The notes beneath the pieces were generated by a model, which was not told where the DNA came from, searched no databases, and saw nothing but the letters and a program-made list of their open reading frames with translations. Below, piece after piece: positions 1 through 64,000 of a DNA stretch of 64,000 nt. The first letter of the stretch is position 1; each line of letters opens with the position of its first letter. Source of the DNA: Candidatus Latescibacterota bacterium (lineage in GTDB: Bacteria > Latescibacterota > UBA2968 > UBA8231); NCBI GenBank assembly GCA_965200315.1, contig OZ241362.1, positions 544,001 through 608,000 of the forward strand. The letters run 5' to 3'. Made by a program: the position numbers and the translations under genes.

Positions 1-421
1 ACAAATGCCGCCTGAAGGCGTCGGCCATCTCGGTGTCGGCAACCTGGTCACAGGGCTGTCCCCGCCGCGCTAACATCGCCTGCTGCGAAGCCAAAATCTC
101 GTCCATTTTCCGGAGGGCGAATACGATTTTGTACGGCTTGTGGAGCGGCAATTGGTCGAGCAATTGGGATATGACCTTGACGGCTTTACCCTTCGCCGAT
201 TCGAGCCATACAGTGTCTTTTGCTAGCTGCTTGACTTTCTCGAACTCGTAATATCCCCCGGGATTATCGGCGTCGGCCTCGCGGATACCGTCTGTTAAGA
301 GCGGCAATCCGCCCGCAGCCAACATCTTCATCAGCATCGAGGTGCCAGAACGGGGGAGGCCGGACACAATAGTTATGTACTCGTCCGGCTTATGTGGAAG
401 TGAGATGGGATGAGAATGCAA
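1..421 (-). CDS. Sulfotransferase-family (P-loop) protein, 3' end runs off the window
   Basis: Manual translation of the minus strand gives [47 protein letters not shown], a 5'-PSB-type motif. The TTG start at 421 is tentative. Confidence 0.8.
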   Translation of the reverse strand, partial: [140 protein letters not shown]

Positions 422-500
422 AACGGAAAAAACCGACACACGCTTCCAAAGCATAGCTCCGGAAGCGTGTGTCGTATCATGTGCTGCATGTATGAATCAA

Positions 501-3500
501 TTAAAAGACCATACGCCCACGCAACAGGAGGCCGTGTCCAGCGGGACCGGCCATGCGTTGCCAGCGCGTACTCTCAAGGCTCACTGACATCGACGAATCA
601 ACCTCAAGGCGCGTACCTAAGCGCAACTGCATTCGCTCAGGCGCTTGAGTCATTCCGCTGTACACGGTGTACACTCCCCGACCGCCAAGTGCGGCTAAAC
701 CGTAGCCGACCTCGGCTCTGAGCTGGCCTTGCGCGTTCACAGCACCTCGGTCCGCTATCTCGGCTACGCTGCGCTCCCACAGCGTCAGGCTGTTCGCCTG
801 CGTACCGTAGGTCGGCATCACCCGCAATGACAACCCTCGACCACCGGTGGCAGCCGAGCGCTGGAGCAACAGATGTGCGCCCCATTCTTGGTACTCGACC
901 TCGTCGTCACCGTCACTTACCAGACTCCGCGCCATAGCTTCCAGCGTGAAGCCACCCCCCTCATAGCGCAGGCCACCGCCAACTTCTACGCCAGCCCCGG
1001 TCTGTCCGTCGCCACCATCTTGGCGCAGAGCGACCTCTAGCTGGGGTGTCACCTGCCCATCCATACCTGCTTCGTAAGCATGGGAGGCTTTGAGTGCAAG
1101 CCTCAAGCGGTTAGCATTCACCGTCTGCTCGGCGATCCGGTTTCCTTTTCCATTCTCGACTTCTCCACCCTCGACTTCGACCCGTGCTACAGTAGCCGCA
1201 GCCTTGATCCGCAACTGAGTCGGCCCGCTGGCGAGCAAGTCGCCACTGGCCCCTACACCTGCAGTCCGCAGCGATGTATCGCTGGACTGCAGGCCTATGG
1301 TTCCCTGTTGGTCGTCAATTTCGATGTCTCCGCGCCCTAAGCCCGCCGTCAACCACACCCCAAGCCGCCCTGGTGAGAACCCGACGTAAGGATGCAGGCT
1401 CAGCATGCGGGGCGTATAAGTACCGTCGACTCGCTCTTCGCCGAGCAACGGGGCGGTGTAATCGAACGATCCTTGGGCCCAAGATAGCGCCAAACCGGTT
1501 AGCACCTCGGCACCTGGCCGGGCATCCAAACCAATCTGAGCACGGGTTAGGTTGCCCTCCCAATCAAGCGAACCGTCGTCGCTAGACATTTGGCCGTAGT
1601 CTCCCCGGCCCCAGAATGTAGGACTACCGGGACAAAGAATACATCCTCTACCAAAACCGAACGGCGTTGCAAAAGAAGAGCCATTCATAACCTGTGCTAG
1701 ATTGACCGGACGATTCTCGAATATCCGGCCGGATTGAATCATGTCGTGGATGGTAGACTCGGCGGCGAAGCGGAAAGACCTATTCTCGTCGCCAACTCTA
1801 TCCATCTGCTCAAGGCGATCTTCGATGGCGCGATTCGTTCCATCGGCAATAGCCAATGCGTATTTGGACAAGATCTGTTCGTTGAGTTCCGCAAAACGGT
1901 CCGTAGCCGATTCTTCCACTCGAACCTCGAAGCTGAGGATAGCTGCGTCCTCGGCAGTCATATTGTCGTCGAAGTCGTGGGCCGTATATGTCAAGGTATA
2001 GATTCCGACCTCTGCCGGCGTACCCGAAAGCGTCGGCGACATCGGGTTGGGGTCAAACGTCAGCCCCGGCGGCACGTTGTCTAGGGTATACGTCAACTCG
2101 CCGAAATCGACCTCGCCATCCGGATTTAGCGAGAGTAAGTTGCCGCCCGAAGCCAAGGGCAACACCAAGTCTTCAATCGCCTCACCTTCTATGTACGTCT
2201 GGTTGGCCACATCCCCGCTAAAGCTGGGCGCACCATCTACCGTTATGTGAAAGGTCAACTCAGCCGAATCGCCATCGATATCCTCCACTTGGTAGACCAA
2301 GCGATACACGCCAGTGTGCGTCGGCGTACCCGAAAGCGTCCGAGACGCCGCGTCGAAGCTCAGACCCGGCACATTCATATCTAAACTATACGTCAAGTCG
2401 CCGTTGCCGCCCGAAGCCGCTGGGAATTCCCACGAGTCCATCGCCTCATTCTGACGCAAGATTCGATCCTCAATGGTCGCGTCAAAGAAGGTAGGTGTAC
2501 CATCGACTGTCAGGAAGAAGCTCAACTCAGCCGAATCGCCATCTTCATCTTCCACCCGATACGTCAACTCATAGCCCTCGGCAGGATGCGACACATGAAG
2601 CTCCGGCGTTCCCGAAATCGTCCGAGCCGTGGAGTCAAACGCCAGACCCGGCGGCAAATTCTCCTCATTCAAGCTATACGTCAAGTCGCCGTTGCCGCCC
2701 AAAGCCGCAGGCAACTCCAACGGGGCCATCTCCTCCCCTTCAGGAGCCCTCTGATTCGTAATAGATCCCTCAAAGAAGGGCATACCATTCACAGCAATCG
2801 TGAAGGTCAACGGGTCCGGCTCTTCGCCATCGACATCCGCCACCCGATACGTCAACCCATACCCTTCGGGAGAATACGACACATTAGGCGACAACTCACC
2901 CGAAATCGTCCGAGACGTGGGATTAAACGCCAGCCCCGGCGGCAACTCCCCATCCAAGAAATACGTCAACGCCACATTCCCGCCGACCGCTTCCGGCAAC
3001 TCCAAGTTCAAAGCCTCGCCCGCCGTGTACTGCTGGTCTTCTACGACCTGATCGCCGAAGCTAGGTATGCCATTCACCGCAATAGTGAAGCGCAACGTCA
3101 CCGTATCGCCATCCACATCCGCCACCCGATACGTCAGCACATACCCCTCGGCAACGTACAAGTAATCGGCCGGCAGCGTACCTGAAATCGTCGGAGAATT
3201 CGGGTCGCCATCAAACGCCAGCCCCGGCGGCAACGCCCCCTCCAAGGTATACGTCAACGCGCCATTCCCACCGACCGCCACCGGCAGACCTAAGCTCACC
3301 GCCTCGCCCGCCGGGTATAGCTGGTCGTCCACGACCTGAGCATGGAAGCTGGGCATACCATGTACCACGATCGTGAATTCCAAAGCCTCGGGCGCATCCC
3401 CATCCTGATCCATCACCCGATACGTCACCACATACCCCTCGCTCTCAGCAGCATACGTCGCATCTGCCGACAACGTACCCGAAATCGTCCGAGAAGCCCC

Positions 3501-6500
3501 ATCATAGATCAGCCCCTCCGGCAACGCCCCAGCCAACTCATACGTCACAGCACCATTGCCACCCGAAGCCGACGGCAACACCCAAGGATCTATCGTCTGC
3601 CCTTCGGCAAAGGTGACTTGACTCGACACCGTTTCGTCGAAGCGGGGCATACCATCCACCCGAATCGTGAAGGTCAACGGGTCCGGCTCTTCGCCATCGA
3701 CATCCGCCACCCGATACGTCAGCGCATACCCGTCAAAGGTATACCACGTATCCGCCGGCGGCGTTCCCGAAACCGTCCGAGTCCCCGGATCAAACGACAG
3801 ACCCGCAGGCAACGCTCCATCCAAGCGATACGTCCTCGACACATTCCCACCTTCCGCCACCGGCAACTCCAAGCTCAAAGCCTCGCCCGCCGTATATAGC
3901 TGATCTTCCTGCTCCCGGACGAAGCTGGGGATGCCATTCACCCGAATCGAGAAGCGCAACGTCGCCGTATCGCCATCCACATCCGCCACCCGATACGTCA
4001 ACCCATAGAACTCAGCATACGTCACATCCGTCGGCGGCGTTCCCGAAACCGTCCGAGCCACGCCATCAAACGCCAGCCCCGGCGGCAACGCCCCCTCCAA
4101 GGTATACGTCAACGCGCCATTCCCACCGACCGCCACCGGCAGACCTAAGCTCACCGCCTCGCCCGCCGGGTATAGCTGGTCGTCCACGACCTGAGCATGG
4201 AAGCTGGGCATACCATGTACCACGATCGTGAATTCCAAAGCCTCGGGCGCATCCCCATCCTGATCCATCACCCGATACGTCACCACATACCCCTCGCTCT
4301 CAGCAGCATACGTCGCATCTGCCGACAACGTACCCGAAATCGTCCGAGAAGCCCCATCATAGATCAGCCCCTCCGGCAACGCCCCAGCCAACTCATACGT
4401 CACAGCACCATTGCCACCCGAAGCCGACGGCAACACCCAAGGATCTATCGTCTGCCCTTCGGCAAAGGTGACTTGACTCGACACCGTTTCGTCGAAGCGG
4501 GGCATACCATCCACCCGAATCGTGAAGGTCAACGGGTCCGGCTCTTCGCCATCGACATCCGCCACCCGATACGTCAGCGCATACCCGTCAAAGGTATACC
4601 ACGTATCCGCCGGCGGCGTTCCCGAAACCGTCCGAGTCCCCGGATCAAACGACAGCCCCGCAGGCAACGCTCCATCCAAGCGATACGTCCTCGACACATT
4701 CCCACCTTCCGCCACCGGCAACTCCAAGCTCAAAGCCTCGCCCGCCGTATATAGCTGATCTTCCTGCTCCCGGACGAAGCTGGGGATGCCATTCACCCGA
4801 ATCGAGAAGCGCAACGTCGCCGTATCGCCATCCACATCCGCCACCCGATACGTCAACCCATAGAACTCAGCATACGTCACATCCGTCGGCGGCGTTCCCG
4901 AAACCGTCCGAGCCACGCCATCAAACGCCAGCCCCGGCGGCAACGCCCCCTCCAAGGTATACGTCAACGCGCCATTCCCACCGACCGCCACCGGCAGACC
5001 TAAGCTCACCGCCTCGCCCGCCGGGTATAGCTGGTCGTCCACGACCTGAGCATGGAAGCTGGGCATACCATGTACCACGATCGTGAATTCCAAAGCCTCG
5101 GGCGCATCCCCATCCTGATCCATCACCCGATACGTCACCACATACCCCTCGCTCTCAGCAGCATACGTCGCATCTGCCGACAACGTACCCGAAATCGTCC
5201 GAGAAGCCCCATCATAGATCAGCCCCTCCGGCAACGCCCCAGCCAACTCATACGTCACAGCACCATTGCCACCCGAAGCCGACGGCAACACCCAAGGATC
5301 TATCGTCTGCCCTTCGGCAAAGGTGACTTGACTCGACACCGTTTCGTCGAAGCGGGGCATACCATCCACCCGAATCGTGAAGGTCAACGGGTCCGGCTCT
5401 TCGCCATCGACATCCGCCACCCGATACGTCAGCGCATACCCGTCAAAGGTATACCACGTATCCGCCGGCGGCGTTCCCGAAACCGTCCGAGTCCCCGGAT
5501 CAAACGACAGCCCCGCAGGCAACGCTCCATCCAAGCGATACGTCCTCGACACATTCCCACCTTCCGCCACCGGCAACTCCAAGCTCAAAGCCTCGCCCGC
5601 CGTATATAGCTGATCTTCCTGCTCCCGGACGAAGCTGGGGATGCCATTCACCCGAATCGAGAAGCGCAACGTCGCCGTATCGCCATCCACATCCGCCACC
5701 CGATACGTCAACCCATAGAACTCAGCATACGTCACATCCGTCGGCGGCGTTCCCGAAACCGTCCGAGCCACGCCATCAAACGCCAGCCCCGGCGGCAACG
5801 CCCCCTCCAAGGTATATGTCAACGCTACATTCCCACCTTCCGCCACCGGCAACTCTAAGCTCACCGCCTCGCCCGCCGGGTATAGCTGATCTTCCTGCTC
5901 CCGGACGAAGCTGGGCATACCAGCCACCACAACCGTGAAGGTCAACTCAGCCGAATCGCCATCGGAATCCTCCGCCCGATACGTGAACGGATATGACTCG
6001 TCATACAACACATCAGCCGGCGGCGTTCCCGAAATCGTCCGAGTCCCCGGATCAAACGACAGACCGTCGGGCAATTCCCCGATCAAGCTATATGTCAGAG
6101 GGTCGGTGGACCGACCTACTGGCAACTCCCAAGGCTGTTTTATCTCTTCGCCTGCCGTAAAGGTTGTTTGACGCGCAGCGACCGCCGCGAAGGTCAACTC
6201 TACATAGACCGTAAAGGTCAATTCCTCGGCGTCGCTCTCCTCCATATTGGTATCGGAATCTTCCACCCGGTAGGTCATCTCATACGTCCCGGCTATGGTC
6301 GGCGTACCCGAAAGCGTACGAGCCTCGGCATCAAACACCAGACCCGCAGGCAACGCCCCGATCAAGCTAGATGACATAGATGACAAGCTATATCTCGGAG
6401 GTTCCTCATACTCTCCCACCGAAGCCGGAGGCAATTCCAGAACTCCTATATCTTCGCCTGTTTGGTACGACTGATCAGCAACCGTCGCCCCCTCAAAGCT

Positions 6501-7181
6501 CGGCCTCGAGTCGACTTCTACCTCAAATGTCAACGTAGCTGTATCGCCATCGGCATCAGTCACTTCGTAAGTCATCAAGGAAATAGCCACTTCCGAAGGC
6601 GTACCCGAAAGAGTCCGAGTCGCGGCATCGAATGTCAAGCCAGGCGGCAAGGGCCTTAGATCATACGTCAAATCGCCGTTACCACTCGAAGCCACAGGCA
6701 ACTCCAAAGCCTCTATCGCCACCCCGACCGAGAACATCTGATCGGCAACCATCGCATCGCCAAAGCTCGGAACTACATCCTCCTCCTCTACTGAAATATT
6801 GAATGTCAAAGTGGCCGTAGCACCATCGGCATCAGTCACTTCGTAGATCATCGAGTAAAAAATCTTTTCCGGGAAGGTGACAACATCCGAAGGCGTACCC
6901 GAAAGCGTCCGAGTCGCGGCCTCAAATTCCAAACCCAGTGGCAAGGGGCTTAGAGCATACGTCAAATCGCCGTTACCACCCGAAGCCGCAGGCAACTCCA
7001 AAGCCTCTATCGCCACCCCGACCTCGTACATCTGGTTGGCAACCGTCGCCCCCTCAAAGCTCGGCGCATCCTGGGCTTCAGCCGCCGGAGCCGATATCAA
7101 AGTGGCCGCCAAGAAGAGCATACTCAGGCAGAACAGCGATCTATTCCAAACGAGTTTGTTACTAACTACACAACCGCTCAT
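501..7181 (-). CDS. Giant surface adhesin/autotransporter: signal peptide, many putative Ig (He_PIG-like) repeats and a C-terminal autotransporter beta-barrel
   Basis: Repeated units of about 90-100 aa (LP.A.GG.G.LTY.L...LP.GL.FD...RT.SGTP), an N-terminal hydrophobic signal, and a barrel-like C-terminus ending in F. ATG 7181 has a GGAGG RBS. Confidence 0.88.
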   Translation of the reverse strand: MSGCVVSNKLVWNRSLFCLSMLFLAATLISAPAAEAQDAPSFEGATVANQMYEVGVAIEALELPAASGGNGDLTYALSPLPLGLEFEAATRTLSGTPSDVVTFPEKIFYSMIYEVTDADGATATLTFNISVEEEDVVPSFGDAMVADQMFSVGVAIEALELPVASSGNGDLTYDLRPLPPGLTFDAATRTLSGTPSEVAISLMTYEVTDADGDTATLTFEVEVDSRPSFEGATVADQSYQTGEDIGVLELPPASVGEYEEPPRYSLSSMSSSLIGALPAGLVFDAEARTLSGTPTIAGTYEMTYRVEDSDTNMEESDAEELTFTVYVELTFAAVAARQTTFTAGEEIKQPWELPVGRSTDPLTYSLIGELPDGLSFDPGTRTISGTPPADVLYDESYPFTYRAEDSDGDSAELTFTVVVAGMPSFVREQEDQLYPAGEAVSLELPVAEGGNVALTYTLEGALPPGLAFDGVARTVSGTPPTDVTYAEFYGLTYRVADVDGDTATLRFSIRVNGIPSFVREQEDQLYTAGEALSLELPVAEGGNVSRTYRLDGALPAGLSFDPGTRTVSGTPPADTWYTFDGYALTYRVADVDGEEPDPLTFTIRVDGMPRFDETVSSQVTFAEGQTIDPWVLPSASGGNGAVTYELAGALPEGLIYDGASRTISGTLSADATYAAESEGYVVTYRVMDQDGDAPEALEFTIVVHGMPSFHAQVVDDQLYPAGEAVSLGLPVAVGGNGALTYTLEGALPPGLAFDGVARTVSGTPPTDVTYAEFYGLTYRVADVDGDTATLRFSIRVNGIPSFVREQEDQLYTAGEALSLELPVAEGGNVSRTYRLDGALPAGLSFDPGTRTVSGTPPADTWYTFDGYALTYRVADVDGEEPDPLTFTIRVDGMPRFDETVSSQVTFAEGQTIDPWVLPSASGGNGAVTYELAGALPEGLIYDGASRTISGTLSADATYAAESEGYVVTYRVMDQDGDAPEALEFTIVVHGMPSFHAQVVDDQLYPAGEAVSLGLPVAVGGNGALTYTLEGALPPGLAFDGVARTVSGTPPTDVTYAEFYGLTYRVADVDGDTATLRFSIRVNGIPSFVREQEDQLYTAGEALSLELPVAEGGNVSRTYRLDGALPAGLSFDPGTRTVSGTPPADTWYTFDGYALTYRVADVDGEEPDPLTFTIRVDGMPRFDETVSSQVTFAEGQTIDPWVLPSASGGNGAVTYELAGALPEGLIYDGASRTISGTLSADATYAAESEGYVVTYRVMDQDGDAPEALEFTIVVHGMPSFHAQVVDDQLYPAGEAVSLGLPVAVGGNGALTYTLEGALPPGLAFDGDPNSPTISGTLPADYLYVAEGYVLTYRVADVDGDTVTLRFTIAVNGIPSFGDQVVEDQQYTAGEALNLELPEAVGGNVALTYFLDGELPPGLAFNPTSRTISGELSPNVSYSPEGYGLTYRVADVDGEEPDPLTFTIAVNGMPFFEGSITNQRAPEGEEMAPLELPAALGGNGDLTYSLNEENLPPGLAFDSTARTISGTPELHVSHPAEGYELTYRVEDEDGDSAELSFFLTVDGTPTFFDATIEDRILRQNEAMDSWEFPAASGGNGDLTYSLDMNVPGLSFDAASRTLSGTPTHTGVYRLVYQVEDIDGDSAELTFHITVDGAPSFSGDVANQTYIEGEAIEDLVLPLASGGNLLSLNPDGEVDFGELTYTLDNVPPGLTFDPNPMSPTLSGTPAEVGIYTLTYTAHDFDDNMTAEDAAILSFEVRVEESATDRFAELNEQILSKYALAIADGTNRAIEDRLEQMDRVGDENRSFRFAAESTIHDMIQSGRIFENRPVNLAQVMNGSSFATPFGFGRGCILCPGSPTFWGRGDYGQMSSDDGSLDWEGNLTRAQIGLDARPGAEVLTGLALSWAQGSFDYTAPLLGEERVDGTYTPRMLSLHPYVGFSPGRLGVWLTAGLGRGDIEIDDQQGTIGLQSSDTSLRTAGVGASGDLLASGPTQLRIKAAATVARVEVEGGEVENGKGNRIAEQTVNANRLRLALKASHAYEAGMDGQVTPQLEVALRQDGGDGQTGAGVEVGGGLRYEGGGFTLEAMARSLVSDGDDEVEYQEWGAHLLLQRSAATGGRGLSLRVMPTYGTQANSLTLWERSVAEIADRGAVNAQGQLRAEVGYGLAALGGRGVYTVYSGMTQAPERMQLRLGTRLEVDSSMSVSLESTRWQRMAGPAGHGLLLRGRMVF
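3208..5817. repeat. About three near-identical 855-bp (285-aa, three-Ig-domain) tandem repeats inside the adhesin gene
   Basis: Identical shadow ORFs at 3342, 4197 and 5052 (period 855). I noticed only one substitution, near 3801. Confidence 0.95.
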
Positions 7182-7458
7182 AATTGACCCTCCAATGAGA
7201 GATTTAAGTTTTAAGAGTTGTAGCGCAACTTTTTGCGCCTTAGACCGCCGCCTCGCCGCTCTAAGGCCACAACCACCCACTCATACTCATGGTTCCTCTC
7301 CCTTAGCGACCCTTACAACTAATAGCTGAAGATCGTGTAGAGAAGCCCGAGATCATTATCATTTCATGTACTCAATACAAAATACGCATCTAATATCTAA
7401 GATGCAAGAGGTAGTTTCTAAACTTTAATGGCCCATCAACACCTAGCACGTAGAAAGA

Positions 7459-7932
7459 TCAAGGTCTGGCAAAAAGAGGAATATCTTGACGCAACTCGGC
7501 TTCCAACCTAGAGTGGCAAGAAGGGCAAACCGAAATCAGATGTTCCAGCTTATTGGCCTCTATATTGGAAGAGAAACTGCGGTAGGGAATCTTGTGATGT
7601 ACGTCGAGCTGACGCCCTAGTTCCTCTTCGCTGACTCCGCATATCTGGCAGATGAAGCCATCGCGCGTCCGCGCCTTTAGCGCTTGAGGTTCCCAATTGG
7701 CCCCCCGCCGTTTGGAAGTTCCCCCTAAGCAAACCTCTAAAGAGGGCATAGCCTCTGTCCAAGCACGGCGGCAGGACACGTCGCAAAAGTGCAACTGCGC
7801 TTGACCCGCATACCAAGTCGGCACCTCAATCTCTAGCCGACAGTGCGCACAGCGCGTAGCGATCTGCGCACTGTCGCCAGCAGGGCATCGTTCGCCAAAA
7901 TTAAATCCCATCTGAGCACTAGAAGAAACCAT
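7459..7932 (-). CDS. HNH endonuclease with N-terminal Cys (zinc-finger-like) motif
   Basis: RDGFICQICG...LDVHHKIPY...LISVCPSCH; N-terminal CAHC...FCDVSC. Confidence 0.8.
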   Translation of the reverse strand: MVSSSAQMGFNFGERCPAGDSAQIATRCAHCRLEIEVPTWYAGQAQLHFCDVSCRRAWTEAMPSLEVCLGGTSKRRGANWEPQALKARTRDGFICQICGVSEEELGRQLDVHHKIPYRSFSSNIEANKLEHLISVCPSCHSRLEAELRQDIPLFARP

Positions 7933-8065
7933 GATAAAATCACAGGGCTAATTTTATGCGGGCTCCAATTCGTTCTGGCCTTCGCTAGCCTCTTTTTGAA
8001 GACTCGCCTTGCCCCTTCTCCCCACTTCCTATACATTTAAAGGTCAATGTTGAAGGAGAGCAAAG

Positions 8066-8320
8066 TTGCCTAAACTAAAGTCTGCCAAGAAGCACCAAAT
8101 CACTAGTGCCAAAGCCTACGTACGCAACCGCGCACTCCGCTCTCGGATGCGTACAGCCCTCAGAAAAGTCCGCCAAGCCTCGGATAAAGCTTCGGCTGAG
8201 ACCGCTCTGCAAGCGGCGATCTCGACCATCGACAGGACTACCAACAAGGGCATTATCCATAAAAATGCCGCCGCCCGCTACAAGTCGCGGTTGAGCCGTC
8301 TCGTGCAGACGATGGCCTGA
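8066..8320 (+). CDS. rpsT: 30S ribosomal protein S20
   Basis: KSAKK...RNRALRSRMRT...KGIIHKNAAARYKSRL. Confidence 0.97.
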   Translation: MPKLKSAKKHQITSAKAYVRNRALRSRMRTALRKVRQASDKASAETALQAAISTIDRTTNKGIIHKNAAARYKSRLSRLVQTMA

Positions 8321-8327
8321 TGGTCCC

Positions 8328-9245
8328 TCATTCAAAGGCGCGAGTACTCAAGTAACGCAATCCGCTGTCGCAGAGGATCGTCACGACCCGAGCATTTCCG
8401 CCCATCTCGCGAGCAACTTGGGCGGCGATATAGGCGTTGGCCCCTGCTGAAATCCCCACCAAGATCCCTTCCTCTCGCGCCAAGCGGCGGGCCATTTCAT
8501 ACGCGTCATCGTCGGCAATGACCCGCACCTCGTCGATAACCTCGCGGTTGAGAATTGGTGGTACAAAACCCGCGCCAATACCCTCTATATAACTGAATCC
8601 AGCCCTCCCTCCCGAAAGCACGGGCGATCCGGCAGGCTCGACGGCGACGATTCGCACTGTGGATAGAGTCTCCTTGAGCACCTCGCCGACTCCTGTCAAC
8701 GACCCTCCAGTACCCACACCAGCCACAAAGGCATCGATTCTTCCGTCTAGCTGTTCTAGGATCTCACGACCGGTCGTGCGGCGGTGTATCTCGGGGTTTG
8801 CTGCATTCATAAACTGCTGTGGCAAAAAGTAATCTGGATGCTCCCGCTTGAGTTCAAGCGCTTTGTCGATAGCGCCGCGCATGCCCTCAGCCGCTGGCGT
8901 CAACACAACTTCGGCACCGTACGCCTGCATCTGCAAGCGGCGCTCACGGCTAGCCGTGTCGAACATGGTGACGATGAGCTTGTAGCCCTTGTAGGCAGCC
9001 ACCATGGCCAAGCCAATGCCGGTATTGCCGCTAGTGGGCTCAATGATCGTGCCGCCCTTGGCCAGCAGTCCCTGCTCTTCGGCAGTTTCGATCATCGCCA
9101 AAGCGATGCGGTCCTTGACGCTACCGCCCGGATTGGTCGCCTCCAACTTGCCCCACACCTCGGCCACATCCTCCCCGACGACTCGGCTGAGGCGGACCAT
9201 AGGCGTAGCCCCGATTAACTCCAGCACATTGTGGGCGCGTTTCAT
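8328..9245 (-). CDS. cysK: Cysteine synthase A (PLP-dependent)
   Basis: NPGGSVKDR, EPTSGNTG, GVGTGG motifs. Confidence 0.93.
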   Translation of the reverse strand: MKRAHNVLELIGATPMVRLSRVVGEDVAEVWGKLEATNPGGSVKDRIALAMIETAEEQGLLAKGGTIIEPTSGNTGIGLAMVAAYKGYKLIVTMFDTASRERRLQMQAYGAEVVLTPAAEGMRGAIDKALELKREHPDYFLPQQFMNAANPEIHRRTTGREILEQLDGRIDAFVAGVGTGGSLTGVGEVLKETLSTVRIVAVEPAGSPVLSGGRAGFSYIEGIGAGFVPPILNREVIDEVRVIADDDAYEMARRLAREEGILVGISAGANAYIAAQVAREMGGNARVVTILCDSGLRYLSTRAFE

Positions 9246-9285
9246 CCTGTACCAAACCTAACGCCAGCCGCCTGTATGGTAGCCC

Positions 9286-9576
9286 TCAACTGCCGCCAGC
9301 AATGGCCGGAACGATAGAGACGCTGTCACCGTCGTTGAGAGGCGTGTCCTTGCCGTCGAGGAAGCGAATATCTTCGTCGTTGACGAAGATATTGACGTAG
9401 CGGCGGATCTCGCCCCCCTCGTCGAGCAGTTTATCAGCCAACCCCTCGTAGGAGCTATCGAGACCATCTACCAACTCGCTAATAGTCCCCGCCTCCAACT
9501 CGACCTCGGCTTGATTGTGGGTCAATTTCCGCAACGGCGTGGGAATATGAACAGTAACCGGCATTTCATCCTCCAT
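9286..9576 (-). CDS. MoaD/CysO-family ubiquitin-like sulfur carrier
   Basis: VHIPTPLR...RRYVNIFVNDEDIR...IVPAIAGGS. Confidence 0.9.
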   Translation of the reverse strand: MEDEMPVTVHIPTPLRKLTHNQAEVELEAGTISELVDGLDSSYEGLADKLLDEGGEIRRYVNIFVNDEDIRFLDGKDTPLNDGDSVSIVPAIAGGS

Positions 9577-9635
9577 GTGGTTAATTTAAGCGGCCCTGTC
9601 GCCCGCATTCTATATCCTATAACTATCAGGCTTTA

Positions 9636-10130
9636 CTAAACTATTTCAACACTCATTTCGGCGTGGCGGCTGCCGTCCCAAGCAAAACATTTGTAGCCCT
9701 GCACTTTCTGCTGGCTGCCCGTCTCCTCGCTACATACGGAGAGCACCAGATACATCGCATCCGGGTCGTCTGGGTCGTCTCCTGCCGCTCGGCTGTTGAA
9801 TATCCAAGTGCGCCTCTCGTCTTCGGCCGAGAAATAGGCCGCGCAATCAATGTGGGAATGGTAGCAACCCGAGACCCGACCACCGGCTTTTTCAGCCGCC
9901 TCTGCAATGCGCAACTGTTCGCCTGCATCAATCAGATAAGCCGTGCTTGCATCGCGGGGATAGTGCTCGGGGTCCTCTTCATGCCGCTGCTGCTGTATGT
10001 TAGTACAAGCATGGGCAGCAGATACCCCACCCGGTGGCTTCCCGACCAACAAACCGCAACACTCGTGTGGGTACTCGGCCAAGGCTTGGGCGCAAATCTG
10101 ATCAAAGTCCCTGCGGGCAATGCGCAGCAT
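9636..10130 (-). CDS. Mec/JAB (M67) metallopeptidase
   Basis: YPHECCG and YHSH..C.AYFS..D JAMM motif. Confidence 0.9.
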   Translation of the reverse strand: MLRIARRDFDQICAQALAEYPHECCGLLVGKPPGGVSAAHACTNIQQQRHEEDPEHYPRDASTAYLIDAGEQLRIAEAAEKAGGRVSGCYHSHIDCAAYFSAEDERRTWIFNSRAAGDDPDDPDAMYLVLSVCSEETGSQQKVQGYKCFAWDGSRHAEMSVEIV

Positions 10131-10142
10131 TCAGCCATTCCT

Positions 10143-11063
10143 TCACTTAGTAACGCCCTCAAAGGCCAGCCGCCACATGGGCGTACTCATGTACTTGTCG
10201 CCGCCATCGCAAAATATCGTCACCACCACCCCCGTATCTATCTGGCGAGCAACTTCCAGCGCGGCCCAATAGGCTCCTCCCGAAGACTGGCCAACGAGAA
10301 TCCCCTTCTCGACCGGCAGCCGCAGTGCAGTATCATAAGCATCATCGGTATCTATCGGTATCTTGTAGTCGAGGAGCGTCTCGTCATAGATACCAGGGAC
10401 AATTGAACTTTCCATGTGCTTAAGGCCCTCAATGCCGTGAAACGGCTCGGCTGGCTCAGCAGCAATGATCTGGATTGCCGGATTGAACTTCCTAAGACCT
10501 CGACCGGTGCCCATCAGCGTCCCGCTAGTACCGATAGTGGCGACAAAATGAGTGACGTGGCCTTGGGTCTGCTCCCAGATTTCGGGCGCAGTAGTGTCGC
10601 GATGGGCGTACCAATTCGCGGGATTATTGTATTGGTCGGGCTTGAAGTACTGGTCGGGATCGGCTTCGTATATTCGCCGCGCTTCCCGTATGGCCCCATC
10701 GGAAAGCTCCCCCGGATCAGTGTACACCACTTCGGCACCATAGGCAGCGAGAATGGCCTTGCGCTCGCGGCTGACATTGGCCGGCATAGCCAATTTTACC
10801 CTATAGCCTTTGGCCGCGCCGATCATAGCGTAGGCAATGCCGGTATTTCCAGAAGTGGAGTCCAAAATGACCTTGCCCGCCCCCAGCGACCCGTCCTGCT
10901 CGCCATCCTCAATCATCCGCCGCGCCGGTCGGTCCTTGACCGACCCCCCAGGGTTGAAAAATTCCAGCTTGGCATACACTTTCACCTGCGGTGGAATCGC
11001 CGGATCCCTCAGCCGCAAAAGCGGCGTATTACCAATCTGTTCGACGACCGATAGGCCAGCCAC
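10143..11063 (-). CDS. cysM: Cysteine synthase B-like (CysM), probably carrier-dependent
   Basis: NPGGSVKDR, DSTSGNTG, GTSGT motifs; adjacent to mec and moaD. Confidence 0.85.
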   Translation of the reverse strand: MAGLSVVEQIGNTPLLRLRDPAIPPQVKVYAKLEFFNPGGSVKDRPARRMIEDGEQDGSLGAGKVILDSTSGNTGIAYAMIGAAKGYRVKLAMPANVSRERKAILAAYGAEVVYTDPGELSDGAIREARRIYEADPDQYFKPDQYNNPANWYAHRDTTAPEIWEQTQGHVTHFVATIGTSGTLMGTGRGLRKFNPAIQIIAAEPAEPFHGIEGLKHMESSIVPGIYDETLLDYKIPIDTDDAYDTALRLPVEKGILVGQSSGGAYWAALEVARQIDTGVVVTIFCDGGDKYMSTPMWRLAFEGVTK

Positions 11064-11125
11064 AAAAATCTCCCCTCACGATTAAAAGAACCAAAATCCA
11101 CCATGTCAACCAACCCCGTCCTTTC

Positions 11126-11154
11126 TTGACACCCTTGAAGCTACCTTCTACCTT
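11126..11154 (+). promoter_or_regulatory. Putative sigma70 promoter of aspS
   Basis: TTGACA-N17-TACCTT. Confidence 0.5.
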
Positions 11155-11202
11155 ATTTTTTCCCATCTAAAATCCAATTTTATCATTATTTAGGTGTAAC
11201 TT

Positions 11203-12987
11203 ATGGAAGAACCGAGCGCAGGCTTGGGCGACTGGGAGCGTACACACGACTGCGGCACCCTCACGGACAAAGATATCGGTCAACGCGTATTGCTAATGGG
11301 CTGGGTCTGGCGCCGCCGCGACCACGGCGGCGTTATTTTTATCGACCTCCGCGACCGCTACGGCATTACCCAAATCGTCTTCAACCCGCAGCGCGGCCCC
11401 ACTGCCTACCAGCAGGCCGACCACTTGCGCAGCGAGTACGTCATCGCCGTACAAGGCGAAGTCGAGGCCCGCCCTGAAGGCATGGTCAATCCGCAGTTGC
11501 CCACCGGAGCGATTGAAGTAAACTGCGATCAGCTTCGCCTCCTCAACCGCTGTCAGACCCCTCCTTTTCTCATCGAAGATCAAACCGACGCTGGAGAGGA
11601 AATTCGGCTCAAGTATCGCTATCTGGACCTGCGTCGGCCTCGTATCCAAGGCAATTTGCTACTTAGGCACCGGGGCTATCAGATCGTGCGCCACCTGCTC
11701 GACCAGCGAGGCTTCATCGAAGTTGAAACTCCGTTTCTGACCAAGAGCACCCCCGAAGGGGCCCGAGATTACCTCGTCCCCAGCCGAGTCCATCCCGGAC
11801 GTTTTTTCGCGCTGCCCCAATCACCTCAAACCTATAAACAGCTCTTGATGATCGCCGGCTACGACCGCTACTTCCAGATCGTCAAGTGCTTCCGCGACGA
11901 GGATTTGCGTGCCGATCGCCAGCCCGAATTTACCCAAATCGACATCGAAATGGCCTTCGTGCGCGAGGATCACGTCATGGCTATTGCCGAGGATATAACC
12001 CGCGCCCTCTTTGCTGAGTTACGCCAAATCGAGTTACCTAATCCCTTTCCGCGACTCACTTATCGCCAAGCCATGGAGCACTTCGGCTCCGACAAACCCG
12101 ACCTGCGCTTCGGCCTAGAGATCAAAGATGTAGCGACAGCAGCGCGCGCTTCCCAATTCCAAGTCTTTCATTCCTCGCTTGACAGTGGTGGTCGAGTCAA
12201 AGGCATAAATGCTAAGGGCTGCAGTGGATTCTCACGTGGACAAATCGACGATTTAATCGCCTTCGCCCAAGGATTGGGAGCCAAGGGTCTTAGTTGGATC
12301 AAACACACTGACGCCGGCCTTGAATCCTCCATCGTCAAGTTCTTCCCCCAAACGGCTCAAGCCCTGTTGATCGAGACCCTCGAATCCGCCCCTGGCGACC
12401 TAATGCTTTTTGTCGCCGACCAGCCCAAGCAGGTCGCCCGGATACTCGGAGCACTGCGCTTGGAACTGGCTCAGCGTCTCTCATTAGTACCCGAGGATTC
12501 TTGGCAACCCCTTTGGATCAGCCAATTCCCACTGCTAGAGCGCGATGAGGAAGTCGACCGCTTTACAGCCGTACACCATCCCTTCACAGCTCCCTTAGAA
12601 GAGGACTTCGCCCTATTGGATAGCGCCCCTGCCGATGCTAGGGCGCGAGCCTATGACTTGGTCCTCAACGGCAATGAAATTGCCGGGGGCAGCATGCGAA
12701 TTTTTCAGCGCCCAGTACAAGCCCGTCTCTTTCAACTCTTAGAAATCGGCACCGAAGAAGCCGCGGCCAAATTCGGTTTCCTGCTCGAAGCACTTGACTA
12801 CGGAGCCCCGCCACACGGTGGTATTGCCTTTGGCTTTGACCGGCTGATCGCCTTGCTCGCCAACGAGGATTCAATCCGCGAAGTCATCGCCTTCCCCAAG
12901 ACCAATAAGGCCGTGGGCTTGATGGAAAACGCCCCTTCTTCTGTCGATTTGGGCCAGTTGCGCGAATTGGGTATTCGGTCTGCTTGA
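11203..12987 (+). CDS. aspS: Aspartate-tRNA ligase
   Basis: RRDHGG, FRDEDLRADRQPEFTQ, GAPPHGGIAFGFDR. Confidence 0.97.
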   Translation: MEEPSAGLGDWERTHDCGTLTDKDIGQRVLLMGWVWRRRDHGGVIFIDLRDRYGITQIVFNPQRGPTAYQQADHLRSEYVIAVQGEVEARPEGMVNPQLPTGAIEVNCDQLRLLNRCQTPPFLIEDQTDAGEEIRLKYRYLDLRRPRIQGNLLLRHRGYQIVRHLLDQRGFIEVETPFLTKSTPEGARDYLVPSRVHPGRFFALPQSPQTYKQLLMIAGYDRYFQIVKCFRDEDLRADRQPEFTQIDIEMAFVREDHVMAIAEDITRALFAELRQIELPNPFPRLTYRQAMEHFGSDKPDLRFGLEIKDVATAARASQFQVFHSSLDSGGRVKGINAKGCSGFSRGQIDDLIAFAQGLGAKGLSWIKHTDAGLESSIVKFFPQTAQALLIETLESAPGDLMLFVADQPKQVARILGALRLELAQRLSLVPEDSWQPLWISQFPLLERDEEVDRFTAVHHPFTAPLEEDFALLDSAPADARARAYDLVLNGNEIAGGSMRIFQRPVQARLFQLLEIGTEEAAAKFGFLLEALDYGAPPHGGIAFGFDRLIALLANEDSIREVIAFPKTNKAVGLMENAPSSVDLGQLRELGIRSA

Positions 12988-13023
12988 AAACTTACAAGTA
13001 GGGTAGATTTTCACTTGTTCTGC

Positions 13024-13051
13024 TTGACATCCATTCTAGGTCGCCTATATT
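13024..13051 (+). promoter_or_regulatory. Putative sigma70 promoter
   Basis: TTGACA-N16-TATATT upstream of the lipoprotein/LysM genes. Confidence 0.5.
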
Positions 13052-13126
13052 TGTGGCCATATCCCGTATTTGATGTAAAATAGAATTGCTGTTTGATCCT
13101 TTAAGCTTAGGTGGAGGAACTACTTA

Positions 13127-13411
13127 ATGAGCTATCTTTCCACTTTATCCAATTTGAGATACTCAGGCGTCGCCTTGGCGGTAGTAATTCTGTCGCTCGT
13201 GGCTAGCTGTTCGCGTGTTCCGTCGCAGGAGGACATGGAATACCTAGAACAACAGCGCCAAGCCACTCTGGCCGCCGAAGTAAAAGTAACCGAGTTACAG
13301 GACGCAAAAGCACAGCTCGAGCGCGAACTCGCCGAGCGGCAAGCCACCAAAAAAGCACTAGAAGAAAAGCTAGTCGCTACTAAGAACAACCTCGCCAACC
13401 AAGGCAAATAA
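13127..13411 (+). CDS. Small coiled-coil lipoprotein
   Basis: Lipobox LVASC followed by a coiled coil; GGAGG RBS. Confidence 0.7.
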   Translation: MSYLSTLSNLRYSGVALAVVILSLVASCSRVPSQEDMEYLEQQRQATLAAEVKVTELQDAKAQLERELAERQATKKALEEKLVATKNNLANQGK

Positions 13412-13425
13412 GAAAGGGTCTGACC

Positions 13426-14256
13426 ATGAAGAAGTTGTCCGTTGGTGGGTTGGCTTTAGCATTGCTAGTCCTAGCGAGCGGAAACATCTCTGCTCAAGAG
13501 CAGACGATGACCTGTGAGGAGTACATGGCTCTGGGGAACGAGCTCGTCAACCGCGAAATTGCAGCCAGCACCCAGATCGAAGAGCTAAACGCCCAGCTTG
13601 AAGTGCTTAATATGCAGATTGCCCAACTCGACCGGGCCAACGCCGACCTCAATGCCCAAATCCTCGCAACAATCGGCCACTCCGAATCCGAAGTTATGGC
13701 CTTTGGGCGCGAACTCGACGCTATTATCGCCCAACTCGAAGGACTAATGGCACTAGCTCCAGAAGTGCTCATTATGCGGCGCGGTGAGGTCACCTCTATC
13801 GATTCCCAAGTCGCCGAGCTCAAGCAAAGCAACATAGCCGCCCTGCCCGAAATGATGGACAAGCTATCTATCATCGACCAGATGCTCGCCGAGCTCAAAG
13901 CGCGCGTAGCTCAACCCGTGGTCGTTGACTACAAGGTCGAGCGGGGAGACAACTTGTGGAATATCTCCAAAAAAGAACAAATCTACGACGATCCCTATAT
14001 GTGGCCCCGCATCTACCGAAAGAATAAGGATCAAATCAAAGACCCGGATTTAATCTACCCCAACCAAGTCTTGGGCGTACCGTTCGGGGTAGCCGAAAAT
14101 CAGTATTTGGTCACCCGAGGAGACTTCCTCTTCAAAATTGCCGCCGAACTTTACAACAACGCCGGCAAATGGCATAAAATCTACGAGGCCAACAAGCAGC
14201 AAATCGTCGCGCCCGATATGATTTTTCCTGCTCAAGTCCTCGAAATCCCCAAGTAA
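13426..14256 (+). CDS. Secreted coiled-coil protein with two LysM domains
   Basis: YKVERGDNLWNIS...W..IY..N...I..PDLIYP and a second LysM copy. Confidence 0.88.
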   Translation: MKKLSVGGLALALLVLASGNISAQEQTMTCEEYMALGNELVNREIAASTQIEELNAQLEVLNMQIAQLDRANADLNAQILATIGHSESEVMAFGRELDAIIAQLEGLMALAPEVLIMRRGEVTSIDSQVAELKQSNIAALPEMMDKLSIIDQMLAELKARVAQPVVVDYKVERGDNLWNISKKEQIYDDPYMWPRIYRKNKDQIKDPDLIYPNQVLGVPFGVAENQYLVTRGDFLFKIAAELYNNAGKWHKIYEANKQQIVAPDMIFPAQVLEIPK

Positions 14257-14292
14257 TTACAACCTACTTGATTTAAATACGTTTCAAGACTT

Positions 14293-14343
14293 AAAGGGGT
14301 TTGATCCTTCCGGGTTTGAGGGGAGGATTTCAAACCCCTTTTT
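14293..14343 (+). terminator. Rho-independent terminator
   Basis: AAAGGGGTTTGA...TCAAACCCCTTTTT stem followed by a U-tract. Confidence 0.7.
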
Positions 14344-14365
14344 GTATTTCTGTCCAGCTACCACT

Positions 14366-15322
14366 ATGAAGGACATTTCTATCGCCGGCATTGATCGCCG
14401 CTCTCTCTTCGGGCGCAACGATCAACACTTGGCTCATCTTGAAGAGAGATACGGCATTCGCTTAGTCGCCCGCGGCGACAAGATCACGATTAAGGGATCC
14501 GATGCCTCGGTGCGCGAGGCCGATAGCTTCCTCAGGCCCCTCATAAAACGTATGCGCCACGGTCCGCCCATTGAAGCAGCCGAGCTAGAGAACTTGATTC
14601 ACTGTAGCTCGATTCTGCCTAAGAGCGACCACAGCACTCTCTCAAACTCCGTAGCCTATACCTATAAGACGGCCATCTATGCCCGCACCGAAGGCCAAAC
14701 GAAATATCTCGCAGCTATCGACAACAACGACGTGGTCTTCGGCATCGGCCCAGCTGGCACCGGCAAGACGTATCTTGCGGTGGCTATGGCTGTTGCTGCG
14801 CTGCGGCAGAAGCAAATATCTCGCATCCTGCTTGCTCGGCCCGCTGTCGAAGCTGGAGAGAAGCTCGGTTTTTTGCCTGGCTCTTTTGAGGATAAAGTCG
14901 ATCCCTACTTGCGCCCGCTCTACGACGCACTACAGGATCTCATGGAACCCGAGCGCCTGCGGCGGATGCAGGACATGAAAGTTGTCGAAGTCGTGCCGCT
15001 GGCCTACATGCGCGGCCGCACCCTCAACGACTCGTTTATTATTCTCGACGAAGCCCAAAATACTACACCACAGCAGATGAAGATGTTTCTCACTCGATTG
15101 GGCAGTCACTCAAAGGCCGTAGTTACTGGCGATATTACCCAAACTGACCTCAGCGACGACCAGCCTTCGGGCTTGGTCGTAGCACCCAAAATTCTGACCG
15201 GGATCGCTGGCTTGGCCTTTGTTCGGCTCAACGAACGGGATGTGGTGCGCAACCCGCTCGTGCAGAAGATCATCAAAGCCTACGACAGCTATGAGGACGT
15301 TCACGACTCGTCCGATTCATGA
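14366..15322 (+). CDS. phoH: PhoH-family ATPase
   Basis: GPAGTGKT, YMRGRTL, DEAQN, TGD motifs. Confidence 0.95.
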   Translation: MKDISIAGIDRRSLFGRNDQHLAHLEERYGIRLVARGDKITIKGSDASVREADSFLRPLIKRMRHGPPIEAAELENLIHCSSILPKSDHSTLSNSVAYTYKTAIYARTEGQTKYLAAIDNNDVVFGIGPAGTGKTYLAVAMAVAALRQKQISRILLARPAVEAGEKLGFLPGSFEDKVDPYLRPLYDALQDLMEPERLRRMQDMKVVEVVPLAYMRGRTLNDSFIILDEAQNTTPQQMKMFLTRLGSHSKAVVTGDITQTDLSDDQPSGLVVAPKILTGIAGLAFVRLNERDVVRNPLVQKIIKAYDSYEDVHDSSDS

Positions 15323-17559
15323 ACGCGCTTAAATTCAAGTGGTTTGGCTTCAAACGCCACAGTAATCAGCCCCAACCTTGGCACCCGCATGGCTCGCGGG
15401 TGTTCCACGTCGCCTTGGCAGGCTTAGTCATCGGCCTGCTCACCTATCTATCGCCTTACCAACGTCCCTACAACGTTGCTCAGCTACGCGTCGGCAGCGT
15501 CGCTCAAGAGCGCATCGAGGCTCCTTTTCTCTTTAACGTGCCCAAAAGCGATGCCGAATTGGAGCGCGAACGACAAGCAGCCAGCGCCGAGATACCCACT
15601 ATTTTGTACCGCGATCCCCTAATTCAGGAGCAGCAGCTAGCTCAGTTAGACTCGGTCTTTGCAGTAATGATTCCAAGGATCCGGGTCCAGATGGCCAACT
15701 CCTTCAAGCAACGCGAACTCCAACGCGTGCTCCCTCAAGTCGTAGGTTCGCTCTCGCTCGATGCGCTTTCGACCCTCATCGACCTCCTCTCCACAGCCAG
15801 TGAACCTTATGTACACGATTTCCAAGCCATCTGTCGGCAGATTCTGGCCAATTACTACACTGCGGGCATCATCGCCTCCAAACAACCGATCCTCCTAAGC
15901 CCTTCGACCCAAGTCCGCCTCGGAGATCGGGAACAGCACATAGAAACCCTCTATAGCGAAGAAAAGCTCAAACAAGGCGAATTAATCTCTCACATCCAAA
16001 CGTACCACACGATTGCCGACCGCAATGCCGTCCAAGCTGTACACGAGTTGTTAAGCCTCTTTGTAGTTCCCAATCTAACCATTGACGAGCCGGAGACCGC
16101 CCGCCTCAGGGACGCGGCGCGGCGTGGCGTGGCCAGCATCAAGCGGATCTATGCCCAAAACGACCTCATCATCGACAAAAATGCCACCGTCACCGAGGAG
16201 CACGTCGATGCACTCGACGCACTGGCCGCCCGCATCGCCCAAGATCAATCTCAGCATCCGATTAAGCGCCTGATTCAAGTGGCTGCGGCCGCGACGATTT
16301 CCGGACTCCTGATCTTCGTCTTCGGCTACTTCCTCGCCACGCACGAACGCGCTGTTTTTGACCATCCCGGCCAACTCTTCCTCTTAGCCATCCTGACCGC
16401 TGCCACAGCTATCGCGGCCTCCTATATCAAAACGCACGACCTTTCTCCCTACTGGGTGCCAATCCCTCTCGCCGCCATGCTAGCAACGATTCTGCTAACG
16501 CCACAAATTGGCTTAGTGCTCTCGTTTGTGCTCGCGCTTTTTGTCGGCAACCTCTTCGCCGACTTCTACGTAGTCATAATCTGCGCCCTAACAGCGGCCA
16601 TCGCCGTCTATGCGGTGAGACACGTGCGCCACCGCAATCAGTTCTACCGGCCCATGATCTTCCTGCCGATTTCTTACGCCTTGCTCATCGCGGCGGCGGA
16701 TTTATTGCGCTTCTTTCCGGTCGAACAGATATACGATCATATTCTGCCCGGGATTGTCATTGGAGCGGCCGCCCCCATCCTCACCATCGGCCTGCTGCCG
16801 ATCTTTGAAAGTCTCTTCCACATCACCACGGACATCACCCTGCTGGAACTATCGGATCCCAATCGGACCTTGCTCCGCCAATTGGCTGTCCGGGCACCGG
16901 GAACCTATACTCACAGCTTGATTATGGCCAACCTCTCCGAGAGCGCCGCCGAGGCCATTGCCGCTAATCCGCTCTTGGCCCGCGTCGGCTGTTATTACCA
17001 CGACATCGGCAAGGTGAACAAGCCAGAGTACTTCAGCGAAAATCAGGGACTGCAAGGTGGACGCAATCCCCATGATCGTCTGATGCCCTACCTGAGCATG
17101 CTCATCATCGCCTCGCACATCCGCGAGGGGCTCGAGTTGGCCGAGGAACACGGCCTTCCCCAATCTATTTGCGATCTGATCGCCCAGCACCATGGCACCA
17201 CCGTCATTGAGTACTTTTACGAGCGTGCCGTAGAATTGGGCGACCAAAGCGTGCGCGAGGAAGATTTTAGGTACCATGGTCCCAAGCCCCAGACCAAAGA
17301 GGCCGGCATCCTGATGTTGGCCGACTCGGTCGAAGCGGCGGCCCGCACCCTCGCCGAGCGCACTCCCAGCCGGATGCGCCAGTTAGTACACAAAATTATC
17401 CAGCAGAAATTCACCGCTGGCGAACTCGACGAGTGTGCGCTGACCCTGCGGGATTTGCTCAAAATAGAGGACAGCTTCATCCGCGTGCTGATGGGCGTCC
17501 TCCACAGCCGAATGGCATACCCTTGGCAGAAGGCCAATCGCAGATGGCAGACCGTCTAG
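15319..17559 (+). CDS. 7TM-HD membrane phosphohydrolase (PgpH-like)
   Basis: Multiple TM helices, then APGTYTHS, YYHDIGK, HHGT, LADSVEAA. Confidence 0.9.
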   Translation: MNALKFKWFGFKRHSNQPQPWHPHGSRVFHVALAGLVIGLLTYLSPYQRPYNVAQLRVGSVAQERIEAPFLFNVPKSDAELERERQAASAEIPTILYRDPLIQEQQLAQLDSVFAVMIPRIRVQMANSFKQRELQRVLPQVVGSLSLDALSTLIDLLSTASEPYVHDFQAICRQILANYYTAGIIASKQPILLSPSTQVRLGDREQHIETLYSEEKLKQGELISHIQTYHTIADRNAVQAVHELLSLFVVPNLTIDEPETARLRDAARRGVASIKRIYAQNDLIIDKNATVTEEHVDALDALAARIAQDQSQHPIKRLIQVAAAATISGLLIFVFGYFLATHERAVFDHPGQLFLLAILTAATAIAASYIKTHDLSPYWVPIPLAAMLATILLTPQIGLVLSFVLALFVGNLFADFYVVIICALTAAIAVYAVRHVRHRNQFYRPMIFLPISYALLIAAADLLRFFPVEQIYDHILPGIVIGAAAPILTIGLLPIFESLFHITTDITLLELSDPNRTLLRQLAVRAPGTYTHSLIMANLSESAAEAIAANPLLARVGCYYHDIGKVNKPEYFSENQGLQGGRNPHDRLMPYLSMLIIASHIREGLELAEEHGLPQSICDLIAQHHGTTVIEYFYERAVELGDQSVREEDFRYHGPKPQTKEAGILMLADSVEAAARTLAERTPSRMRQLVHKIIQQKFTAGELDECALTLRDLLKIEDSFIRVLMGVLHSRMAYPWQKANRRWQTV

Positions 17560-17996
17560 CTAGCCCCCTCCACATAGTCCAAGACACGGGCCTAGTCCCG
17601 CTGCCGGCAGACGCGCTTGCATCCCTACATCACGTCGCCGCGCAGGTCGCTTACGCCCACACACTGCCGGACGCGATCCAGCTAGTCCTCATCAACGACG
17701 ACGACATGAGCAATCTCAACACCACCTATCGCAGCAAGGAGGGCACCACGGACGTCCTGTCTTTCGATTTAGGAACCATACCGGGTCAGAACAGCAGCGG
17801 CGAAGTGTACATTTCGCTGCCCCAAGCGCAGCGACAAGCCGCGGCACTCAGCGTCTCTCCCTTAGTGGAGCTAGCTCGCCTGTTGGTACACGGCCTATTA
17901 CACCTAGCCGGCTGGATACACGACACACCTGAGCAGCTAGACGCTATGGAACGCGAAACAGACCACTTTCTCACCGCAGCCTCCCTCTCCCCCTAA
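17544..17996 (+). CDS. ybeY: rRNA maturation endoribonuclease YbeY
   Basis: TDVLSF and HGLLHLAGWIH motif; conserved synteny with phoH. Confidence 0.92.
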   Translation: MADRLASPLHIVQDTGLVPLPADALASLHHVAAQVAYAHTLPDAIQLVLINDDDMSNLNTTYRSKEGTTDVLSFDLGTIPGQNSSGEVYISLPQAQRQAAALSVSPLVELARLLVHGLLHLAGWIHDTPEQLDAMERETDHFLTAASLSP

Positions 17997-18033
17997 GCGA
18001 CCTTGGCCGGCCGCTTTACCGAAAGGAGCCTTT

Positions 18034-19350
18034 TTGGAACCCCCGCAAGTTGACTTATCCTTGGTCGCATACGCCGCGCTGGTCGGCACAGTCAGCCTCG
18101 TCTGGCTCTTCGTGGTAGCCAGCTATGAGACAACCTTCGCCATTCTCTCCAAATCCGTGCTAGAGAAAATGGCCGAAAGCGGCGTATCCCATGCGTACGC
18201 CATGCTCCGCATCTACGAGCCGCGCCTGCGCCTGCGCCTGATGGCCCGCCTCGGTGAAGCCATCGGCGTCATCGTCCTCGCTCTCTTCCTGTTCTTTCTC
18301 TCACAGGCTCTCACCCTTCCGAGCTATATCTCCGCGGCCGTAGCCTTATTGGGTGCGCTAGGACTTTTTATGGTCGTGGCGACGCCGCGACGCATTCGCT
18401 TTGACGAAGAAGGCGACGAAGTACGCGTACCCATCGTCGCCTTAGCCTATGTGCCGGTACACGCTCTGCTCCTCCCCTTGACCAACCTCCTCGAGCTTCT
18501 CAGCAGCTTCGATTACAGCGACGAGGACTTCCGCGCGGAAAAGGAAGAAGAACTGCGTAGCATCGTCGAGTCAGAAGGCGAATCTGGCGTCCTAGAAGAA
18601 GGCGAGCGCGAGATGATTGAGGGCGTTTTTGGTTTCCACGACCGCATCGTCCGCGAAGTCATGATCCCCCGCGTCGATGTGGTTGCCATCGACCAATCGG
18701 CCTACTTGAAAGACTTGATCGATCTCATCCGGGACAAAGGGCACTCGCGCCTGCCCATTTACCGAGAAAGCCTCGACCACATCCAAGGGATCGTGTACGC
18801 CAAAGACCTGCTGCAGATATTGGTGTCCCATCCCGAAATCGATCTAGCGACGCCGATAAATCAACTACTGACCAGCCAGCAAGAGGACAATCTACGTTTT
18901 ACCCATGATCCTTATTACATCCCTGAGACCAAGAAAATCGACATCCTGCTCAACGACTTGAGAGCCAACAAAATTCGTCTCGCCATCGTCCTCGACGAAT
19001 ACGGCGGCACGGCTGGCTTGGTCACCACCGAAGACCTCGTCGAGGAAATCGTCGGGGAAATCCAAGACGAGTACGACGAAGAAGAAGCATTGCACCACTG
19101 GGAGGTCCCCGGCGAAATACTCATCGCCAATGCCCGCATCGACATAGACGATCTCAACAAGTTGCTTTCCACCGATCTGCCGAGGACGGGCTTTGAAACC
19201 CTCGGGGGATTTATCTACGACCACTTGGGGAGCATTCCCGCGGAGGGCTTAGCCTTCAAGGTAAACGATCTAGCGCTCGACATCCTCAAGGTGGAGGGCC
19301 AGCGCATCGCCCATGTCAAACTCCGGCGCTTGACACCCGTCGGCCATTGA
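18034..19350 (+). CDS. Hemolysin/CorC-family CBS-domain protein
   Basis: VREVMIPR, HSRLPIY, DEYGGTAGLVTTEDLVEEIVGEIQDEYD. Confidence 0.92.
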   Translation: MEPPQVDLSLVAYAALVGTVSLVWLFVVASYETTFAILSKSVLEKMAESGVSHAYAMLRIYEPRLRLRLMARLGEAIGVIVLALFLFFLSQALTLPSYISAAVALLGALGLFMVVATPRRIRFDEEGDEVRVPIVALAYVPVHALLLPLTNLLELLSSFDYSDEDFRAEKEEELRSIVESEGESGVLEEGEREMIEGVFGFHDRIVREVMIPRVDVVAIDQSAYLKDLIDLIRDKGHSRLPIYRESLDHIQGIVYAKDLLQILVSHPEIDLATPINQLLTSQQEDNLRFTHDPYYIPETKKIDILLNDLRANKIRLAIVLDEYGGTAGLVTTEDLVEEIVGEIQDEYDEEEALHHWEVPGEILIANARIDIDDLNKLLSTDLPRTGFETLGGFIYDHLGSIPAEGLAFKVNDLALDILKVEGQRIAHVKLRRLTPVGH

Positions 19351-19395
19351 GAGGGTTGCGCCCGCCTGCCCCATCCTTTATATTACATAGCTTGT

Positions 19396-19472
<77 letters not shown>

Positions 19473-19477
19473 CCTTT

Positions 19478-19509
19478 CAGGGAGCCGCAAGCGGCTCCCT
19501 GATTTTTTC
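19478..19509 (+). terminator. Terminator after the tRNA
   Basis: CAGGGAGCCGC-AA-GCGGCTCCCTG followed by a T-run. Confidence 0.75.
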
Positions 19510-19510
19510 T

Positions 19511-19837
19511 ATGCCTATCTACAATAAGGTTCCCGACAATCCCACCACTGCTCCGGCCGAGCGCATCCGCCTCGACGAGCGCTTCGTATCCTTGCTCGTC
19601 GCCGAAGACGCCCAAGATCGCCTTGAAGCCCAAGAGTTGCGCCAGCTCGTCCATCGCGCCCTCCAATCCCTTTCCGACGACGAGATGCGCGTTATTCAAC
19701 TCCGCTATCAATACAAAAAATCGCCCGGACAAGTCGCAGCGCGCCTAGGCATTTCTCGCGACGCAATGGCTGCGCTTGAGCAGAACGGGTTAGAAAAATT
19801 GCGCCAAGGGCTCGCGGATTGGCACCGAGGCATCTGA
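19511..19837 (+). CDS. Small protein consisting mainly of a sigma-70 region 4 HTH
   Basis: ALQSLSDDEMRVIQLRY...SPGQVAARLGISR...LEQNGLEKLR. Confidence 0.7.
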   Translation: MPIYNKVPDNPTTAPAERIRLDERFVSLLVAEDAQDRLEAQELRQLVHRALQSLSDDEMRVIQLRYQYKKSPGQVAARLGISRDAMAALEQNGLEKLRQGLADWHRGI

Positions 19838-19838
19838 A

Positions 19839-21350
19839 TTGCAGCAGTGGCTCTTTCCCCTGCTGGCCCCGGCCCTACTCTCGGGCCTGCTCTTCGTAGT
19901 TAGCATCCCCAAATTCGATCAGTATTACCTCGCTTGGATTTGTCTGCTGCCGCTTTTTTTCGCTCGAAACTGGCTGCCAGCCCAAAGCCACCTCGCCCTC
20001 GGGCTGGTCACTGGCATCGTCTGGGCTACCGGGCGCACGTACTGGATTACCGAGACCTTGCAATTGTACGGTGCTCTGTCCTTGGCGACCGCCGCAGCGA
20101 CGAATGCGCTGCTCATTTTATACATGGCCTTGTATCTGGCCTGTTTTGTCGCGGTGTGCCGCCGCCTAAACTTTTCTTCCCCTCTCTTTGCTTGGTCGGC
20201 GGCTAGCATCTGGGTCCTTTTAGAGTGGATGCAAAACTGGATGTTGAGCGGCTTTCCTTGGCAACTCTTGGGCTATTCGCAATACCTCAACCTGCCCTTT
20301 CTACAGTGGGCTACCATCACCGGCGTCTACGGCTTGAGCTTTCTCATCGTCCTATTCAACGCCGCGTTGGCCCAAGCCCTCTCGCACCGCGCCTTCATTC
20401 CCTATCTGAGCTTGCCTCTTCTCCTGCTGGTCGCCGTTCATCTATGGGGATTCTATCGGCTACACGACGCGCCGGATCCGCCCGCCACCCTGAAGGTCGG
20501 CGTCGTTCAAGGCAATATCCCCCAAGACCGCAAGTGGAAGGTGGATCGGCTGGCTTGGACGGCTCAGCACTACGCTGCACTCACCCGAGACTTGGCAGCC
20601 GCGGAAAAACCAAAGCTGATCATCTACCCCGAGACGGCTCTGCCGCTCTATTTTGGCGACCCCTTATACGCGGCCTATGTCGATTCGATAACAGCCCTAG
20701 CGCCGGAGCTAGATACGCCCATGCTGGTGGGCAGCCTTAAGGGGGATTCGCAAAATCGCACGGCACCGGTCTATAACCGGGCCTTCCTGCTCAATGCTCA
20801 AGGGAAAGTAGTCGATTACGCCGACAAGGTACACTTGGTGCCTTTTGGCGAGTTTCTGCCCTTCCCAGCCATCTTTCAGTATTTGGGAGGGCTTACGGCC
20901 GAGAGCGGCATCTTCGCCCACGGGGCAAGGCACAAAGTACTGCGCCTTCCGCACAGTGCCACCTCATTCGGGGTCTTTATTTGCTACGAGTCCATCTTCC
21001 CGGAAATCACCCGTACGCTGATGGCTCAAGACCCGGACTTTCTGGTCAACACCACCAACGACGCTTGGTTTGGCACCACCGCGGCCCCGCAGCAACACTT
21101 TGCGCAGGTCGTCTTGCGGGCCGTAGAAGGTGGGCGGGCCGTCGTCCGCGCCGCCAATACCGGCATTTCCGGCTTAATCGAACCGAGCGGGCGCATTGCC
21201 TATCGCACGCCGCTTTTCGCCACGGTGGGCTTTGCCCTAGACGTGCCCCTGCACCGAGAACAGACGATTTACGCACACTGGGGGGACTGGCCGCTCTTGC
21301 TCTGCGCCCTCGCGCTAACGCTGGCTGCTGCACGCAAAATTTGGAATTAG
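19839..21350 (+). CDS. lnt: Apolipoprotein N-acyltransferase
   Basis: VQGNI, YPETA, KVHLVPFGE, ICYESIFP, TNDAWFG, RAANTGIS. Confidence 0.95.
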   Translation: MQQWLFPLLAPALLSGLLFVVSIPKFDQYYLAWICLLPLFFARNWLPAQSHLALGLVTGIVWATGRTYWITETLQLYGALSLATAAATNALLILYMALYLACFVAVCRRLNFSSPLFAWSAASIWVLLEWMQNWMLSGFPWQLLGYSQYLNLPFLQWATITGVYGLSFLIVLFNAALAQALSHRAFIPYLSLPLLLLVAVHLWGFYRLHDAPDPPATLKVGVVQGNIPQDRKWKVDRLAWTAQHYAALTRDLAAAEKPKLIIYPETALPLYFGDPLYAAYVDSITALAPELDTPMLVGSLKGDSQNRTAPVYNRAFLLNAQGKVVDYADKVHLVPFGEFLPFPAIFQYLGGLTAESGIFAHGARHKVLRLPHSATSFGVFICYESIFPEITRTLMAQDPDFLVNTTNDAWFGTTAAPQQHFAQVVLRAVEGGRAVVRAANTGISGLIEPSGRIAYRTPLFATVGFALDVPLHREQTIYAHWGDWPLLLCALALTLAAARKIWN

Positions 21351-22129
21351 GAATCGCGACTGAATATTACCGGACAATGCGTCGGGTCGTCGATAAAAGC
21401 CGTCAGGCCCTCCCGCTTGTCGTCCACCGGGCGAGATCGCTCGGAGCGCATGTGAACGGCCAAGCTCCGCCGCGGCCCCGCAGCATGATTGGGACCGCTG
21501 CCGTGTAGCGTCAGGCAGTGGTGAAAGCTCACGCCCCCTTTGGGCAGAGTCGCCGCTACTTCCACCCACTCGCCGCGAGCCAGCGCGGCCAGCTCTTGCT
21601 TCTGCTCGACTAGGTCTTGGCCGAAGAAATCGCTGCCCGGCAGCAATCCCCACTGGTGAGAGCCGCGCACAAAGTGCATCGGCCCGTCCGCCGAGCTGAC
21701 CTCGCTCAAGGCGATCCAAGCTGTAAACAGCTCACTGCCCTCTTCCCAAGCCCCCCAGTAGTTGCGGTCTTGATGCCATCCCACATGGGTTCCGCTAGAC
21801 TCTGCACCCGCAACCGGAGGCTTGTACAGCAACTGCATCCACCAAACTTGGACCCACTCGGCCCCACAGACTTCAGCGGCCAACGCCCCGAGGGCCGGAT
21901 GTTTGATCAGGTCCATAATAGCCCGATTGGCGATGTGCGGCTTTTCAATTTTGCACAGCCGCTGCGGTTCGTCGCCCGGCTGCCAAGCCGAGGGGCGAGG
22001 CGGCACCCCGGTATCGTACTCGCCCCGCCGCACCGCATCCATGCCCGCCACCGCGCGATCAACGGCGTCTGATGGCCATAAGGCCGCGTCGTGGATGTAA
22101 AACCCATCCCGCATATAGGTTTCGCGCAT
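21347..22129 (-). CDS. Phytanoyl-CoA dioxygenase (PhyH) family
   Basis: WHQD...FHHCLTLHGSGPN. The start is taken at the internal Met because the longer ORF overlaps the upstream gene. Confidence 0.88.
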   Translation of the reverse strand: MRETYMRDGFYIHDAALWPSDAVDRAVAGMDAVRRGEYDTGVPPRPSAWQPGDEPQRLCKIEKPHIANRAIMDLIKHPALGALAAEVCGAEWVQVWWMQLLYKPPVAGAESSGTHVGWHQDRNYWGAWEEGSELFTAWIALSEVSSADGPMHFVRGSHQWGLLPGSDFFGQDLVEQKQELAALARGEWVEVAATLPKGGVSFHHCLTLHGSGPNHAAGPRRSLAVHMRSERSRPVDDKREGLTAFIDDPTHCPVIFSRDS

Positions 22130-22143
22130 CGGCCCCGTTCCTC

Positions 22144-23250
22144 CTAAACCGGACAAGCGGGAATATCGACCCACCGCCGCTCGGCTGCGGCTTGGAGAAT
22201 GGAGTCGGCAACGGCCTGTGCCCGCATCCCGTGATAAAACGAAGGTACGCAATCGCGTCCCTCGCGGATGGCGCTGACGAATTCCCAAGCTTGGTCATAG
22301 CGAAAAGTCTGCACGGGATCGCCAACGGACGGATCGCGCGGAGCATTGGACCGCTTGAGGAACTCGGCGGGCACGGGCTGGCTCTGATAGGGTTCGCCGC
22401 GGGGCGCGAAGAGCACCTCGTGTGGCGTGTGCAGGCGATAGACGACCGAAGCATCCTCCCCGTTGAGTTCGGCCAAGTCGTGGTCGCCCTTTGGGCCGTA
22501 GCCCTTGCTTAGCTTGCCCATCTCGAAAACGCCCGTGGTGCCGCTTTTGAACTCGGCGATCCACGCGATCCAATCTTCCACATCCTGCGGTGGACACGGC
22601 TGGCCTTCGCGAGTCTCAGCTCTCGGCACCAACTGCTTGGCCGCGCTGCACACGGCCTCTATCGGCCCCAGCAGATCTTCGGCAAAATCAATGCGGTGAA
22701 TACCCATATCGCCCAGTTCGCCCGACCCGGCGTAGCGCTTGTATTGCCGCCAGCCAATGGCGCACTCTCCCCAGTCTTGCAGGCGCTGGAAACGGGCGTG
22801 GCGAATCGCCCCTAAGGCCTCGGTCTGCACCAAGTGGCGGATGTAGTTCATGGCCGGTACAAAGCGATAGGTAAATGCCGTCATGTGACGACGCCCCGAC
22901 GCCTTGCCCTTAGCGTATATTTCCTCGGTTTGAGCAAAGTCCATACCTAGGGGCTTCTCGCACAGCACGTGGCAGCCAGCGTCTAAGGCTTGGACGATCA
23001 GCTCGTAGTGATAGACGTTGGGCACGGCGATGCAGACCGCATCCGGAGCCACTGCATCTAAGAGCGCCTCCAGCCGGTCAAAAGCATCAGCAATACCCCA
23101 CTCGGCCTGCCGCTCTTGCCGCAACGCCTCGTCTGGCTCGCAGATCCCAGCGAGCTCGACCCCGGGAATCAACCGCAACCCTGGATAGTGTACCCCCGCA
23201 CAGACGCCGCCTGTGCCCACCAGCCCTACGCGCAGTGCATTTTGGTTCAT
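22144..23250 (-). CDS. Gfo/Idh/MocA oxidoreductase
   Basis: VGLVGTGG, HVLCEKP, DMGIHRID. Confidence 0.92.
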   Translation of the reverse strand: MNQNALRVGLVGTGGVCAGVHYPGLRLIPGVELAGICEPDEALRQERQAEWGIADAFDRLEALLDAVAPDAVCIAVPNVYHYELIVQALDAGCHVLCEKPLGMDFAQTEEIYAKGKASGRRHMTAFTYRFVPAMNYIRHLVQTEALGAIRHARFQRLQDWGECAIGWRQYKRYAGSGELGDMGIHRIDFAEDLLGPIEAVCSAAKQLVPRAETREGQPCPPQDVEDWIAWIAEFKSGTTGVFEMGKLSKGYGPKGDHDLAELNGEDASVVYRLHTPHEVLFAPRGEPYQSQPVPAEFLKRSNAPRDPSVGDPVQTFRYDQAWEFVSAIREGRDCVPSFYHGMRAQAVADSILQAAAERRWVDIPACPV

Positions 23251-24176
23251 ACGACCTCTTTCATTTGCATTTGTATTTGCCTCTCTGTCTCAGCCAGCTT
23301 ATCGACGAGCGCGTGCAGCCTCGGCAGATCATCAGCAGCCACGTCCTCGGCAAAAGGCACCACCGGCCCTCCAGCCAGCCCGAACCGCTCCATAGCTGCG
23401 TGCAGGGCCGAGCCACTATAGCGCGCCGCCCGCTCACCGCGCAGATCTTCAAACGGCACCATCTGCTGCCGAATCTCCTCCGCCCCGGCGCAGTCCCCCG
23501 CGGCAAAGCACTCTAGGAGCGTCAGGCTCATGCCGGGAACGAAGTTGGCCATCCCCGAGCTAAACCCAACCGCGCCGACGGCCATATAGTCGATACAGGG
23601 ATCCTCGGCCATGCCGCAGACCATGGCCGCGTCCTCCCCAGCACCAGCGACGATCCGCTGGAACGCCTCTAAGTCGTCAACGGCGTATTTGAGTCCCACC
23701 ACCTCGTCTAACTTACACAGTGCCACTACTTGCTCGACCGGCATGATATCCAGACGGCGCTGATACAGTATCGTGGGCAACCGGGTCTTCTCGGCAATGT
23801 CGCGCAGGCCGACGGCAACGCCCCCGGCCGTGGCCGGCCCGACGATGGGCATAATCATCACCCCGGCGACGCCCAAAGAGCGGGCGATCCGCCCCATCTC
23901 CAGTGCCCGACCATACCCCGGCCCGATCCCCGGCACCACCAACGCCTCTCCGGCGGCCGCCTCCACAAAAGCCCCAACGACAGCCTCGTATTCGTCCAAG
24001 GTCATATCGTACACCAGCCCGGTGCCACACGCTGGCATAATAAAATCGACGCCCCGCTCACAGAGGAAGCGCACATTGCGGCCAATCCCCGCCAAGTCAA
24101 GGCCCCGTTCCGCATCGCGGGGCGTGATCGCCACAACCAGCACGTTGTGGCACTGTTCTTTTTGCAACATCTGCAT
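23247..24176 (-). CDS. Dihydrodipicolinate synthase/aldolase family protein
   Basis: ITP...CGTG, LY, GLKY Schiff-base lysine region. Confidence 0.85.
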   Translation of the reverse strand: MQMLQKEQCHNVLVVAITPRDAERGLDLAGIGRNVRFLCERGVDFIMPACGTGLVYDMTLDEYEAVVGAFVEAAAGEALVVPGIGPGYGRALEMGRIARSLGVAGVMIMPIVGPATAGGVAVGLRDIAEKTRLPTILYQRRLDIMPVEQVVALCKLDEVVGLKYAVDDLEAFQRIVAGAGEDAAMVCGMAEDPCIDYMAVGAVGFSSGMANFVPGMSLTLLECFAAGDCAGAEEIRQQMVPFEDLRGERAARYSGSALHAAMERFGLAGGPVVPFAEDVAADDLPRLHALVDKLAETERQIQMQMKEVV

Positions 24177-24194
24177 ACTATTCTCCTTTATCTG

Positions 24195-24566
24195 CTAGGC
24201 CCAAACGGTCTCGGTGGAGGTTGTGGCGTGTTTATTGTAGTGCTCCATGTAGTCCTCGCGCGGCGGACTGAAGATGTCGAGGATCTTGGCTGGTCCCTCT
24301 TCGACGACCCCCCAGTGGACCACATTAGGCGGAATTAAGAAGGCATCGCCCGGGCCGGTGACGCGCTCCTCTGATCCAATGCGAAAGCGGAAACGCCCAG
24401 CGAGCACCAAGCCGGCCTGCTCGTGCGGATGGCTGTGCTCGGGCACTTCGCAGCCTTCTTCCATGTCCAAAAATGAAAGCATCAACCGCTCGCCAGCCAC
24501 CAAGCCGCTGTTGATTTGGGGAAAAAGCTCCACGGCCGCCAAATTTGCGGGATTGATAAAGGGCAT
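24195..24566 (-). CDS. Cupin domain protein
   Basis: PEHSHPHEQ...IPPNVVH...DIFSPPREDY. Confidence 0.9.
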   Translation of the reverse strand: MPFINPANLAAVELFPQINSGLVAGERLMLSFLDMEEGCEVPEHSHPHEQAGLVLAGRFRFRIGSEERVTGPGDAFLIPPNVVHWGVVEEGPAKILDIFSPPREDYMEHYNKHATTSTETVWA

Positions 24567-24648
24567 AGTCTCCTCCTATTTCAAACTAATCGTTGGAATC
24601 TTGGGCAACCGCGGTCGCCACGGCCATCGGCTGGCTTTTCAGCACGGG

Positions 24649-25980
24649 TCATTCGACAAAGCTCCGCAACCAAGCATCGCCGCGATAGCGCGGCCACAGC
24701 GTAACAAAGCGGCCCACCATCAGGCCGCTATAGGCCATCCAAGCACCGGCTAGCTCCCAATCCAACCAGTATATAAAAACCAACGCCGCCGGCAAAAATA
24801 CCCCAAAGCTCGCCAGCACCATAGCCTTGAACAGGTATCCCATGTCGCTAGCACCAATAAAAATTCCGTCAAAGACGAAGACCACGGCGTTCAACGGTTG
24901 AATCAGCGCGATGAGCACATAGAGCGCACCAACCTGTTCTACAACTTCCCGATGCGGAGTAAATAGCGCGGCAATAGGCTCCAAGGCCACAAAGTAAGCC
25001 AAGCCAAACCCCGCTCCCAAACCCAAACCCCAGCCGATGATCCGCCAAGCGATCTGCCGGGCCTCGGCGAAGAGGTGCGCTCCTAGACAGCGGCCAACCA
25101 GCGTCTCGGCCGCGTGGGCAAAACCGTCCACGGCGAAGCTAGTCAGCCCCCAGACCTGCAAAATCACGGCGTTGGCTGCCAGCGGTGCTTCGCCCATCCG
25201 CGAAACCATGCCGAGCGTGAAAAAACCGGCAAATTGCAGACATAGGGTGCGGCCAAAGAGAAAGGCGTTGGTCTGCATCAAGTGCTTCATCGCGCACAAA
25301 TCCCACAGCCTTGTAGGCCACTCCCGCAGATAGGAGCGGTAGCGGGAGAACAACCAAAAAACCCCAGTAGCCAACGCCGCCACATTGCCCAGCACAGACG
25401 CCCAAGCCGCCCCTTCGACACCGAGCTTGGGAGCACCCAACTTGCCGTAGATAAGCGCGTAGTCCGCGCCGATGTTGACCAAGTTGGCAACGGTCATAAC
25501 CCAGAGGGGTGCTATGACATTGGCGGTCCCGAGAAAAAAGCCGTTGAGCGTCATAATGCTCAGGGCCAAGGGTGCTTCCCACACCCGGATGGCGAAGTAG
25601 CGTATGCCCCAGTGCTGAACTTGCACAGACCCGCCGGCCAACTCAAACCCAATCCGGCTGATCCAGCCACCGGCCGCCACTATCCCCATGCCGAGGCAGA
25701 CGGCCACAATAAGCGAGCGGTAGAGTACCCCCGCGCTCTGCCGTCGATCTCCTGCCCCGCTGTACTGGGCTACCAGTGCCGTGGTCCCCATCCGCAGAAA
25801 GGCCAGGCACCAGAATATGCCATTGAAGATCAAACTCGCCGTAGAGACCGCGCCCATAAAAGCCACTTCCGGCAAATGGCCGATCATCGCAGTGTCGGCA
25901 ATGCCGATCAGCGGCGTAGATAGGGCAGTAAGGATACTGGGGACGGCGAGACTAAGAATCCGGCGGTCGAGTGAATTCAA
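24649..25980 (-). CDS. MATE-family efflux transporter (DinF-like)
   Basis: DTAMIGHL, FLRMGTT, about 12 TM helices. Confidence 0.92.
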   Translation of the reverse strand: MNSLDRRILSLAVPSILTALSTPLIGIADTAMIGHLPEVAFMGAVSTASLIFNGIFWCLAFLRMGTTALVAQYSGAGDRRQSAGVLYRSLIVAVCLGMGIVAAGGWISRIGFELAGGSVQVQHWGIRYFAIRVWEAPLALSIMTLNGFFLGTANVIAPLWVMTVANLVNIGADYALIYGKLGAPKLGVEGAAWASVLGNVAALATGVFWLFSRYRSYLREWPTRLWDLCAMKHLMQTNAFLFGRTLCLQFAGFFTLGMVSRMGEAPLAANAVILQVWGLTSFAVDGFAHAAETLVGRCLGAHLFAEARQIAWRIIGWGLGLGAGFGLAYFVALEPIAALFTPHREVVEQVGALYVLIALIQPLNAVVFVFDGIFIGASDMGYLFKAMVLASFGVFLPAALVFIYWLDWELAGAWMAYSGLMVGRFVTLWPRYRGDAWLRSFVE

Positions 25981-26315
25981 TCCTCCGCCTCAGGTCGCCA
26001 GCCAAACCGTTTCAGGTCGATGCGTTGCGCTGTAAAAATGACGCCCTCCCTGGCCAAAAGCTCGTATTGCATCAGATGACTGCTGCCGCTGCGCGGCGAG
26101 ACCTTGCCTTGGGCGTTGATGATGCGGTGCCAAGGCAGGTCCGACTCCCCGGGCATCCCCGCCAAGACGAACCCAACCTGCCGCGCACGCCCCGGGTAAC
26201 CGGCCAAGGTGGCGATCTGCCCATAGGTGGCAACCTTGCCGTAGGGCACACAGGCGATGGTCTCGTAGAACGCCCGGCGCATCGGGCTTTCAGCAGTTGG
26301 GAGCTGCGGCCTCAT
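25977..26315 (-). CDS. MGMT-like alkylated DNA flippase (Atl1/YbaZ)
   Basis: VPYGKVATYGQIA...ARQVG...LPWHRIIN (Trp in place of the catalytic Cys). Confidence 0.9.
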   Translation of the reverse strand: MRPQLPTAESPMRRAFYETIACVPYGKVATYGQIATLAGYPGRARQVGFVLAGMPGESDLPWHRIINAQGKVSPRSGSSHLMQYELLAREGVIFTAQRIDLKRFGWRPEAED

Positions 26316-26514
26316 CGCGCCCTTCCAAAAAGCCGAGGGCCTTGATATAGCTGCGCTTATCTAAGTAGTGGCGCAACATCGGCGGAGTTTCGTTGCCCAA
26401 CTCTTGGCCAAGTTCGTCAAGCCGCCGCAGATGCGTGGTAATTGACTCGCTTTCACCGTTGTCGATAGCCGCCATCAGGGCTTGCAGGGTGGTATGCAAC
26501 TGGTCCAGTGCCAT
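26290..26514 (-). CDS. Hypothetical protein
   Basis: 74-aa ORF tightly packed in the operon (LRHYLDKRSYIKAL). Confidence 0.65.
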   Translation of the reverse strand: MALDQLHTTLQALMAAIDNGESESITTHLRRLDELGQELGNETPPMLRHYLDKRSYIKALGFLEGRDEAAAPNC

Positions 26515-26517
26515 AGC

Positions 26518-27237
26518 TCAAGCCGCCATGATGAGGTACGCAAGCCACTCGGCGTGCGGGTTGCGAATCGCGTAGCGCGTACCCGGTGGCAGGTGGATCA
26601 TATCCCCTTCCCGAATCTCCTGCAGGTCGCCATCGGCTTCCAAGACGCCGCTGTTTTCGAGCACGTAATAGACCTGCTCTAGCGCTTCGCTGCGCTCGAC
26701 CGTTTGTCCACGCGGCTGTACGGCCTCGCGGTCGATGCAGCGCAACCCCTGTGTAAAGCCCACGCCTTCCTCTCCGACTGGGCCTAGCTGGTGCCAACGC
26801 ACCGCGCCCGCACCGTCGCCCATTGCCGGCACATCGCGCCAGTTGCGGATGGCAAAGTCGCCGCCATTAGCCGCGATTCTTTGGCTGATCACGTGGTGTT
26901 CGAGCCAGTCCTCGCTGGTGTCGTTAAACATCTGGTGGTGGATGCCCGATGGCAGGTATACTGCATCGCCCTCCTGCACGGGGAAGCGCTCTTGGTCAAA
27001 GAGCACGTGGCCGCGGCCCGAGAGTATGTAGTACACCTGTTCGAGGTTTTCGTGTTTGTGATAATCCGAATTCTTGCGGCCCTGTAGCGCGTGGCGGGCA
27101 AAGCCCTGCAGGTGCTCTAGGCGATGGCGCGGATCGGGGGCGTCGTCGCCCTCGCGGTCGCGCAACCCGCCCCAATGAACCACGCTCAGGTGGGCTATGT
27201 TGGGTTGGACGTCGCGCCAATTGATGATATACACCAT
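26518..27237 (-). CDS. Bicupin protein
   Basis: Two EQVYY(I/V)L cupin repeats; AGGAGG RBS. Confidence 0.85.
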   Translation of the reverse strand: MVYIINWRDVQPNIAHLSVVHWGGLRDREGDDAPDPRHRLEHLQGFARHALQGRKNSDYHKHENLEQVYYILSGRGHVLFDQERFPVQEGDAVYLPSGIHHQMFNDTSEDWLEHHVISQRIAANGGDFAIRNWRDVPAMGDGAGAVRWHQLGPVGEEGVGFTQGLRCIDREAVQPRGQTVERSEALEQVYYVLENSGVLEADGDLQEIREGDMIHLPPGTRYAIRNPHAEWLAYLIMAA

Positions 27238-27250
27238 GTTTTCCTCCTAT

Positions 27251-28042
27251 TTACAAAGCGACGATCTGGCGCATGCGCGCACCGAGATCGATGAGTTCCT
27301 CGCGGCTGCCGCCCACTTCGTGGATCAGCGTGGAATCGTACCCTGCTGCCCTTAACTCGGCCATGACCGCCGGCCAGTCTGTATCTCCTTCGAGCAAGTT
27401 GACGAAGCGGTGCTCGCCGCGGCGGAAATCCTTGAAATGCACCTTCTTAATGCGCGGCCCCAACTCGCGGATCCAGTGCTCTGGATAGCCGTAGGCCATC
27501 ATGTTGGCCGTGTCGAGGTAAATCCCCACCCACTCGCTGCCGATTTCATCGACAAAAAGCCGGGCTTCGCGCGGGCTGAGCAGGAACTTGTTCCAGACGT
27601 TTTCCAAACCAATGGCCGCCCCCATTTCCTCGGCCAAGGAAGCCGTGTCGCGCAGCGCATCCCGCAACCCATCCCAAGCCTGCTGATAGGTGCCTTCGAC
27701 CTCTAGCTGCCCTGGGTGCAACAGCACCCCATCGACCGACAGCACGCCGGCGATCACGAGCGAGCGCCGCAAGCACTTGAGGCACCGATCGCGCTCACCG
27801 GCATCGCGGCTGAGCAGGTTGCCGCGCTCTTGATACCAGACGATGACGCTGCCGATTTCAACACCAGCGTCCTCGCACTGCCGCCCGACCTGGGCGATTT
27901 CGTCGGCACTCATCTGCGGATCCAAGTCCTTGCCCTCAGCAAAGACCAACTCCACAGCCTGATAGCCCGCGTCCGCGCACAGCCGCAGCGTGTCTGCCAG
28001 CGACATGTTCCCCAAAATGATCTGCGTGATTCCTATTTTCAT
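27251..28042 (-). CDS. Sugar phosphate isomerase/epimerase (TIM barrel)
   Basis: ENVWNKFL, YLDTAN, HFKDF. Confidence 0.9.
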   Translation of the reverse strand: MKIGITQIILGNMSLADTLRLCADAGYQAVELVFAEGKDLDPQMSADEIAQVGRQCEDAGVEIGSVIVWYQERGNLLSRDAGERDRCLKCLRRSLVIAGVLSVDGVLLHPGQLEVEGTYQQAWDGLRDALRDTASLAEEMGAAIGLENVWNKFLLSPREARLFVDEIGSEWVGIYLDTANMMAYGYPEHWIRELGPRIKKVHFKDFRRGEHRFVNLLEGDTDWPAVMAELRAAGYDSTLIHEVGGSREELIDLGARMRQIVAL

Positions 28043-28149
28043 TAATAGTCCCTCCTTTTGGACAGGGCGAGTCTTTCGCCACTCGTTTGAATCCCGAATG
28101 CAAAATCGCTACGTTTGTCCCCCTAACTTCAACTGCATAGGAGGCCATC

Positions 28150-29040
28150 ATGGCAGAAAAAATCGGCTTTGTCGGCGTGGGGCGCATGGGTTCCAACATG
28201 GCCCGCAACCTCGCCGATAAAGGCTTCACCATCTCGGCGGTATTCGACGCGCATGCTGCTGCCGCCCAAGAACTAGCCGAAGAGCTCGGCTGCGCCGCCC
28301 CCCAAACGCTGGCCGAAGTTACGGCCCTCGCCGATGTGGTCATCACCGTGGTGACCGACGACGCGGCCATGCGCTCCATCTTCGCCCCCTCCGGCGATTC
28401 CCTGCTCGCCGACGCCAAAGGCACGACCTTTATCAACTGCGCCACCATCTCGCCGGCCGTCCACGTCGAGGTCGAAGAGCGCGCCGCTGCCGTCGGTGCG
28501 TCCTCGCTCGAAGGCTGCATGGCCTCTAGCATCACCCAAGCCCGCGAGGGTACCCTGTACCTGATGTGCGGCGGCCAGCGCAGCGTCTTCAACCGCGTCC
28601 GGCCCATCCTCGACGCCCTGAGCGTCGATCTGCGCTACATCGGCTCGGCCGGCCAAGCGGCCCAAGTCAAGGCCCTCGTCAACATGGTCATGAACATCAA
28701 CACCGCCGGCTTAGCCGAAGGGTTGGGCCTAGGCCAAGCCCTCGGGCTGGACCTGAAGATGCTAATGAAGGTCTTCTCCCAGACCGGCGCTAATTCACGC
28801 GTCTTAGAGACCGACGGCGAGGACATGACCATCCGCGACCACGAGTGCTATTTTTCCGCGGACCACGCGGCGAAGGACTCCGGTATCGCCCTCGCACTAG
28901 CCCGCCAAAACAAGCTCAGTCTGCCGCTGGCGCAGGCGACCAAGCGCCAGTACGACAAAATGAAAAAACTGGGCCTTGGCGACCTCGACAAATCGGGCAT
29001 TGCCGAGCTGACCTTTCCCGGTCGCAAAGGCACCAAGTAG
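28150..29040 (+). CDS. 3-hydroxyisobutyrate dehydrogenase-family NAD(P) oxidoreductase
   Basis: IGFVGVGRMGSNMARNL; VKALVN. Confidence 0.9.
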   Translation: MAEKIGFVGVGRMGSNMARNLADKGFTISAVFDAHAAAAQELAEELGCAAPQTLAEVTALADVVITVVTDDAAMRSIFAPSGDSLLADAKGTTFINCATISPAVHVEVEERAAAVGASSLEGCMASSITQAREGTLYLMCGGQRSVFNRVRPILDALSVDLRYIGSAGQAAQVKALVNMVMNINTAGLAEGLGLGQALGLDLKMLMKVFSQTGANSRVLETDGEDMTIRDHECYFSADHAAKDSGIALALARQNKLSLPLAQATKRQYDKMKKLGLGDLDKSGIAELTFPGRKGTK

Positions 29041-29088
29041 TAGCCGTTTTCCGAGGGGCAGGTCGCCGCAGGCCTGCCCCTTTCTTAG

Positions 29089-30096
29089 CTAGATCCGCCC
29101 GTGCCGGATGTCCACCATCCGCTGCGTCAGTTCAAACCGCAGTTCTTTTCCACGAAAAAACCGCACGAACTCATCGACCATTATTGAGAAATAGCGGCCA
29201 AACGTCTCGGGCGCATACCAAGCTACATGCGGGCTGACAAAAGCGTGAGGCAGGTGGCGCAAGCGGCTGTCTTTGGGCAGCGGCTCTGGGTCGAAGACAT
29301 CGAGACCAGCGATTAGCTCGCCCCGGATGAGCCGCTGCGTCAGTTCCTCGTAATCCACCACCGGCCCGCGACAGCAATTGATCAGGATGCGGCCGCGACC
29401 CAACAAATCGAACTCCCTTGCCCCGATCATTTTTTCGGTTTTGGGCGTGTGTGGGACTTGGACGACGAGGATATCCGCGTGTTGCAACACCTCGTCGAGC
29501 GAACCGCGCACAATGCCCAACTCAGCGGCCACTTCCTCGGACAAATACGGGTCCGCGACGCGCAAATCCACTCGAAAGGGGCTTAATAATTCGACCAATC
29601 GCTGCCCCACGTGCCCGCAGCCGACCAACCCGACCTTCTTGCCGGTCAATTCGCCGTGGACAAAATCGTCGTTGCCCGCCCGCGCCCACTGCTCCTCGCC
29701 CGCCATCATCTGCCGATAGATCCCGGCCCCATTGCGCAAGCACAACAGCATCAGGGCCAAGTCCCACTCGGCCACCGGCGCGGCCGAGGCAATGTTGTCG
29801 GTATCCACGGCCCGTACGCCGCACTCCTGAGCAGCCGCCAAGTCGATGCCCGTGCCAAAGCGATCCCCGCTGACGCCGGCGATCCGCAAGTCAAGGGCTC
29901 CCTCAAACACAGCTCGCGTCAGCTCGGGTAGCCGACCTCCGAGGCGGATCACGCCTTCACAGCCAGCCAACACCTCGATAAAAGCCGGCTCGGACAGGCA
30001 CTCTTTCGGCTCGATGACCTCGACCACTTGCCCTAGCCGATCCAAATCCTCTGTTTGCGCATAGCCATGTGGATCCACCAACACTTTAGGTTTCAC
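29089..30096 (-). CDS. D-isomer-specific 2-hydroxyacid dehydrogenase
   Basis: VGLVGCGHVG, INCCRG, LDVFDPEP, SPHVA. Confidence 0.9.
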   Translation of the reverse strand: MKPKVLVDPHGYAQTEDLDRLGQVVEVIEPKECLSEPAFIEVLAGCEGVIRLGGRLPELTRAVFEGALDLRIAGVSGDRFGTGIDLAAAQECGVRAVDTDNIASAAPVAEWDLALMLLCLRNGAGIYRQMMAGEEQWARAGNDDFVHGELTGKKVGLVGCGHVGQRLVELLSPFRVDLRVADPYLSEEVAAELGIVRGSLDEVLQHADILVVQVPHTPKTEKMIGAREFDLLGRGRILINCCRGPVVDYEELTQRLIRGELIAGLDVFDPEPLPKDSRLRHLPHAFVSPHVAWYAPETFGRYFSIMVDEFVRFFRGKELRFELTQRMVDIRHGRI

Positions 30097-30167
30097 ATCC
30101 TAGCTCCTCATCTCGACCGCGTGGCGAGCCATTTCTGCGTCTATCTGCGCCCATCTGCGGATCACCC

Positions 30168-31181
30168 TCATTCCGCCCGCGTGGCGAGCCATTCGACTGC
30201 GGCTTGCCGCCGCGCCTGCGGCGTCTCTGCGCCTGCTGGCAAGCGGTGCAATTCCCAAGCAATCTCGTGCGTCAAGGTCTCGCCCACCTGCAAATAGACC
30301 CAAGGACTTAACAACTCCAATTCGGTGTACTCCGGACAGGTATAGACCTCGGCAGAAAGGCCCCCGTCCGGGTAGTGCTGAGTCCCATCGCGGCGAAAGA
30401 ACTCGGCCATGACCACGTCACCGACAATGCCAGCCAGCCAGCGGTCCGAGTCGGCCCCGGTCTTTTGCGCTTCCTCCGGGTCGGGCACAAAAATGCCAAT
30501 GTCGCCCTCGATGGTGAAGTTGCGCATGGCCGCGCCCTCGGCAAAGCCAAAGGGATGGTAGCTCAGATCGAAGTGACTGTGCGGATTGAGCGGATAGAGG
30601 GTCTGCTCGGGCGGCTGGATTTGGGTGACGTTCCAAATGGTGTAGCGCAACGGCTCGACTTTGGCGTCGGCCAGCTTTTCGATCCGCTGGTCAATTTCCA
30701 CGCGCGTACCCTGCTCTGCGAGGCGAATCTCGCGCACGCTACGCGCCCCATTGTACTCGCTCACCGGGCTGGTGATCACCAGCCCCTCGGGCAGCAACTC
30801 AACCTCGTGTACTGCGCCGTCGAAAGCGTGGTCGGGCGGCCAAGCGTGGCCGTTGATTTTGACAAACTCGCTCTGCTGATTGGGCCAGACCTTGTCGCCG
30901 CCGAAATTAGTCCACTCGTACTGGCCTTTCTCATTGACATTGGGCTGGCCGTCGGGCAACACCTGACCGTGAAGTTCGGGATCGGACCAGAGGATGTTCT
31001 CGCCGCCCGCAAACCCGTAGTGCATAATGCGACCAATGGCCGGCACCACGACTAGGCGCCCATCGGGATTGGCAATTTCAATCGCGTTTGCCCAGCCTTT
31101 GTACTCGATTTCCTCGACTGTAACTTGGGCCATCGCGGGCGCGGCCAGCGCAGCCAAAATAATTCCCTGCAATAATTTCAT
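30168..31181 (-). CDS. Secreted DUF4380-like (galactose mutarotase-like) protein
   Basis: Signal peptide; VVPAIGRIM...GGDKVWP...ELELLSP. Confidence 0.7.
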   Translation of the reverse strand: MKLLQGIILAALAAPAMAQVTVEEIEYKGWANAIEIANPDGRLVVVPAIGRIMHYGFAGGENILWSDPELHGQVLPDGQPNVNEKGQYEWTNFGGDKVWPNQQSEFVKINGHAWPPDHAFDGAVHEVELLPEGLVITSPVSEYNGARSVREIRLAEQGTRVEIDQRIEKLADAKVEPLRYTIWNVTQIQPPEQTLYPLNPHSHFDLSYHPFGFAEGAAMRNFTIEGDIGIFVPDPEEAQKTGADSDRWLAGIVGDVVMAEFFRRDGTQHYPDGGLSAEVYTCPEYTELELLSPWVYLQVGETLTHEIAWELHRLPAGAETPQARRQAAVEWLATRAE

Positions 31182-31192
31182 CGTATGCTTCC

Positions 31193-32323
31193 TCATCTGA
31201 GTGCCGAAACCCCGCCGCCTTTGAGCGCACGGGCGACTTCCTTTTCGACATCGTCTCGCGTGACCATGGTAGTATCGCCGATGCACTCCTGCACCAAGAT
31301 GCCGTGGGCGGCTCCCCACTGCACTGCGTCGGCGGCTCCCCGGCCGTCGAGCAGCGCGGCGATCACGCCCGAGGCAAAGGAATCGCCGCCGCCAGTGCGA
31401 TCGGCGATTTCGATGTTTTCGCGCACGGCCGCCTCGTAGATTTCGCCCTCCTCGACGTCGAAGAGCACCGCGCCCCAGTTGATGCGATCCGCGGTCAGCG
31501 CACCGCGCAACTGCGTACCGATGTACTTGAGGTTCGGATAGTCATTGGCGACTTGGTGTAGCATCTTGGTGTAGATCGCCAACCACTGATCAAAGCTGGC
31601 ATCTTTGGCCACCTTTTCGGTTTCGTAGCCCAGCGCATCGTCAAAGTCGTCTTGGTTGCCGACGAGGAACTCGACATGCGGCACAATAGAGCGATTGATC
31701 TGACGGGCGCGCTCCTTGTCCGGCTCGACCTTGGAGCGGTAGTTGAGATCAAAGGATCGGCCTGCGCCGTGCTCGCCGGCTTTCTGCATGGCCTCTAGCG
31801 CTAAGGCGGCCGTCTTCTGCGAGAGCAAGGTGTAAATCCCGCCGGTGCTAAACCACCGCGTCCCCAACGCGCCGAAGAGATGGTCCCAGTCCACATCGCC
31901 AGGCCCGATTTCGCGCACTGGGGTATGGGCGCGATAGTACTCGGTCACCGAAGGCAAGAGCCCCTTGCCGGCCCAAGTGAAGTTGATCCCGTTGTGCAAA
32001 GTTCCCTTGGCGTCGGTGCTGAATTGGCCCCTGCCGCCGTTGTTAAACCAGACGATATGCCCAGTGTCGATTCCAGCTTCGCGCAGTTGGTTTTCGATGT
32101 TGCGGCCGACCCCGTCGTCCACGAGAGCCGTAATGACAGCGGCGCGCAAACCAAAGCAATAACTCAAGCCCTCGGCGACATTGGTCTCGCCACCCCCGTG
32201 CCAGATCCGGCCCGTCCGTGCCCGGGCCGTGGGCACTTGGCCGGGATCGATGCGCATGAGGACTTCGCCTAGGGCGATGGCGTCGTAGTGGGTCTGGTCG
32301 GCTGATTTGAGTTGGATGGTCAT
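31193..32323 (-). CDS. PfkB-family sugar kinase (KdgK-like)
   Basis: GGGETNVA, FDLNYR, DRTGGGDSFASG. Confidence 0.92.
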   Translation of the reverse strand: MTIQLKSADQTHYDAIALGEVLMRIDPGQVPTARARTGRIWHGGGETNVAEGLSYCFGLRAAVITALVDDGVGRNIENQLREAGIDTGHIVWFNNGGRGQFSTDAKGTLHNGINFTWAGKGLLPSVTEYYRAHTPVREIGPGDVDWDHLFGALGTRWFSTGGIYTLLSQKTAALALEAMQKAGEHGAGRSFDLNYRSKVEPDKERARQINRSIVPHVEFLVGNQDDFDDALGYETEKVAKDASFDQWLAIYTKMLHQVANDYPNLKYIGTQLRGALTADRINWGAVLFDVEEGEIYEAAVRENIEIADRTGGGDSFASGVIAALLDGRGAADAVQWGAAHGILVQECIGDTTMVTRDDVEKEVARALKGGGVSALR

Positions 32324-32353
32324 GTACCTTTTTCCTCCTTAGTGTTGTTGACG

Positions 32354-33173
32354 TTATCGTGGGTTGCCCAATGCACAGAGCCGTTCGACAAAATAACGAG
32401 CACTGGGGCACTGGTCGTGCTGAGCTGCTCGTCTGGCATCAAATCCGTGATTGCGGATGAATTTCCTAGCAAAAACGAATCCTTCTCTCCCCGGCCCTCT
32501 GCCAGCCGACTTCATTGTAGTGCTACCATCAATTTTATCCACGAGAACGAATTCGCTAAGTTTAAGCGCTCGAACAACTGACTCGCTATGAGTGGTCAAC
32601 CATATAGGATTTTCAAGCGAAGCCTGCTGCCGCATCCAATCTATCAACTTGCGGATAGCCTTGGGATGCAGCCCTCTTTCCGGCTCCTCAATCAGCGTCA
32701 TTCCGCAACCTGTCGGTACACATTCGAATTTCTCAGGAGTTTGGTAAGCGGATGGTTTCGATGCTCAAGCGATGAATTTGGATAGATACGGTCCTCACTT
32801 ACAACGAACCGTTCTCCCACGGCGTCGATCTCTCCCTTGTCCTCTTTTCCACTATATAGTTTGTTCCTCATTGAACTCCAAGCATTCTTTGATTCCGGGT
32901 TCGCTGTCGAGGTTATCAATGCGCAACGAATAGTGAAATGCCGGCGGCGTTTCTTCCTCTTGTTCCAAAAGATCGCATTCGATTTCAAAGCTAAACGTTT
33001 TGGAATCTGTCCTCTCGCGTTTCTTTGAACGGATGCTGACAAAGTCCAGTGCCGCAAAGAAATTGCTCTTGCCCGACCGCGAATACCGAAAAAGGAGCAA
33101 GCTCCTTTACTTCCAAAGAGTCAATGCTCTTGAAGTTTTCGATCTTCAAGCGGCGAATGGTTTTCTCGGTCAT
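32354..33173 (-). pseudogene. Frameshifted, internally deleted AAA_21/ABC-type ATPase
   Basis: Pieces in different frames: IRRLKIENFKSI, SGKSNFF (broken Walker A), LIEEPERGLHP, LTTHS. Confidence 0.8.
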
Positions 33174-34051
33174 AGCTGCACTCGCACCCGGCTCTTTTTT
33201 GCCAGCGACTTCTCCAGCGCCTCCAGCACGGCCACCGGCCCCAGCATGGTCTGCACAGTCTCGTCGGTTTTGCCCGTGCGGAACATGGTGCAAAAATCGC
33301 GGATGCCGCTTAGATATGAGCTTTCGTCGAATGTGATCGGCTCGTCCATGCGGCCCTTTTCGCCGATGGCGCTCAGGTGGAAACCGGGCGCAGCACCACC
33401 CACCAAGTTCAGAGTAGCTACGCGGCCGTCGCGGTAGGTGAGGATAGCCGTGTGATTGGCCCCGGCCCCGCGATGGATTTCGGCCCAGCGTATGTCCGTG
33501 CCGAGCAGGCGCAGCACCATATCCACTTGGTGAATGCCGTAAAAAAAGACGCCGCCCCACTTCGACTTAATGTCGCAAGGGCCAGTGGAGACTACCGCCT
33601 GAATGGGGCCAAGCTGGCGCATCTTTTTGGCAAAGGCCCGGTACGAAGCCTGTTTGGGCAACGTGGAAAAAGAGCAAACCGGCACGCCCAACTCCTCGGC
33701 CCGCGCCAAAAAGCGCTTCCCCTCGGCTTGGCGGTAGCAAAACGGCTTGTCAATAAAAAGCGGAATTTTGGCCTCCAGCAACGATCGGGCCGCTGGCAGG
33801 TGTTCCTTGCCGTGGCGGTGATCGACCACCGCCCCATCGACTTGGCCGATCAGCTCTTCAGGCGTGCGAACGATGTGCGGGATTTGACCGGTGGCAGCAG
33901 CAGCTTGCGCGTATTGGGCCGTCTCGCCCCACACGTGGGTCACTCGCACCCCGCGCACTTTTTTTTCGACGTTGAGCACCTTGGCGATAGCGGCGGTGTG
34001 GCTGTTTTCCGCCCCGACGATGCCGATGTTTAGCATCTTACTCTTCCCCAA
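33170..34051 (-). CDS. Gfo/Idh/MocA oxidoreductase
   Basis: IGIVGAENSH, FIDKPF, FYGIH. Confidence 0.88.
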   Translation of the reverse strand: MGKSKMLNIGIVGAENSHTAAIAKVLNVEKKVRGVRVTHVWGETAQYAQAAAATGQIPHIVRTPEELIGQVDGAVVDHRHGKEHLPAARSLLEAKIPLFIDKPFCYRQAEGKRFLARAEELGVPVCSFSTLPKQASYRAFAKKMRQLGPIQAVVSTGPCDIKSKWGGVFFYGIHQVDMVLRLLGTDIRWAEIHRGAGANHTAILTYRDGRVATLNLVGGAAPGFHLSAIGEKGRMDEPITFDESSYLSGIRDFCTMFRTGKTDETVQTMLGPVAVLEALEKSLAKKSRVRVQL

Positions 34052-34862
34052 AATTCCACAGCTTCAACACCGTCTTACCCAGCACCCACTCCAAGTCTTC
34101 CGGCGAGATGAACTTCATCTCGTCGCGCACCACCGTTAGGGGTTGGGAGTATTCGGCCAGCGACAGGCACACCGGCCAATCCGTGCCCCACATGATGCGC
34201 TGCGGCCCGAAGGTCTGATATACTTCCTCGACCATCTCGTGCGTATCGGCCCATGGATAGCCCTGCTTGGAGAGCGACCAAGTGTGGCTGATCTTGACGT
34301 ACACGCGCGGGTAGCGAGCCATATCCATCAGCAATTGCCGCTCGGCCGGGGCGTCGGGATGGGCACTGGCCATGTGGTCAATGCAGCAGTTCACCTCCGG
34401 GTAGCGGTCGAGGATCCGCGCCAAATCCGGCAGTCGGCGCGGCCCGGTCAGAATCAGCATTGGAATTCCCAAATTTTGCGCCCGCGCGAAAATTGGGTCC
34501 ATCCCCGGCCCCTTGAACCAATCGCCCGCCGCATCCTGCGACGGCGAGAGCCGCATCCCGTGCAGGCCGTGTTCCTCGGTCCACATCGACATGTGGTCCG
34601 GGGAGGCCGGGTCTTCGGGATTGATGCGCCCCACCGCCATGAAGCGGTCGGGATATTGCCTGATGACGTGGGCGACATAGCTATTGTCCCAGCGGTAGTG
34701 GATGACCTGCACCAGCACGGTCTTTTCCACGCCGTTGGCGTCCATCAGCGCTAGTAAATCTTCGGCCGTGTGGTCTTCGGCGGGCGGATTGGGGTTTTCC
34801 GCGGGCCAAGGAAAGGCCGGGTCGTTGATCCATACGTGGACATGCGGGTCGATAATGCGCAT
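34038..34862 (-). CDS. Amidohydrolase family 2 protein
   Basis: IDPHVHVW, IDHM, MWGTDWP. Confidence 0.92.
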   Translation of the reverse strand: MRIIDPHVHVWINDPAFPWPAENPNPPAEDHTAEDLLALMDANGVEKTVLVQVIHYRWDNSYVAHVIRQYPDRFMAVGRINPEDPASPDHMSMWTEEHGLHGMRLSPSQDAAGDWFKGPGMDPIFARAQNLGIPMLILTGPRRLPDLARILDRYPEVNCCIDHMASAHPDAPAERQLLMDMARYPRVYVKISHTWSLSKQGYPWADTHEMVEEVYQTFGPQRIMWGTDWPVCLSLAEYSQPLTVVRDEMKFISPEDLEWVLGKTVLKLWNFGEE

Positions 34863-34894
34863 GAAGGGTTCCTTTCTGTGAAGTTTGAGATAAA

Positions 34895-35408
34895 ATGCTA
34901 AAAAGAGCCAACGCGCTCAAATGGGACAGACGCTACCTCGCCACTGAATATGTCCAATCCGCCACCACCTCTCTCCCAGCCCTCCGGCCGACCGACGCCG
35001 GTCACAGCCTGCTCGACCAAATCATCATCACCGGCACCAATGGCAAAGACCTTCTTGCAGAGTTGAGCTTTGAGCTCGACCTTCTGCATCTGTGGTTTCT
35101 GTATTACCTGTGGCCCCCATTTCTTAGGGATATTCTGTCCCGCCCTGACAACATGGTTGCTGGTCTATGGCATGGCGGACGCTTCGTACTGGATGTACAT
35201 TATCCACTATCCAATAACATTCTTGCTACCGACCTTGCTCACAAACTATCCCATCCCCGCCGTGGTGAAGTTCAGCATAGTGCTCGCGGGCACAACGGCC
35301 ATCACGCTGATCACCTACCACTACTGGGTACGAGCGACCTTCATCGGCGCCCGCCTGAACGGACGACGCTATCCGAGAGTCGTGCCGTGGCGGAATGAAA
35401 ACCACTAA
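34895..35408 (+). pseudogene. Degraded acyltransferase-3 (OpgC/MdoC-like) remnant
   Basis: HLWFLYYL in one frame and ADASYWMYIIHYP...TYHYWVRATFIGARLNG in another; most of the gene is missing. Confidence 0.7.
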
Positions 35409-35420
35409 CCCCTAACCACT

Positions 35421-36986
35421 ATGTTCGACTTCATCATTCGCAACGGCACTGTCATCGACGGCAACCGCGCCGAACGCTATCCCGCGGATATTGGCATTCG
35501 CGCCGACCGCATCGCGGCTATCGGCGACCTCGGCGGCACCCAATCCCAGCACAGCATCGACGCCCACGGCAAAATCGTCGCCCCGGGCTTTGTCGACGTC
35601 CACAACCACTCCGATGGCTGGCTCTTGCAAAAGCCCAACTTCCTCCCCAAAACCCTCCAGGGCTTTACCACCGAAGTCCTCATGGCCGACGGCATCTCCT
35701 ACGCCCCGGTTGACGCGGCCACTCGCGCTCACTGGCTCTACTACATGCGCGCCCTCAACGGCCTGATGCAAAGCCACTACTCAGGCTGGGAGAGCCTCGC
35801 CGACTACATGCAGCTACTCGACGGACGCACTGCGCAAAACACCATCACTCACCTCCCCTATGCTCACCTGCGGGCCATGGCCTGCGGCTGGGATCGCCGC
35901 GCCCCGGACGACGTGCAGATGGAGGAGATTCTCGCCGGGGTTGAGCGCGGCATGGACGAAGGCGCGGTCGGCCTTTCGACCGGACTCGACTACATTGCCG
36001 AATGCTTTGCCACCACCGGCGAACTCGCCGAAGCCTGCACCGCCATGGCGGCCCAACAGGGCCTCTACGCCACCCACGTGCGCTACAAAAAGGGCACCCT
36101 CGCCGGAGTGCAGGAGGCCGTCGAAATTGGCCGCCGCGCCGGCGTCCCAGTCCACATCTCCCACTTCAAGGGCACCTCACCTCAGCAAATCGACGAACTG
36201 CTATCATACGTGGATCAAGTCGCGGTCCACGAGGTGGACTTCAGTTTTGACGTGTACCCGTATCTGCCCGGCTCGACCATGCTCAACTTCATGTTGCCCT
36301 ATGAAGTGTGGGAGGATGGTCCGTTGGGCGTCTTGCCCAAGCTCAACGACCCCGCGCTGCGCCGCCGCTTCGCCCGCGTCCTCGACCGCTACGCCAACCC
36401 CCTCAGCCAGATGACCATTGCCTGGCTGCCCGGGCGGGACAACGCCGGCTTTATCGGCCGCACCTTAGCCGAGTATGTCCAACAGGCCGACGCATCCCCG
36501 GCCGACGCGCTTTGCGACCTGCTGATCGAGGAAAACTTGGCGGTTCTCCTCGTCTTCCACCACGGCGACGACGCCTTGGTGCATCCGTTCCTGTCGCACG
36601 ACAAATACATGATGGGTAGCGATGGAATTTACTTTCCCGACGGCGCGGTTCACCCGCGCTTATACGGATCGGCCGCCCGCCTGTTGGGGCCTTGCGTCCG
36701 CGACTACCAGCTCTTCTCGCTCGAAGACGCAGTGTACAAACTAAGCGGCCACCCCGCCGCGCGGTTTGGACTGACACAACGGGGCCGCATCGCCGAGGGG
36801 TTCTACGCAGACTTGGTCGTCTTTGACGCCGAGACTGTTGCGGATCGCGCCACGTACGCCGACCCCCACCAGCATTCGGTCGGCGTCGAGCACGTCCTCG
36901 TCAACGGGGTTCCCATCATCCGCAATGGCTGCGCGGCAGACTTGGGGCCGACTTGGCCGGGCCGCTATCTCAAGTTCCGCTCTTAG
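35421..36986 (+). CDS. D-aminoacylase (N-acyl-D-amino-acid deacylase)
   Basis: PGFVDVHNHSD, HISHFK, GSDG, HPR, ADLVVFD. Confidence 0.92.
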   Translation: MFDFIIRNGTVIDGNRAERYPADIGIRADRIAAIGDLGGTQSQHSIDAHGKIVAPGFVDVHNHSDGWLLQKPNFLPKTLQGFTTEVLMADGISYAPVDAATRAHWLYYMRALNGLMQSHYSGWESLADYMQLLDGRTAQNTITHLPYAHLRAMACGWDRRAPDDVQMEEILAGVERGMDEGAVGLSTGLDYIAECFATTGELAEACTAMAAQQGLYATHVRYKKGTLAGVQEAVEIGRRAGVPVHISHFKGTSPQQIDELLSYVDQVAVHEVDFSFDVYPYLPGSTMLNFMLPYEVWEDGPLGVLPKLNDPALRRRFARVLDRYANPLSQMTIAWLPGRDNAGFIGRTLAEYVQQADASPADALCDLLIEENLAVLLVFHHGDDALVHPFLSHDKYMMGSDGIYFPDGAVHPRLYGSAARLLGPCVRDYQLFSLEDAVYKLSGHPAARFGLTQRGRIAEGFYADLVVFDAETVADRATYADPHQHSVGVEHVLVNGVPIIRNGCAADLGPTWPGRYLKFRS

Positions 36987-37101
36987 GCGGTCTCGTTCTT
37001 GGCGGCGAGCAGCGTCGCCGAGCGCTTGCCCCACATCCGCCAGTCCATTTGCTATGAGTTAATGCACGGCCCGAAACTCATTTCCCAAGGCGGTAGGAAC
37101 C

Positions 37102-37358
37102 ATGTCTGAACACGGCAGAGCACCCGGCGAGGAAATCCGCGACGCCGTCCGCGATGCAGTACAAGCCATTCGGGAAGAATAAATAAGAACCACTTCACTC
37201 GACGGGCTCCAGAGTGAAATGAACAAATCGAGAGGATATACAGGCCAACGCCGACAAAATCGAGAAACTCGCCGATAAAGTGAACAGCCTGCCGTGGTAC
37301 GTCGCGATCACCGGTGGCGTCATCATTGGTGCCTTGACCGCCATAAATACTTCGGCTA
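37102..37358 (+). pseudogene. Possible degraded small coiled-coil/TM protein
   Basis: Broken frames: MSEHGRAPGEEIRDAVRDAVQAIREE*, then ...NADKIEKLADKVNSLPWYVAITGGVIIGAL. Confidence 0.35.
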
Positions 37359-37383
37359 AAGCAGCGACATTCCGCTGAAACTC

Positions 37384-37420
37384 AGAAGCCCCGGTCGCCT
37401 TCTATGGGACCGGGGCTTCT
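37384..37420. terminator. Hairpin, likely bidirectional terminator
   Basis: AGAAGCCCCGGTC...GACCGGGGCTTCT. Confidence 0.65.
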
Positions 37421-37453
37421 AATCATGTGCCGGCCACTCGGTCAAATCCCTCG

Positions 37454-37828
37454 CTAGTACTCGCGCATCCGCCCGCCGTTCCAGCACTCGGCCATCTCGC
37501 CTTTGGGGTTGAGAAGCGTGGCCGAGCGCTTGCCCAGCTTGACCCACACCTTCTTACCGACATAGATCCAGCACCAAGAACAATGCTCTTTGGGGTCCAG
37601 CAACCAGACGGCCCCGTCCGGCAACCGCACCAACAAGAGCCCCTCGGCAAAGCGGCGCATCAAGTGCGCCTCCACATAGCCGCCAGCGGCCAAAAGCTGC
37701 GCGGCTTGGGGCGAGGGGCAAGGGGATGTATTAGGCGCGGCGATCAGCGCACATCCCCCAGCCAACACGGCGCAGACGACCGCCGCGCGCATCTTCGGGC
37801 GGAGGTTATTCATACGTTTTCCTCTCAA
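37454..37828 (-). CDS. Hypothetical exported (possibly lipo)protein
   Basis: Signal-like N-terminus with LAGGC; divergent from the cas operon. Confidence 0.55.
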   Translation of the reverse strand: MRGKRMNNLRPKMRAAVVCAVLAGGCALIAAPNTSPCPSPQAAQLLAAGGYVEAHLMRRFAEGLLLVRLPDGAVWLLDPKEHCSWCWIYVGKKVWVKLGKRSATLLNPKGEMAECWNGGRMREY

Positions 37829-37938
37829 CTTAAGGTTGACGCTGTTTTCCTGTCGTCGGTATTTAGTACACCTAAGTAATGACTTTGAAAATTAATCCAA
37901 CGAGACCCACTGCATGATGACCATGCGAAGATAATGCT

Positions 37939-40557
37939 ATGACCCAGACAGGCACCATTGAACCCACCGACTACGAGCGGTTGTTGCTGGTCTATCTCCA
38001 CGACCCGCTCGACAAGGCCCTCGACATCCGCGGACACGAAGCCCGCGCCGCCCGCTATGCTTCCTGCGCCCGCGGCTGGAGCGCGACTCGCGCTACCATA
38101 AAGCATGAGGCGCAATTAGCAGACCAACTCGCCGCCCGCGCCGAGCGCATCCCCATGCCGGCGGCAGGCTCCAAAGGAACGTGCGCCGTTGGTTTGGAAA
38201 ACGAGTGCATTGAGGTGCGCCATCCGGTGAGTGCCCAGTCCGCCGAGCTAACCGGGCTGGCCCTCAACGAGGACCGCATGATCGGCATCATCAACTCCAT
38301 CGTGGGCGACCTACCCGACGCCCCTCGTCCGCGCTTTCTCGCACTCTGGCGGCTGCTCCCCGCAAAGCTCGGCCCGCAGTTGGCGCGACTGCCAGCCGAC
38401 ACCCGCGTACCGGACCACACCCTGATCCAGCACACGGACATTACCAGCGGCCTGTGGGCCAGCCACCAAACTGTCCACGGAAGCGCGCTTTTGTCCTTGT
38501 CTCTAGGGCCAGTACAGACCTTCATCGAAGCGGCCCGCAGTGTGCGCGACCTGTGGACGGGTAGTGCTATTTTGTCGTGGCTGACGTTCCAAGGGCTGCG
38601 CCCGCTGCTGGCTGCCCTCGGCCCGACCGCACTCGTCTATCCGGCCCTGCGCGGCCATCCATTGATGGACCTATGGCTGCGCGAGCAGGGGTTAGAGCAG
38701 GTCGTGCCGCTTCCGTCCAAACAGGCCCTCCAGTCGCCCTCTATCCCCAACCGCTTCGTTGCCCTCGTGCCCAGCACCCAAGCCCAAAAGCTGGCGGACG
38801 CCTGCATCCAATCCGTTGAGCAGGCGTGGCGCGGCTTGGCGGACGATGTGAAAAAGTCCCTCGACCTCAAGCTATCGTCATTGGAGCCCGGTTGGGCCCA
38901 GCACTGGCAAGAGCAGGTAAACAGCTTCTTCGACATCCAAACCTCCATCCTGCACGAGCGCGACTTAGGCGACGCGGAACTGGCCCATCTAATCGGCGGG
39001 CACGGCTCGTTTGAGGCCGTGTGGCCTGAAGCGCACAAAGTTCGCCAGCTCGCCAACGCGATCCCAAAAGCAGAGCAACCCGGCTACGATCAAGGCTCAG
39101 CCGGCCGCTGGCAAGCCCAACTCGAAGCGTCGGCGCGGCTGATGGAAGCACAGCGGTCTATCCGCCACGTACCAGCCACTCCGATCGCAAGCCCCTCGCC
39201 CCCCAAGTGCAGCCTGCTCGGTTCTTACGAGCAAATGGGGCCGCCCGACCTAGCCGATTCTCGCCAATTCTGGGAAAAAGCCGCAGACAGACTCAAGCTC
39301 CACGGCGTCCGCCTGCGGCCCGGCGAGCGATTTTCCGCCATCGCCCTGTGCAAGCGGTTTGCCGCTCCAGCGTTTCTCGCCCGCGAACTTCGGCTCGAAC
39401 CGGCCGACCTGCGCTTCCCGGATACCGCCACGCTCGCGGCTGCACAATGGCTGGCGGAGGCCGACATTAACCCGGACGCCGTGCGGAGCGAGTACGGGGA
39501 CTGGAACGGCCGCTGGCTGCATCAGAATACCCGCGATGATGTGGACGAAGGCGACCAAGAGCCACCTCTGCCAATCTGGCAAAAGATCAAAAAAGCAAAA
39601 GAGCCCGAAAACGTGGGCGCACCCCCTGTTTACTACGCCATCCTAATGATGGACGCCGACGAGATGAGCCGTTGGCTGCGAGGCGACAACGCTCCACAGG
39701 TGCGTGAGGTTCTGCACCCGAAGATGGTTCGTTATTTCGAGGGGCTTGGGAGCCAAGGAGTGGGGGACGACCTCGACGCCAAGCGACCGGTCGGCCCAGC
39801 CCTACACGCCTCCATTAGCGAGGCACTCAACAATTTCGCCAGTCGCGTTGCCCCGAAAATCGTGCAGGACCAGCAGGACCACTACGGCACAACCATCTAT
39901 TCGGGCGGCGACGACGTCCTAGCTCTGCTGCCGATGCGCCAAGCGGTCGCCTGTGCGGTTGCCTTGCGCCGCGCCTTCCGCGGCGAGGAAGACACCCCCG
40001 GGGTGCCGCGTGGCTGGATCGAGCGCGATGGGCAACACCTGCTGACCATGGGCCACAAAGCCACGCTATCGGCCGGCATCGCCTTTGTCCATTACAAGGA
40101 GGATTTGCGCTTGGCCCTGCAAGCGGCCCGCGGCGCAGAAAAGACCGCCAAGAGCAGCGGGCGCAATCAGCTCGCACTCCGCTTCATGCGGCACGCTGGC
40201 AGCCACGACGAGGCCCTCGTGCCGTGGGCGTGGACGCCGCAGTTCCAATGCTTGGTCGAGACTTTTGCCAGCGGTGCGACTGACCGCTGGGCTTATCGCC
40301 TGAGAGCGGAATTGCCGACTTTGCAAGCGGACGCTCTGCCCGTCGCGGCTGTCAACGCCGAAATACGCCGGCTCGTCACGCGGACTGTTGACAATCCGTC
40401 CGATTCAAGTAGCCCGTCCGGCCAAGAAGTAGAGAATTGGTGGAAGGAGTTTTACACAGCCGGCAGCAAGCGTGGACGCACACACTCCGAGCTGCTTGAA
40501 GCCTTCACCTGCCTCTGCCAAGGGGCCTCTTTCGCCGCACGAGGTCGCGATGCCTAA
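37939..40557 (+). CDS. cas10: Type III-B CRISPR Cas10/Cmr2
   Basis: LHDP..K N-terminus, PADTR.PDH, GPVQTFIEAARSVRDLWTGS, YYAILMMDADEM, intact YSGGDD palm motif. Confidence 0.96.
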   Translation: MTQTGTIEPTDYERLLLVYLHDPLDKALDIRGHEARAARYASCARGWSATRATIKHEAQLADQLAARAERIPMPAAGSKGTCAVGLENECIEVRHPVSAQSAELTGLALNEDRMIGIINSIVGDLPDAPRPRFLALWRLLPAKLGPQLARLPADTRVPDHTLIQHTDITSGLWASHQTVHGSALLSLSLGPVQTFIEAARSVRDLWTGSAILSWLTFQGLRPLLAALGPTALVYPALRGHPLMDLWLREQGLEQVVPLPSKQALQSPSIPNRFVALVPSTQAQKLADACIQSVEQAWRGLADDVKKSLDLKLSSLEPGWAQHWQEQVNSFFDIQTSILHERDLGDAELAHLIGGHGSFEAVWPEAHKVRQLANAIPKAEQPGYDQGSAGRWQAQLEASARLMEAQRSIRHVPATPIASPSPPKCSLLGSYEQMGPPDLADSRQFWEKAADRLKLHGVRLRPGERFSAIALCKRFAAPAFLARELRLEPADLRFPDTATLAAAQWLAEADINPDAVRSEYGDWNGRWLHQNTRDDVDEGDQEPPLPIWQKIKKAKEPENVGAPPVYYAILMMDADEMSRWLRGDNAPQVREVLHPKMVRYFEGLGSQGVGDDLDAKRPVGPALHASISEALNNFASRVAPKIVQDQQDHYGTTIYSGGDDVLALLPMRQAVACAVALRRAFRGEEDTPGVPRGWIERDGQHLLTMGHKATLSAGIAFVHYKEDLRLALQAARGAEKTAKSSGRNQLALRFMRHAGSHDEALVPWAWTPQFQCLVETFASGATDRWAYRLRAELPTLQADALPVAAVNAEIRRLVTRTVDNPSDSSSPSGQEVENWWKEFYTAGSKRGRTHSELLEAFTCLCQGASFAARGRDA

Positions 40558-41632
40558 CAGCGACATGCTCCTCCCTCTGCAACTTGCACCCGTCGACAGC
40601 CTCTTCTTCCGCGATGCACGCCCCTTTGAGGAGGCCAGTCGCGCCGCCTCTGGCCTGCCCATGCCCCAGACCCTCGCCGGTGCCTTGCGCACCCTGCTGC
40701 TGGAGCATCACAGCGTGGACTTTGCCCAGTTAGCGAATCAGATCAAGGCAGGCAAACCGTTCGCCGAAGCCCTCTCTATAATCTGCCCGGCCGCCGCTGG
40801 CGTGGCCGCAGTGCGCTTGCGCGGCCCCTTTTTCACGTTGTCCGGTGAAGTCTTGGTGCGGGTCCCAAGCACCCTAAAGCAAATCGAAAAAACCGAGCAA
40901 CTCGTGCGGCTCGATCCATTGCAAAAACCCCCGCCCGGTTGGCAACCCCAAGCACCGGGCATGGTGCCGCTGTGGAGGCATGGCCGCAAACCAGCCAAAG
41001 CAATCGACGGCTTCCTCAAGCCCTCGGGCTTGCACCACTTCCTCACCGGCGACGTACCAACGCCGGATGACGTGGTGGCATCTAACGACGTTTACGATTT
41101 TGACGACCGCACGGGCATCGGCCTAGACGAACAGAGCAACACCGCCCAAGAAAGCCTCATCTACGGCATCAAGATGCTCGCACTGTGCCCCAAAGCCGGT
41201 CTATACGCCGAAGTGCGGGGCCCGGCCGACGCCTTGGCACCGCTTGCCGCTCAGGACGAGCCGCTCCTCATGCCCTTTGGCGGCGAGGGTCGGCGCGTCG
41301 TCGTCCGTGCAGCAGAGCAAGCAACGAACTGGTCGCAAGTACCGGCCACAGCCGACAAGGGCCGGTTGGTGCTGCTGACGGCACCGGCCTACTTCAACGG
41401 CTGGAAGCCCCCAGCGCTGGAGCCGCTCGCCGCGGCCGTCGGCCAGTACCAAGCCGTTTCCGGCTGGGACTTAGCCCAAGGCGGCCCCAAGCCCAACCGC
41501 TTCATGGTCCCGGCCGGCTCGGTGTACTTTCTGCCACCCCATACCCATGTACCCAGCGCCCTAGTCAGCGAAGAAGATGACGCGCTCGGCTGGGGCAGCT
41601 TTCTAGAAGGAAATTGGACCTATGTCGGATAA
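40550..41632 (+). CDS. cmr3: Type III-B Cmr3 (Cas5 group)
   Basis: PVDSLFFRDARPF, FGGEGR, SGWDL...PKP...VPAGSVYF, LGWG. Confidence 0.95.
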   Translation: MPNSDMLLPLQLAPVDSLFFRDARPFEEASRAASGLPMPQTLAGALRTLLLEHHSVDFAQLANQIKAGKPFAEALSIICPAAAGVAAVRLRGPFFTLSGEVLVRVPSTLKQIEKTEQLVRLDPLQKPPPGWQPQAPGMVPLWRHGRKPAKAIDGFLKPSGLHHFLTGDVPTPDDVVASNDVYDFDDRTGIGLDEQSNTAQESLIYGIKMLALCPKAGLYAEVRGPADALAPLAAQDEPLLMPFGGEGRRVVVRAAEQATNWSQVPATADKGRLVLLTAPAYFNGWKPPALEPLAAAVGQYQAVSGWDLAQGGPKPNRFMVPAGSVYFLPPHTHVPSALVSEEDDALGWGSFLEGNWTYVG

Positions 41633-42518
41633 AACCCTGCTGTTCATGCACGCCCTGACCGGGTTGCACCCAGGCAGCGGCACGGCCCTCGGCGTAGTCG
41701 ATCTGCCGGTGCAGCGCGAACGCCATACCCACTGGCCGACCATCCCCGGCTCGTCGCTGAAGGGCGTCCTCCGCGCCGAATGCCGGCGGGTTCTTGGCCG
41801 GGGAGCCGAGGACCTGCTAACGGCTTTTGGGCCGGAGATGGGCAACGCATCGGACCACGCCGGGGCCGTCGCCTTTGTGGACGCCCGCATTCTCGCCTTT
41901 CCGGTGCGCTCGCTGACCGGGGTGTTTGCTTGGGTGACCTGCCCGGCGGTGCTGGAGTGCCTCGCCCGCGACTTGGGGCTTGTGAGCAGCAACAAGCTCC
42001 CCGCCTTCCCCACTCCGAAGAAAGACACCGCTGCCTGTGTGCCCAACAGCCCGCTAATCGCGCACGACGAGCACCTGCTGTTGGAGGAATTTGAATTCGC
42101 CCTCGCCCGTGCCGACGCCGACGCCGACGCCAGCAAGATCGCCGACTGGATTGCGTGTCATGCCGTGCAAGACGAGGGGACAAGGGGCCGGCTGCGCCGT
42201 CACTTGGCCGTTTTGCACGACGACGATTTCACGCACTTCGTCCGCAACGCCACCGAAGTCGTCGCCCGCGTCGGCTTGGACTACGAATCGAAGACCGTGC
42301 GTAAGGGGGCGCTCTTTTACGAGGAATACCTACCGGCCGAGACCTTGTTCTATTCGCTGGTGCTGTCTAGCGACAGCCGCCGAGAATCGAATTCCAAAAG
42401 TGCCGCCCAGATCTTATCGTGGCTCCGCGACAACGCACCCACCGTGATTCAGATCGGCGGCGGCGAGACCGTTGGCAAGGGGCTATGTGCGGTCCACTTT
42501 GCGGAGGACATGCCATGA
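41622..42518 (+). CDS. cmr4: Type III-B Cmr4 (Cas7 group, target RNase)
   Basis: LHPGSG...VDLPVQRE (catalytic Asp present), IPGSSLKG, QIGGGETVGKG. Confidence 0.96.
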   Translation: MSDKTLLFMHALTGLHPGSGTALGVVDLPVQRERHTHWPTIPGSSLKGVLRAECRRVLGRGAEDLLTAFGPEMGNASDHAGAVAFVDARILAFPVRSLTGVFAWVTCPAVLECLARDLGLVSSNKLPAFPTPKKDTAACVPNSPLIAHDEHLLLEEFEFALARADADADASKIADWIACHAVQDEGTRGRLRRHLAVLHDDDFTHFVRNATEVVARVGLDYESKTVRKGALFYEEYLPAETLFYSLVLSSDSRRESNSKSAAQILSWLRDNAPTVIQIGGGETVGKGLCAVHFAEDMP

Positions 42519-42919
42519 GCACACTCGACCAGCGCCGGGCACAACACGCTTGGGACGCCGTAGAGCAAGCGGCCAAACTCAAAGAAGACGACAAGAAAAC
42601 CTTCGCCCGCGAGGCCAAGAAGCTCCCCATCCGCATCAAGACCGCAGGGCTTGGGCAAGCCGTTGCCTTTCTCCGTGCCAAGAAAGACAAGAAAAAGCGA
42701 GAAGATGAAGATCCTCGCATACGCCTACTGAGAGAGCTTGGCAACTGGCTCCTCGACGAGCGTGGCCTAGAGTCGCCTTCGCAGGATGAGGACGCCCTAA
42801 TCCAAGCCATCATCCGCGGCGACGCCGACCTGCTGCGCCGCGCCACCGAAGAGGCCCTGTTGTACTTGCAATGGCTGACGCGCTTTGCCGAAGCAGAAAT
42901 CGGGACCGGAGATGACTAA
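42515..42919 (+). CDS. cmr5: Type III-B Cmr5 small subunit
   Basis: TLDQRRA, KLPIRIKTAGLGQAVAFL, ATEEALLYLQWLTRFA. Confidence 0.93.
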   Translation: MSTLDQRRAQHAWDAVEQAAKLKEDDKKTFAREAKKLPIRIKTAGLGQAVAFLRAKKDKKKREDEDPRIRLLRELGNWLLDERGLESPSQDEDALIQAIIRGDADLLRRATEEALLYLQWLTRFAEAEIGTGDD

Positions 42920-45215
42920 AATTATGTCAGAGGTTCCGACCCTGCCGAAAACGACCCGCGACCTGCTCGCGGCTGTTGGCGTTAAAAAACGCCACCCCGG
43001 CCTCCAGCTAGACAAGCTATCGGCTGTCGGCAATATGGAAAGCCAGAAGCAGGCGTTGGAGAAAGTCACCGCTACGCACCGCGACAATCAGCTATTGCAA
43101 AAGCTACGCGACCGCCGCTGCGACACCTTAGACCAACTCTTGGCCCAGCGGCTGACGATGACCACGGGCGGTCCGCTGACCCTGCATCTGTCGCGCTCGG
43201 GCGCACTCGAAAACGCCGGTATCGCCCTGCACCCACTCTACGGCTTTGCATACCTGCCGGGCAGCGGCATCAAGGGGCTTACTCGGGCCTATGCCGAGAC
43301 TATATGGGCACCGGCTCAGCCCGACCCGGAAAAGGCGTGGCGGCAAATTGAAGGGGCATTTGGCTGGAGCAGGGGATCGGAACGCCACAAAGGGAATTGG
43401 CGGCCCCAAACAGTCGAGCCTCAAGCAGGAGCCTCGACCGGCCGCATCGTCTTTCACGACGCTTGGCCCCTGTGTTGGCCTAAGCTCATCATCGACATCG
43501 CCAACAATCACCATCCCGCCTACTACGACGGCCAAGACGATCCGGGCGACTGGGAAGACCCGACGCCGATCTACTTTCTCGCTCTCGGCGCGGGCGAGCA
43601 GTTCGACTTCGCCCTGTCAGACCGCAAGCGCGAAAACGACCGTCTGCTCAGCTTGGCCTGCGACTGGCTGAAAAGTGCCCTGACTATCGAGGGAGCCGGA
43701 GCCAAGACCGCCGCCGGCTACGGCCGCTTCAAGCCGAAGGAAGGAAAACGAGCCTCCATCCCGCAAACGCTATGTAGTGCGACCTATGATCTGCGGCTGG
43801 CATCGCCAGCTTTTCTCGCCGGTGCCAATCAGCAGCAAGAAGACTGCGATTTGCGGCCCGCCACCTTGCGCGGCCTATTGCGCTGGTGGTGGCGCACCAT
43901 GCATGCGGCCCACCTCGACCGCGCTACGCTCAAAAAGCTGGAAACCGCCGTTTGGGGCGACGCCGAGAGCGGCAGCCCAGTGCGGATTGCCGTGGAGCGA
44001 GAGGGAGACGAGAAGCCGACGAAGTACGACCACAAGGACGACAAGAAAAAGTTCCTGCCGGAATCCAATTTTAAGCGTCAGCATGACCTTCAAGCCCCTC
44101 CAGACAAGAAGACGACCCAAGGGCTATTCTACGCTTCCTACGGCATGGACGACGCAGGCAAGAAGCGTTGGTACCGACCCGCAGGGACACGGTGGTCCAT
44201 CCGCCTTGACGTCCGGCGCGGTCGCTTGCCAGTCAACACCCCACACATGCAACCGCTAAAAATTGAACCCGCCGACCTACTCGCTCAGGCTGAGGTCGCT
44301 CTCTGGCTGCTGTGCCGTTTTGGCGGCGTCGGCTCAAAAGGACGCAAGGGCTTCGGATCTTTTGCGGACATTGAAGTCGAGGGCATTGCCAACGCACAGG
44401 ATTGCCAAGACCGTGCTAGGGACTTCAGGAGGCATACATGCCAGCTTAGCGATCACCAAGGCAAGACAGGTTCGCCCGCGCTAGAGCAAATGAACACATG
44501 TGAGATTCTGACGCCTTGGAGCGACCCTTGGACGGTACTCGACCAACTTGGCTATGCGGTCCAAGGCTTCGCCCAGCAATATGCACATGACGAGCGCAAA
44601 AAAGCCCTCGGCCTGCCGCGGAAAATCCACGGTCCCCGATCTTTACCAATAGTTCATCAAAAACAAAATCCTCGCAACCACAAGCAGCCTAAGACGTTAT
44701 CCGCCGGCGGAATTAAGCGGCACACCGCGCCCATTCACTATCACTTAGCGACAACAGACGAGGGCAAGCTACTCGTCCGCGCAACCGCTTTCCCAGCGCA
44801 TCGGCTACCCAATTATCGGAAAAGCAAAGAGATGCTGGACAAACTGGTGGCCTTTCTCAAAGAGGATCTGAAGAAACGCGTAGAACAGAATCCCAACATC
44901 GGCCAAAACCAAGGTGGGAACAGCCCGGCGAAACCGGCGAAACCCCTCCCCCAAGCCCGCGACCGCGTTCAAGCCGAACTCTTAGACGAAAAGACGAAGA
45001 AAGGCCGTTGGAAAGCCAAGCTCTTAGATGGGGAACTACAAGGCCCGATACAAGACCACGAAAACGTGCCGGACGACGCTAAGCCGGGGCAGCGTGTCGA
45101 ACTGACGGTGGTCTCTGTTAGCGAGAGAGAGGTGCAGTTCAGATGGAAACCGCTTCCAACGCCCAAGAAAACATCCGGCCAGAACAATGAACAACGGCGA
45201 GGACGCCGACGATAG
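42912..45215 (+). CDS. cmr6: Cmr6-Cmr1 fusion RAMP with C-terminal beta-rich extension
   Basis: Cmr6 motifs (YLPGSGIKG, FHDAWP, GAGAKTAAGYG), then Cmr1 motifs (LRGLLRWWWR, GGVGSKGRKGFGS, LGLPR). Confidence 0.9.
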   Translation: MTKIMSEVPTLPKTTRDLLAAVGVKKRHPGLQLDKLSAVGNMESQKQALEKVTATHRDNQLLQKLRDRRCDTLDQLLAQRLTMTTGGPLTLHLSRSGALENAGIALHPLYGFAYLPGSGIKGLTRAYAETIWAPAQPDPEKAWRQIEGAFGWSRGSERHKGNWRPQTVEPQAGASTGRIVFHDAWPLCWPKLIIDIANNHHPAYYDGQDDPGDWEDPTPIYFLALGAGEQFDFALSDRKRENDRLLSLACDWLKSALTIEGAGAKTAAGYGRFKPKEGKRASIPQTLCSATYDLRLASPAFLAGANQQQEDCDLRPATLRGLLRWWWRTMHAAHLDRATLKKLETAVWGDAESGSPVRIAVEREGDEKPTKYDHKDDKKKFLPESNFKRQHDLQAPPDKKTTQGLFYASYGMDDAGKKRWYRPAGTRWSIRLDVRRGRLPVNTPHMQPLKIEPADLLAQAEVALWLLCRFGGVGSKGRKGFGSFADIEVEGIANAQDCQDRARDFRRHTCQLSDHQGKTGSPALEQMNTCEILTPWSDPWTVLDQLGYAVQGFAQQYAHDERKKALGLPRKIHGPRSLPIVHQKQNPRNHKQPKTLSAGGIKRHTAPIHYHLATTDEGKLLVRATAFPAHRLPNYRKSKEMLDKLVAFLKEDLKKRVEQNPNIGQNQGGNSPAKPAKPLPQARDRVQAELLDEKTKKGRWKAKLLDGELQGPIQDHENVPDDAKPGQRVELTVVSVSEREVQFRWKPLPTPKKTSGQNNEQRRGRRR

Positions 45216-45233
45216 AACGCGTCCCGTTGAACA

Positions 45234-45250
45234 GCGGGCGAGACGCCCGC
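45234..45250. repeat. REP-like GC palindrome GCGGGCGAGACGCCCGC (related copies at 57484-57500 inverted and 60172-60194)
   Basis: Three intergenic or near-intergenic copies of the same hairpin. Confidence 0.65.
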
Positions 45251-45340
45251 CCTCCTAAGTCGCAAAAAAGCATTGAGTCGGACCGCTAACCCTAGTCATA
45301 TTGAAAATCCACTTCAACACCGCAACCCCTTAGAAACGCA

Positions 45341-46045
45341 ATGGAAGTTTTGAACTCATTGGCCGCCAAACCAACGCGGCCCCTATTGGAAAACGGCGAC
45401 CGGCTCACGCGAGCGGAATTTGAGCAACGCTACGAGGCCATGCCCGAAGTAAAAAAGGCCGAACTCATCAATGGAGTAGTATATATGGGCTCCCCCGTTC
45501 GCTTTCGTGCCCACGGCCACCCACACGTATTGCTGCTCACTTGGCTAGGGACATATAGCGCATTCACCCCAGGGGTTCTTTGTGCGGACAACGCCACGGT
45601 GCGGCTCGGGGCCGATAGCGAGCTTCAGCCGGATGCCTTGCTGCGCCTAGAGTTAGAGGTGGGGGGAAAGTCGCGGATTAGCACCGACGATTACGTAGAA
45701 GGCCCTCCAGAGTTAGTTGCCGAAATCGCAGCTAGCAGCACCTCGTACGATATGCACGATAAAATGGACGTGTATCGCCGCAGCGGTGTGCCGGAATACC
45801 TAGTCTGGCGCGTGTACGACGAGCAACTCGACTGGTTTGCCTTGCACGACGGTGCGTATATCCGCCTACTGCCCGATACGGCGGGCGCGATTTCGAGCGA
45901 CATATTTCCGGGGTTGCGATTGTTCCCATCGGCCTTGTTGGCCCATAATGCGGCGCAAGTCGTGGCCGAATTGCAAAAAGGCCTGGCGACGACCGCGCAC
46001 ACCGCGTTTATTGATCGCTTAGGAAGCGAAAAACCCAATGCCTAG
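45341..46045 (+). CDS. Uma2-family (PD-(D/E)xK) endonuclease
   Basis: LENGDRLTRAEFE, AELING, QPDA, PELVAEIA, GVPEYLVW. Confidence 0.92.
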   Translation: MEVLNSLAAKPTRPLLENGDRLTRAEFEQRYEAMPEVKKAELINGVVYMGSPVRFRAHGHPHVLLLTWLGTYSAFTPGVLCADNATVRLGADSELQPDALLRLELEVGGKSRISTDDYVEGPPELVAEIAASSTSYDMHDKMDVYRRSGVPEYLVWRVYDEQLDWFALHDGAYIRLLPDTAGAISSDIFPGLRLFPSALLAHNAAQVVAELQKGLATTAHTAFIDRLGSEKPNA

Positions 46046-46103
46046 ACACACTCTTATATGCACCATTGGCACCCACAACGCGCGCAAGCGCAAGGAGAGC
46101 ACC

Positions 46104-47222
46104 ATGACGACAATGCCTAGACACACCCTCATCTGCACCATTGGCACCAGCTTGTTCTACCCCAACCTGTCCAAGCTCGCGCAAACGAATCCAACGAATC
46201 CGCTAGGCAAGGCGTATGCGGGGCAAAAATGGAAGAACGTAGCCAGCCAACTGCATCTGCTTGAACCTACTGATCGGCAGTGTGGAGCCGAGATCAACTC
46301 GGTAGCCGATCTCCTACGCCGCGAATACATCGACAAGGTTCACTTACATCTGCTGTATTCCGATACGTCGGATGGAGAGCACATTGCCGCTGTCTTGGAC
46401 GCGTACTTTGCGGACGATGGCTGGCAGGTGCAAACCCATAGAGTATGCGATTTAAGCGACCAAGATCCGAGGGCGTTTCGCACCCGCGGCTTGCGCAACC
46501 TAGCCAAAATTCTCGGCCAATTGGTGCGCGACGCCGGGCCAGACTACTGCGCCATCAACGCTACCGGCGGCTACAAGGCGCAGATCGCCATTGCCGTGCT
46601 CATGGGTCAAGCCCTCGGCATTCCGGTGTACTACAAGCACGAGCGTTTTGATGAAATTATTCCCTTTCCGCCCATGCCAGTGGCCCTCGATTTTTCGCTC
46701 TGGCTCCGGGCCAGCGGCATGTTTACAGCACTCAGCCAGCCCAACGCCTGCGTGCCGGAGGCGCAGTTCAGCGAGGACTGGGATGAGCGCTTTGAGCCGC
46801 TGGTCGAACGGGTATCTATCGACGGCGTAAACTACCTCGAACTCTCGGCGACCGGCCAGATTTTTCACGACACCTTCCGTTCGCGTTTTCAGCAGCAGCA
46901 AGCCGGCAGCCTGCCGCCCGAGTCAAGCAAAAAGGAGGACCCTGAGCTGGGAGCGCACAGCTACAAAAACGCACACGAAACCATTTCGCGCTTTTTGCAA
47001 AAAATCACCGATGAGCGGCCTTACGTCCGTTCCTGTCACTCAACGTACTGGAACCCGGACCTACCTGAAGCGAATCGATTTCGCCTGTCCGGCGGACAAG
47101 TCCAAGGCATCTACTCGAACAGAACTTGGTGCGTGAAGTTCACAGTGCTTACAACCGCCAGCGAGCAGGACGACTTAGGCGTTGTCGTGGCCGATCTCAA
47201 CGAGTGGCTTAGTGATCAATAG
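46104..47222 (+). CDS. CRISPR-associated CARF protein (APE2256 family) with wHTH and DUF2103-like C-terminal domain
   Basis: ICTIGTS, GAEINS, SDT..G, NATGGYK, YYKHE.F. ATG 46104 follows an AAGGAG RBS; an in-frame upstream start exists at 46038. Confidence 0.85.
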   Translation: MTTMPRHTLICTIGTSLFYPNLSKLAQTNPTNPLGKAYAGQKWKNVASQLHLLEPTDRQCGAEINSVADLLRREYIDKVHLHLLYSDTSDGEHIAAVLDAYFADDGWQVQTHRVCDLSDQDPRAFRTRGLRNLAKILGQLVRDAGPDYCAINATGGYKAQIAIAVLMGQALGIPVYYKHERFDEIIPFPPMPVALDFSLWLRASGMFTALSQPNACVPEAQFSEDWDERFEPLVERVSIDGVNYLELSATGQIFHDTFRSRFQQQQAGSLPPESSKKEDPELGAHSYKNAHETISRFLQKITDERPYVRSCHSTYWNPDLPEANRFRLSGGQVQGIYSNRTWCVKFTVLTTASEQDDLGVVVADLNEWLSDQ

Positions 47223-47239
47223 AGGCGACGCGCAACCGC

Positions 47240-48289
47240 ATGGCGACTTCATTGCTCACTCTCTACGTCACCGAACCGTCCGCTGTAGTTCGCCGCTCGG
47301 CTGGCTCCCTCATCGTCACCCTCGACGAAGACCCAGACGGCGGCGGCCCCTTGCCCGAGCGTCGCCATCGCCTCCTTGAGGTGGAGCCGCATCGCTTGGA
47401 GCTGATTGCGCTGGTTGGCCGCGCCCATATCACTTTAGACGCAACGCGGCTTTGCTTGGAGCAAGGCATTGCGGTCGCTTGGTTTCGCCGCAACGGCGAC
47501 TTTATCGGCCGCCTCGTGCCCGAGCTATCGCGCACAGCCGATCTGCGCTTGGCCCAGTTTCGCCTCGCCGACGACGAGCAGCGAGCACTGCCGCTAGCCC
47601 AAACCTTTGTCGCTGCTAAGCTCCACAATGCGGCCTCTGTGCTCGCGGCCCTGCGCTCCAACCGCCGTAACGAGCCGACCCTCGGACGCTCCATAAGTGA
47701 ACTCAAGGCCCTCGCCGCAACGGTTGACCAAGCATCCACCCGGGAAACTCTACTCGGGTTTGAGGGCGATGCGGCCCGCCGCTACTTTGCCGGCCTCAAA
47801 ATCGGCTTCACCAGCGACATCCGCTTTACTAGGCGCGCCCGCCGGCCGCCGCCGGACCCGGCCAATGCTCTGCTCTCGTTTGGCTACGTGCTGTTGGCCA
47901 ATGCCTTGGCCAGCCTACTGGAGGCCCGCGGCTTTGACCCGTATTTAGGCTTTATGCACACGGTGCGTTCCGGTCGGCCCAGTTTGGCTCTCGACCTGCT
48001 CGAAGAATTGCGGCATCCGGTGGTCGATCGCTTTGTCTTGCGGGCCTGCAATTTGCGCCAGTTGCGGCCCGCCCACTTTGAGACCGATCCAAAGCGGGGT
48101 GGTGTACGTCTTACACCCGCTGGGTTGCGCGTTTTCTTTCGCATTTGGGAAGCATTTATGGACGCGCCCCTACCCGGGACTGGAGACACTATTTCGCCGG
48201 AAGATTTGCTCCGCCGTCAAGCCGACCGCTTAGCCGATCACGTGAGGGGACGCCAGCCATACCAGCCCTTGCTTCTGCGCCACGTATAA
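47240..48289 (+). CDS. cas1: CRISPR-associated endonuclease Cas1 (no RT or Cas4 fusion)
   Basis: LLGFEGDAARRYF, RPPPDPANALLSFGY, GFDPYLGFMH, LALDLLEELR. Confidence 0.96.
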   Translation: MATSLLTLYVTEPSAVVRRSAGSLIVTLDEDPDGGGPLPERRHRLLEVEPHRLELIALVGRAHITLDATRLCLEQGIAVAWFRRNGDFIGRLVPELSRTADLRLAQFRLADDEQRALPLAQTFVAAKLHNAASVLAALRSNRRNEPTLGRSISELKALAATVDQASTRETLLGFEGDAARRYFAGLKIGFTSDIRFTRRARRPPPDPANALLSFGYVLLANALASLLEARGFDPYLGFMHTVRSGRPSLALDLLEELRHPVVDRFVLRACNLRQLRPAHFETDPKRGGVRLTPAGLRVFFRIWEAFMDAPLPGTGDTISPEDLLRRQADRLADHVRGRQPYQPLLLRHV

Positions 48290-48300
48290 GGAGCGTTGCC

Positions 48301-48588
48301 ATGTCTCATTATGTCGTCTGCTACGATGTGGTCGATAACCGCCGCCGCTACAAGGTGGCTGCTTGTCTGGATGCCTATGGCGACCGCGTACAGGACAGCG
48401 TGTTTGAACTGCCCGTGGATCGCACACTCTTGGATAAATGCCTCGTCGCGCTTGCAGATTTGATCGACCCAGACAAAGACAACATCGCTGTCTATCGCCT
48501 ATGCACCACTTGCGCGAGCGAGCGTTTCTATTTGGGAACGGGCGCAAGGGCTGGGCGCATCGGCGAGGAGCAGGTCTTTATTGCATAA
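48301..48588 (+). CDS. cas2: CRISPR-associated Cas2
   Basis: YVVCYDV..NRRR...YGDRVQDSVFE; AAGGAG RBS. Confidence 0.95.
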   Translation: MSHYVVCYDVVDNRRRYKVAACLDAYGDRVQDSVFELPVDRTLLDKCLVALADLIDPDKDNIAVYRLCTTCASERFYLGTGARAGRIGEEQVFIA

Positions 48589-48784
48589 AGGACATTCGTA
48601 ACCTTCATTCCTCCTCCAAACGAAAGGGGATTACGAATTTGACTAAGCCTTTGAATTTCTTATCTTTACATGCCACGCACTCACACGGATGCCGCTGCGG
48701 TAGGCAGAGCTTATACGCTCCGCCATTGGGTTACGAAATTCGTCCAGCTAACTGCTTGTTAGACAAGCAAATAGCCGAGATGGA
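48589..48784 (+). promoter_or_regulatory. CRISPR leader
   Basis: Relatively AT-rich non-coding stretch between cas2 and the first repeat; TGCTTGT-tag-ACAAGCA palindrome near the repeat. Confidence 0.75.
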
Positions 48785-51700
48785 GTGTGAAATGTTGCCC
48801 CGATTTCTAGGGGATTGAAACTTACGCCGACCTGGACCCGGCCGGTGGCCCGGGCCCGGCGTGTGAAATGTTGCCCCGATTTCTAGGGGATTGAAACGCT
48901 GGGTGCGGGGATACTGAAAAGTCGTCATTACGATCTCGTGTGAAATGTTGCCCCGATTTCTAGGGGATTGAAACTGCGGGGTGGGTGGAGCGGGGGGGGG
49001 GGGGTTAGGCGCGTGTGAAATGTTGCCCCGATTTCTAGGGGATTGAAACGCCGAAGCCAACGGTCACGCCAGGACAGCACTGCCCCCTCGTGTGAAATGT
49101 TGCCCCGATTTCTAGGGGATTGAAACTCCGACATGCCCGCCTGCCTGAGGGCGAGGCGGACGAAGTGTGAAATGTTGCCCCGATTTCTAGGGGATTGAAA
49201 CGATAACAACTATCCTCCGCCCGGAGGCGGGGGTTTGCCTGTGTGAAATGTTGCCCCGATTTCTAGGGGATTGAAACCTGCCGCACCGTGGTGGCGGGGG
49301 GAAGGTTGAGAATGGGGGTGTGAAATGTTGCCCCGATTTCTAGGGGATTGAAACCCGATGACCGCCATCGCTTCGAGGAATTCACGGAAGCGGGGTGTGA
49401 AATGTTGCCCCGATTTCTAGGGGATTGAAACTTGATGGCCGCAGGGGTCTTCGGCTCGAACCGGGGCGCGTGTGAAATGTTGCCCCGATTTCTAGGGGAT
49501 TGAAACACTGCTTCGATGGTGCTCATGATGATTCCTTTCTGAAAGGGTGTGAAATGTTGCCCCGATTTCTAGGGGATTGAAACCCGCCCGGTAGGCCGGC
49601 CCGCCCGTGGCGAGCAAGATAAAGTGTGAAATGTTGCCCCGATTTCTAGGGGATTGAAACTATAGGGCTTTTGGAGTTTACAAAAAAGTTAGGCACGGGT
49701 GTGAAATGTTGCCCCGATTTCTAGGGGATTGAAACCTTTGGTGGCCGCTGGCGCGCGCGCCTCGAACCGGGGCGCCGGCGTGTGAAATGTTGCCCCGATT
49801 TCTAGGGGATTGAAACTCCTTCTTGGAGGACACCGCGCCGATCGCCATCCCTATTGTGTGAAATGTTGCCCCGATTTCTAGGGGATTGAAACTGTGCTGC
49901 GGGGGTGGCTTGAGTCGTCATTGTAACAAGTGTGAAATGTTGCCCCGATTTCTAGGGGATTGAAACCGGGGGCGGTTTTCTGAGTGGTCGTCATAACAAT
50001 CTCCGTGTGAAATGTTGCCCCGATTTCTAGGGGATTGAAACCCTCCACCTGGTGGTAGGCGTGGCCGTAGCCATCGCCGTGTGAAATGTTGCCCCGATTT
50101 CTAGGGGATTGAAACCTTCTGCCTGGTAATGCAGGAAGGCCAACGTATGGCGGGTGTGAAATGTTGCCCCGATTTCTAGGGGATTGAAACTGCCATTGAT
50201 TGTGAGGGTGGCGGGGCCCTCGAGGGGTACGTTGTGTGAAATGTTGCCCCGATTTCTAGGGGATTGAAACAGGAGCTGCCGACAGCGGCTCACGACGAGA
50301 CCCGCTGCACGTGTGAAATGTTGCCCCGATTTCTAGGGGATTGAAACACAATCCCCTCTCCGCGAGGGGTTTCGGCGCGCGCCCCGACGATGGGGGCCGC
50401 GCCGACTTCCGTGTGTGAAATGTTGCCCCGATTTCTAGGGGATTGAAACCGCGACATAGCGGATGAGCTCCGCCTCTTTGGCAGGCTCGTGTGAAATGTT
50501 GCCCCGATTTCTAGGGGATTGAAACTGACCACCACCGCCTCAAGGAGTTCACGGCAGCGGGTCATGTGTGAAATGTTGCCCCGATTTCTAGGGGATTGAA
50601 ACAAGAAATACCAACCCGCGACTAACTCGCGCGGAACATCTTGTGTGAAATGTTGCCCCGATTTCTAGGGGATTGAAACGCGATAATAAAGCAATGCGTT
50701 TCATTTCAATCTCCTAATGGTGTGAAATGTTGCCCCGATTTCTAGGGGATTGAAACCTTCTTGGAGGTGGCCGTGGTGGTCATGCTATTCTCCTTCCCCG
50801 TGTGAAATGTTGCCCCGATTTCTAGGGGATTGAAACTCTCCTTGCCCCTGTGGGGCTATGAGAGTTAGTACAAAAAAGGTGTGAAATGTTGCCCCGATTT
50901 CTAGGGGATTGAAACCTTCTTGGAGGTGGCCGTGGTGGTCATGCTATTCTCCTTCCCCGTGTGAAATGTTGCCCCGATTTCTAGGGGATTGAAACTCTCC
51001 TTGCCCCTGTGGGGCTATGAGAGTTAGTACAAAAAAGGTGTGAAATGTTGCCCCGATTTCTAGGGGATTGAAACGCAGCTTCTCGAAGACCTCCCGCGAT
51101 GCTCTGCGGCGATGGTGTGAAATGTTGCCCCGATTTCTAGGGGATTGAAACATTGGGCAGTACGAAAGTTGTCATACGATTCTCCTTGCCCGTGTGAAAT
51201 GTTGCCCCGATTTCTAGGGGATTGAAACGGACGAGGGACGTGCGGGCGGTTAGGAGTTTCATTTTCAATGTGTGAAATGTTGCCCCGATTTCTAGGGGAT
51301 TGAAACACAGACGACGGCGACCAAGTGAATCGGCAGGGTGCCGATCAGTGTGAAATGTTGCCCCGATTTCTAGGGGATTGAAACTGCAATCTCCTCTAGT
51401 GCGGCCGTTATGGCCTCCGAGAGAGTGTGAAATGTTGCCCCGATTTCTAGGGGATTGAAACGCGATAATAAAGCAATGCGTTTCATTTCAATCTCCTAAT
51501 GGTGTGAAATGTTGCCCCGATTTCTAGGGGATTGAAACCTTCTTGGAGGTGGCCGTGGTGGTCATGCTATTCTCCTTCCCCGTGTGAAATGTTGCCCCGA
51601 TTTCTAGGGGATTGAAACTCTCCTTGCCCCTGTGGGGCTATGAGAGTTAGTACAAAAAAGGTGTGAAATGTTGCCCCGATTTCTAGGGGATTGAAACGCA

Positions 51701-54700
51701 GCTTCTCGAAGACCTCCCGCGATGCTCTGCGGCGATGGTGTGAAATGTTGCCCCGATTTCTAGGGGATTGAAACATTGGGCAGTACGAAAGTTGTCATAC
51801 GATTCTCCTTGCCCGTGTGAAATGTTGCCCCGATTTCTAGGGGATTGAAACGGACGAGGGACGTGCGGGCGGTTAGGAGTTTCATTTTCAATGTGTGAAA
51901 TGTTGCCCCGATTTCTAGGGGATTGAAACACAGACGACGGCGACCAAGTGAATCGGCAGGGTGCCGATCAGTGTGAAATGTTGCCCCGATTTCTAGGGGA
52001 TTGAAACTGCAATCTCCTCTAGTGCGGCCGTTATGGCCTCCGAGAGAGTGTGAAATGTTGCCCCGATTTCTAGGGGATTGAAACCCGCGCCAGCTTGTAC
52101 TTATACGTCATCATTGCGCGGCGGTGTGAAATGTTGCCCCGATTTCTAGGGGATTGAAACTTCCATTCTCCTTTTTTACGGTGCATGCCTTGACAAACCA
52201 GTGTGAAATGTTGCCCCGATTTCTAGGGGATTGAAACCCTTTCCCCCCAAAACGCACACGGCGCACGGCCGCTAAGTGTGAAATGTTGCCCCGATTTCTA
52301 GGGGATTGAAACCTCCTTGCCCCGTTAGGGGCTCTCTATGGAGTGAATACAAGTGTGAAATGTTGCCCCGATTTCTAGGGGATTGAAACTCGTCATCTTT
52401 CTCTTTCTCCTTCTCCTTTCTTTCTTGTGTGAAATGTTGCCCCGATTTCTAGGGGATTGAAACCTCCGCCTTATGGATTTGATGGCGGCGGCGGTCGGCC
52501 TCGTGTGAAATGTTGCCCCGATTTCTAGGGGATTGAAACTTGGGGGACAGCCGGACGGCGTTGTCGTACTCCTCAACGGGTGTGAAATGTTGCCCCGATT
52601 TCTAGGGGATTGAAACACGGTTTCGCGGACGGACTGGGACTGCTGGGTGCTGCTGGGTGTGAAATGTTGCCCCGATTTCTAGGGGATTGAAACGGGGCGA
52701 GCCCCCAGTTCCCGCAGAATATTGTCCACCATCCGTGTGAAATGTTGCCCCGATTTCTAGGGGATTGAAACGATGGCACGGGTTGAACTGGTGCTGCTGG
52801 ACTGCATGCTGCGTGTGAAATGTTGCCCCGATTTCTAGGGGATTGAAACCATGTGAAGAAGTAATAGCCTTCGGGGCGTGCTGCCCCGTGTGTGAAATGT
52901 TGCCCCGATTTCTAGGGGATTGAAACCTGCCGCGCCCCTTCATGGCTAAGGTCGCGGGGGGCTATGTGTGAAATGTTGCCCCGATTTCTAGGGGATTGAA
53001 ACCCAGGCCCGCGCGCCAACACTGTGCTCCTCTACATCTACGTGTGAAATGTTGCCCCGATTTCTAGGGGATTGAAACGCGAGACTGCTGGGTGCGGGGG
53101 TACTGGAACGTGGTCATGTGTGAAATGTTGCCCCGATTTCTAGGGGATTGAAACCGGCGGCGGCCTTCTGCCTCAGCCCAGGCGCGCAGCCCCCGTGTGA
53201 AATGTTGCCCCGATTTCTAGGGGATTGAAACCAACTTCGGCCATTCGGCCGCCTGAAAATATAGTTCAAGTGTGAAATGTTGCCCCGATTTCTAGGGGAT
53301 TGAAACGGCGGGAGGGGTGGGGCGGGGGGCTATGCGCGGCCGGCGGGTGTGAAATGTTGCCCCGATTTCTAGGGGATTGAAACATGCTTTTCTCCTTCTT
53401 TGGGGGTGAAAAAAACTGGTTTCGGTGTGAAATGTTGCCCCGATTTCTAGGGGATTGAAACTTGTGCAATACTTTTTTTCTCTTATTCCCCACTTTTCAC
53501 GTGTGAAATGTTGCCCCGATTTCTAGGGGATTGAAACATCCCGATGCGGGCGAAGCGCGTAAGGGTCTCGATGGTCTCGGTGTGAAATGTTGCCCCGATT
53601 TCTAGGGGATTGAAACTCATGGGTGGCCTCCTTGAGCTGGGCGAGTAGCTCCGGAGAGTGTGAAATGTTGCCCCGATTTCTAGGGGATTGAAACCCGCGA
53701 CATTCTCATCGCGGGCGGCATCGAGCCGCTCTTCGTGTGAAATGTTGCCCCGATTTCTAGGGGATTGAAACACCTCCCCAAGGATGAGCGTAAGGTGCAG
53801 GTACAGCGCTGTGTGAAATGTTGCCCCGATTTCTAGGGGATTGAAACAAGCTAGAGCGTTTTTTCGATAGTTCGTCGGGCACCTCCGGTGTGAAATGTTG
53901 CCCCGATTTCTAGGGGATTGAAACTATTTCTGCTGGCTTCAAGCTCGGCGTGGGCTGAGCCGCCCTGTGCGGCCTACGTGTGAAATGTTGCCCCGATTTC
54001 TAGGGGATTGAAACAGATCTACGGTTGCGCGGATGCGCGCATCGCGCTCCGCAGGTGTGAAATGTTGCCCCGATTTCTAGGGGATTGAAACGTCGTGCCC
54101 AGGACGTGGGAGGCTAACCGCTTTCGCGGCGTGTGAAATGTTGCCCCGATTTCTAGGGGATTGAAACGGAGTCGGAGTCGTAGCGGGACCAGTCCCTTAT
54201 GAGGACAGGTGTGAAATGTTGCCCCGATTTCTAGGGGATTGAAACCTGACCGACGCGGTGAAGTGCGACGTCACCTTGTCGATGTGTGAAATGTTGCCCC
54301 GATTTCTAGGGGATTGAAACACGTAGACTACCGTCGCCTTCTCCTCGCCGTCCGCCGACTCCGGTGTGAAATGTTGCCCCGATTTCTAGGGGATTGAAAC
54401 GTGGCGCGACACGAAGATATTCATTTCAATCTCCTTGGGAGTGTGAAATGTTGCCCCGATTTCTAGGGGATTGAAACGTGCTGCGAGACTGCGACTGCTG
54501 ATTGGGGTACTGAAAAGGTGTGAAATGTTGCCCCGATTTCTAGGGGATTGAAACTCAGTAACCTCTGGCGGCGCGAACTTCGGCGTCGCGCATGTGTGAA
54601 ATGTTGCCCCGATTTCTAGGGGATTGAAACAGGATTAGGTGGGTGTGGGGGGCTAACCCCACGGATTTGGAGAGTGTGAAATGTTGCCCCGATTTCTAGG

Positions 54701-57316
54701 GGATTGAAACCGCGTCCCCGGAGGGGTTTTAACGTGCAATTCCCAACCGTGTGAAATGTTGCCCCGATTTCTAGGGGATTGAAACTGCTGCTGGTTTGGC
54801 AGTACGAAAGTTGTCATGCGAGTGTGTGAAATGTTGCCCCGATTTCTAGGGGATTGAAACATCTTGTAGGTGGTCATAGTTCAATCCTCTCGGTTGGCGA
54901 GGTGTGAAATGTTGCCCCGATTTCTAGGGGATTGAAACGGAAATACAACTCTACTTCTACTTTCTTCATCTTCATGAGTGTGAAATGTTGCCCCGATTTC
55001 TAGGGGATTGAAACCATAGACATCGACGCGGTAGACCGCGACACCAACTTCAGTGTGAAATGTTGCCCCGATTTCTAGGGGATTGAAACTCTGCGAGAGA
55101 CTCGCGGAGCTCGTTTTCGCCCATGCCGAGTGTGAAATGTTGCCCCGATTTCTAGGGGATTGAAACGGGGATGCCGTTTGTCTCCAATTCGGCGCGGGCG
55201 CGGGTGTGAAATGTTGCCCCGATTTCTAGGGGATTGAAACACGGGTTGCGTGCGCGTGCCCACTACCTCGTACTAGGAGGTGTGAAATGTTGCCCCGATT
55301 TCTAGGGGATTGAAACACGCCGGTTGGCCGAGCCGGGGGCCTTGCCAGTGCGGCCGGGTGTGAAATGTTGCCCCGATTTCTAGGGGATTGAAACGAAAGG
55401 ATGCGCATGAGTGTTCGGGGGCCGGGCGTCATCGTGTGAAATGTTGCCCCGATTTCTAGGGGATTGAAACGGACCGGCGCGTGCGGGTTAGTGGGCGCTG
55501 CGCATGATCTCGTGTGAAATGTTGCCCCGATTTCTAGGGGATTGAAACGTGAATAACCACGCCTCCCTCTTCGGGGGCGGCGGCCTTGGGTGTGAAATGT
55601 TGCCCCGATTTCTAGGGGATTGAAACGCTACTGCGCTGTCGACCAATCCGAAGATGCGCGAAGGCGTGTGAAATGTTGCCCCGATTTCTAGGGGATTGAA
55701 ACACCAGTCATGTAGAGATGGCACGGAGTACTTCCCGTGAGGGTGTGAAATGTTGCCCCGATTTCTAGGGGATTGAAACTCTGCGAGAGACTCGCGGAGC
55801 TCGTTTTCGCCCATGCCGAGTGTGAAATGTTGCCCCGATTTCTAGGGGATTGAAACGGGGATGCCGTTTGTCTCCAATTCGGCGCGGGCGCGGGTGTGAA
55901 ATGTTGCCCCGATTTCTAGGGGATTGAAACACGGGTTGCGTGCGCGTGCCCACTACCTCGTACTAGGAGGTGTGAAATGTTGCCCCGATTTCTAGGGGAT
56001 TGAAACACGCCGGTTGGCCGAGCCGGGGGCCTTGCCAGTGCGGCCGGGTGTGAAATGTTGCCCCGATTTCTAGGGGATTGAAACGAAAGGATGCGCATGA
56101 GTGTTCGGGGGCCGGGCGTCATCGTGTGAAATGTTGCCCCGATTTCTAGGGGATTGAAACGGACCGGCGCGTGCGGGTTAGTGGGCGCTGCGCATGATCT
56201 CGTGTGAAATGTTGCCCCGATTTCTAGGGGATTGAAACGTGAATAACCACGCCTCCCTCTTCGGGGGCGGCGGCCTTGGGTGTGAAATGTTGCCCCGATT
56301 TCTAGGGGATTGAAACGCTACTGCGCTGTCGACCAATCCGAAGATGCGCGAAGGCGTGTGAAATGTTGCCCCGATTTCTAGGGGATTGAAACACCAGTCA
56401 TGTAGAGATGGCACGGAGTACTTCCCGTGAGGGTGTGAAATGTTGCCCCGATTTCTAGGGGATTGAAACGCGAGCTTCTCCGCCGCGGCGCGTTTCACGC
56501 CGGCCGCGGTGTGAAATGTTGCCCCGATTTCTAGGGGATTGAAACCGGCCGTGCTCGCTGGCGTCATACTGAAAGGATGCGCATGAGTGTGAAATGTTGC
56601 CCCGATTTCTAGGGGATTGAAACTAGTTCTCCCGGGGCTCGCTACGGGGCCATACAAAAACGGTGTGAAATGTTGCCCCGATTTCTAGGGGATTGAAACT
56701 CGGTGCGCTGCTCGGTGGTGCGGGTTTCTTTTTTAGCAGGTGTGAAATGTTGCCCCGATTTCTAGGGGATTGAAACCTGCTGCGCCCGCCGGTGGCGCCG
56801 CAGAGCAGCCCCCGGTGTAAAATGTTGCCCCGATTTCTAGGGGATTGAAACCGGACTATCCGGCGTCAAAAAGGCAACTAGAAGCTACAGTGTGAAATGT
56901 TGCCCCGATTTCGAGGGGATTGAAACAGTTTCCCCCCCCTCGAAGACGTGGTAATGAGCTAGGGGCTGTGTGAAATGTTGCCCCGATTTCTAGGGGATTG
57001 AAACGGCACTGTAGTGCTCGAAGGCTAGTTGGTGGCGGATGGCGTGTGAAATGTTGCCCCGATTTCTAGGGGATTGAAACTGCCAGCGCAAACAACGCGC
57101 TGGGGTGAAATGCAACTGCGTGTGAAATGTTGCCCCGATTTCTAGGGGATTGAAACCCATGCGCTGGGCCTCGTCGTAGACGATGAACGGGTAGGTGGTG
57201 TGAAATGTTGCCCCGATTTCTAGGGGATTGAAACCCTGGTAAGCGGTAAGGCTATCACACACTCGCTACTATTTAACCAGTATAAAATGTTACCCCCATT
57301 ATCAGGGAATCGACAC
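48785..57316 (+). CRISPR. CRISPR array, 37-nt repeat GTGTGAAATGTTGCCCCGATTTCTAGGGGATTGAAAC, about 110 repeats plus a degenerate terminal repeat, spacers mostly about 37-44 nt
   Basis: Manual count gives about 110 spacers (about 91 unique). The CCCC/GGGG hairpin, the ATTGAAAC 3' end (type III 8-nt tag), the left-hand leader and the degenerate repeat at 57280-57316 all indicate + strand transcription. Confidence 0.99.
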
Positions 57317-57360
57317 AAAAAAGGTCGGAAGCATAGATGACGCTCCGACCTTTTTTATTT
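57317..57360 (+). terminator. Terminator closing the CRISPR transcript
   Basis: AAAAAAGGTCGGA...TCCGACCTTTTTT. Confidence 0.8.
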
Positions 57361-57519
57361 ATAAAGTTGCGTCCACCGCCTGCTTGACGCTCTAAAAACA
57401 AAGGCATTATTTAGCGGCTGGGCGATCAGACTGAAGCTCTTTTGCTATGGATTGGCGCGAGCACCTCGACTACCCCCGGGTGCGCGGGCGTCTCGCCCGC
57501 TTTGCGTGTCACTTTTACT

Positions 57520-58347
57520 ATGGATTGGCGCGAGCACCTCGACTACCTACTCTCTTGCGTTCAGATACAGGCGCGGCTGTTGCTGCTAGACACGCCTCTA
57601 GTTGAAGCGACCACGCCCATGTTGCGGGGCGTCTGGGGGCGGGCACTGCGGCATTTGGACGAGGAGGCGTATCAGCAGGTGTTCGCAGGCGACATGCTGG
57701 GGCATCGGCGCGTCCCCCGCTACATCCTGAGGCCAGCACCCCCCGACCCAGCGACTGCACCGGCCATCGAATGGCTCTTGCTCGGAGTCCACGAAAATTT
57801 AGAAGAAGTATTGTGGCGGGCTTGGGACGTGGCCAGCGGCATGGGGCTGGGGCCTGAGCGCACACCCTTTCGCGTACGCGAATGGCGACCGCTGGGCGCG
57901 GATAAATGGGACTTATCCACTGCAACCTGGCCCCTGCCCGGCGACCCCGCCACTACGCCGTGCCGCCTGCATTTCCCTACATCCCTGCGACTGCTCCGGG
58001 GCGGCAAACTGCTTTCCACCCCAAACTTAGAGGATGTGGCGACAGCTACCACACGCCGCATCGCCACGCTAGCCGGCACAACCAGCGGAGAAACCTATCG
58101 AGATTTAATCCGAAATATCGGTCAGGTGGCCGCCGGGCTAGCGGGTGCTCCGTGGCGCGGGCGGCGGTTCGACTTTGTGCGCTGGTCCGGTGCCCAACAG
58201 CGCGAGCTAAACATGCGCGGCGTGACCGGCGACTTAGCCCTGCCCACAGGGCCCGGCCCACTCTGGCCGCTATTGGCCGCCGCTTGCTGGACCCATATTG
58301 GCAAAGGCACGGTCTTTGGGCTAGGCCAATTGCACATCACACCGTAA
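57520..58347 (+). CDS. cas6: CRISPR pre-crRNA processing endoribonuclease Cas6
   Basis: MLRGVWGRAL, LHFPTSLRL, C-terminal G-loop HIGKGTVFGLG; lies directly after the array. Confidence 0.88.
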   Translation: MDWREHLDYLLSCVQIQARLLLLDTPLVEATTPMLRGVWGRALRHLDEEAYQQVFAGDMLGHRRVPRYILRPAPPDPATAPAIEWLLLGVHENLEEVLWRAWDVASGMGLGPERTPFRVREWRPLGADKWDLSTATWPLPGDPATTPCRLHFPTSLRLLRGGKLLSTPNLEDVATATTRRIATLAGTTSGETYRDLIRNIGQVAAGLAGAPWRGRRFDFVRWSGAQQRELNMRGVTGDLALPTGPGPLWPLLAAACWTHIGKGTVFGLGQLHITP

Positions 58348-58356
58348 CCGCCCGTC

Positions 58357-59646
58357 TCATGCCGCCTCCACCTCGACCCAAAGTTCCTCTACCCCGCGTA
58401 TCGTAATGCGCTTCATGCGCTTGGGCTCGCGCGCCAAGCGAATCGACCGAAACCGCCGCAGCAGGGCTCCGAACGCGATGCGGCCCTGCATTTCCGCCAA
58501 CGGCGCACCCAAGCAGTAGTGAATGCCGCGCCCAAATGAGAGATGGCTCTTGGCTTTGCGGCCAATGTCTAGCACGTCTGGGTTCTCAAAGACTTCCGGG
58601 TCGCGGTTCACCGCGCCGAGCAACGAAAGGACCATTTGCCCGGCGCGAATTTGCTTGCCGCCAATCTCCATATCTTCGAGCACCACCCGCCCGTCGATCT
58701 GGACCGGCGAATCGTAGCGCAGCAGTTCCTTGACGGCTGAATCCATCAAGTCTGGGTTGTCCCGCAGGCGTTGCAGTTGATCTGGGTTTGAAAGCAGCGC
58801 CAACATGCCATTGCTTATCATGTTCTGCGTCGTTTCGTTCCCGGCAATCAACAGCAGCATCAGCGTATGGATGAGTTCTTGGTGCGTGAGCTTGCTGCCT
58901 TCCTCTTCGGCGGCTAGCAGCAGGCTGATCAGGTCGTCCTGCGGCTGCCGACGCCGCACGGCGATGATGCCCTCAAAGTATTCGGTCAGCTCTTCTGCGG
59001 CACACCGCACGCGCTCGACTTCATCTTGCCTCACAAACGGCTCAATGGTGAGCGCGATTTCGTTGGACCAGACCTTGAAGCGATCCATGTCTTTGGGCGG
59101 AATACCCATCATGCCCGCGATGATTGTGACCGGCAAAGGGTACGACAAGGTGGAGACCAGATCGAAGCAGGGCTGGCCGGCGACCACGTCGAGGAAATGT
59201 TCGGTCGTCTGTTCAATTGCGGAGTAGCGCTTTCCAATGGCGCGCGGAGTAAACGCCTGCGAGACGAGTGCCCGCAGGCGCGTGTGGTCGGGCGGATCTT
59301 GATGTATCAGGCTGACGAGGCCCGTCTGGTCGCGGGCTTCATTGGGGACGCGATTTGAGAAGCGGACTTGGTCCCGCAAAACCGCGTCGCAATCTTTGTA
59401 GCGCGTCAAGGCCCATCCGTTCATCAGCCGCATTCGATGCACGGGATCTTTCTGCCGCATTTGGGCGTACGTTGGATACGGATCCGCCATGACCTCGGCC
59501 GAGCCGGGATGGTAGGCAACGCCCGATTCGAGACGCTCCCACGTGAGCAGGGCCTTGATCGCTAGCGGCTCTATGGCCTTGCGCGCCAACTCGGCGAGAT
59601 GGTTGGTCGAACTGCTTTTAGGCACGCGATGTAATCCTCCTATCAA
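58357..59646 (-). CDS. Cytochrome P450
   Basis: [29 protein letters not shown]; exact start uncertain. Confidence 0.93.
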
Positions 59647-59707
59647 CTGTCGATTGAGTCAAAATGGACAATTCGGCCCCGTTTATCAAGAAAAACAAAA
59701 TCAGGGC

Positions 59708-59965
59708 CAGCAGCGGCTCGGGATACGCGCCGCCTCAATCGACTCGTCCAATCGCGAGGGCTGGGACGACACCATCAAGGACGTGATTAACGATCAGATT
59801 GACGCCTTGCTGATAACGCCCGAACGGCTCGCTAACGACGACTTTCGCCAGAACACGTTGACGAAAATCGCAAATCATATCGGCCTGTTGGTTGTGGACG
59901 AGGCGCATTGCATCTCCGACTGGGGCCATGACTTGCGGCCTGATTACCGGCGTCTGACCAACGTT
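59708..59965 (+). pseudogene. RecQ-family helicase internal fragment
   Basis: [13 protein letters not shown]...ITPERL...[22 protein letters not shown], with neither Walker A nor C-terminus. Confidence 0.8.
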
Positions 59966-60245
59966 TCGCACGACGCTTGGCAGCTAAGCTCCAGCTTCCG
60001 TTCCGCGTACAGCCCCAGTTCGACACTTGGATGAAGCAGGCTATCGAGCAAGGAGTGGTCATCAAGAAGTTGCGGCCGGTGCGTTTTGAACTGCCCGAGC
60101 ACACTAGTTTGAAGGAGGAACAGTTGTTCTTTCCCGATCTGACTTGAACTCCCGTCGGACCGCTTGGCGGCGCGGGCGAGACGCCCTCGATCCCAGCGGT
60201 TAGAGAGACCCAACCCGGAGTTTTAAGAACGCTTCTGAATTCGCG

Positions 60246-61469
60246 CTACCGTCTTGGGATTTGCCAGTAGGTCAGCACCCGCCAACTCCATTCCAACGGG
60301 CCGTACCGGAAACGCCTCAGCAACAGCGGCGACCACCAGAGCTGGATGCCCCACACGGCGATGACAATGATGGCCTGTTGCCAGCGGTCAACGCGCCCGA
60401 ATAACCCAAATCCATGCCCATAAAAAATAGTCGTGCAGATCAGCGTCTGTGTGATGTAATTGGTAAACGCCATCCGACCCGCAGCGGCCAAGCGCATCTG
60501 TAACCCCAAAAACCAGCCGCGTCGAATCGCCAGCATAGCGAGGCCAACGTATCCAAATGCCATAGTAAGGCTACCCCAATAGCTGAATTGCGACCCCAGA
60601 AACATCGAGCGATCCCAGCTCCATCCGACCGCAAAATTCCACCATGCACCCACAGCAACAACCGGCACGCCAACACCAAACCCGACGAGCGCGAGATAGC
60701 AATAGAATACATCGCTTCGGACCGCGTTCAGGATCTGCCAGCGGTAGAGGGCCATACCCATCAGCATGATGCCCGCGGATTGCCAGAAAAGTCTGATTGG
60801 CAGGGCCGTCGTATGCATTTCCAGCGCATCGGTGCTCCGCTGCGCCTGCTGTGCGAACCATCCGCCGCGGTAAGCGAGCAACTCCGCATCAATTTGGGCC
60901 GCGTCCGGTGCCCAAAGCGCTACGATTTCCGCCACGCTTTTATCGGGGATAAACCCTGTCGTCATGCCTATTGCGATGTAGAGAGCACTCGTCCCGGAAA
61001 AGAACGCGAGGCCGCTGACCATCAGCGTACGCGGCGAGCGGTTCCAGAAAAAAAAGAGGATAGCACCGCAAAGCGCGTAAATGACCAATATATCGCCCGA
61101 CCACAGGAAATAGGCATGTACAAGGCCGAAGAGGAGCAGCCAGAACATGCGCCGGTAGTGCAAGCCGGCAGAGCGACCGCTGCGAGCCTCTACGCGATTG
61201 GTAAACAAGCAGATGCCGGCACCAAAAAGAAGCGCGAACATCGACAAAAACTTCTGGTCAACGAACAGGTAGCTAACCAGCCAAGTAAAAAAGTTGATAC
61301 CGCTGAGATCGCCGTATGCCGTGGGGTTAGAGTACGCGGCCATAGGCATTGCAAACGCCTGGATGTTCATGACCAGTATCCCAAGCACAGCAAAGCCGCG
61401 TAGCACATCCAAGCTGGCGATGCGATCTGGGGCCTCAACTGGACTATTTAGAGCGCGTTTGTTGTTCAT
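60246..61469 (-). CDS. DUF418 (YeiB-like) membrane protein
   Basis: RIASLDVLRGFAVLGIL, GRMAFTNY, FRYGPLEW.WR. Confidence 0.9.
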   Translation of the reverse strand: MNNKRALNSPVEAPDRIASLDVLRGFAVLGILVMNIQAFAMPMAAYSNPTAYGDLSGINFFTWLVSYLFVDQKFLSMFALLFGAGICLFTNRVEARSGRSAGLHYRRMFWLLLFGLVHAYFLWSGDILVIYALCGAILFFFWNRSPRTLMVSGLAFFSGTSALYIAIGMTTGFIPDKSVAEIVALWAPDAAQIDAELLAYRGGWFAQQAQRSTDALEMHTTALPIRLFWQSAGIMLMGMALYRWQILNAVRSDVFYCYLALVGFGVGVPVVAVGAWWNFAVGWSWDRSMFLGSQFSYWGSLTMAFGYVGLAMLAIRRGWFLGLQMRLAAAGRMAFTNYITQTLICTTIFYGHGFGLFGRVDRWQQAIIVIAVWGIQLWWSPLLLRRFRYGPLEWSWRVLTYWQIPRR

Positions 61470-61616
61470 ATCATCCTCTTTGAATCGTGTAGAGAGGGCA
61501 TGTGCAAGGATCAAAAACAAAAGGGCGGTCATCTCGATGAGCTAAGATGACCACCCTCGCGTTAGTGCAGCATCAAATCCTGAGCAACCAAGGCGCGGAT
61601 AAGCATTCCTCGCCTC

Positions 61617-62813
61617 TCATATCACCCCCTCAGCCCGCAACGCCTCCAACTCCCCTTCCGTCAGCCCCAAGACGCCACTTAAAATCTCCTCGGTGTGCTG
61701 CCCCAGCAAAGGCGCTGGCCCGCGCAACTCGACCGGAGTCGCAGAAAACCGCAGCGGCGAGTTAGCCACTGTTTGCCGACCCGCAACCGGATGCTCCAGC
61801 TCGACGATCATATTCCGCGCCGCCACCTGCTCGTCGCCAAACACCTGCCCTACATCGCACAACGGCCCGCTCGGCACGCCGGCCGCCGCTAGTATGGCGC
61901 ACCATTCATCAACGGTTTTCTCCGCTAGCACGCGCTCCAAAATCGGCTCCAACGCCGCGTGATTCTCCGTGCGCAGCGCATTACTGGCAAAGCGCGGATC
62001 GTCGGCCAACGCGCCGAGGTCTAGCGAGTCGCACAACTTGCGCCAGAGCCGGTCGTTGCCCGCGGCAACAACGAGGTGCCCATCGCGAGCGGCAAAAAAC
62101 TGGAAAGGCGTAATGGCCGGATGCCGCGATCCGAGCGGCCGGGGCACTTCGCCGGATACGGCATAGCGGGCGAGGGCGTTTTCCAGCAGCGCCACCTGAC
62201 AGTCGAGCATGGAGATATCGACTTGCTGCCCCTCGCCGGTGCGCTGCGCCCGCTCTAAGGCCGCGAGGATGCCAATGGCCCCAAAGAGGGCCGCGCTCAA
62301 GTCGGCGATCGACGAGCCGACCCGCACCGGCGGGCCATCGGGCTGCCCAGTGATGCTGGCCAGCCCTCCCATCGCCTGAATGAGCACGTCGTACGCGGGC
62401 CGCTGCGCGTACGGGCCGGTCTGGCCAAAGCCCGAAATCGACGCGTACACCAAGCGCGGATACAGCGCGTGCAGGTCCGCGTATCCCAACCCAAAGCGGT
62501 CCATGCTGCCGGGGCGAAAGTTCTCAATCAACACGTCGCACTCGCCGGCCAAACGCCGCGCCAAGTCCTGACCGCGCGCCTGCCGCAAGTCGATTGTCGC
62601 GCTCTTCTTGCCGCGGTTGACGCTGGCAAAGTACGCGCTCTCGCCGTTTTGGAACGGCCCGAACCCCCGCGCCTCGTCGCCCGTTTCTGGCAGCTCGACC
62701 TTGATCACCTCCGCGCCCAAGTCGGCCAACACCATGGACGCGTACGGCCCGGCCAACACCCGCGTCAAGTCGAGCACCCGCACGCCGTCCAATAAAGGTT
62801 CCATCTCAATCAC
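61617..62813 (-). CDS. CaiB/BaiF family III CoA-transferase
   Basis: LDGVRVLDL..VLAGP, DLGAEVIKVE, NRGKKS, ENFRPG, APLLGQH. Confidence 0.93.
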   Translation of the reverse strand: MIEMEPLLDGVRVLDLTRVLAGPYASMVLADLGAEVIKVELPETGDEARGFGPFQNGESAYFASVNRGKKSATIDLRQARGQDLARRLAGECDVLIENFRPGSMDRFGLGYADLHALYPRLVYASISGFGQTGPYAQRPAYDVLIQAMGGLASITGQPDGPPVRVGSSIADLSAALFGAIGILAALERAQRTGEGQQVDISMLDCQVALLENALARYAVSGEVPRPLGSRHPAITPFQFFAARDGHLVVAAGNDRLWRKLCDSLDLGALADDPRFASNALRTENHAALEPILERVLAEKTVDEWCAILAAAGVPSGPLCDVGQVFGDEQVAARNMIVELEHPVAGRQTVANSPLRFSATPVELRGPAPLLGQHTEEILSGVLGLTEGELEALRAEGVI

Positions 62814-64000
62814 CTTGGGGCGCGGCGAGCAAACCGGCCCCTTCGCCGGGCACGGCCACGGCTAGCTCCGGCTCCTCGCCTAGCTCTGTTCGCAACATAT
62901 CTGCAAACGCATCGCGGCGTTCCCCATCGACAAAAGCACGGTGGACTAGCCCGCCGATGTTGCCGCCCCAGCCAGCACCCAGCCGCTGCACGGCTCCCGC
63001 CGTTGGGCCCTCAGCAGCGAGAAACCGATTGACTACCCGCACGCTCCGATCGTAGGCCGGCGTCATCCGTCCGTAGCCCCCGGGCAAAAAGCGCAGTTGC
63101 GCTCGCTCTTCCCCGCGCTCGGCCTGCTCTACAAGCTGCGCCAAGACCTCGTCCTCGACTTCTTGGTCCAAATCGCCATCGTGCGAGATGCGGATCAGCT
63201 CCAAGGCCGTGGCCATATCGCCCGCATTGAGGTATGCGAGCATACCGGCCACCCGGTCCTGCTCGGCCAAGCCATACACACAGCGCCGGCGAATAAACAA
63301 CGGCGTGTCCTCAGATAGGAGGTGGAACTTGCCGGCGACCTCGCGCTGACACATGGCGTCGAAATGCGCCCCGACCCCGGCTGTGTGCGCTTCGGCGGCT
63401 AACTGCGCCAGCGTGGTCTGCCGCGGCATCTGGCCCAAGACCCGGTACAGCTCCGCAAGAGACAGCCCTTCGGCTGAGCTCAGGTCGAAGCCCAGCGGCT
63501 CGGGCGCAATATCCCGCAGATAGCGGATGCGCTCGCGCACCGCGCGGTCTTGGCCCAGCCGCGGCAAAATCAGCTCGCGGGCGATAAACGCGCCGAGCGG
63601 ATAGGCGATGACCGTCTCTTCCTTGACAGCCTCGTCGTACTCGCGCACAACGCCGCTGTCGAGCACTAAAGCGGCGTACTCGTCGGGCAACGCGGCCTCG
63701 CCCTGTACGCGGGCCGGAAAGACGCCGACGCCGACCAGCTTGCCCGCCCGCCCCAAGATCATCCCACCGTGATCGGCCGTGCCGCCGCGCGTACCGCGCA
63801 TCCACTCGGAGGTGCCCAACCCATCGACTAAGTCCGCTTCGGGCATATCGCGGTGCGGTACCAATTCGTGTACTCCCATCGCCGCCAACGCGGTCGCCAC
63901 AACCAGCGCCGAGGACGAGCTCATGCCCCCACTGGGCGAGACATTGCTCCACACCAGCCCGTCGAAGCCGCCCAAGGCCAAGCGCCCGCGGAAATAACTC
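62806..64000 (-). CDS. Galactokinase-like GHMP kinase, 5' end outside the window
   Basis: SNVSPSGGMSSSSA, GGTADH, RLGAGWGG. Confidence 0.8.
   Translation of the reverse strand, partial: SYFRGRLALGGFDGLVWSNVSPSGGMSSSSALVVATALAAMGVHELVPHRDMPEADLVDGLGTSEWMRGTRGGTADHGGMILGRAGKLVGVGVFPARVQGEAALPDEYAALVLDSGVVREYDEAVKEETVIAYPLGAFIARELILPRLGQDRAVRERIRYLRDIAPEPLGFDLSSAEGLSLAELYRVLGQMPRQTTLAQLAAEAHTAGVGAHFDAMCQREVAGKFHLLSEDTPLFIRRRCVYGLAEQDRVAGMLAYLNAGDMATALELIRISHDGDLDQEVEDEVLAQLVEQAERGEERAQLRFLPGGYGRMTPAYDRSVRVVNRFLAAEGPTAGAVQRLGAGWGGNIGGLVHRAFVDGERRDAFADMLRTELGEEPELAVAVPGEGAGLLAAPQGD

Follow-up and report, generated by a model that had tools for sequence, protein, structure and literature searches.

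The CRISPR array A1 lies in a 64,000-nt window of a Candidatus Latescibacterota genome and raises the question of why so many of its guides should read as the antisense of gene starts, and whether such a bias would be imprinted when spacers are taken up, imposed afterwards by selection, or only apparent. Immediately 5' of the array is a type III-B (Cmr) module, complete and with Cas1 and Cas2, and a Cas6 gene is found 3' of the array (profile matches in brackets):

37939-40557, + strand: Cas10/Cmr2 (TIGR02577 219.8 bits, cut-off 79.4; PF12469, PF22335), GGDD at residues 656-659
40472-41632, + strand: Cmr3 (PF09700 189.3 bits; TIGR01888 99.8 bits, slightly below the cut-off of 100.4)
41622-42518, + strand: Cmr4 (TIGR02580 254.8 bits)
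42419-42919, + strand: Cmr5 (PF09701 97.6 bits)
42885-45215, + strand: Cmr6-Cmr1 fusion, 776 aa (TIGR01898 101 bits, residues 110-283; TIGR01894 44.2 bits, residues 308-493)
46038-47222, + strand: CARF-domain ancillary protein, Cas_APE2256 (PF09651 114.4 bits)
47240-48289, + strand: Cas1, stand-alone, 349 aa, no reverse transcriptase (RT) domain (PF01867 283.6 bits)
48289-48588, + strand: Cas2 (PF09827 67.6 bits)
48589-48784, + strand: leader; TTGACT-16-TATCTT at 48639-48666 resembles a sigma-70 site (consensus match only)
48785-57316, + strand: array A1, 110 full repeats plus a degenerate last one (57280-57316); 91 unique spacers among 110
57442-58347, + strand: Cas6 (PF10040 41.5 bits)

The first-pass annotation of this DNA had taken the system for type III, and the family-profile matches to Cas10/Cmr2, Cmr3, Cmr4, Cmr5 and Cmr6-Cmr1 place it in III-B. 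The reading of the crRNAs from the + strand agrees with the 8-nt tag ATTGAAAC at the 3' end of the 37-nt repeat (GTGTGAAATGTTGCCCCGATTTCTAGGGGATTGAAAC, 110 copies), with the promoter-like leader site and with the degenerate distal repeat. Relatives of this Cas10 carry the label of Ca. Latescibacterota MAGs. Interference would proceed as in other Cmr systems, with Cmr4 cleaving RNA and, judging from gene content alone, the GGDD site of Cas10 signalling to the CARF protein through cyclic oligoadenylates.

The eight spacers that the first-pass annotation had quoted as antisense gene starts (sp26, sp25, sp16, sp10, sp79, sp44, sp63 and sp73) were all recovered as reverse complements. When both strands of the 91 unique spacers were scored for a loose Shine-Dalgarno (SD)-start motif (GGAG, GAGG or AGGA, N3-10, ATG), it was found in 12 on the target-sense strand and in 3 on the crRNA strand. 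Under a strict definition (GGAG or GAGG, N4-10, ATG, reading frame open up to the spacer end; 90 spacers, the last one, before the degenerate repeat, being left out) the counts were 10/90 and 0/90, as compared to 1.7% in random host 40-mers and a mean of 1.2 motifs in composition shuffles, none of which (0/300) held ten or more. An unbiased k-mer scan for strand asymmetry was likewise led by antisense SD and start words, the highest-ranking ones including TCTCCT (10:0), GTCAT (14:1) and TCTCC (15:2). By eye, a start codon was recognized in 18 of the 91 unique spacers, which are not independent, since several are homologous and match one gene family. As protospacers were not found in any sequence collection searched, the gene starts, like any relation to promoters or to the timing of expression, were deduced from fragments of 37-44 nt. 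Pooled over these 18 spacers, the GC content after the ATG was 0.48, 0.50 and 0.74 at codon positions 1, 2 and 3, a periodicity of the kind seen in coding sequence read in frame (chi-square p = 6e-6), and 0.48 upstream of it. Counted from the putative ATG, coverage was highest between about -5 and +20. Furthermore, all start-codon spacers were located in the younger portion of A1 (18/69 vs 0/22, a post hoc split). We regard as confirmed the observation that A1 carries many guides antisense to putative ribosome-binding sites (RBS) and start codons of invaders.

A single gene family (F1) had its start matched repeatedly, by the following spacers (described in target sense):

50837-50878 (copies 50996-51037 and 51619-51660), + strand: sp27, ending in a hairpin and then GGGGCAAGGAGA, the F1 5' UTR; overlap with the sp31 target at the latter's 5' end
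52313-52352, + strand: sp46, variant of the F1 5' UTR, ending in GGGGCAAGGAG
51152-51191 (copy 51775-51814), + strand: sp31, AAGGAGAATCGT-ATG, MTTFVLPN
54786-54823, + strand: sp78, ATG, MTTFVLPNQQ
48898-48937, + strand: sp2, ATG, MTTFQYPRTQ
53079-53117, + strand: sp56, target beginning precisely at the ATG, MTTFQYPRTQQSR
54478-54517, + strand: sp74, F1 variant, roughly codons 3-15

Other spacers at putative gene starts were these:

49355-49394: sp8, codons 2-14 of a variant of the sp23 target
49507-49546, + strand: sp10, AAAGGAATCATC-ATG, MSTIEA
49817-49855, + strand: sp14, ATG, MAIGAVSSKK, a homologue of the sp26 target
49893-49929, + strand: sp15, ATG, MTTQATPAA
49967-50004, + strand: sp16, GGAGATTGTT-ATG, MTTTQKTAP
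50526-50565, + strand: sp23, target beginning at the ATG, MTRCRELLEAVVV
50680-50719 (copy 51462-51501), + strand: sp25, TAGGAGATTGAA-ATG, MKRIALLS
50757-50799 (copies 50916-50958 and 51539-51581), + strand: sp26, AAGGAGAATAGC-ATG, MTTTATSKK
51229-51269 (copy 51852-51892), + strand: sp32, ATTGAAA-ATG, MKLLTARTSLV
51385-51424 (copy 52008-52047): sp34, target end GAGGAGATTGCA (by eye)
52085-52123, + strand: sp43, ATG, MMTYKYKLAR
52161-52200, + strand: sp44, AAAAAGGAGA-ATG-GAA at the target 3' end
52390-52426, + strand: sp47, two GGAG in a purine-rich leader, followed by ATGACGA
53384-53424, + strand: sp60, target end AAGGAGAAAAGCAT, SD present and start codon cut off (by eye)
53617-53657, + strand: sp63, AAGGAGGCCACCC-ATG at the target 3' end, diverged homologue in the sister array A2
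54401-54440, + strand: sp73, AAGGAGATTGAA-ATG, MNIFVSRH
54861-54901, + strand: sp79, GAGAGGATTGAACT-ATG, MTTYK, homologue in A2

At least sp25 and sp63 look, by eye, like internal, translationally coupled starts and not like first genes behind a promoter. The word TTTTTGTA, present upstream in sp27, sp12 and sp102, showed no association with gene starts of the host (10 vs 11 in the control) and so establishes no promoter.

Mapping to the 5.36-Mb host genome bears on whether these targets are the cell's own. No A1 spacer had a full-length match (the best one outside the arrays spans 21 nt), which points to foreign targets and leaves the proposal that the array might be regulatory unsupported. 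That A1 regulates host genes by masking their RBS is, in our estimation, barely conceivable: three spacers of A2 do match host genes perfectly, with no counterpart in A1, but all three (3/3) are sense to the host ORF and mid-gene, so that their crRNAs cannot pair with those mRNAs. This non-targeting orientation is what counter-selection predicts, on the strength of three cases that belong to the sister array and not to A1.

An antisense orientation is also favoured by codon usage. A host-codon model (80% accuracy on host 40-mers) classed 60/90 spacers in A1 and 149/242 in A2 as antisense-like, and pairs of overlapping spacers within A1/A2 shared their orientation in 22 of 24 cases. The strict motif occurred in 16/242 A2 spacers (6.6%) on the target-sense strand vs 8 on the crRNA strand, and in 16/368 spacers (4.3%) vs 7 in ten related arrays, so the excess of A1 was significant against the relatives (Fisher p = 0.02) and not against A2 (p = 0.18). 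The gene-start enrichment is not general for the repeat family of A1, and the frequency in the ten related arrays is about that expected if sense transcripts were sampled uniformly and background were added. Of the earlier claim that the crRNAs are strongly enriched for such sites, the over-representation of antisense SD/ATG stands, but "strongly" was an overstatement: the excess over the sister arrays is only about 2-fold and is owed in part to one repeatedly matched gene family. The enrichment in A1 is moderate and partly local.

These comparisons could be taken to mean that there is no positional bias at all, and that the antisense bias known from type III arrays, invaders with many short genes and recurrent matches to a handful of genes conserved among related viruses combine to look like enrichment. 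The frequencies in A2 and in the related arrays, which lie near an expected excess of 2-4.5% (our own arithmetic, for gene spacings of 650-300 nt) plus a background of about 2%, speak for it, as do the comparison with A2 and the small number of families to which the start-codon spacers belong; their confinement to the younger part could, moreover, mean a single virus lineage. On the other hand, 18 of 91 under uniform sampling would require gene starts about 190 nt apart, roughly half of the recurrently matched sites that involve A1 are at gene starts, and the F1 start is tiled by seven A1 spacers (sp27, sp46, sp31, sp78, sp2, sp56 and sp74) and one A2 spacer. All seven are confined to some 105 nt of this gene, where they tile its 5' UTR and first codons; for this, uniform sampling of 40-130 kb gives a rough Poisson probability of about 1e-5 to 1e-8. 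We consider an absence of bias unlikely.

The position of individual spacers is also informative about a reading in which uptake is uniform and crRNAs against translation-initiation regions are kept since they protect better (possibly because the region is unstructured and accessible, because it is first out of the RNA polymerase, or because binding also blocks the ribosome). Selection is clearly acting, given the orientation bias (10 vs 0, and the concordant pairs), and the low GC upstream of the putative starts fits weakly structured RNA; the same starts are matched by two arrays with different adaptation modules, and in Thermus an apparent bias in where spacers originate was ascribed to selection (PMC7515739). 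However, sp27 and sp46 lie wholly in the 5' UTR and sp8 and sp74 wholly after the start, so that none of the four covers the RBS, and for spacers wholly upstream of the ATG a hot spot of uptake at the gene start is a better fit than a requirement that the RBS be covered. Furthermore, the excess is small in related arrays whose repeats are of the same kind, and in Streptococcus thermophilus the bias is reported to be present without interference (PMC13575424). Selection as the only cause seems to us improbable.

We argue that the likeliest origin, which we hold to be somewhat better than evenly supported, is a transcription-linked preference for taking up spacers close to promoters and start codons, with the antisense orientation selected for afterwards; for type III-A, both steps are described in the literature. 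A1 would then supply the crRNAs of a type III-B (Cmr) system. Most of its guides would be antisense to transcripts of invaders, and the 5' regions of genes (5' UTR, SD site, start codon and about the first 15 codons) would be over-sampled, with one gene family matched at least seven times. In a first step, plain Cas1-Cas2 would prefer promoter- or start-codon-proximal DNA of transcribed invader genes, a preference that we propose because it is analogous to the transcription-dependent hot spots of the S. thermophilus type III-A system. In a second step, only spacers whose crRNA pairs with mRNA would protect the cell and persist, and self-derived ones would survive only in the harmless sense orientation; such orientation selection is known from Thermus (PMC7515739) and S. 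thermophilus, and the present data are consistent with it. The SD/ATG letters would accordingly mark where spacers come from and would not be a functional requirement, and the added silencing by RBS occlusion that the first-pass annotation had envisaged is not needed to explain A1. The mid-gene, not start-proximal, position of the self-derived A2 spacers counts against start-proximal uptake. A1 is a natural array that has already passed through selection, and in such an array uptake and selection are inseparable.

The published hot spots of type III adaptation (PMC8860593, PMC13575424) supply an explanation that had been absent from the first-pass annotation. In S. thermophilus III-A, spacers are described as being taken up irrespective of orientation and most often from promoters, from 5' UTRs and from positions 10-50 nt past start codons (PMC8860593, 2021); the hot spot is reported to need an early promoter, to be independent of interference and to appear also in natural spacers (PMC13575424, 2026). 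A1 resembles this system in its plain Cas1-Cas2 without RT, in the enrichment near gene starts (by motif only, the promoters being presumed) and in one gene matched again and again, which there is promoter-proximal and seen in natural spacers too. It differs in being III-B (Cmr), in a distant and apparently uncultivated lineage, and in being a natural, already selected array with targets deduced from the spacers alone. The recognisable coverage in A1 centres on the ATG, as against +10 to +50 in S. thermophilus, but a spacer situated entirely within the latter interval would go unrecognised here, which makes this comparison weak. Thermus thermophilus, in which spacers are described as coming from both strands when selection is absent and as being biased among clones that survive (PMC7515739), shares with our genome the lack of RT, a strong strand bias that is put down to selection and several arrays and cas1 genes per genome; unlike the case of A1, the abstract of that study mentions no start-codon focus.

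A link between spacer content and transcription is also known from type III systems with RT-Cas1 (e.g. Marinomonas mediterranea), which sample abundant RNAs (PMC8860593), and the spacers might be copied from the 5' ends of abundant transcripts, by an RT or by the CRISPR-associated primase-polymerase of A2. The latter array is indeed adjoined by a TPR-PrimPol (NF040561 358.3 bits, cut-off 200; PF22548 146.3 bits), followed by Cas1 and Cas2, as in the CAPP_A modules (PMC8211822). Nevertheless, the Cas1 of A1 is unfused and consists of the Cas1 domain only, a profile search of the host genome found no RT (PF00078), which argues for uptake from DNA, and characterised CAPPs are reported to favour DNA templates and to prime RNA poorly (PMC8211822). 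Moreover, unlike in the CAPP case, the primase-polymerase module stands at A2 and not at A1, where the bias is stronger. We therefore deem copying from RNA very unlikely.

Taken together, with uptake near transcribed gene starts and subsequent orientation selection as the preferred reading, A1 would be a natural example of a bias already shown experimentally in another type III system, and would involve no new principle. A broader reading appears doubtful to us: that the choice of start-codon-proximal spacers is inherent in type III adaptation and conserved between subtypes and between phyla, A1 being its instance in a Cmr system of an uncultivated lineage with plain Cas1-Cas2 (perhaps reinforced by a faster or stronger immunity from RBS guides, for instance through accessible RNA or a block of translation). 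If it were true, the promoters and gene starts of invaders could be mapped from natural arrays, even for invaders that have never been sequenced.

The CRISPR array A1 (spacers numbered from the leader, e.g. sp2) is preceded on the same strand by genes for Cas10/Cmr2, Cmr3, Cmr4, Cmr5, a Cmr6-Cmr1 fusion, a Uma2-family nuclease, a CARF protein, Cas1 (349 aa, stand-alone) and Cas2, and is directly followed downstream by a Cas6 gene. This gene set, together with the GGDD motif in Cas10, identifies the system as type III-B, as the first-pass annotation had assumed:

Window 42885-45215, + strand: Cmr6-Cmr1 fusion, a single 776-aa ORF
Window 45341-46045, + strand: Uma2-family endonuclease gene, flanked by the Cmr genes and the CARF gene
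Window 48785-57316, + strand: CRISPR array A1, 110 copies of the 37-nt repeat GTGTGAAATGTTGCCCCGATTTCTAGGGGATTGAAAC
Window 57280-57316, + strand: degenerate terminal repeat at the far end of A1

Only two of the 110 repeat copies carry a single substitution. The 110 spacers (91 unique) are mostly 37-44 nt long, with two oversized ones (sp21, 65 nt, window 50348-50412; sp67, 53 nt, window 53925-53977), and sp3 (window 48975-49012) contains a run of 13 G. Repeat-spacer blocks are duplicated within the array (window 50680-52047 and 55090-56432), sp25-27 recurring as sp35-37, sp26-27 again as sp28-29, sp30-34 as sp38-42 and sp82-90 as sp91-99. Elsewhere (window 501-7280, - strand) we observed a 2259-aa ORF opposite which 185-aa ORFs occur at regular intervals on the other strand, hinting at internal repeats. 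As the repeat terminates in ATTGAAAC (an 8-nt crRNA tag of the usual kind), the AT-rich leader before the first repeat contains a sigma-70-like site (window 48639-48666) and the distal repeat is decayed, we consider that the crRNAs derive from the + strand, and that the reverse complement of a spacer therefore gives the sense of its target RNA (target-sense strand).

The first-pass annotation had claimed that A1 crRNAs are enriched for sequences antisense to ribosome-binding sites and start codons, and all eight of its example gene starts are present in A1 spacers. The Shine-Dalgarno (SD)-like pattern GGAG|GAGG|AGGA-N3-10-ATG occurs on the target-sense strand of 12 of the 91 unique spacers and on the crRNA strand of three, while a stricter motif (GGAG|GAGG-N4-10-ATG, with the frame open up to the spacer end; last spacer omitted) was found in 10/90 vs 0/90. 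Letter-shuffled spacers gave a mean of 1.2 strict matches (10 or more in 0 of 300 shuffles) and random host-genome 40-mers a rate of 1.7%, so that the proposed count on both strands against random 40-mers returned a target-sense excess. Looser motifs, which admit AAGG cores or let the ATG sit at the spacer edge, were not used because of their high background (target-sense vs crRNA strand: 12 vs 5 and 11 vs 6 in A1; 24 vs 24 for edge ATGs in the sister array A2). A hypothesis-free scan of A1 for strand-asymmetric 4-6-mers placed TCTCCT (10:0), TCTCC (15:2), GTCAT (14:1) and CGTCA (9:0) near the top, along with G-rich words (e.g. GGGTG, 12:0). By eye, a start codon is present in 18 of the 91 unique spacers; pooled GC past these ATGs is 0.48, 0.50 and 0.74 at codon positions 1, 2 and 3 (p = 6e-6), as compared to 0.48 upstream of the ATG and a GC3 near 0.71 in long host ORFs. 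Judged from the sequence, this periodicity is the signature of real coding starts, which chance ATGs would lack. Another six spacers appear to come from no more than about 50 nt away from such a start: in sp27, sp46, sp34 and sp60 the target ends with the SD, and the sequences in sp8 and sp74 set in a few codons past a start visible in a homologous spacer. The earlier estimate of roughly 20 start-bearing spacers among about 91 was thus right, and the SD/ATG observation is confirmed at the level of spacer sequence. Several targeted starts carry GGAGATTGAA(A)ATG (window 50680-50719, 54401-54440, 51229-51269 and 54861-54901), and this common start (GGAGATTGAAATG / GGAGATTGAA(A)ATG) resembles the 3' end of the repeat itself (GGGGATTGAAAC), so that the spacer portion of those crRNAs is partly complementary to their own 5' tag; the likeness may be a coincidence.

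An antisense bias towards transcripts is an established trait of type III arrays, so that the strand asymmetry is by itself unsurprising; 60 of 90 A1 spacers scored as antisense-like under a host-ORF-trained codon model (80% accurate on host 40-mers). As the targets were not found, the size of the start-motif excess was gauged by two yardsticks, namely our own arithmetic and the sister arrays, among them:

G000:C1:129082-147678 (host genome contig): array A2, 246 repeats, 242 unique spacers

The A2 repeat has its 3' half and 8-nt tag in common with that of A1. On the arithmetic side, an SD-ATG motif of roughly 14 nt fits into 40 nt in 27 registers and about half of genes are taken as detectable, so uniform sampling would yield about 2% at a start spacing of 650 nt and 4.5% at 300 nt, to which a background of about 2% (the crRNA-strand rate, 15 in 700 spacers) is added; the rate in A1 is 11%. 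The strict motif occurs in 16/242 A2 spacers (vs 8 on the crRNA strand) and in 16/368 spacers of ten related-repeat arrays from other species of the genus (vs 7). The excess of A1 over the related arrays is supported (Fisher p = 0.02), and that over A2 is not significant (p = 0.18). The start-motif excess in A1 is therefore real but moderate (about 2- to 5-fold) and varies across the repeat family, with little of it in the related arrays.

Part of this excess is accounted for by repeated hits. Five A1 spacers (sp31, sp78, sp2, sp56 and sp74) and one from A2 align across the start of a single gene family (MTTF[QV][YL]P...); their sequences differ, pointing to independent acquisitions from diverged variants. 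Furthermore, the 5' end of the sp31 target, a hairpin plus GGGGCAAGGAG, recurs as the terminal part of sp27 and sp46, so that seven of 90 A1 spacers fall within a stretch of about 105 nt at this start. The chance of such clustering under uniform sampling of 40-130 kb (the upper figure being a target-space estimate from the count of overlapping spacer pairs) is roughly 1e-5 to 1e-8, all windows allowed for, and this hot spot weakens the explanation that short genes plus chance produced the start-bearing spacers. Further recurrent starts are seen in sp15/16, sp26/14, sp23/8 and sp79/43, and 22 of 24 overlapping spacer pairs within A1 and A2 have a common orientation. Along the array, start-codon spacers make up 18/69 unique spacers before sp80 vs 0/22 after (p = 0.005, with the split chosen post hoc), the signature being absent from the 22 oldest unique spacers (sp80 to last, window 54939-57279).

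The mapping of spacers to viral, metagenome and genome collections, as earlier proposed, recovered no protospacer: blastn of 7.9 kb of A1 against INPHARED gave no match, exact or degenerate patterns built from conserved spacer cores found none in IMG/VR, a scan of the genome contig collection was likewise negative, and BLAST searches in relatives (60 for A1, 40 for a portion of A2) turned up nothing beyond matches to the repeat, sister arrays and conserved host genes. One metagenome-scan match (L003) lay within a gene with no ATG ahead of it and was treated as chance. Overlap between spacers of the host genome and those of the ten related arrays was limited to one low-complexity pair above threshold, and among these arrays themselves there was none. 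Cas10 relatives at 68-73% identity are labelled as Candidatus Latescibacterota MAGs, as would suit a lineage that has been poorly sampled and has its viruses missing from the collections. Matches of A1 spacers to the host genome outside the CRISPR arrays do not exceed 21 nt; hence the regulatory role on host genes that the first-pass annotation had entertained is not supported, while its antisense focus on gene starts, its III-B assignment and its foreign targets stand, so that its interpretation is borne out in part.

A2 is preceded by genes for an AAA-ATPase/PDDEXK_9 protein, Cas6, an HD-only protein, a CARF protein, a TPR-PrimPol (a CRISPR-associated primase-polymerase), Cas1 and Cas2, with no adjoining effector complex. 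Three of its spacers have perfect 36-38-nt matches in host genes, and a few overlap spacers of the arrays A3 and A6 in opposite orientation. The host genome has four Cas1 matches and the following further loci (all on G000:C1):

477096-477133, 4657264-4657299 and 213121-213157: host sites of the A2 self-matches, 100% identity
71-838, 7732-8194, 3780242-3782141 and 4186939-4188014: four additional small arrays, whose repeats differ
3009565-3009978, - strand: second Cas10

All three self-matches are in the same sense as an overlapping long, high-GC3 ORF, in mid-gene position, and two of the sites are also present in related genomes. In this orientation the resulting crRNAs are unable to base-pair with the mRNAs of these genes, and sense-only self-matches are what would be left by counter-selection against self-targeting guides.

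The closest published match is the type III-A system of S. thermophilus, which resembles A1 in its start-proximal spacers and in one gene being hit repeatedly. Its uptake is described as PAM- and orientation-independent, with hot spots in promoter regions, in 5' UTRs and some 10-50 nt past start codons (PMC8860593); a hot spot immediately past an early phage promoter forms at the adaptation stage, with no need for interference, is abolished by destroying the -10 element, is enlarged by removing the start codon, and is also seen among natural spacers (PMC13575424, 2026). For Thermus, selection is described as giving rise to strand bias (PMC7515739).

No reverse transcriptase was found in the host genome and the A1 Cas1 is unfused, so the spacers should derive from DNA. 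By analogy, uptake would draw on DNA around transcribed invader gene starts, as in S. thermophilus, and selection would then keep the antisense-oriented spacers, here within a III-B system; the SD/ATG letters would merely mark spacer position, with no need for RBS occlusion. The A1 pattern has three features (5' UTR-to-first-codons origin, one gene hit many times, strict antisense orientation), for which the same two steps acting in III-B are the simplest reading. Against it stand the little excess in related arrays, a detectable coverage centred on the ATG instead of +10 to +50 (where spacers would be unrecognisable without targets), the mid-gene position of the three self-derived A2 spacers, and the operon-internal look of the sp25 and sp63 starts. 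An upstream word (TTTTTGTA, three A1 targets) was rejected as a promoter, since it is not promoter-linked in the host (10 upstream of host genes vs 11 in the control), which also counts against this two-step reading. Selection for accessible or early RNA is a live rival for the start bias, because a natural array cannot separate uptake bias from selection.

A1 differs from the S. thermophilus system in subtype (III-B), lineage and nature (a natural array, with gene starts deduced from spacers); it is a new natural example of a phenomenon already described by experiment in III-A, not a new kind of system, and our findings do not establish a new mechanism. As a practical aid for arrays whose targets are yet to be found, strand-specific SD/ATG signatures and codon periodicity in spacers reveal the direction of array transcription, the RNA-targeting nature of the system and where in a gene the protospacers lie. 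If true, the pattern adds independent evidence from nature for type III memory being focused on invader gene 5' ends, a bias so far experimentally shown only in S. thermophilus III-A and seen here in a III-B array of 110 spacers from a different phylum.
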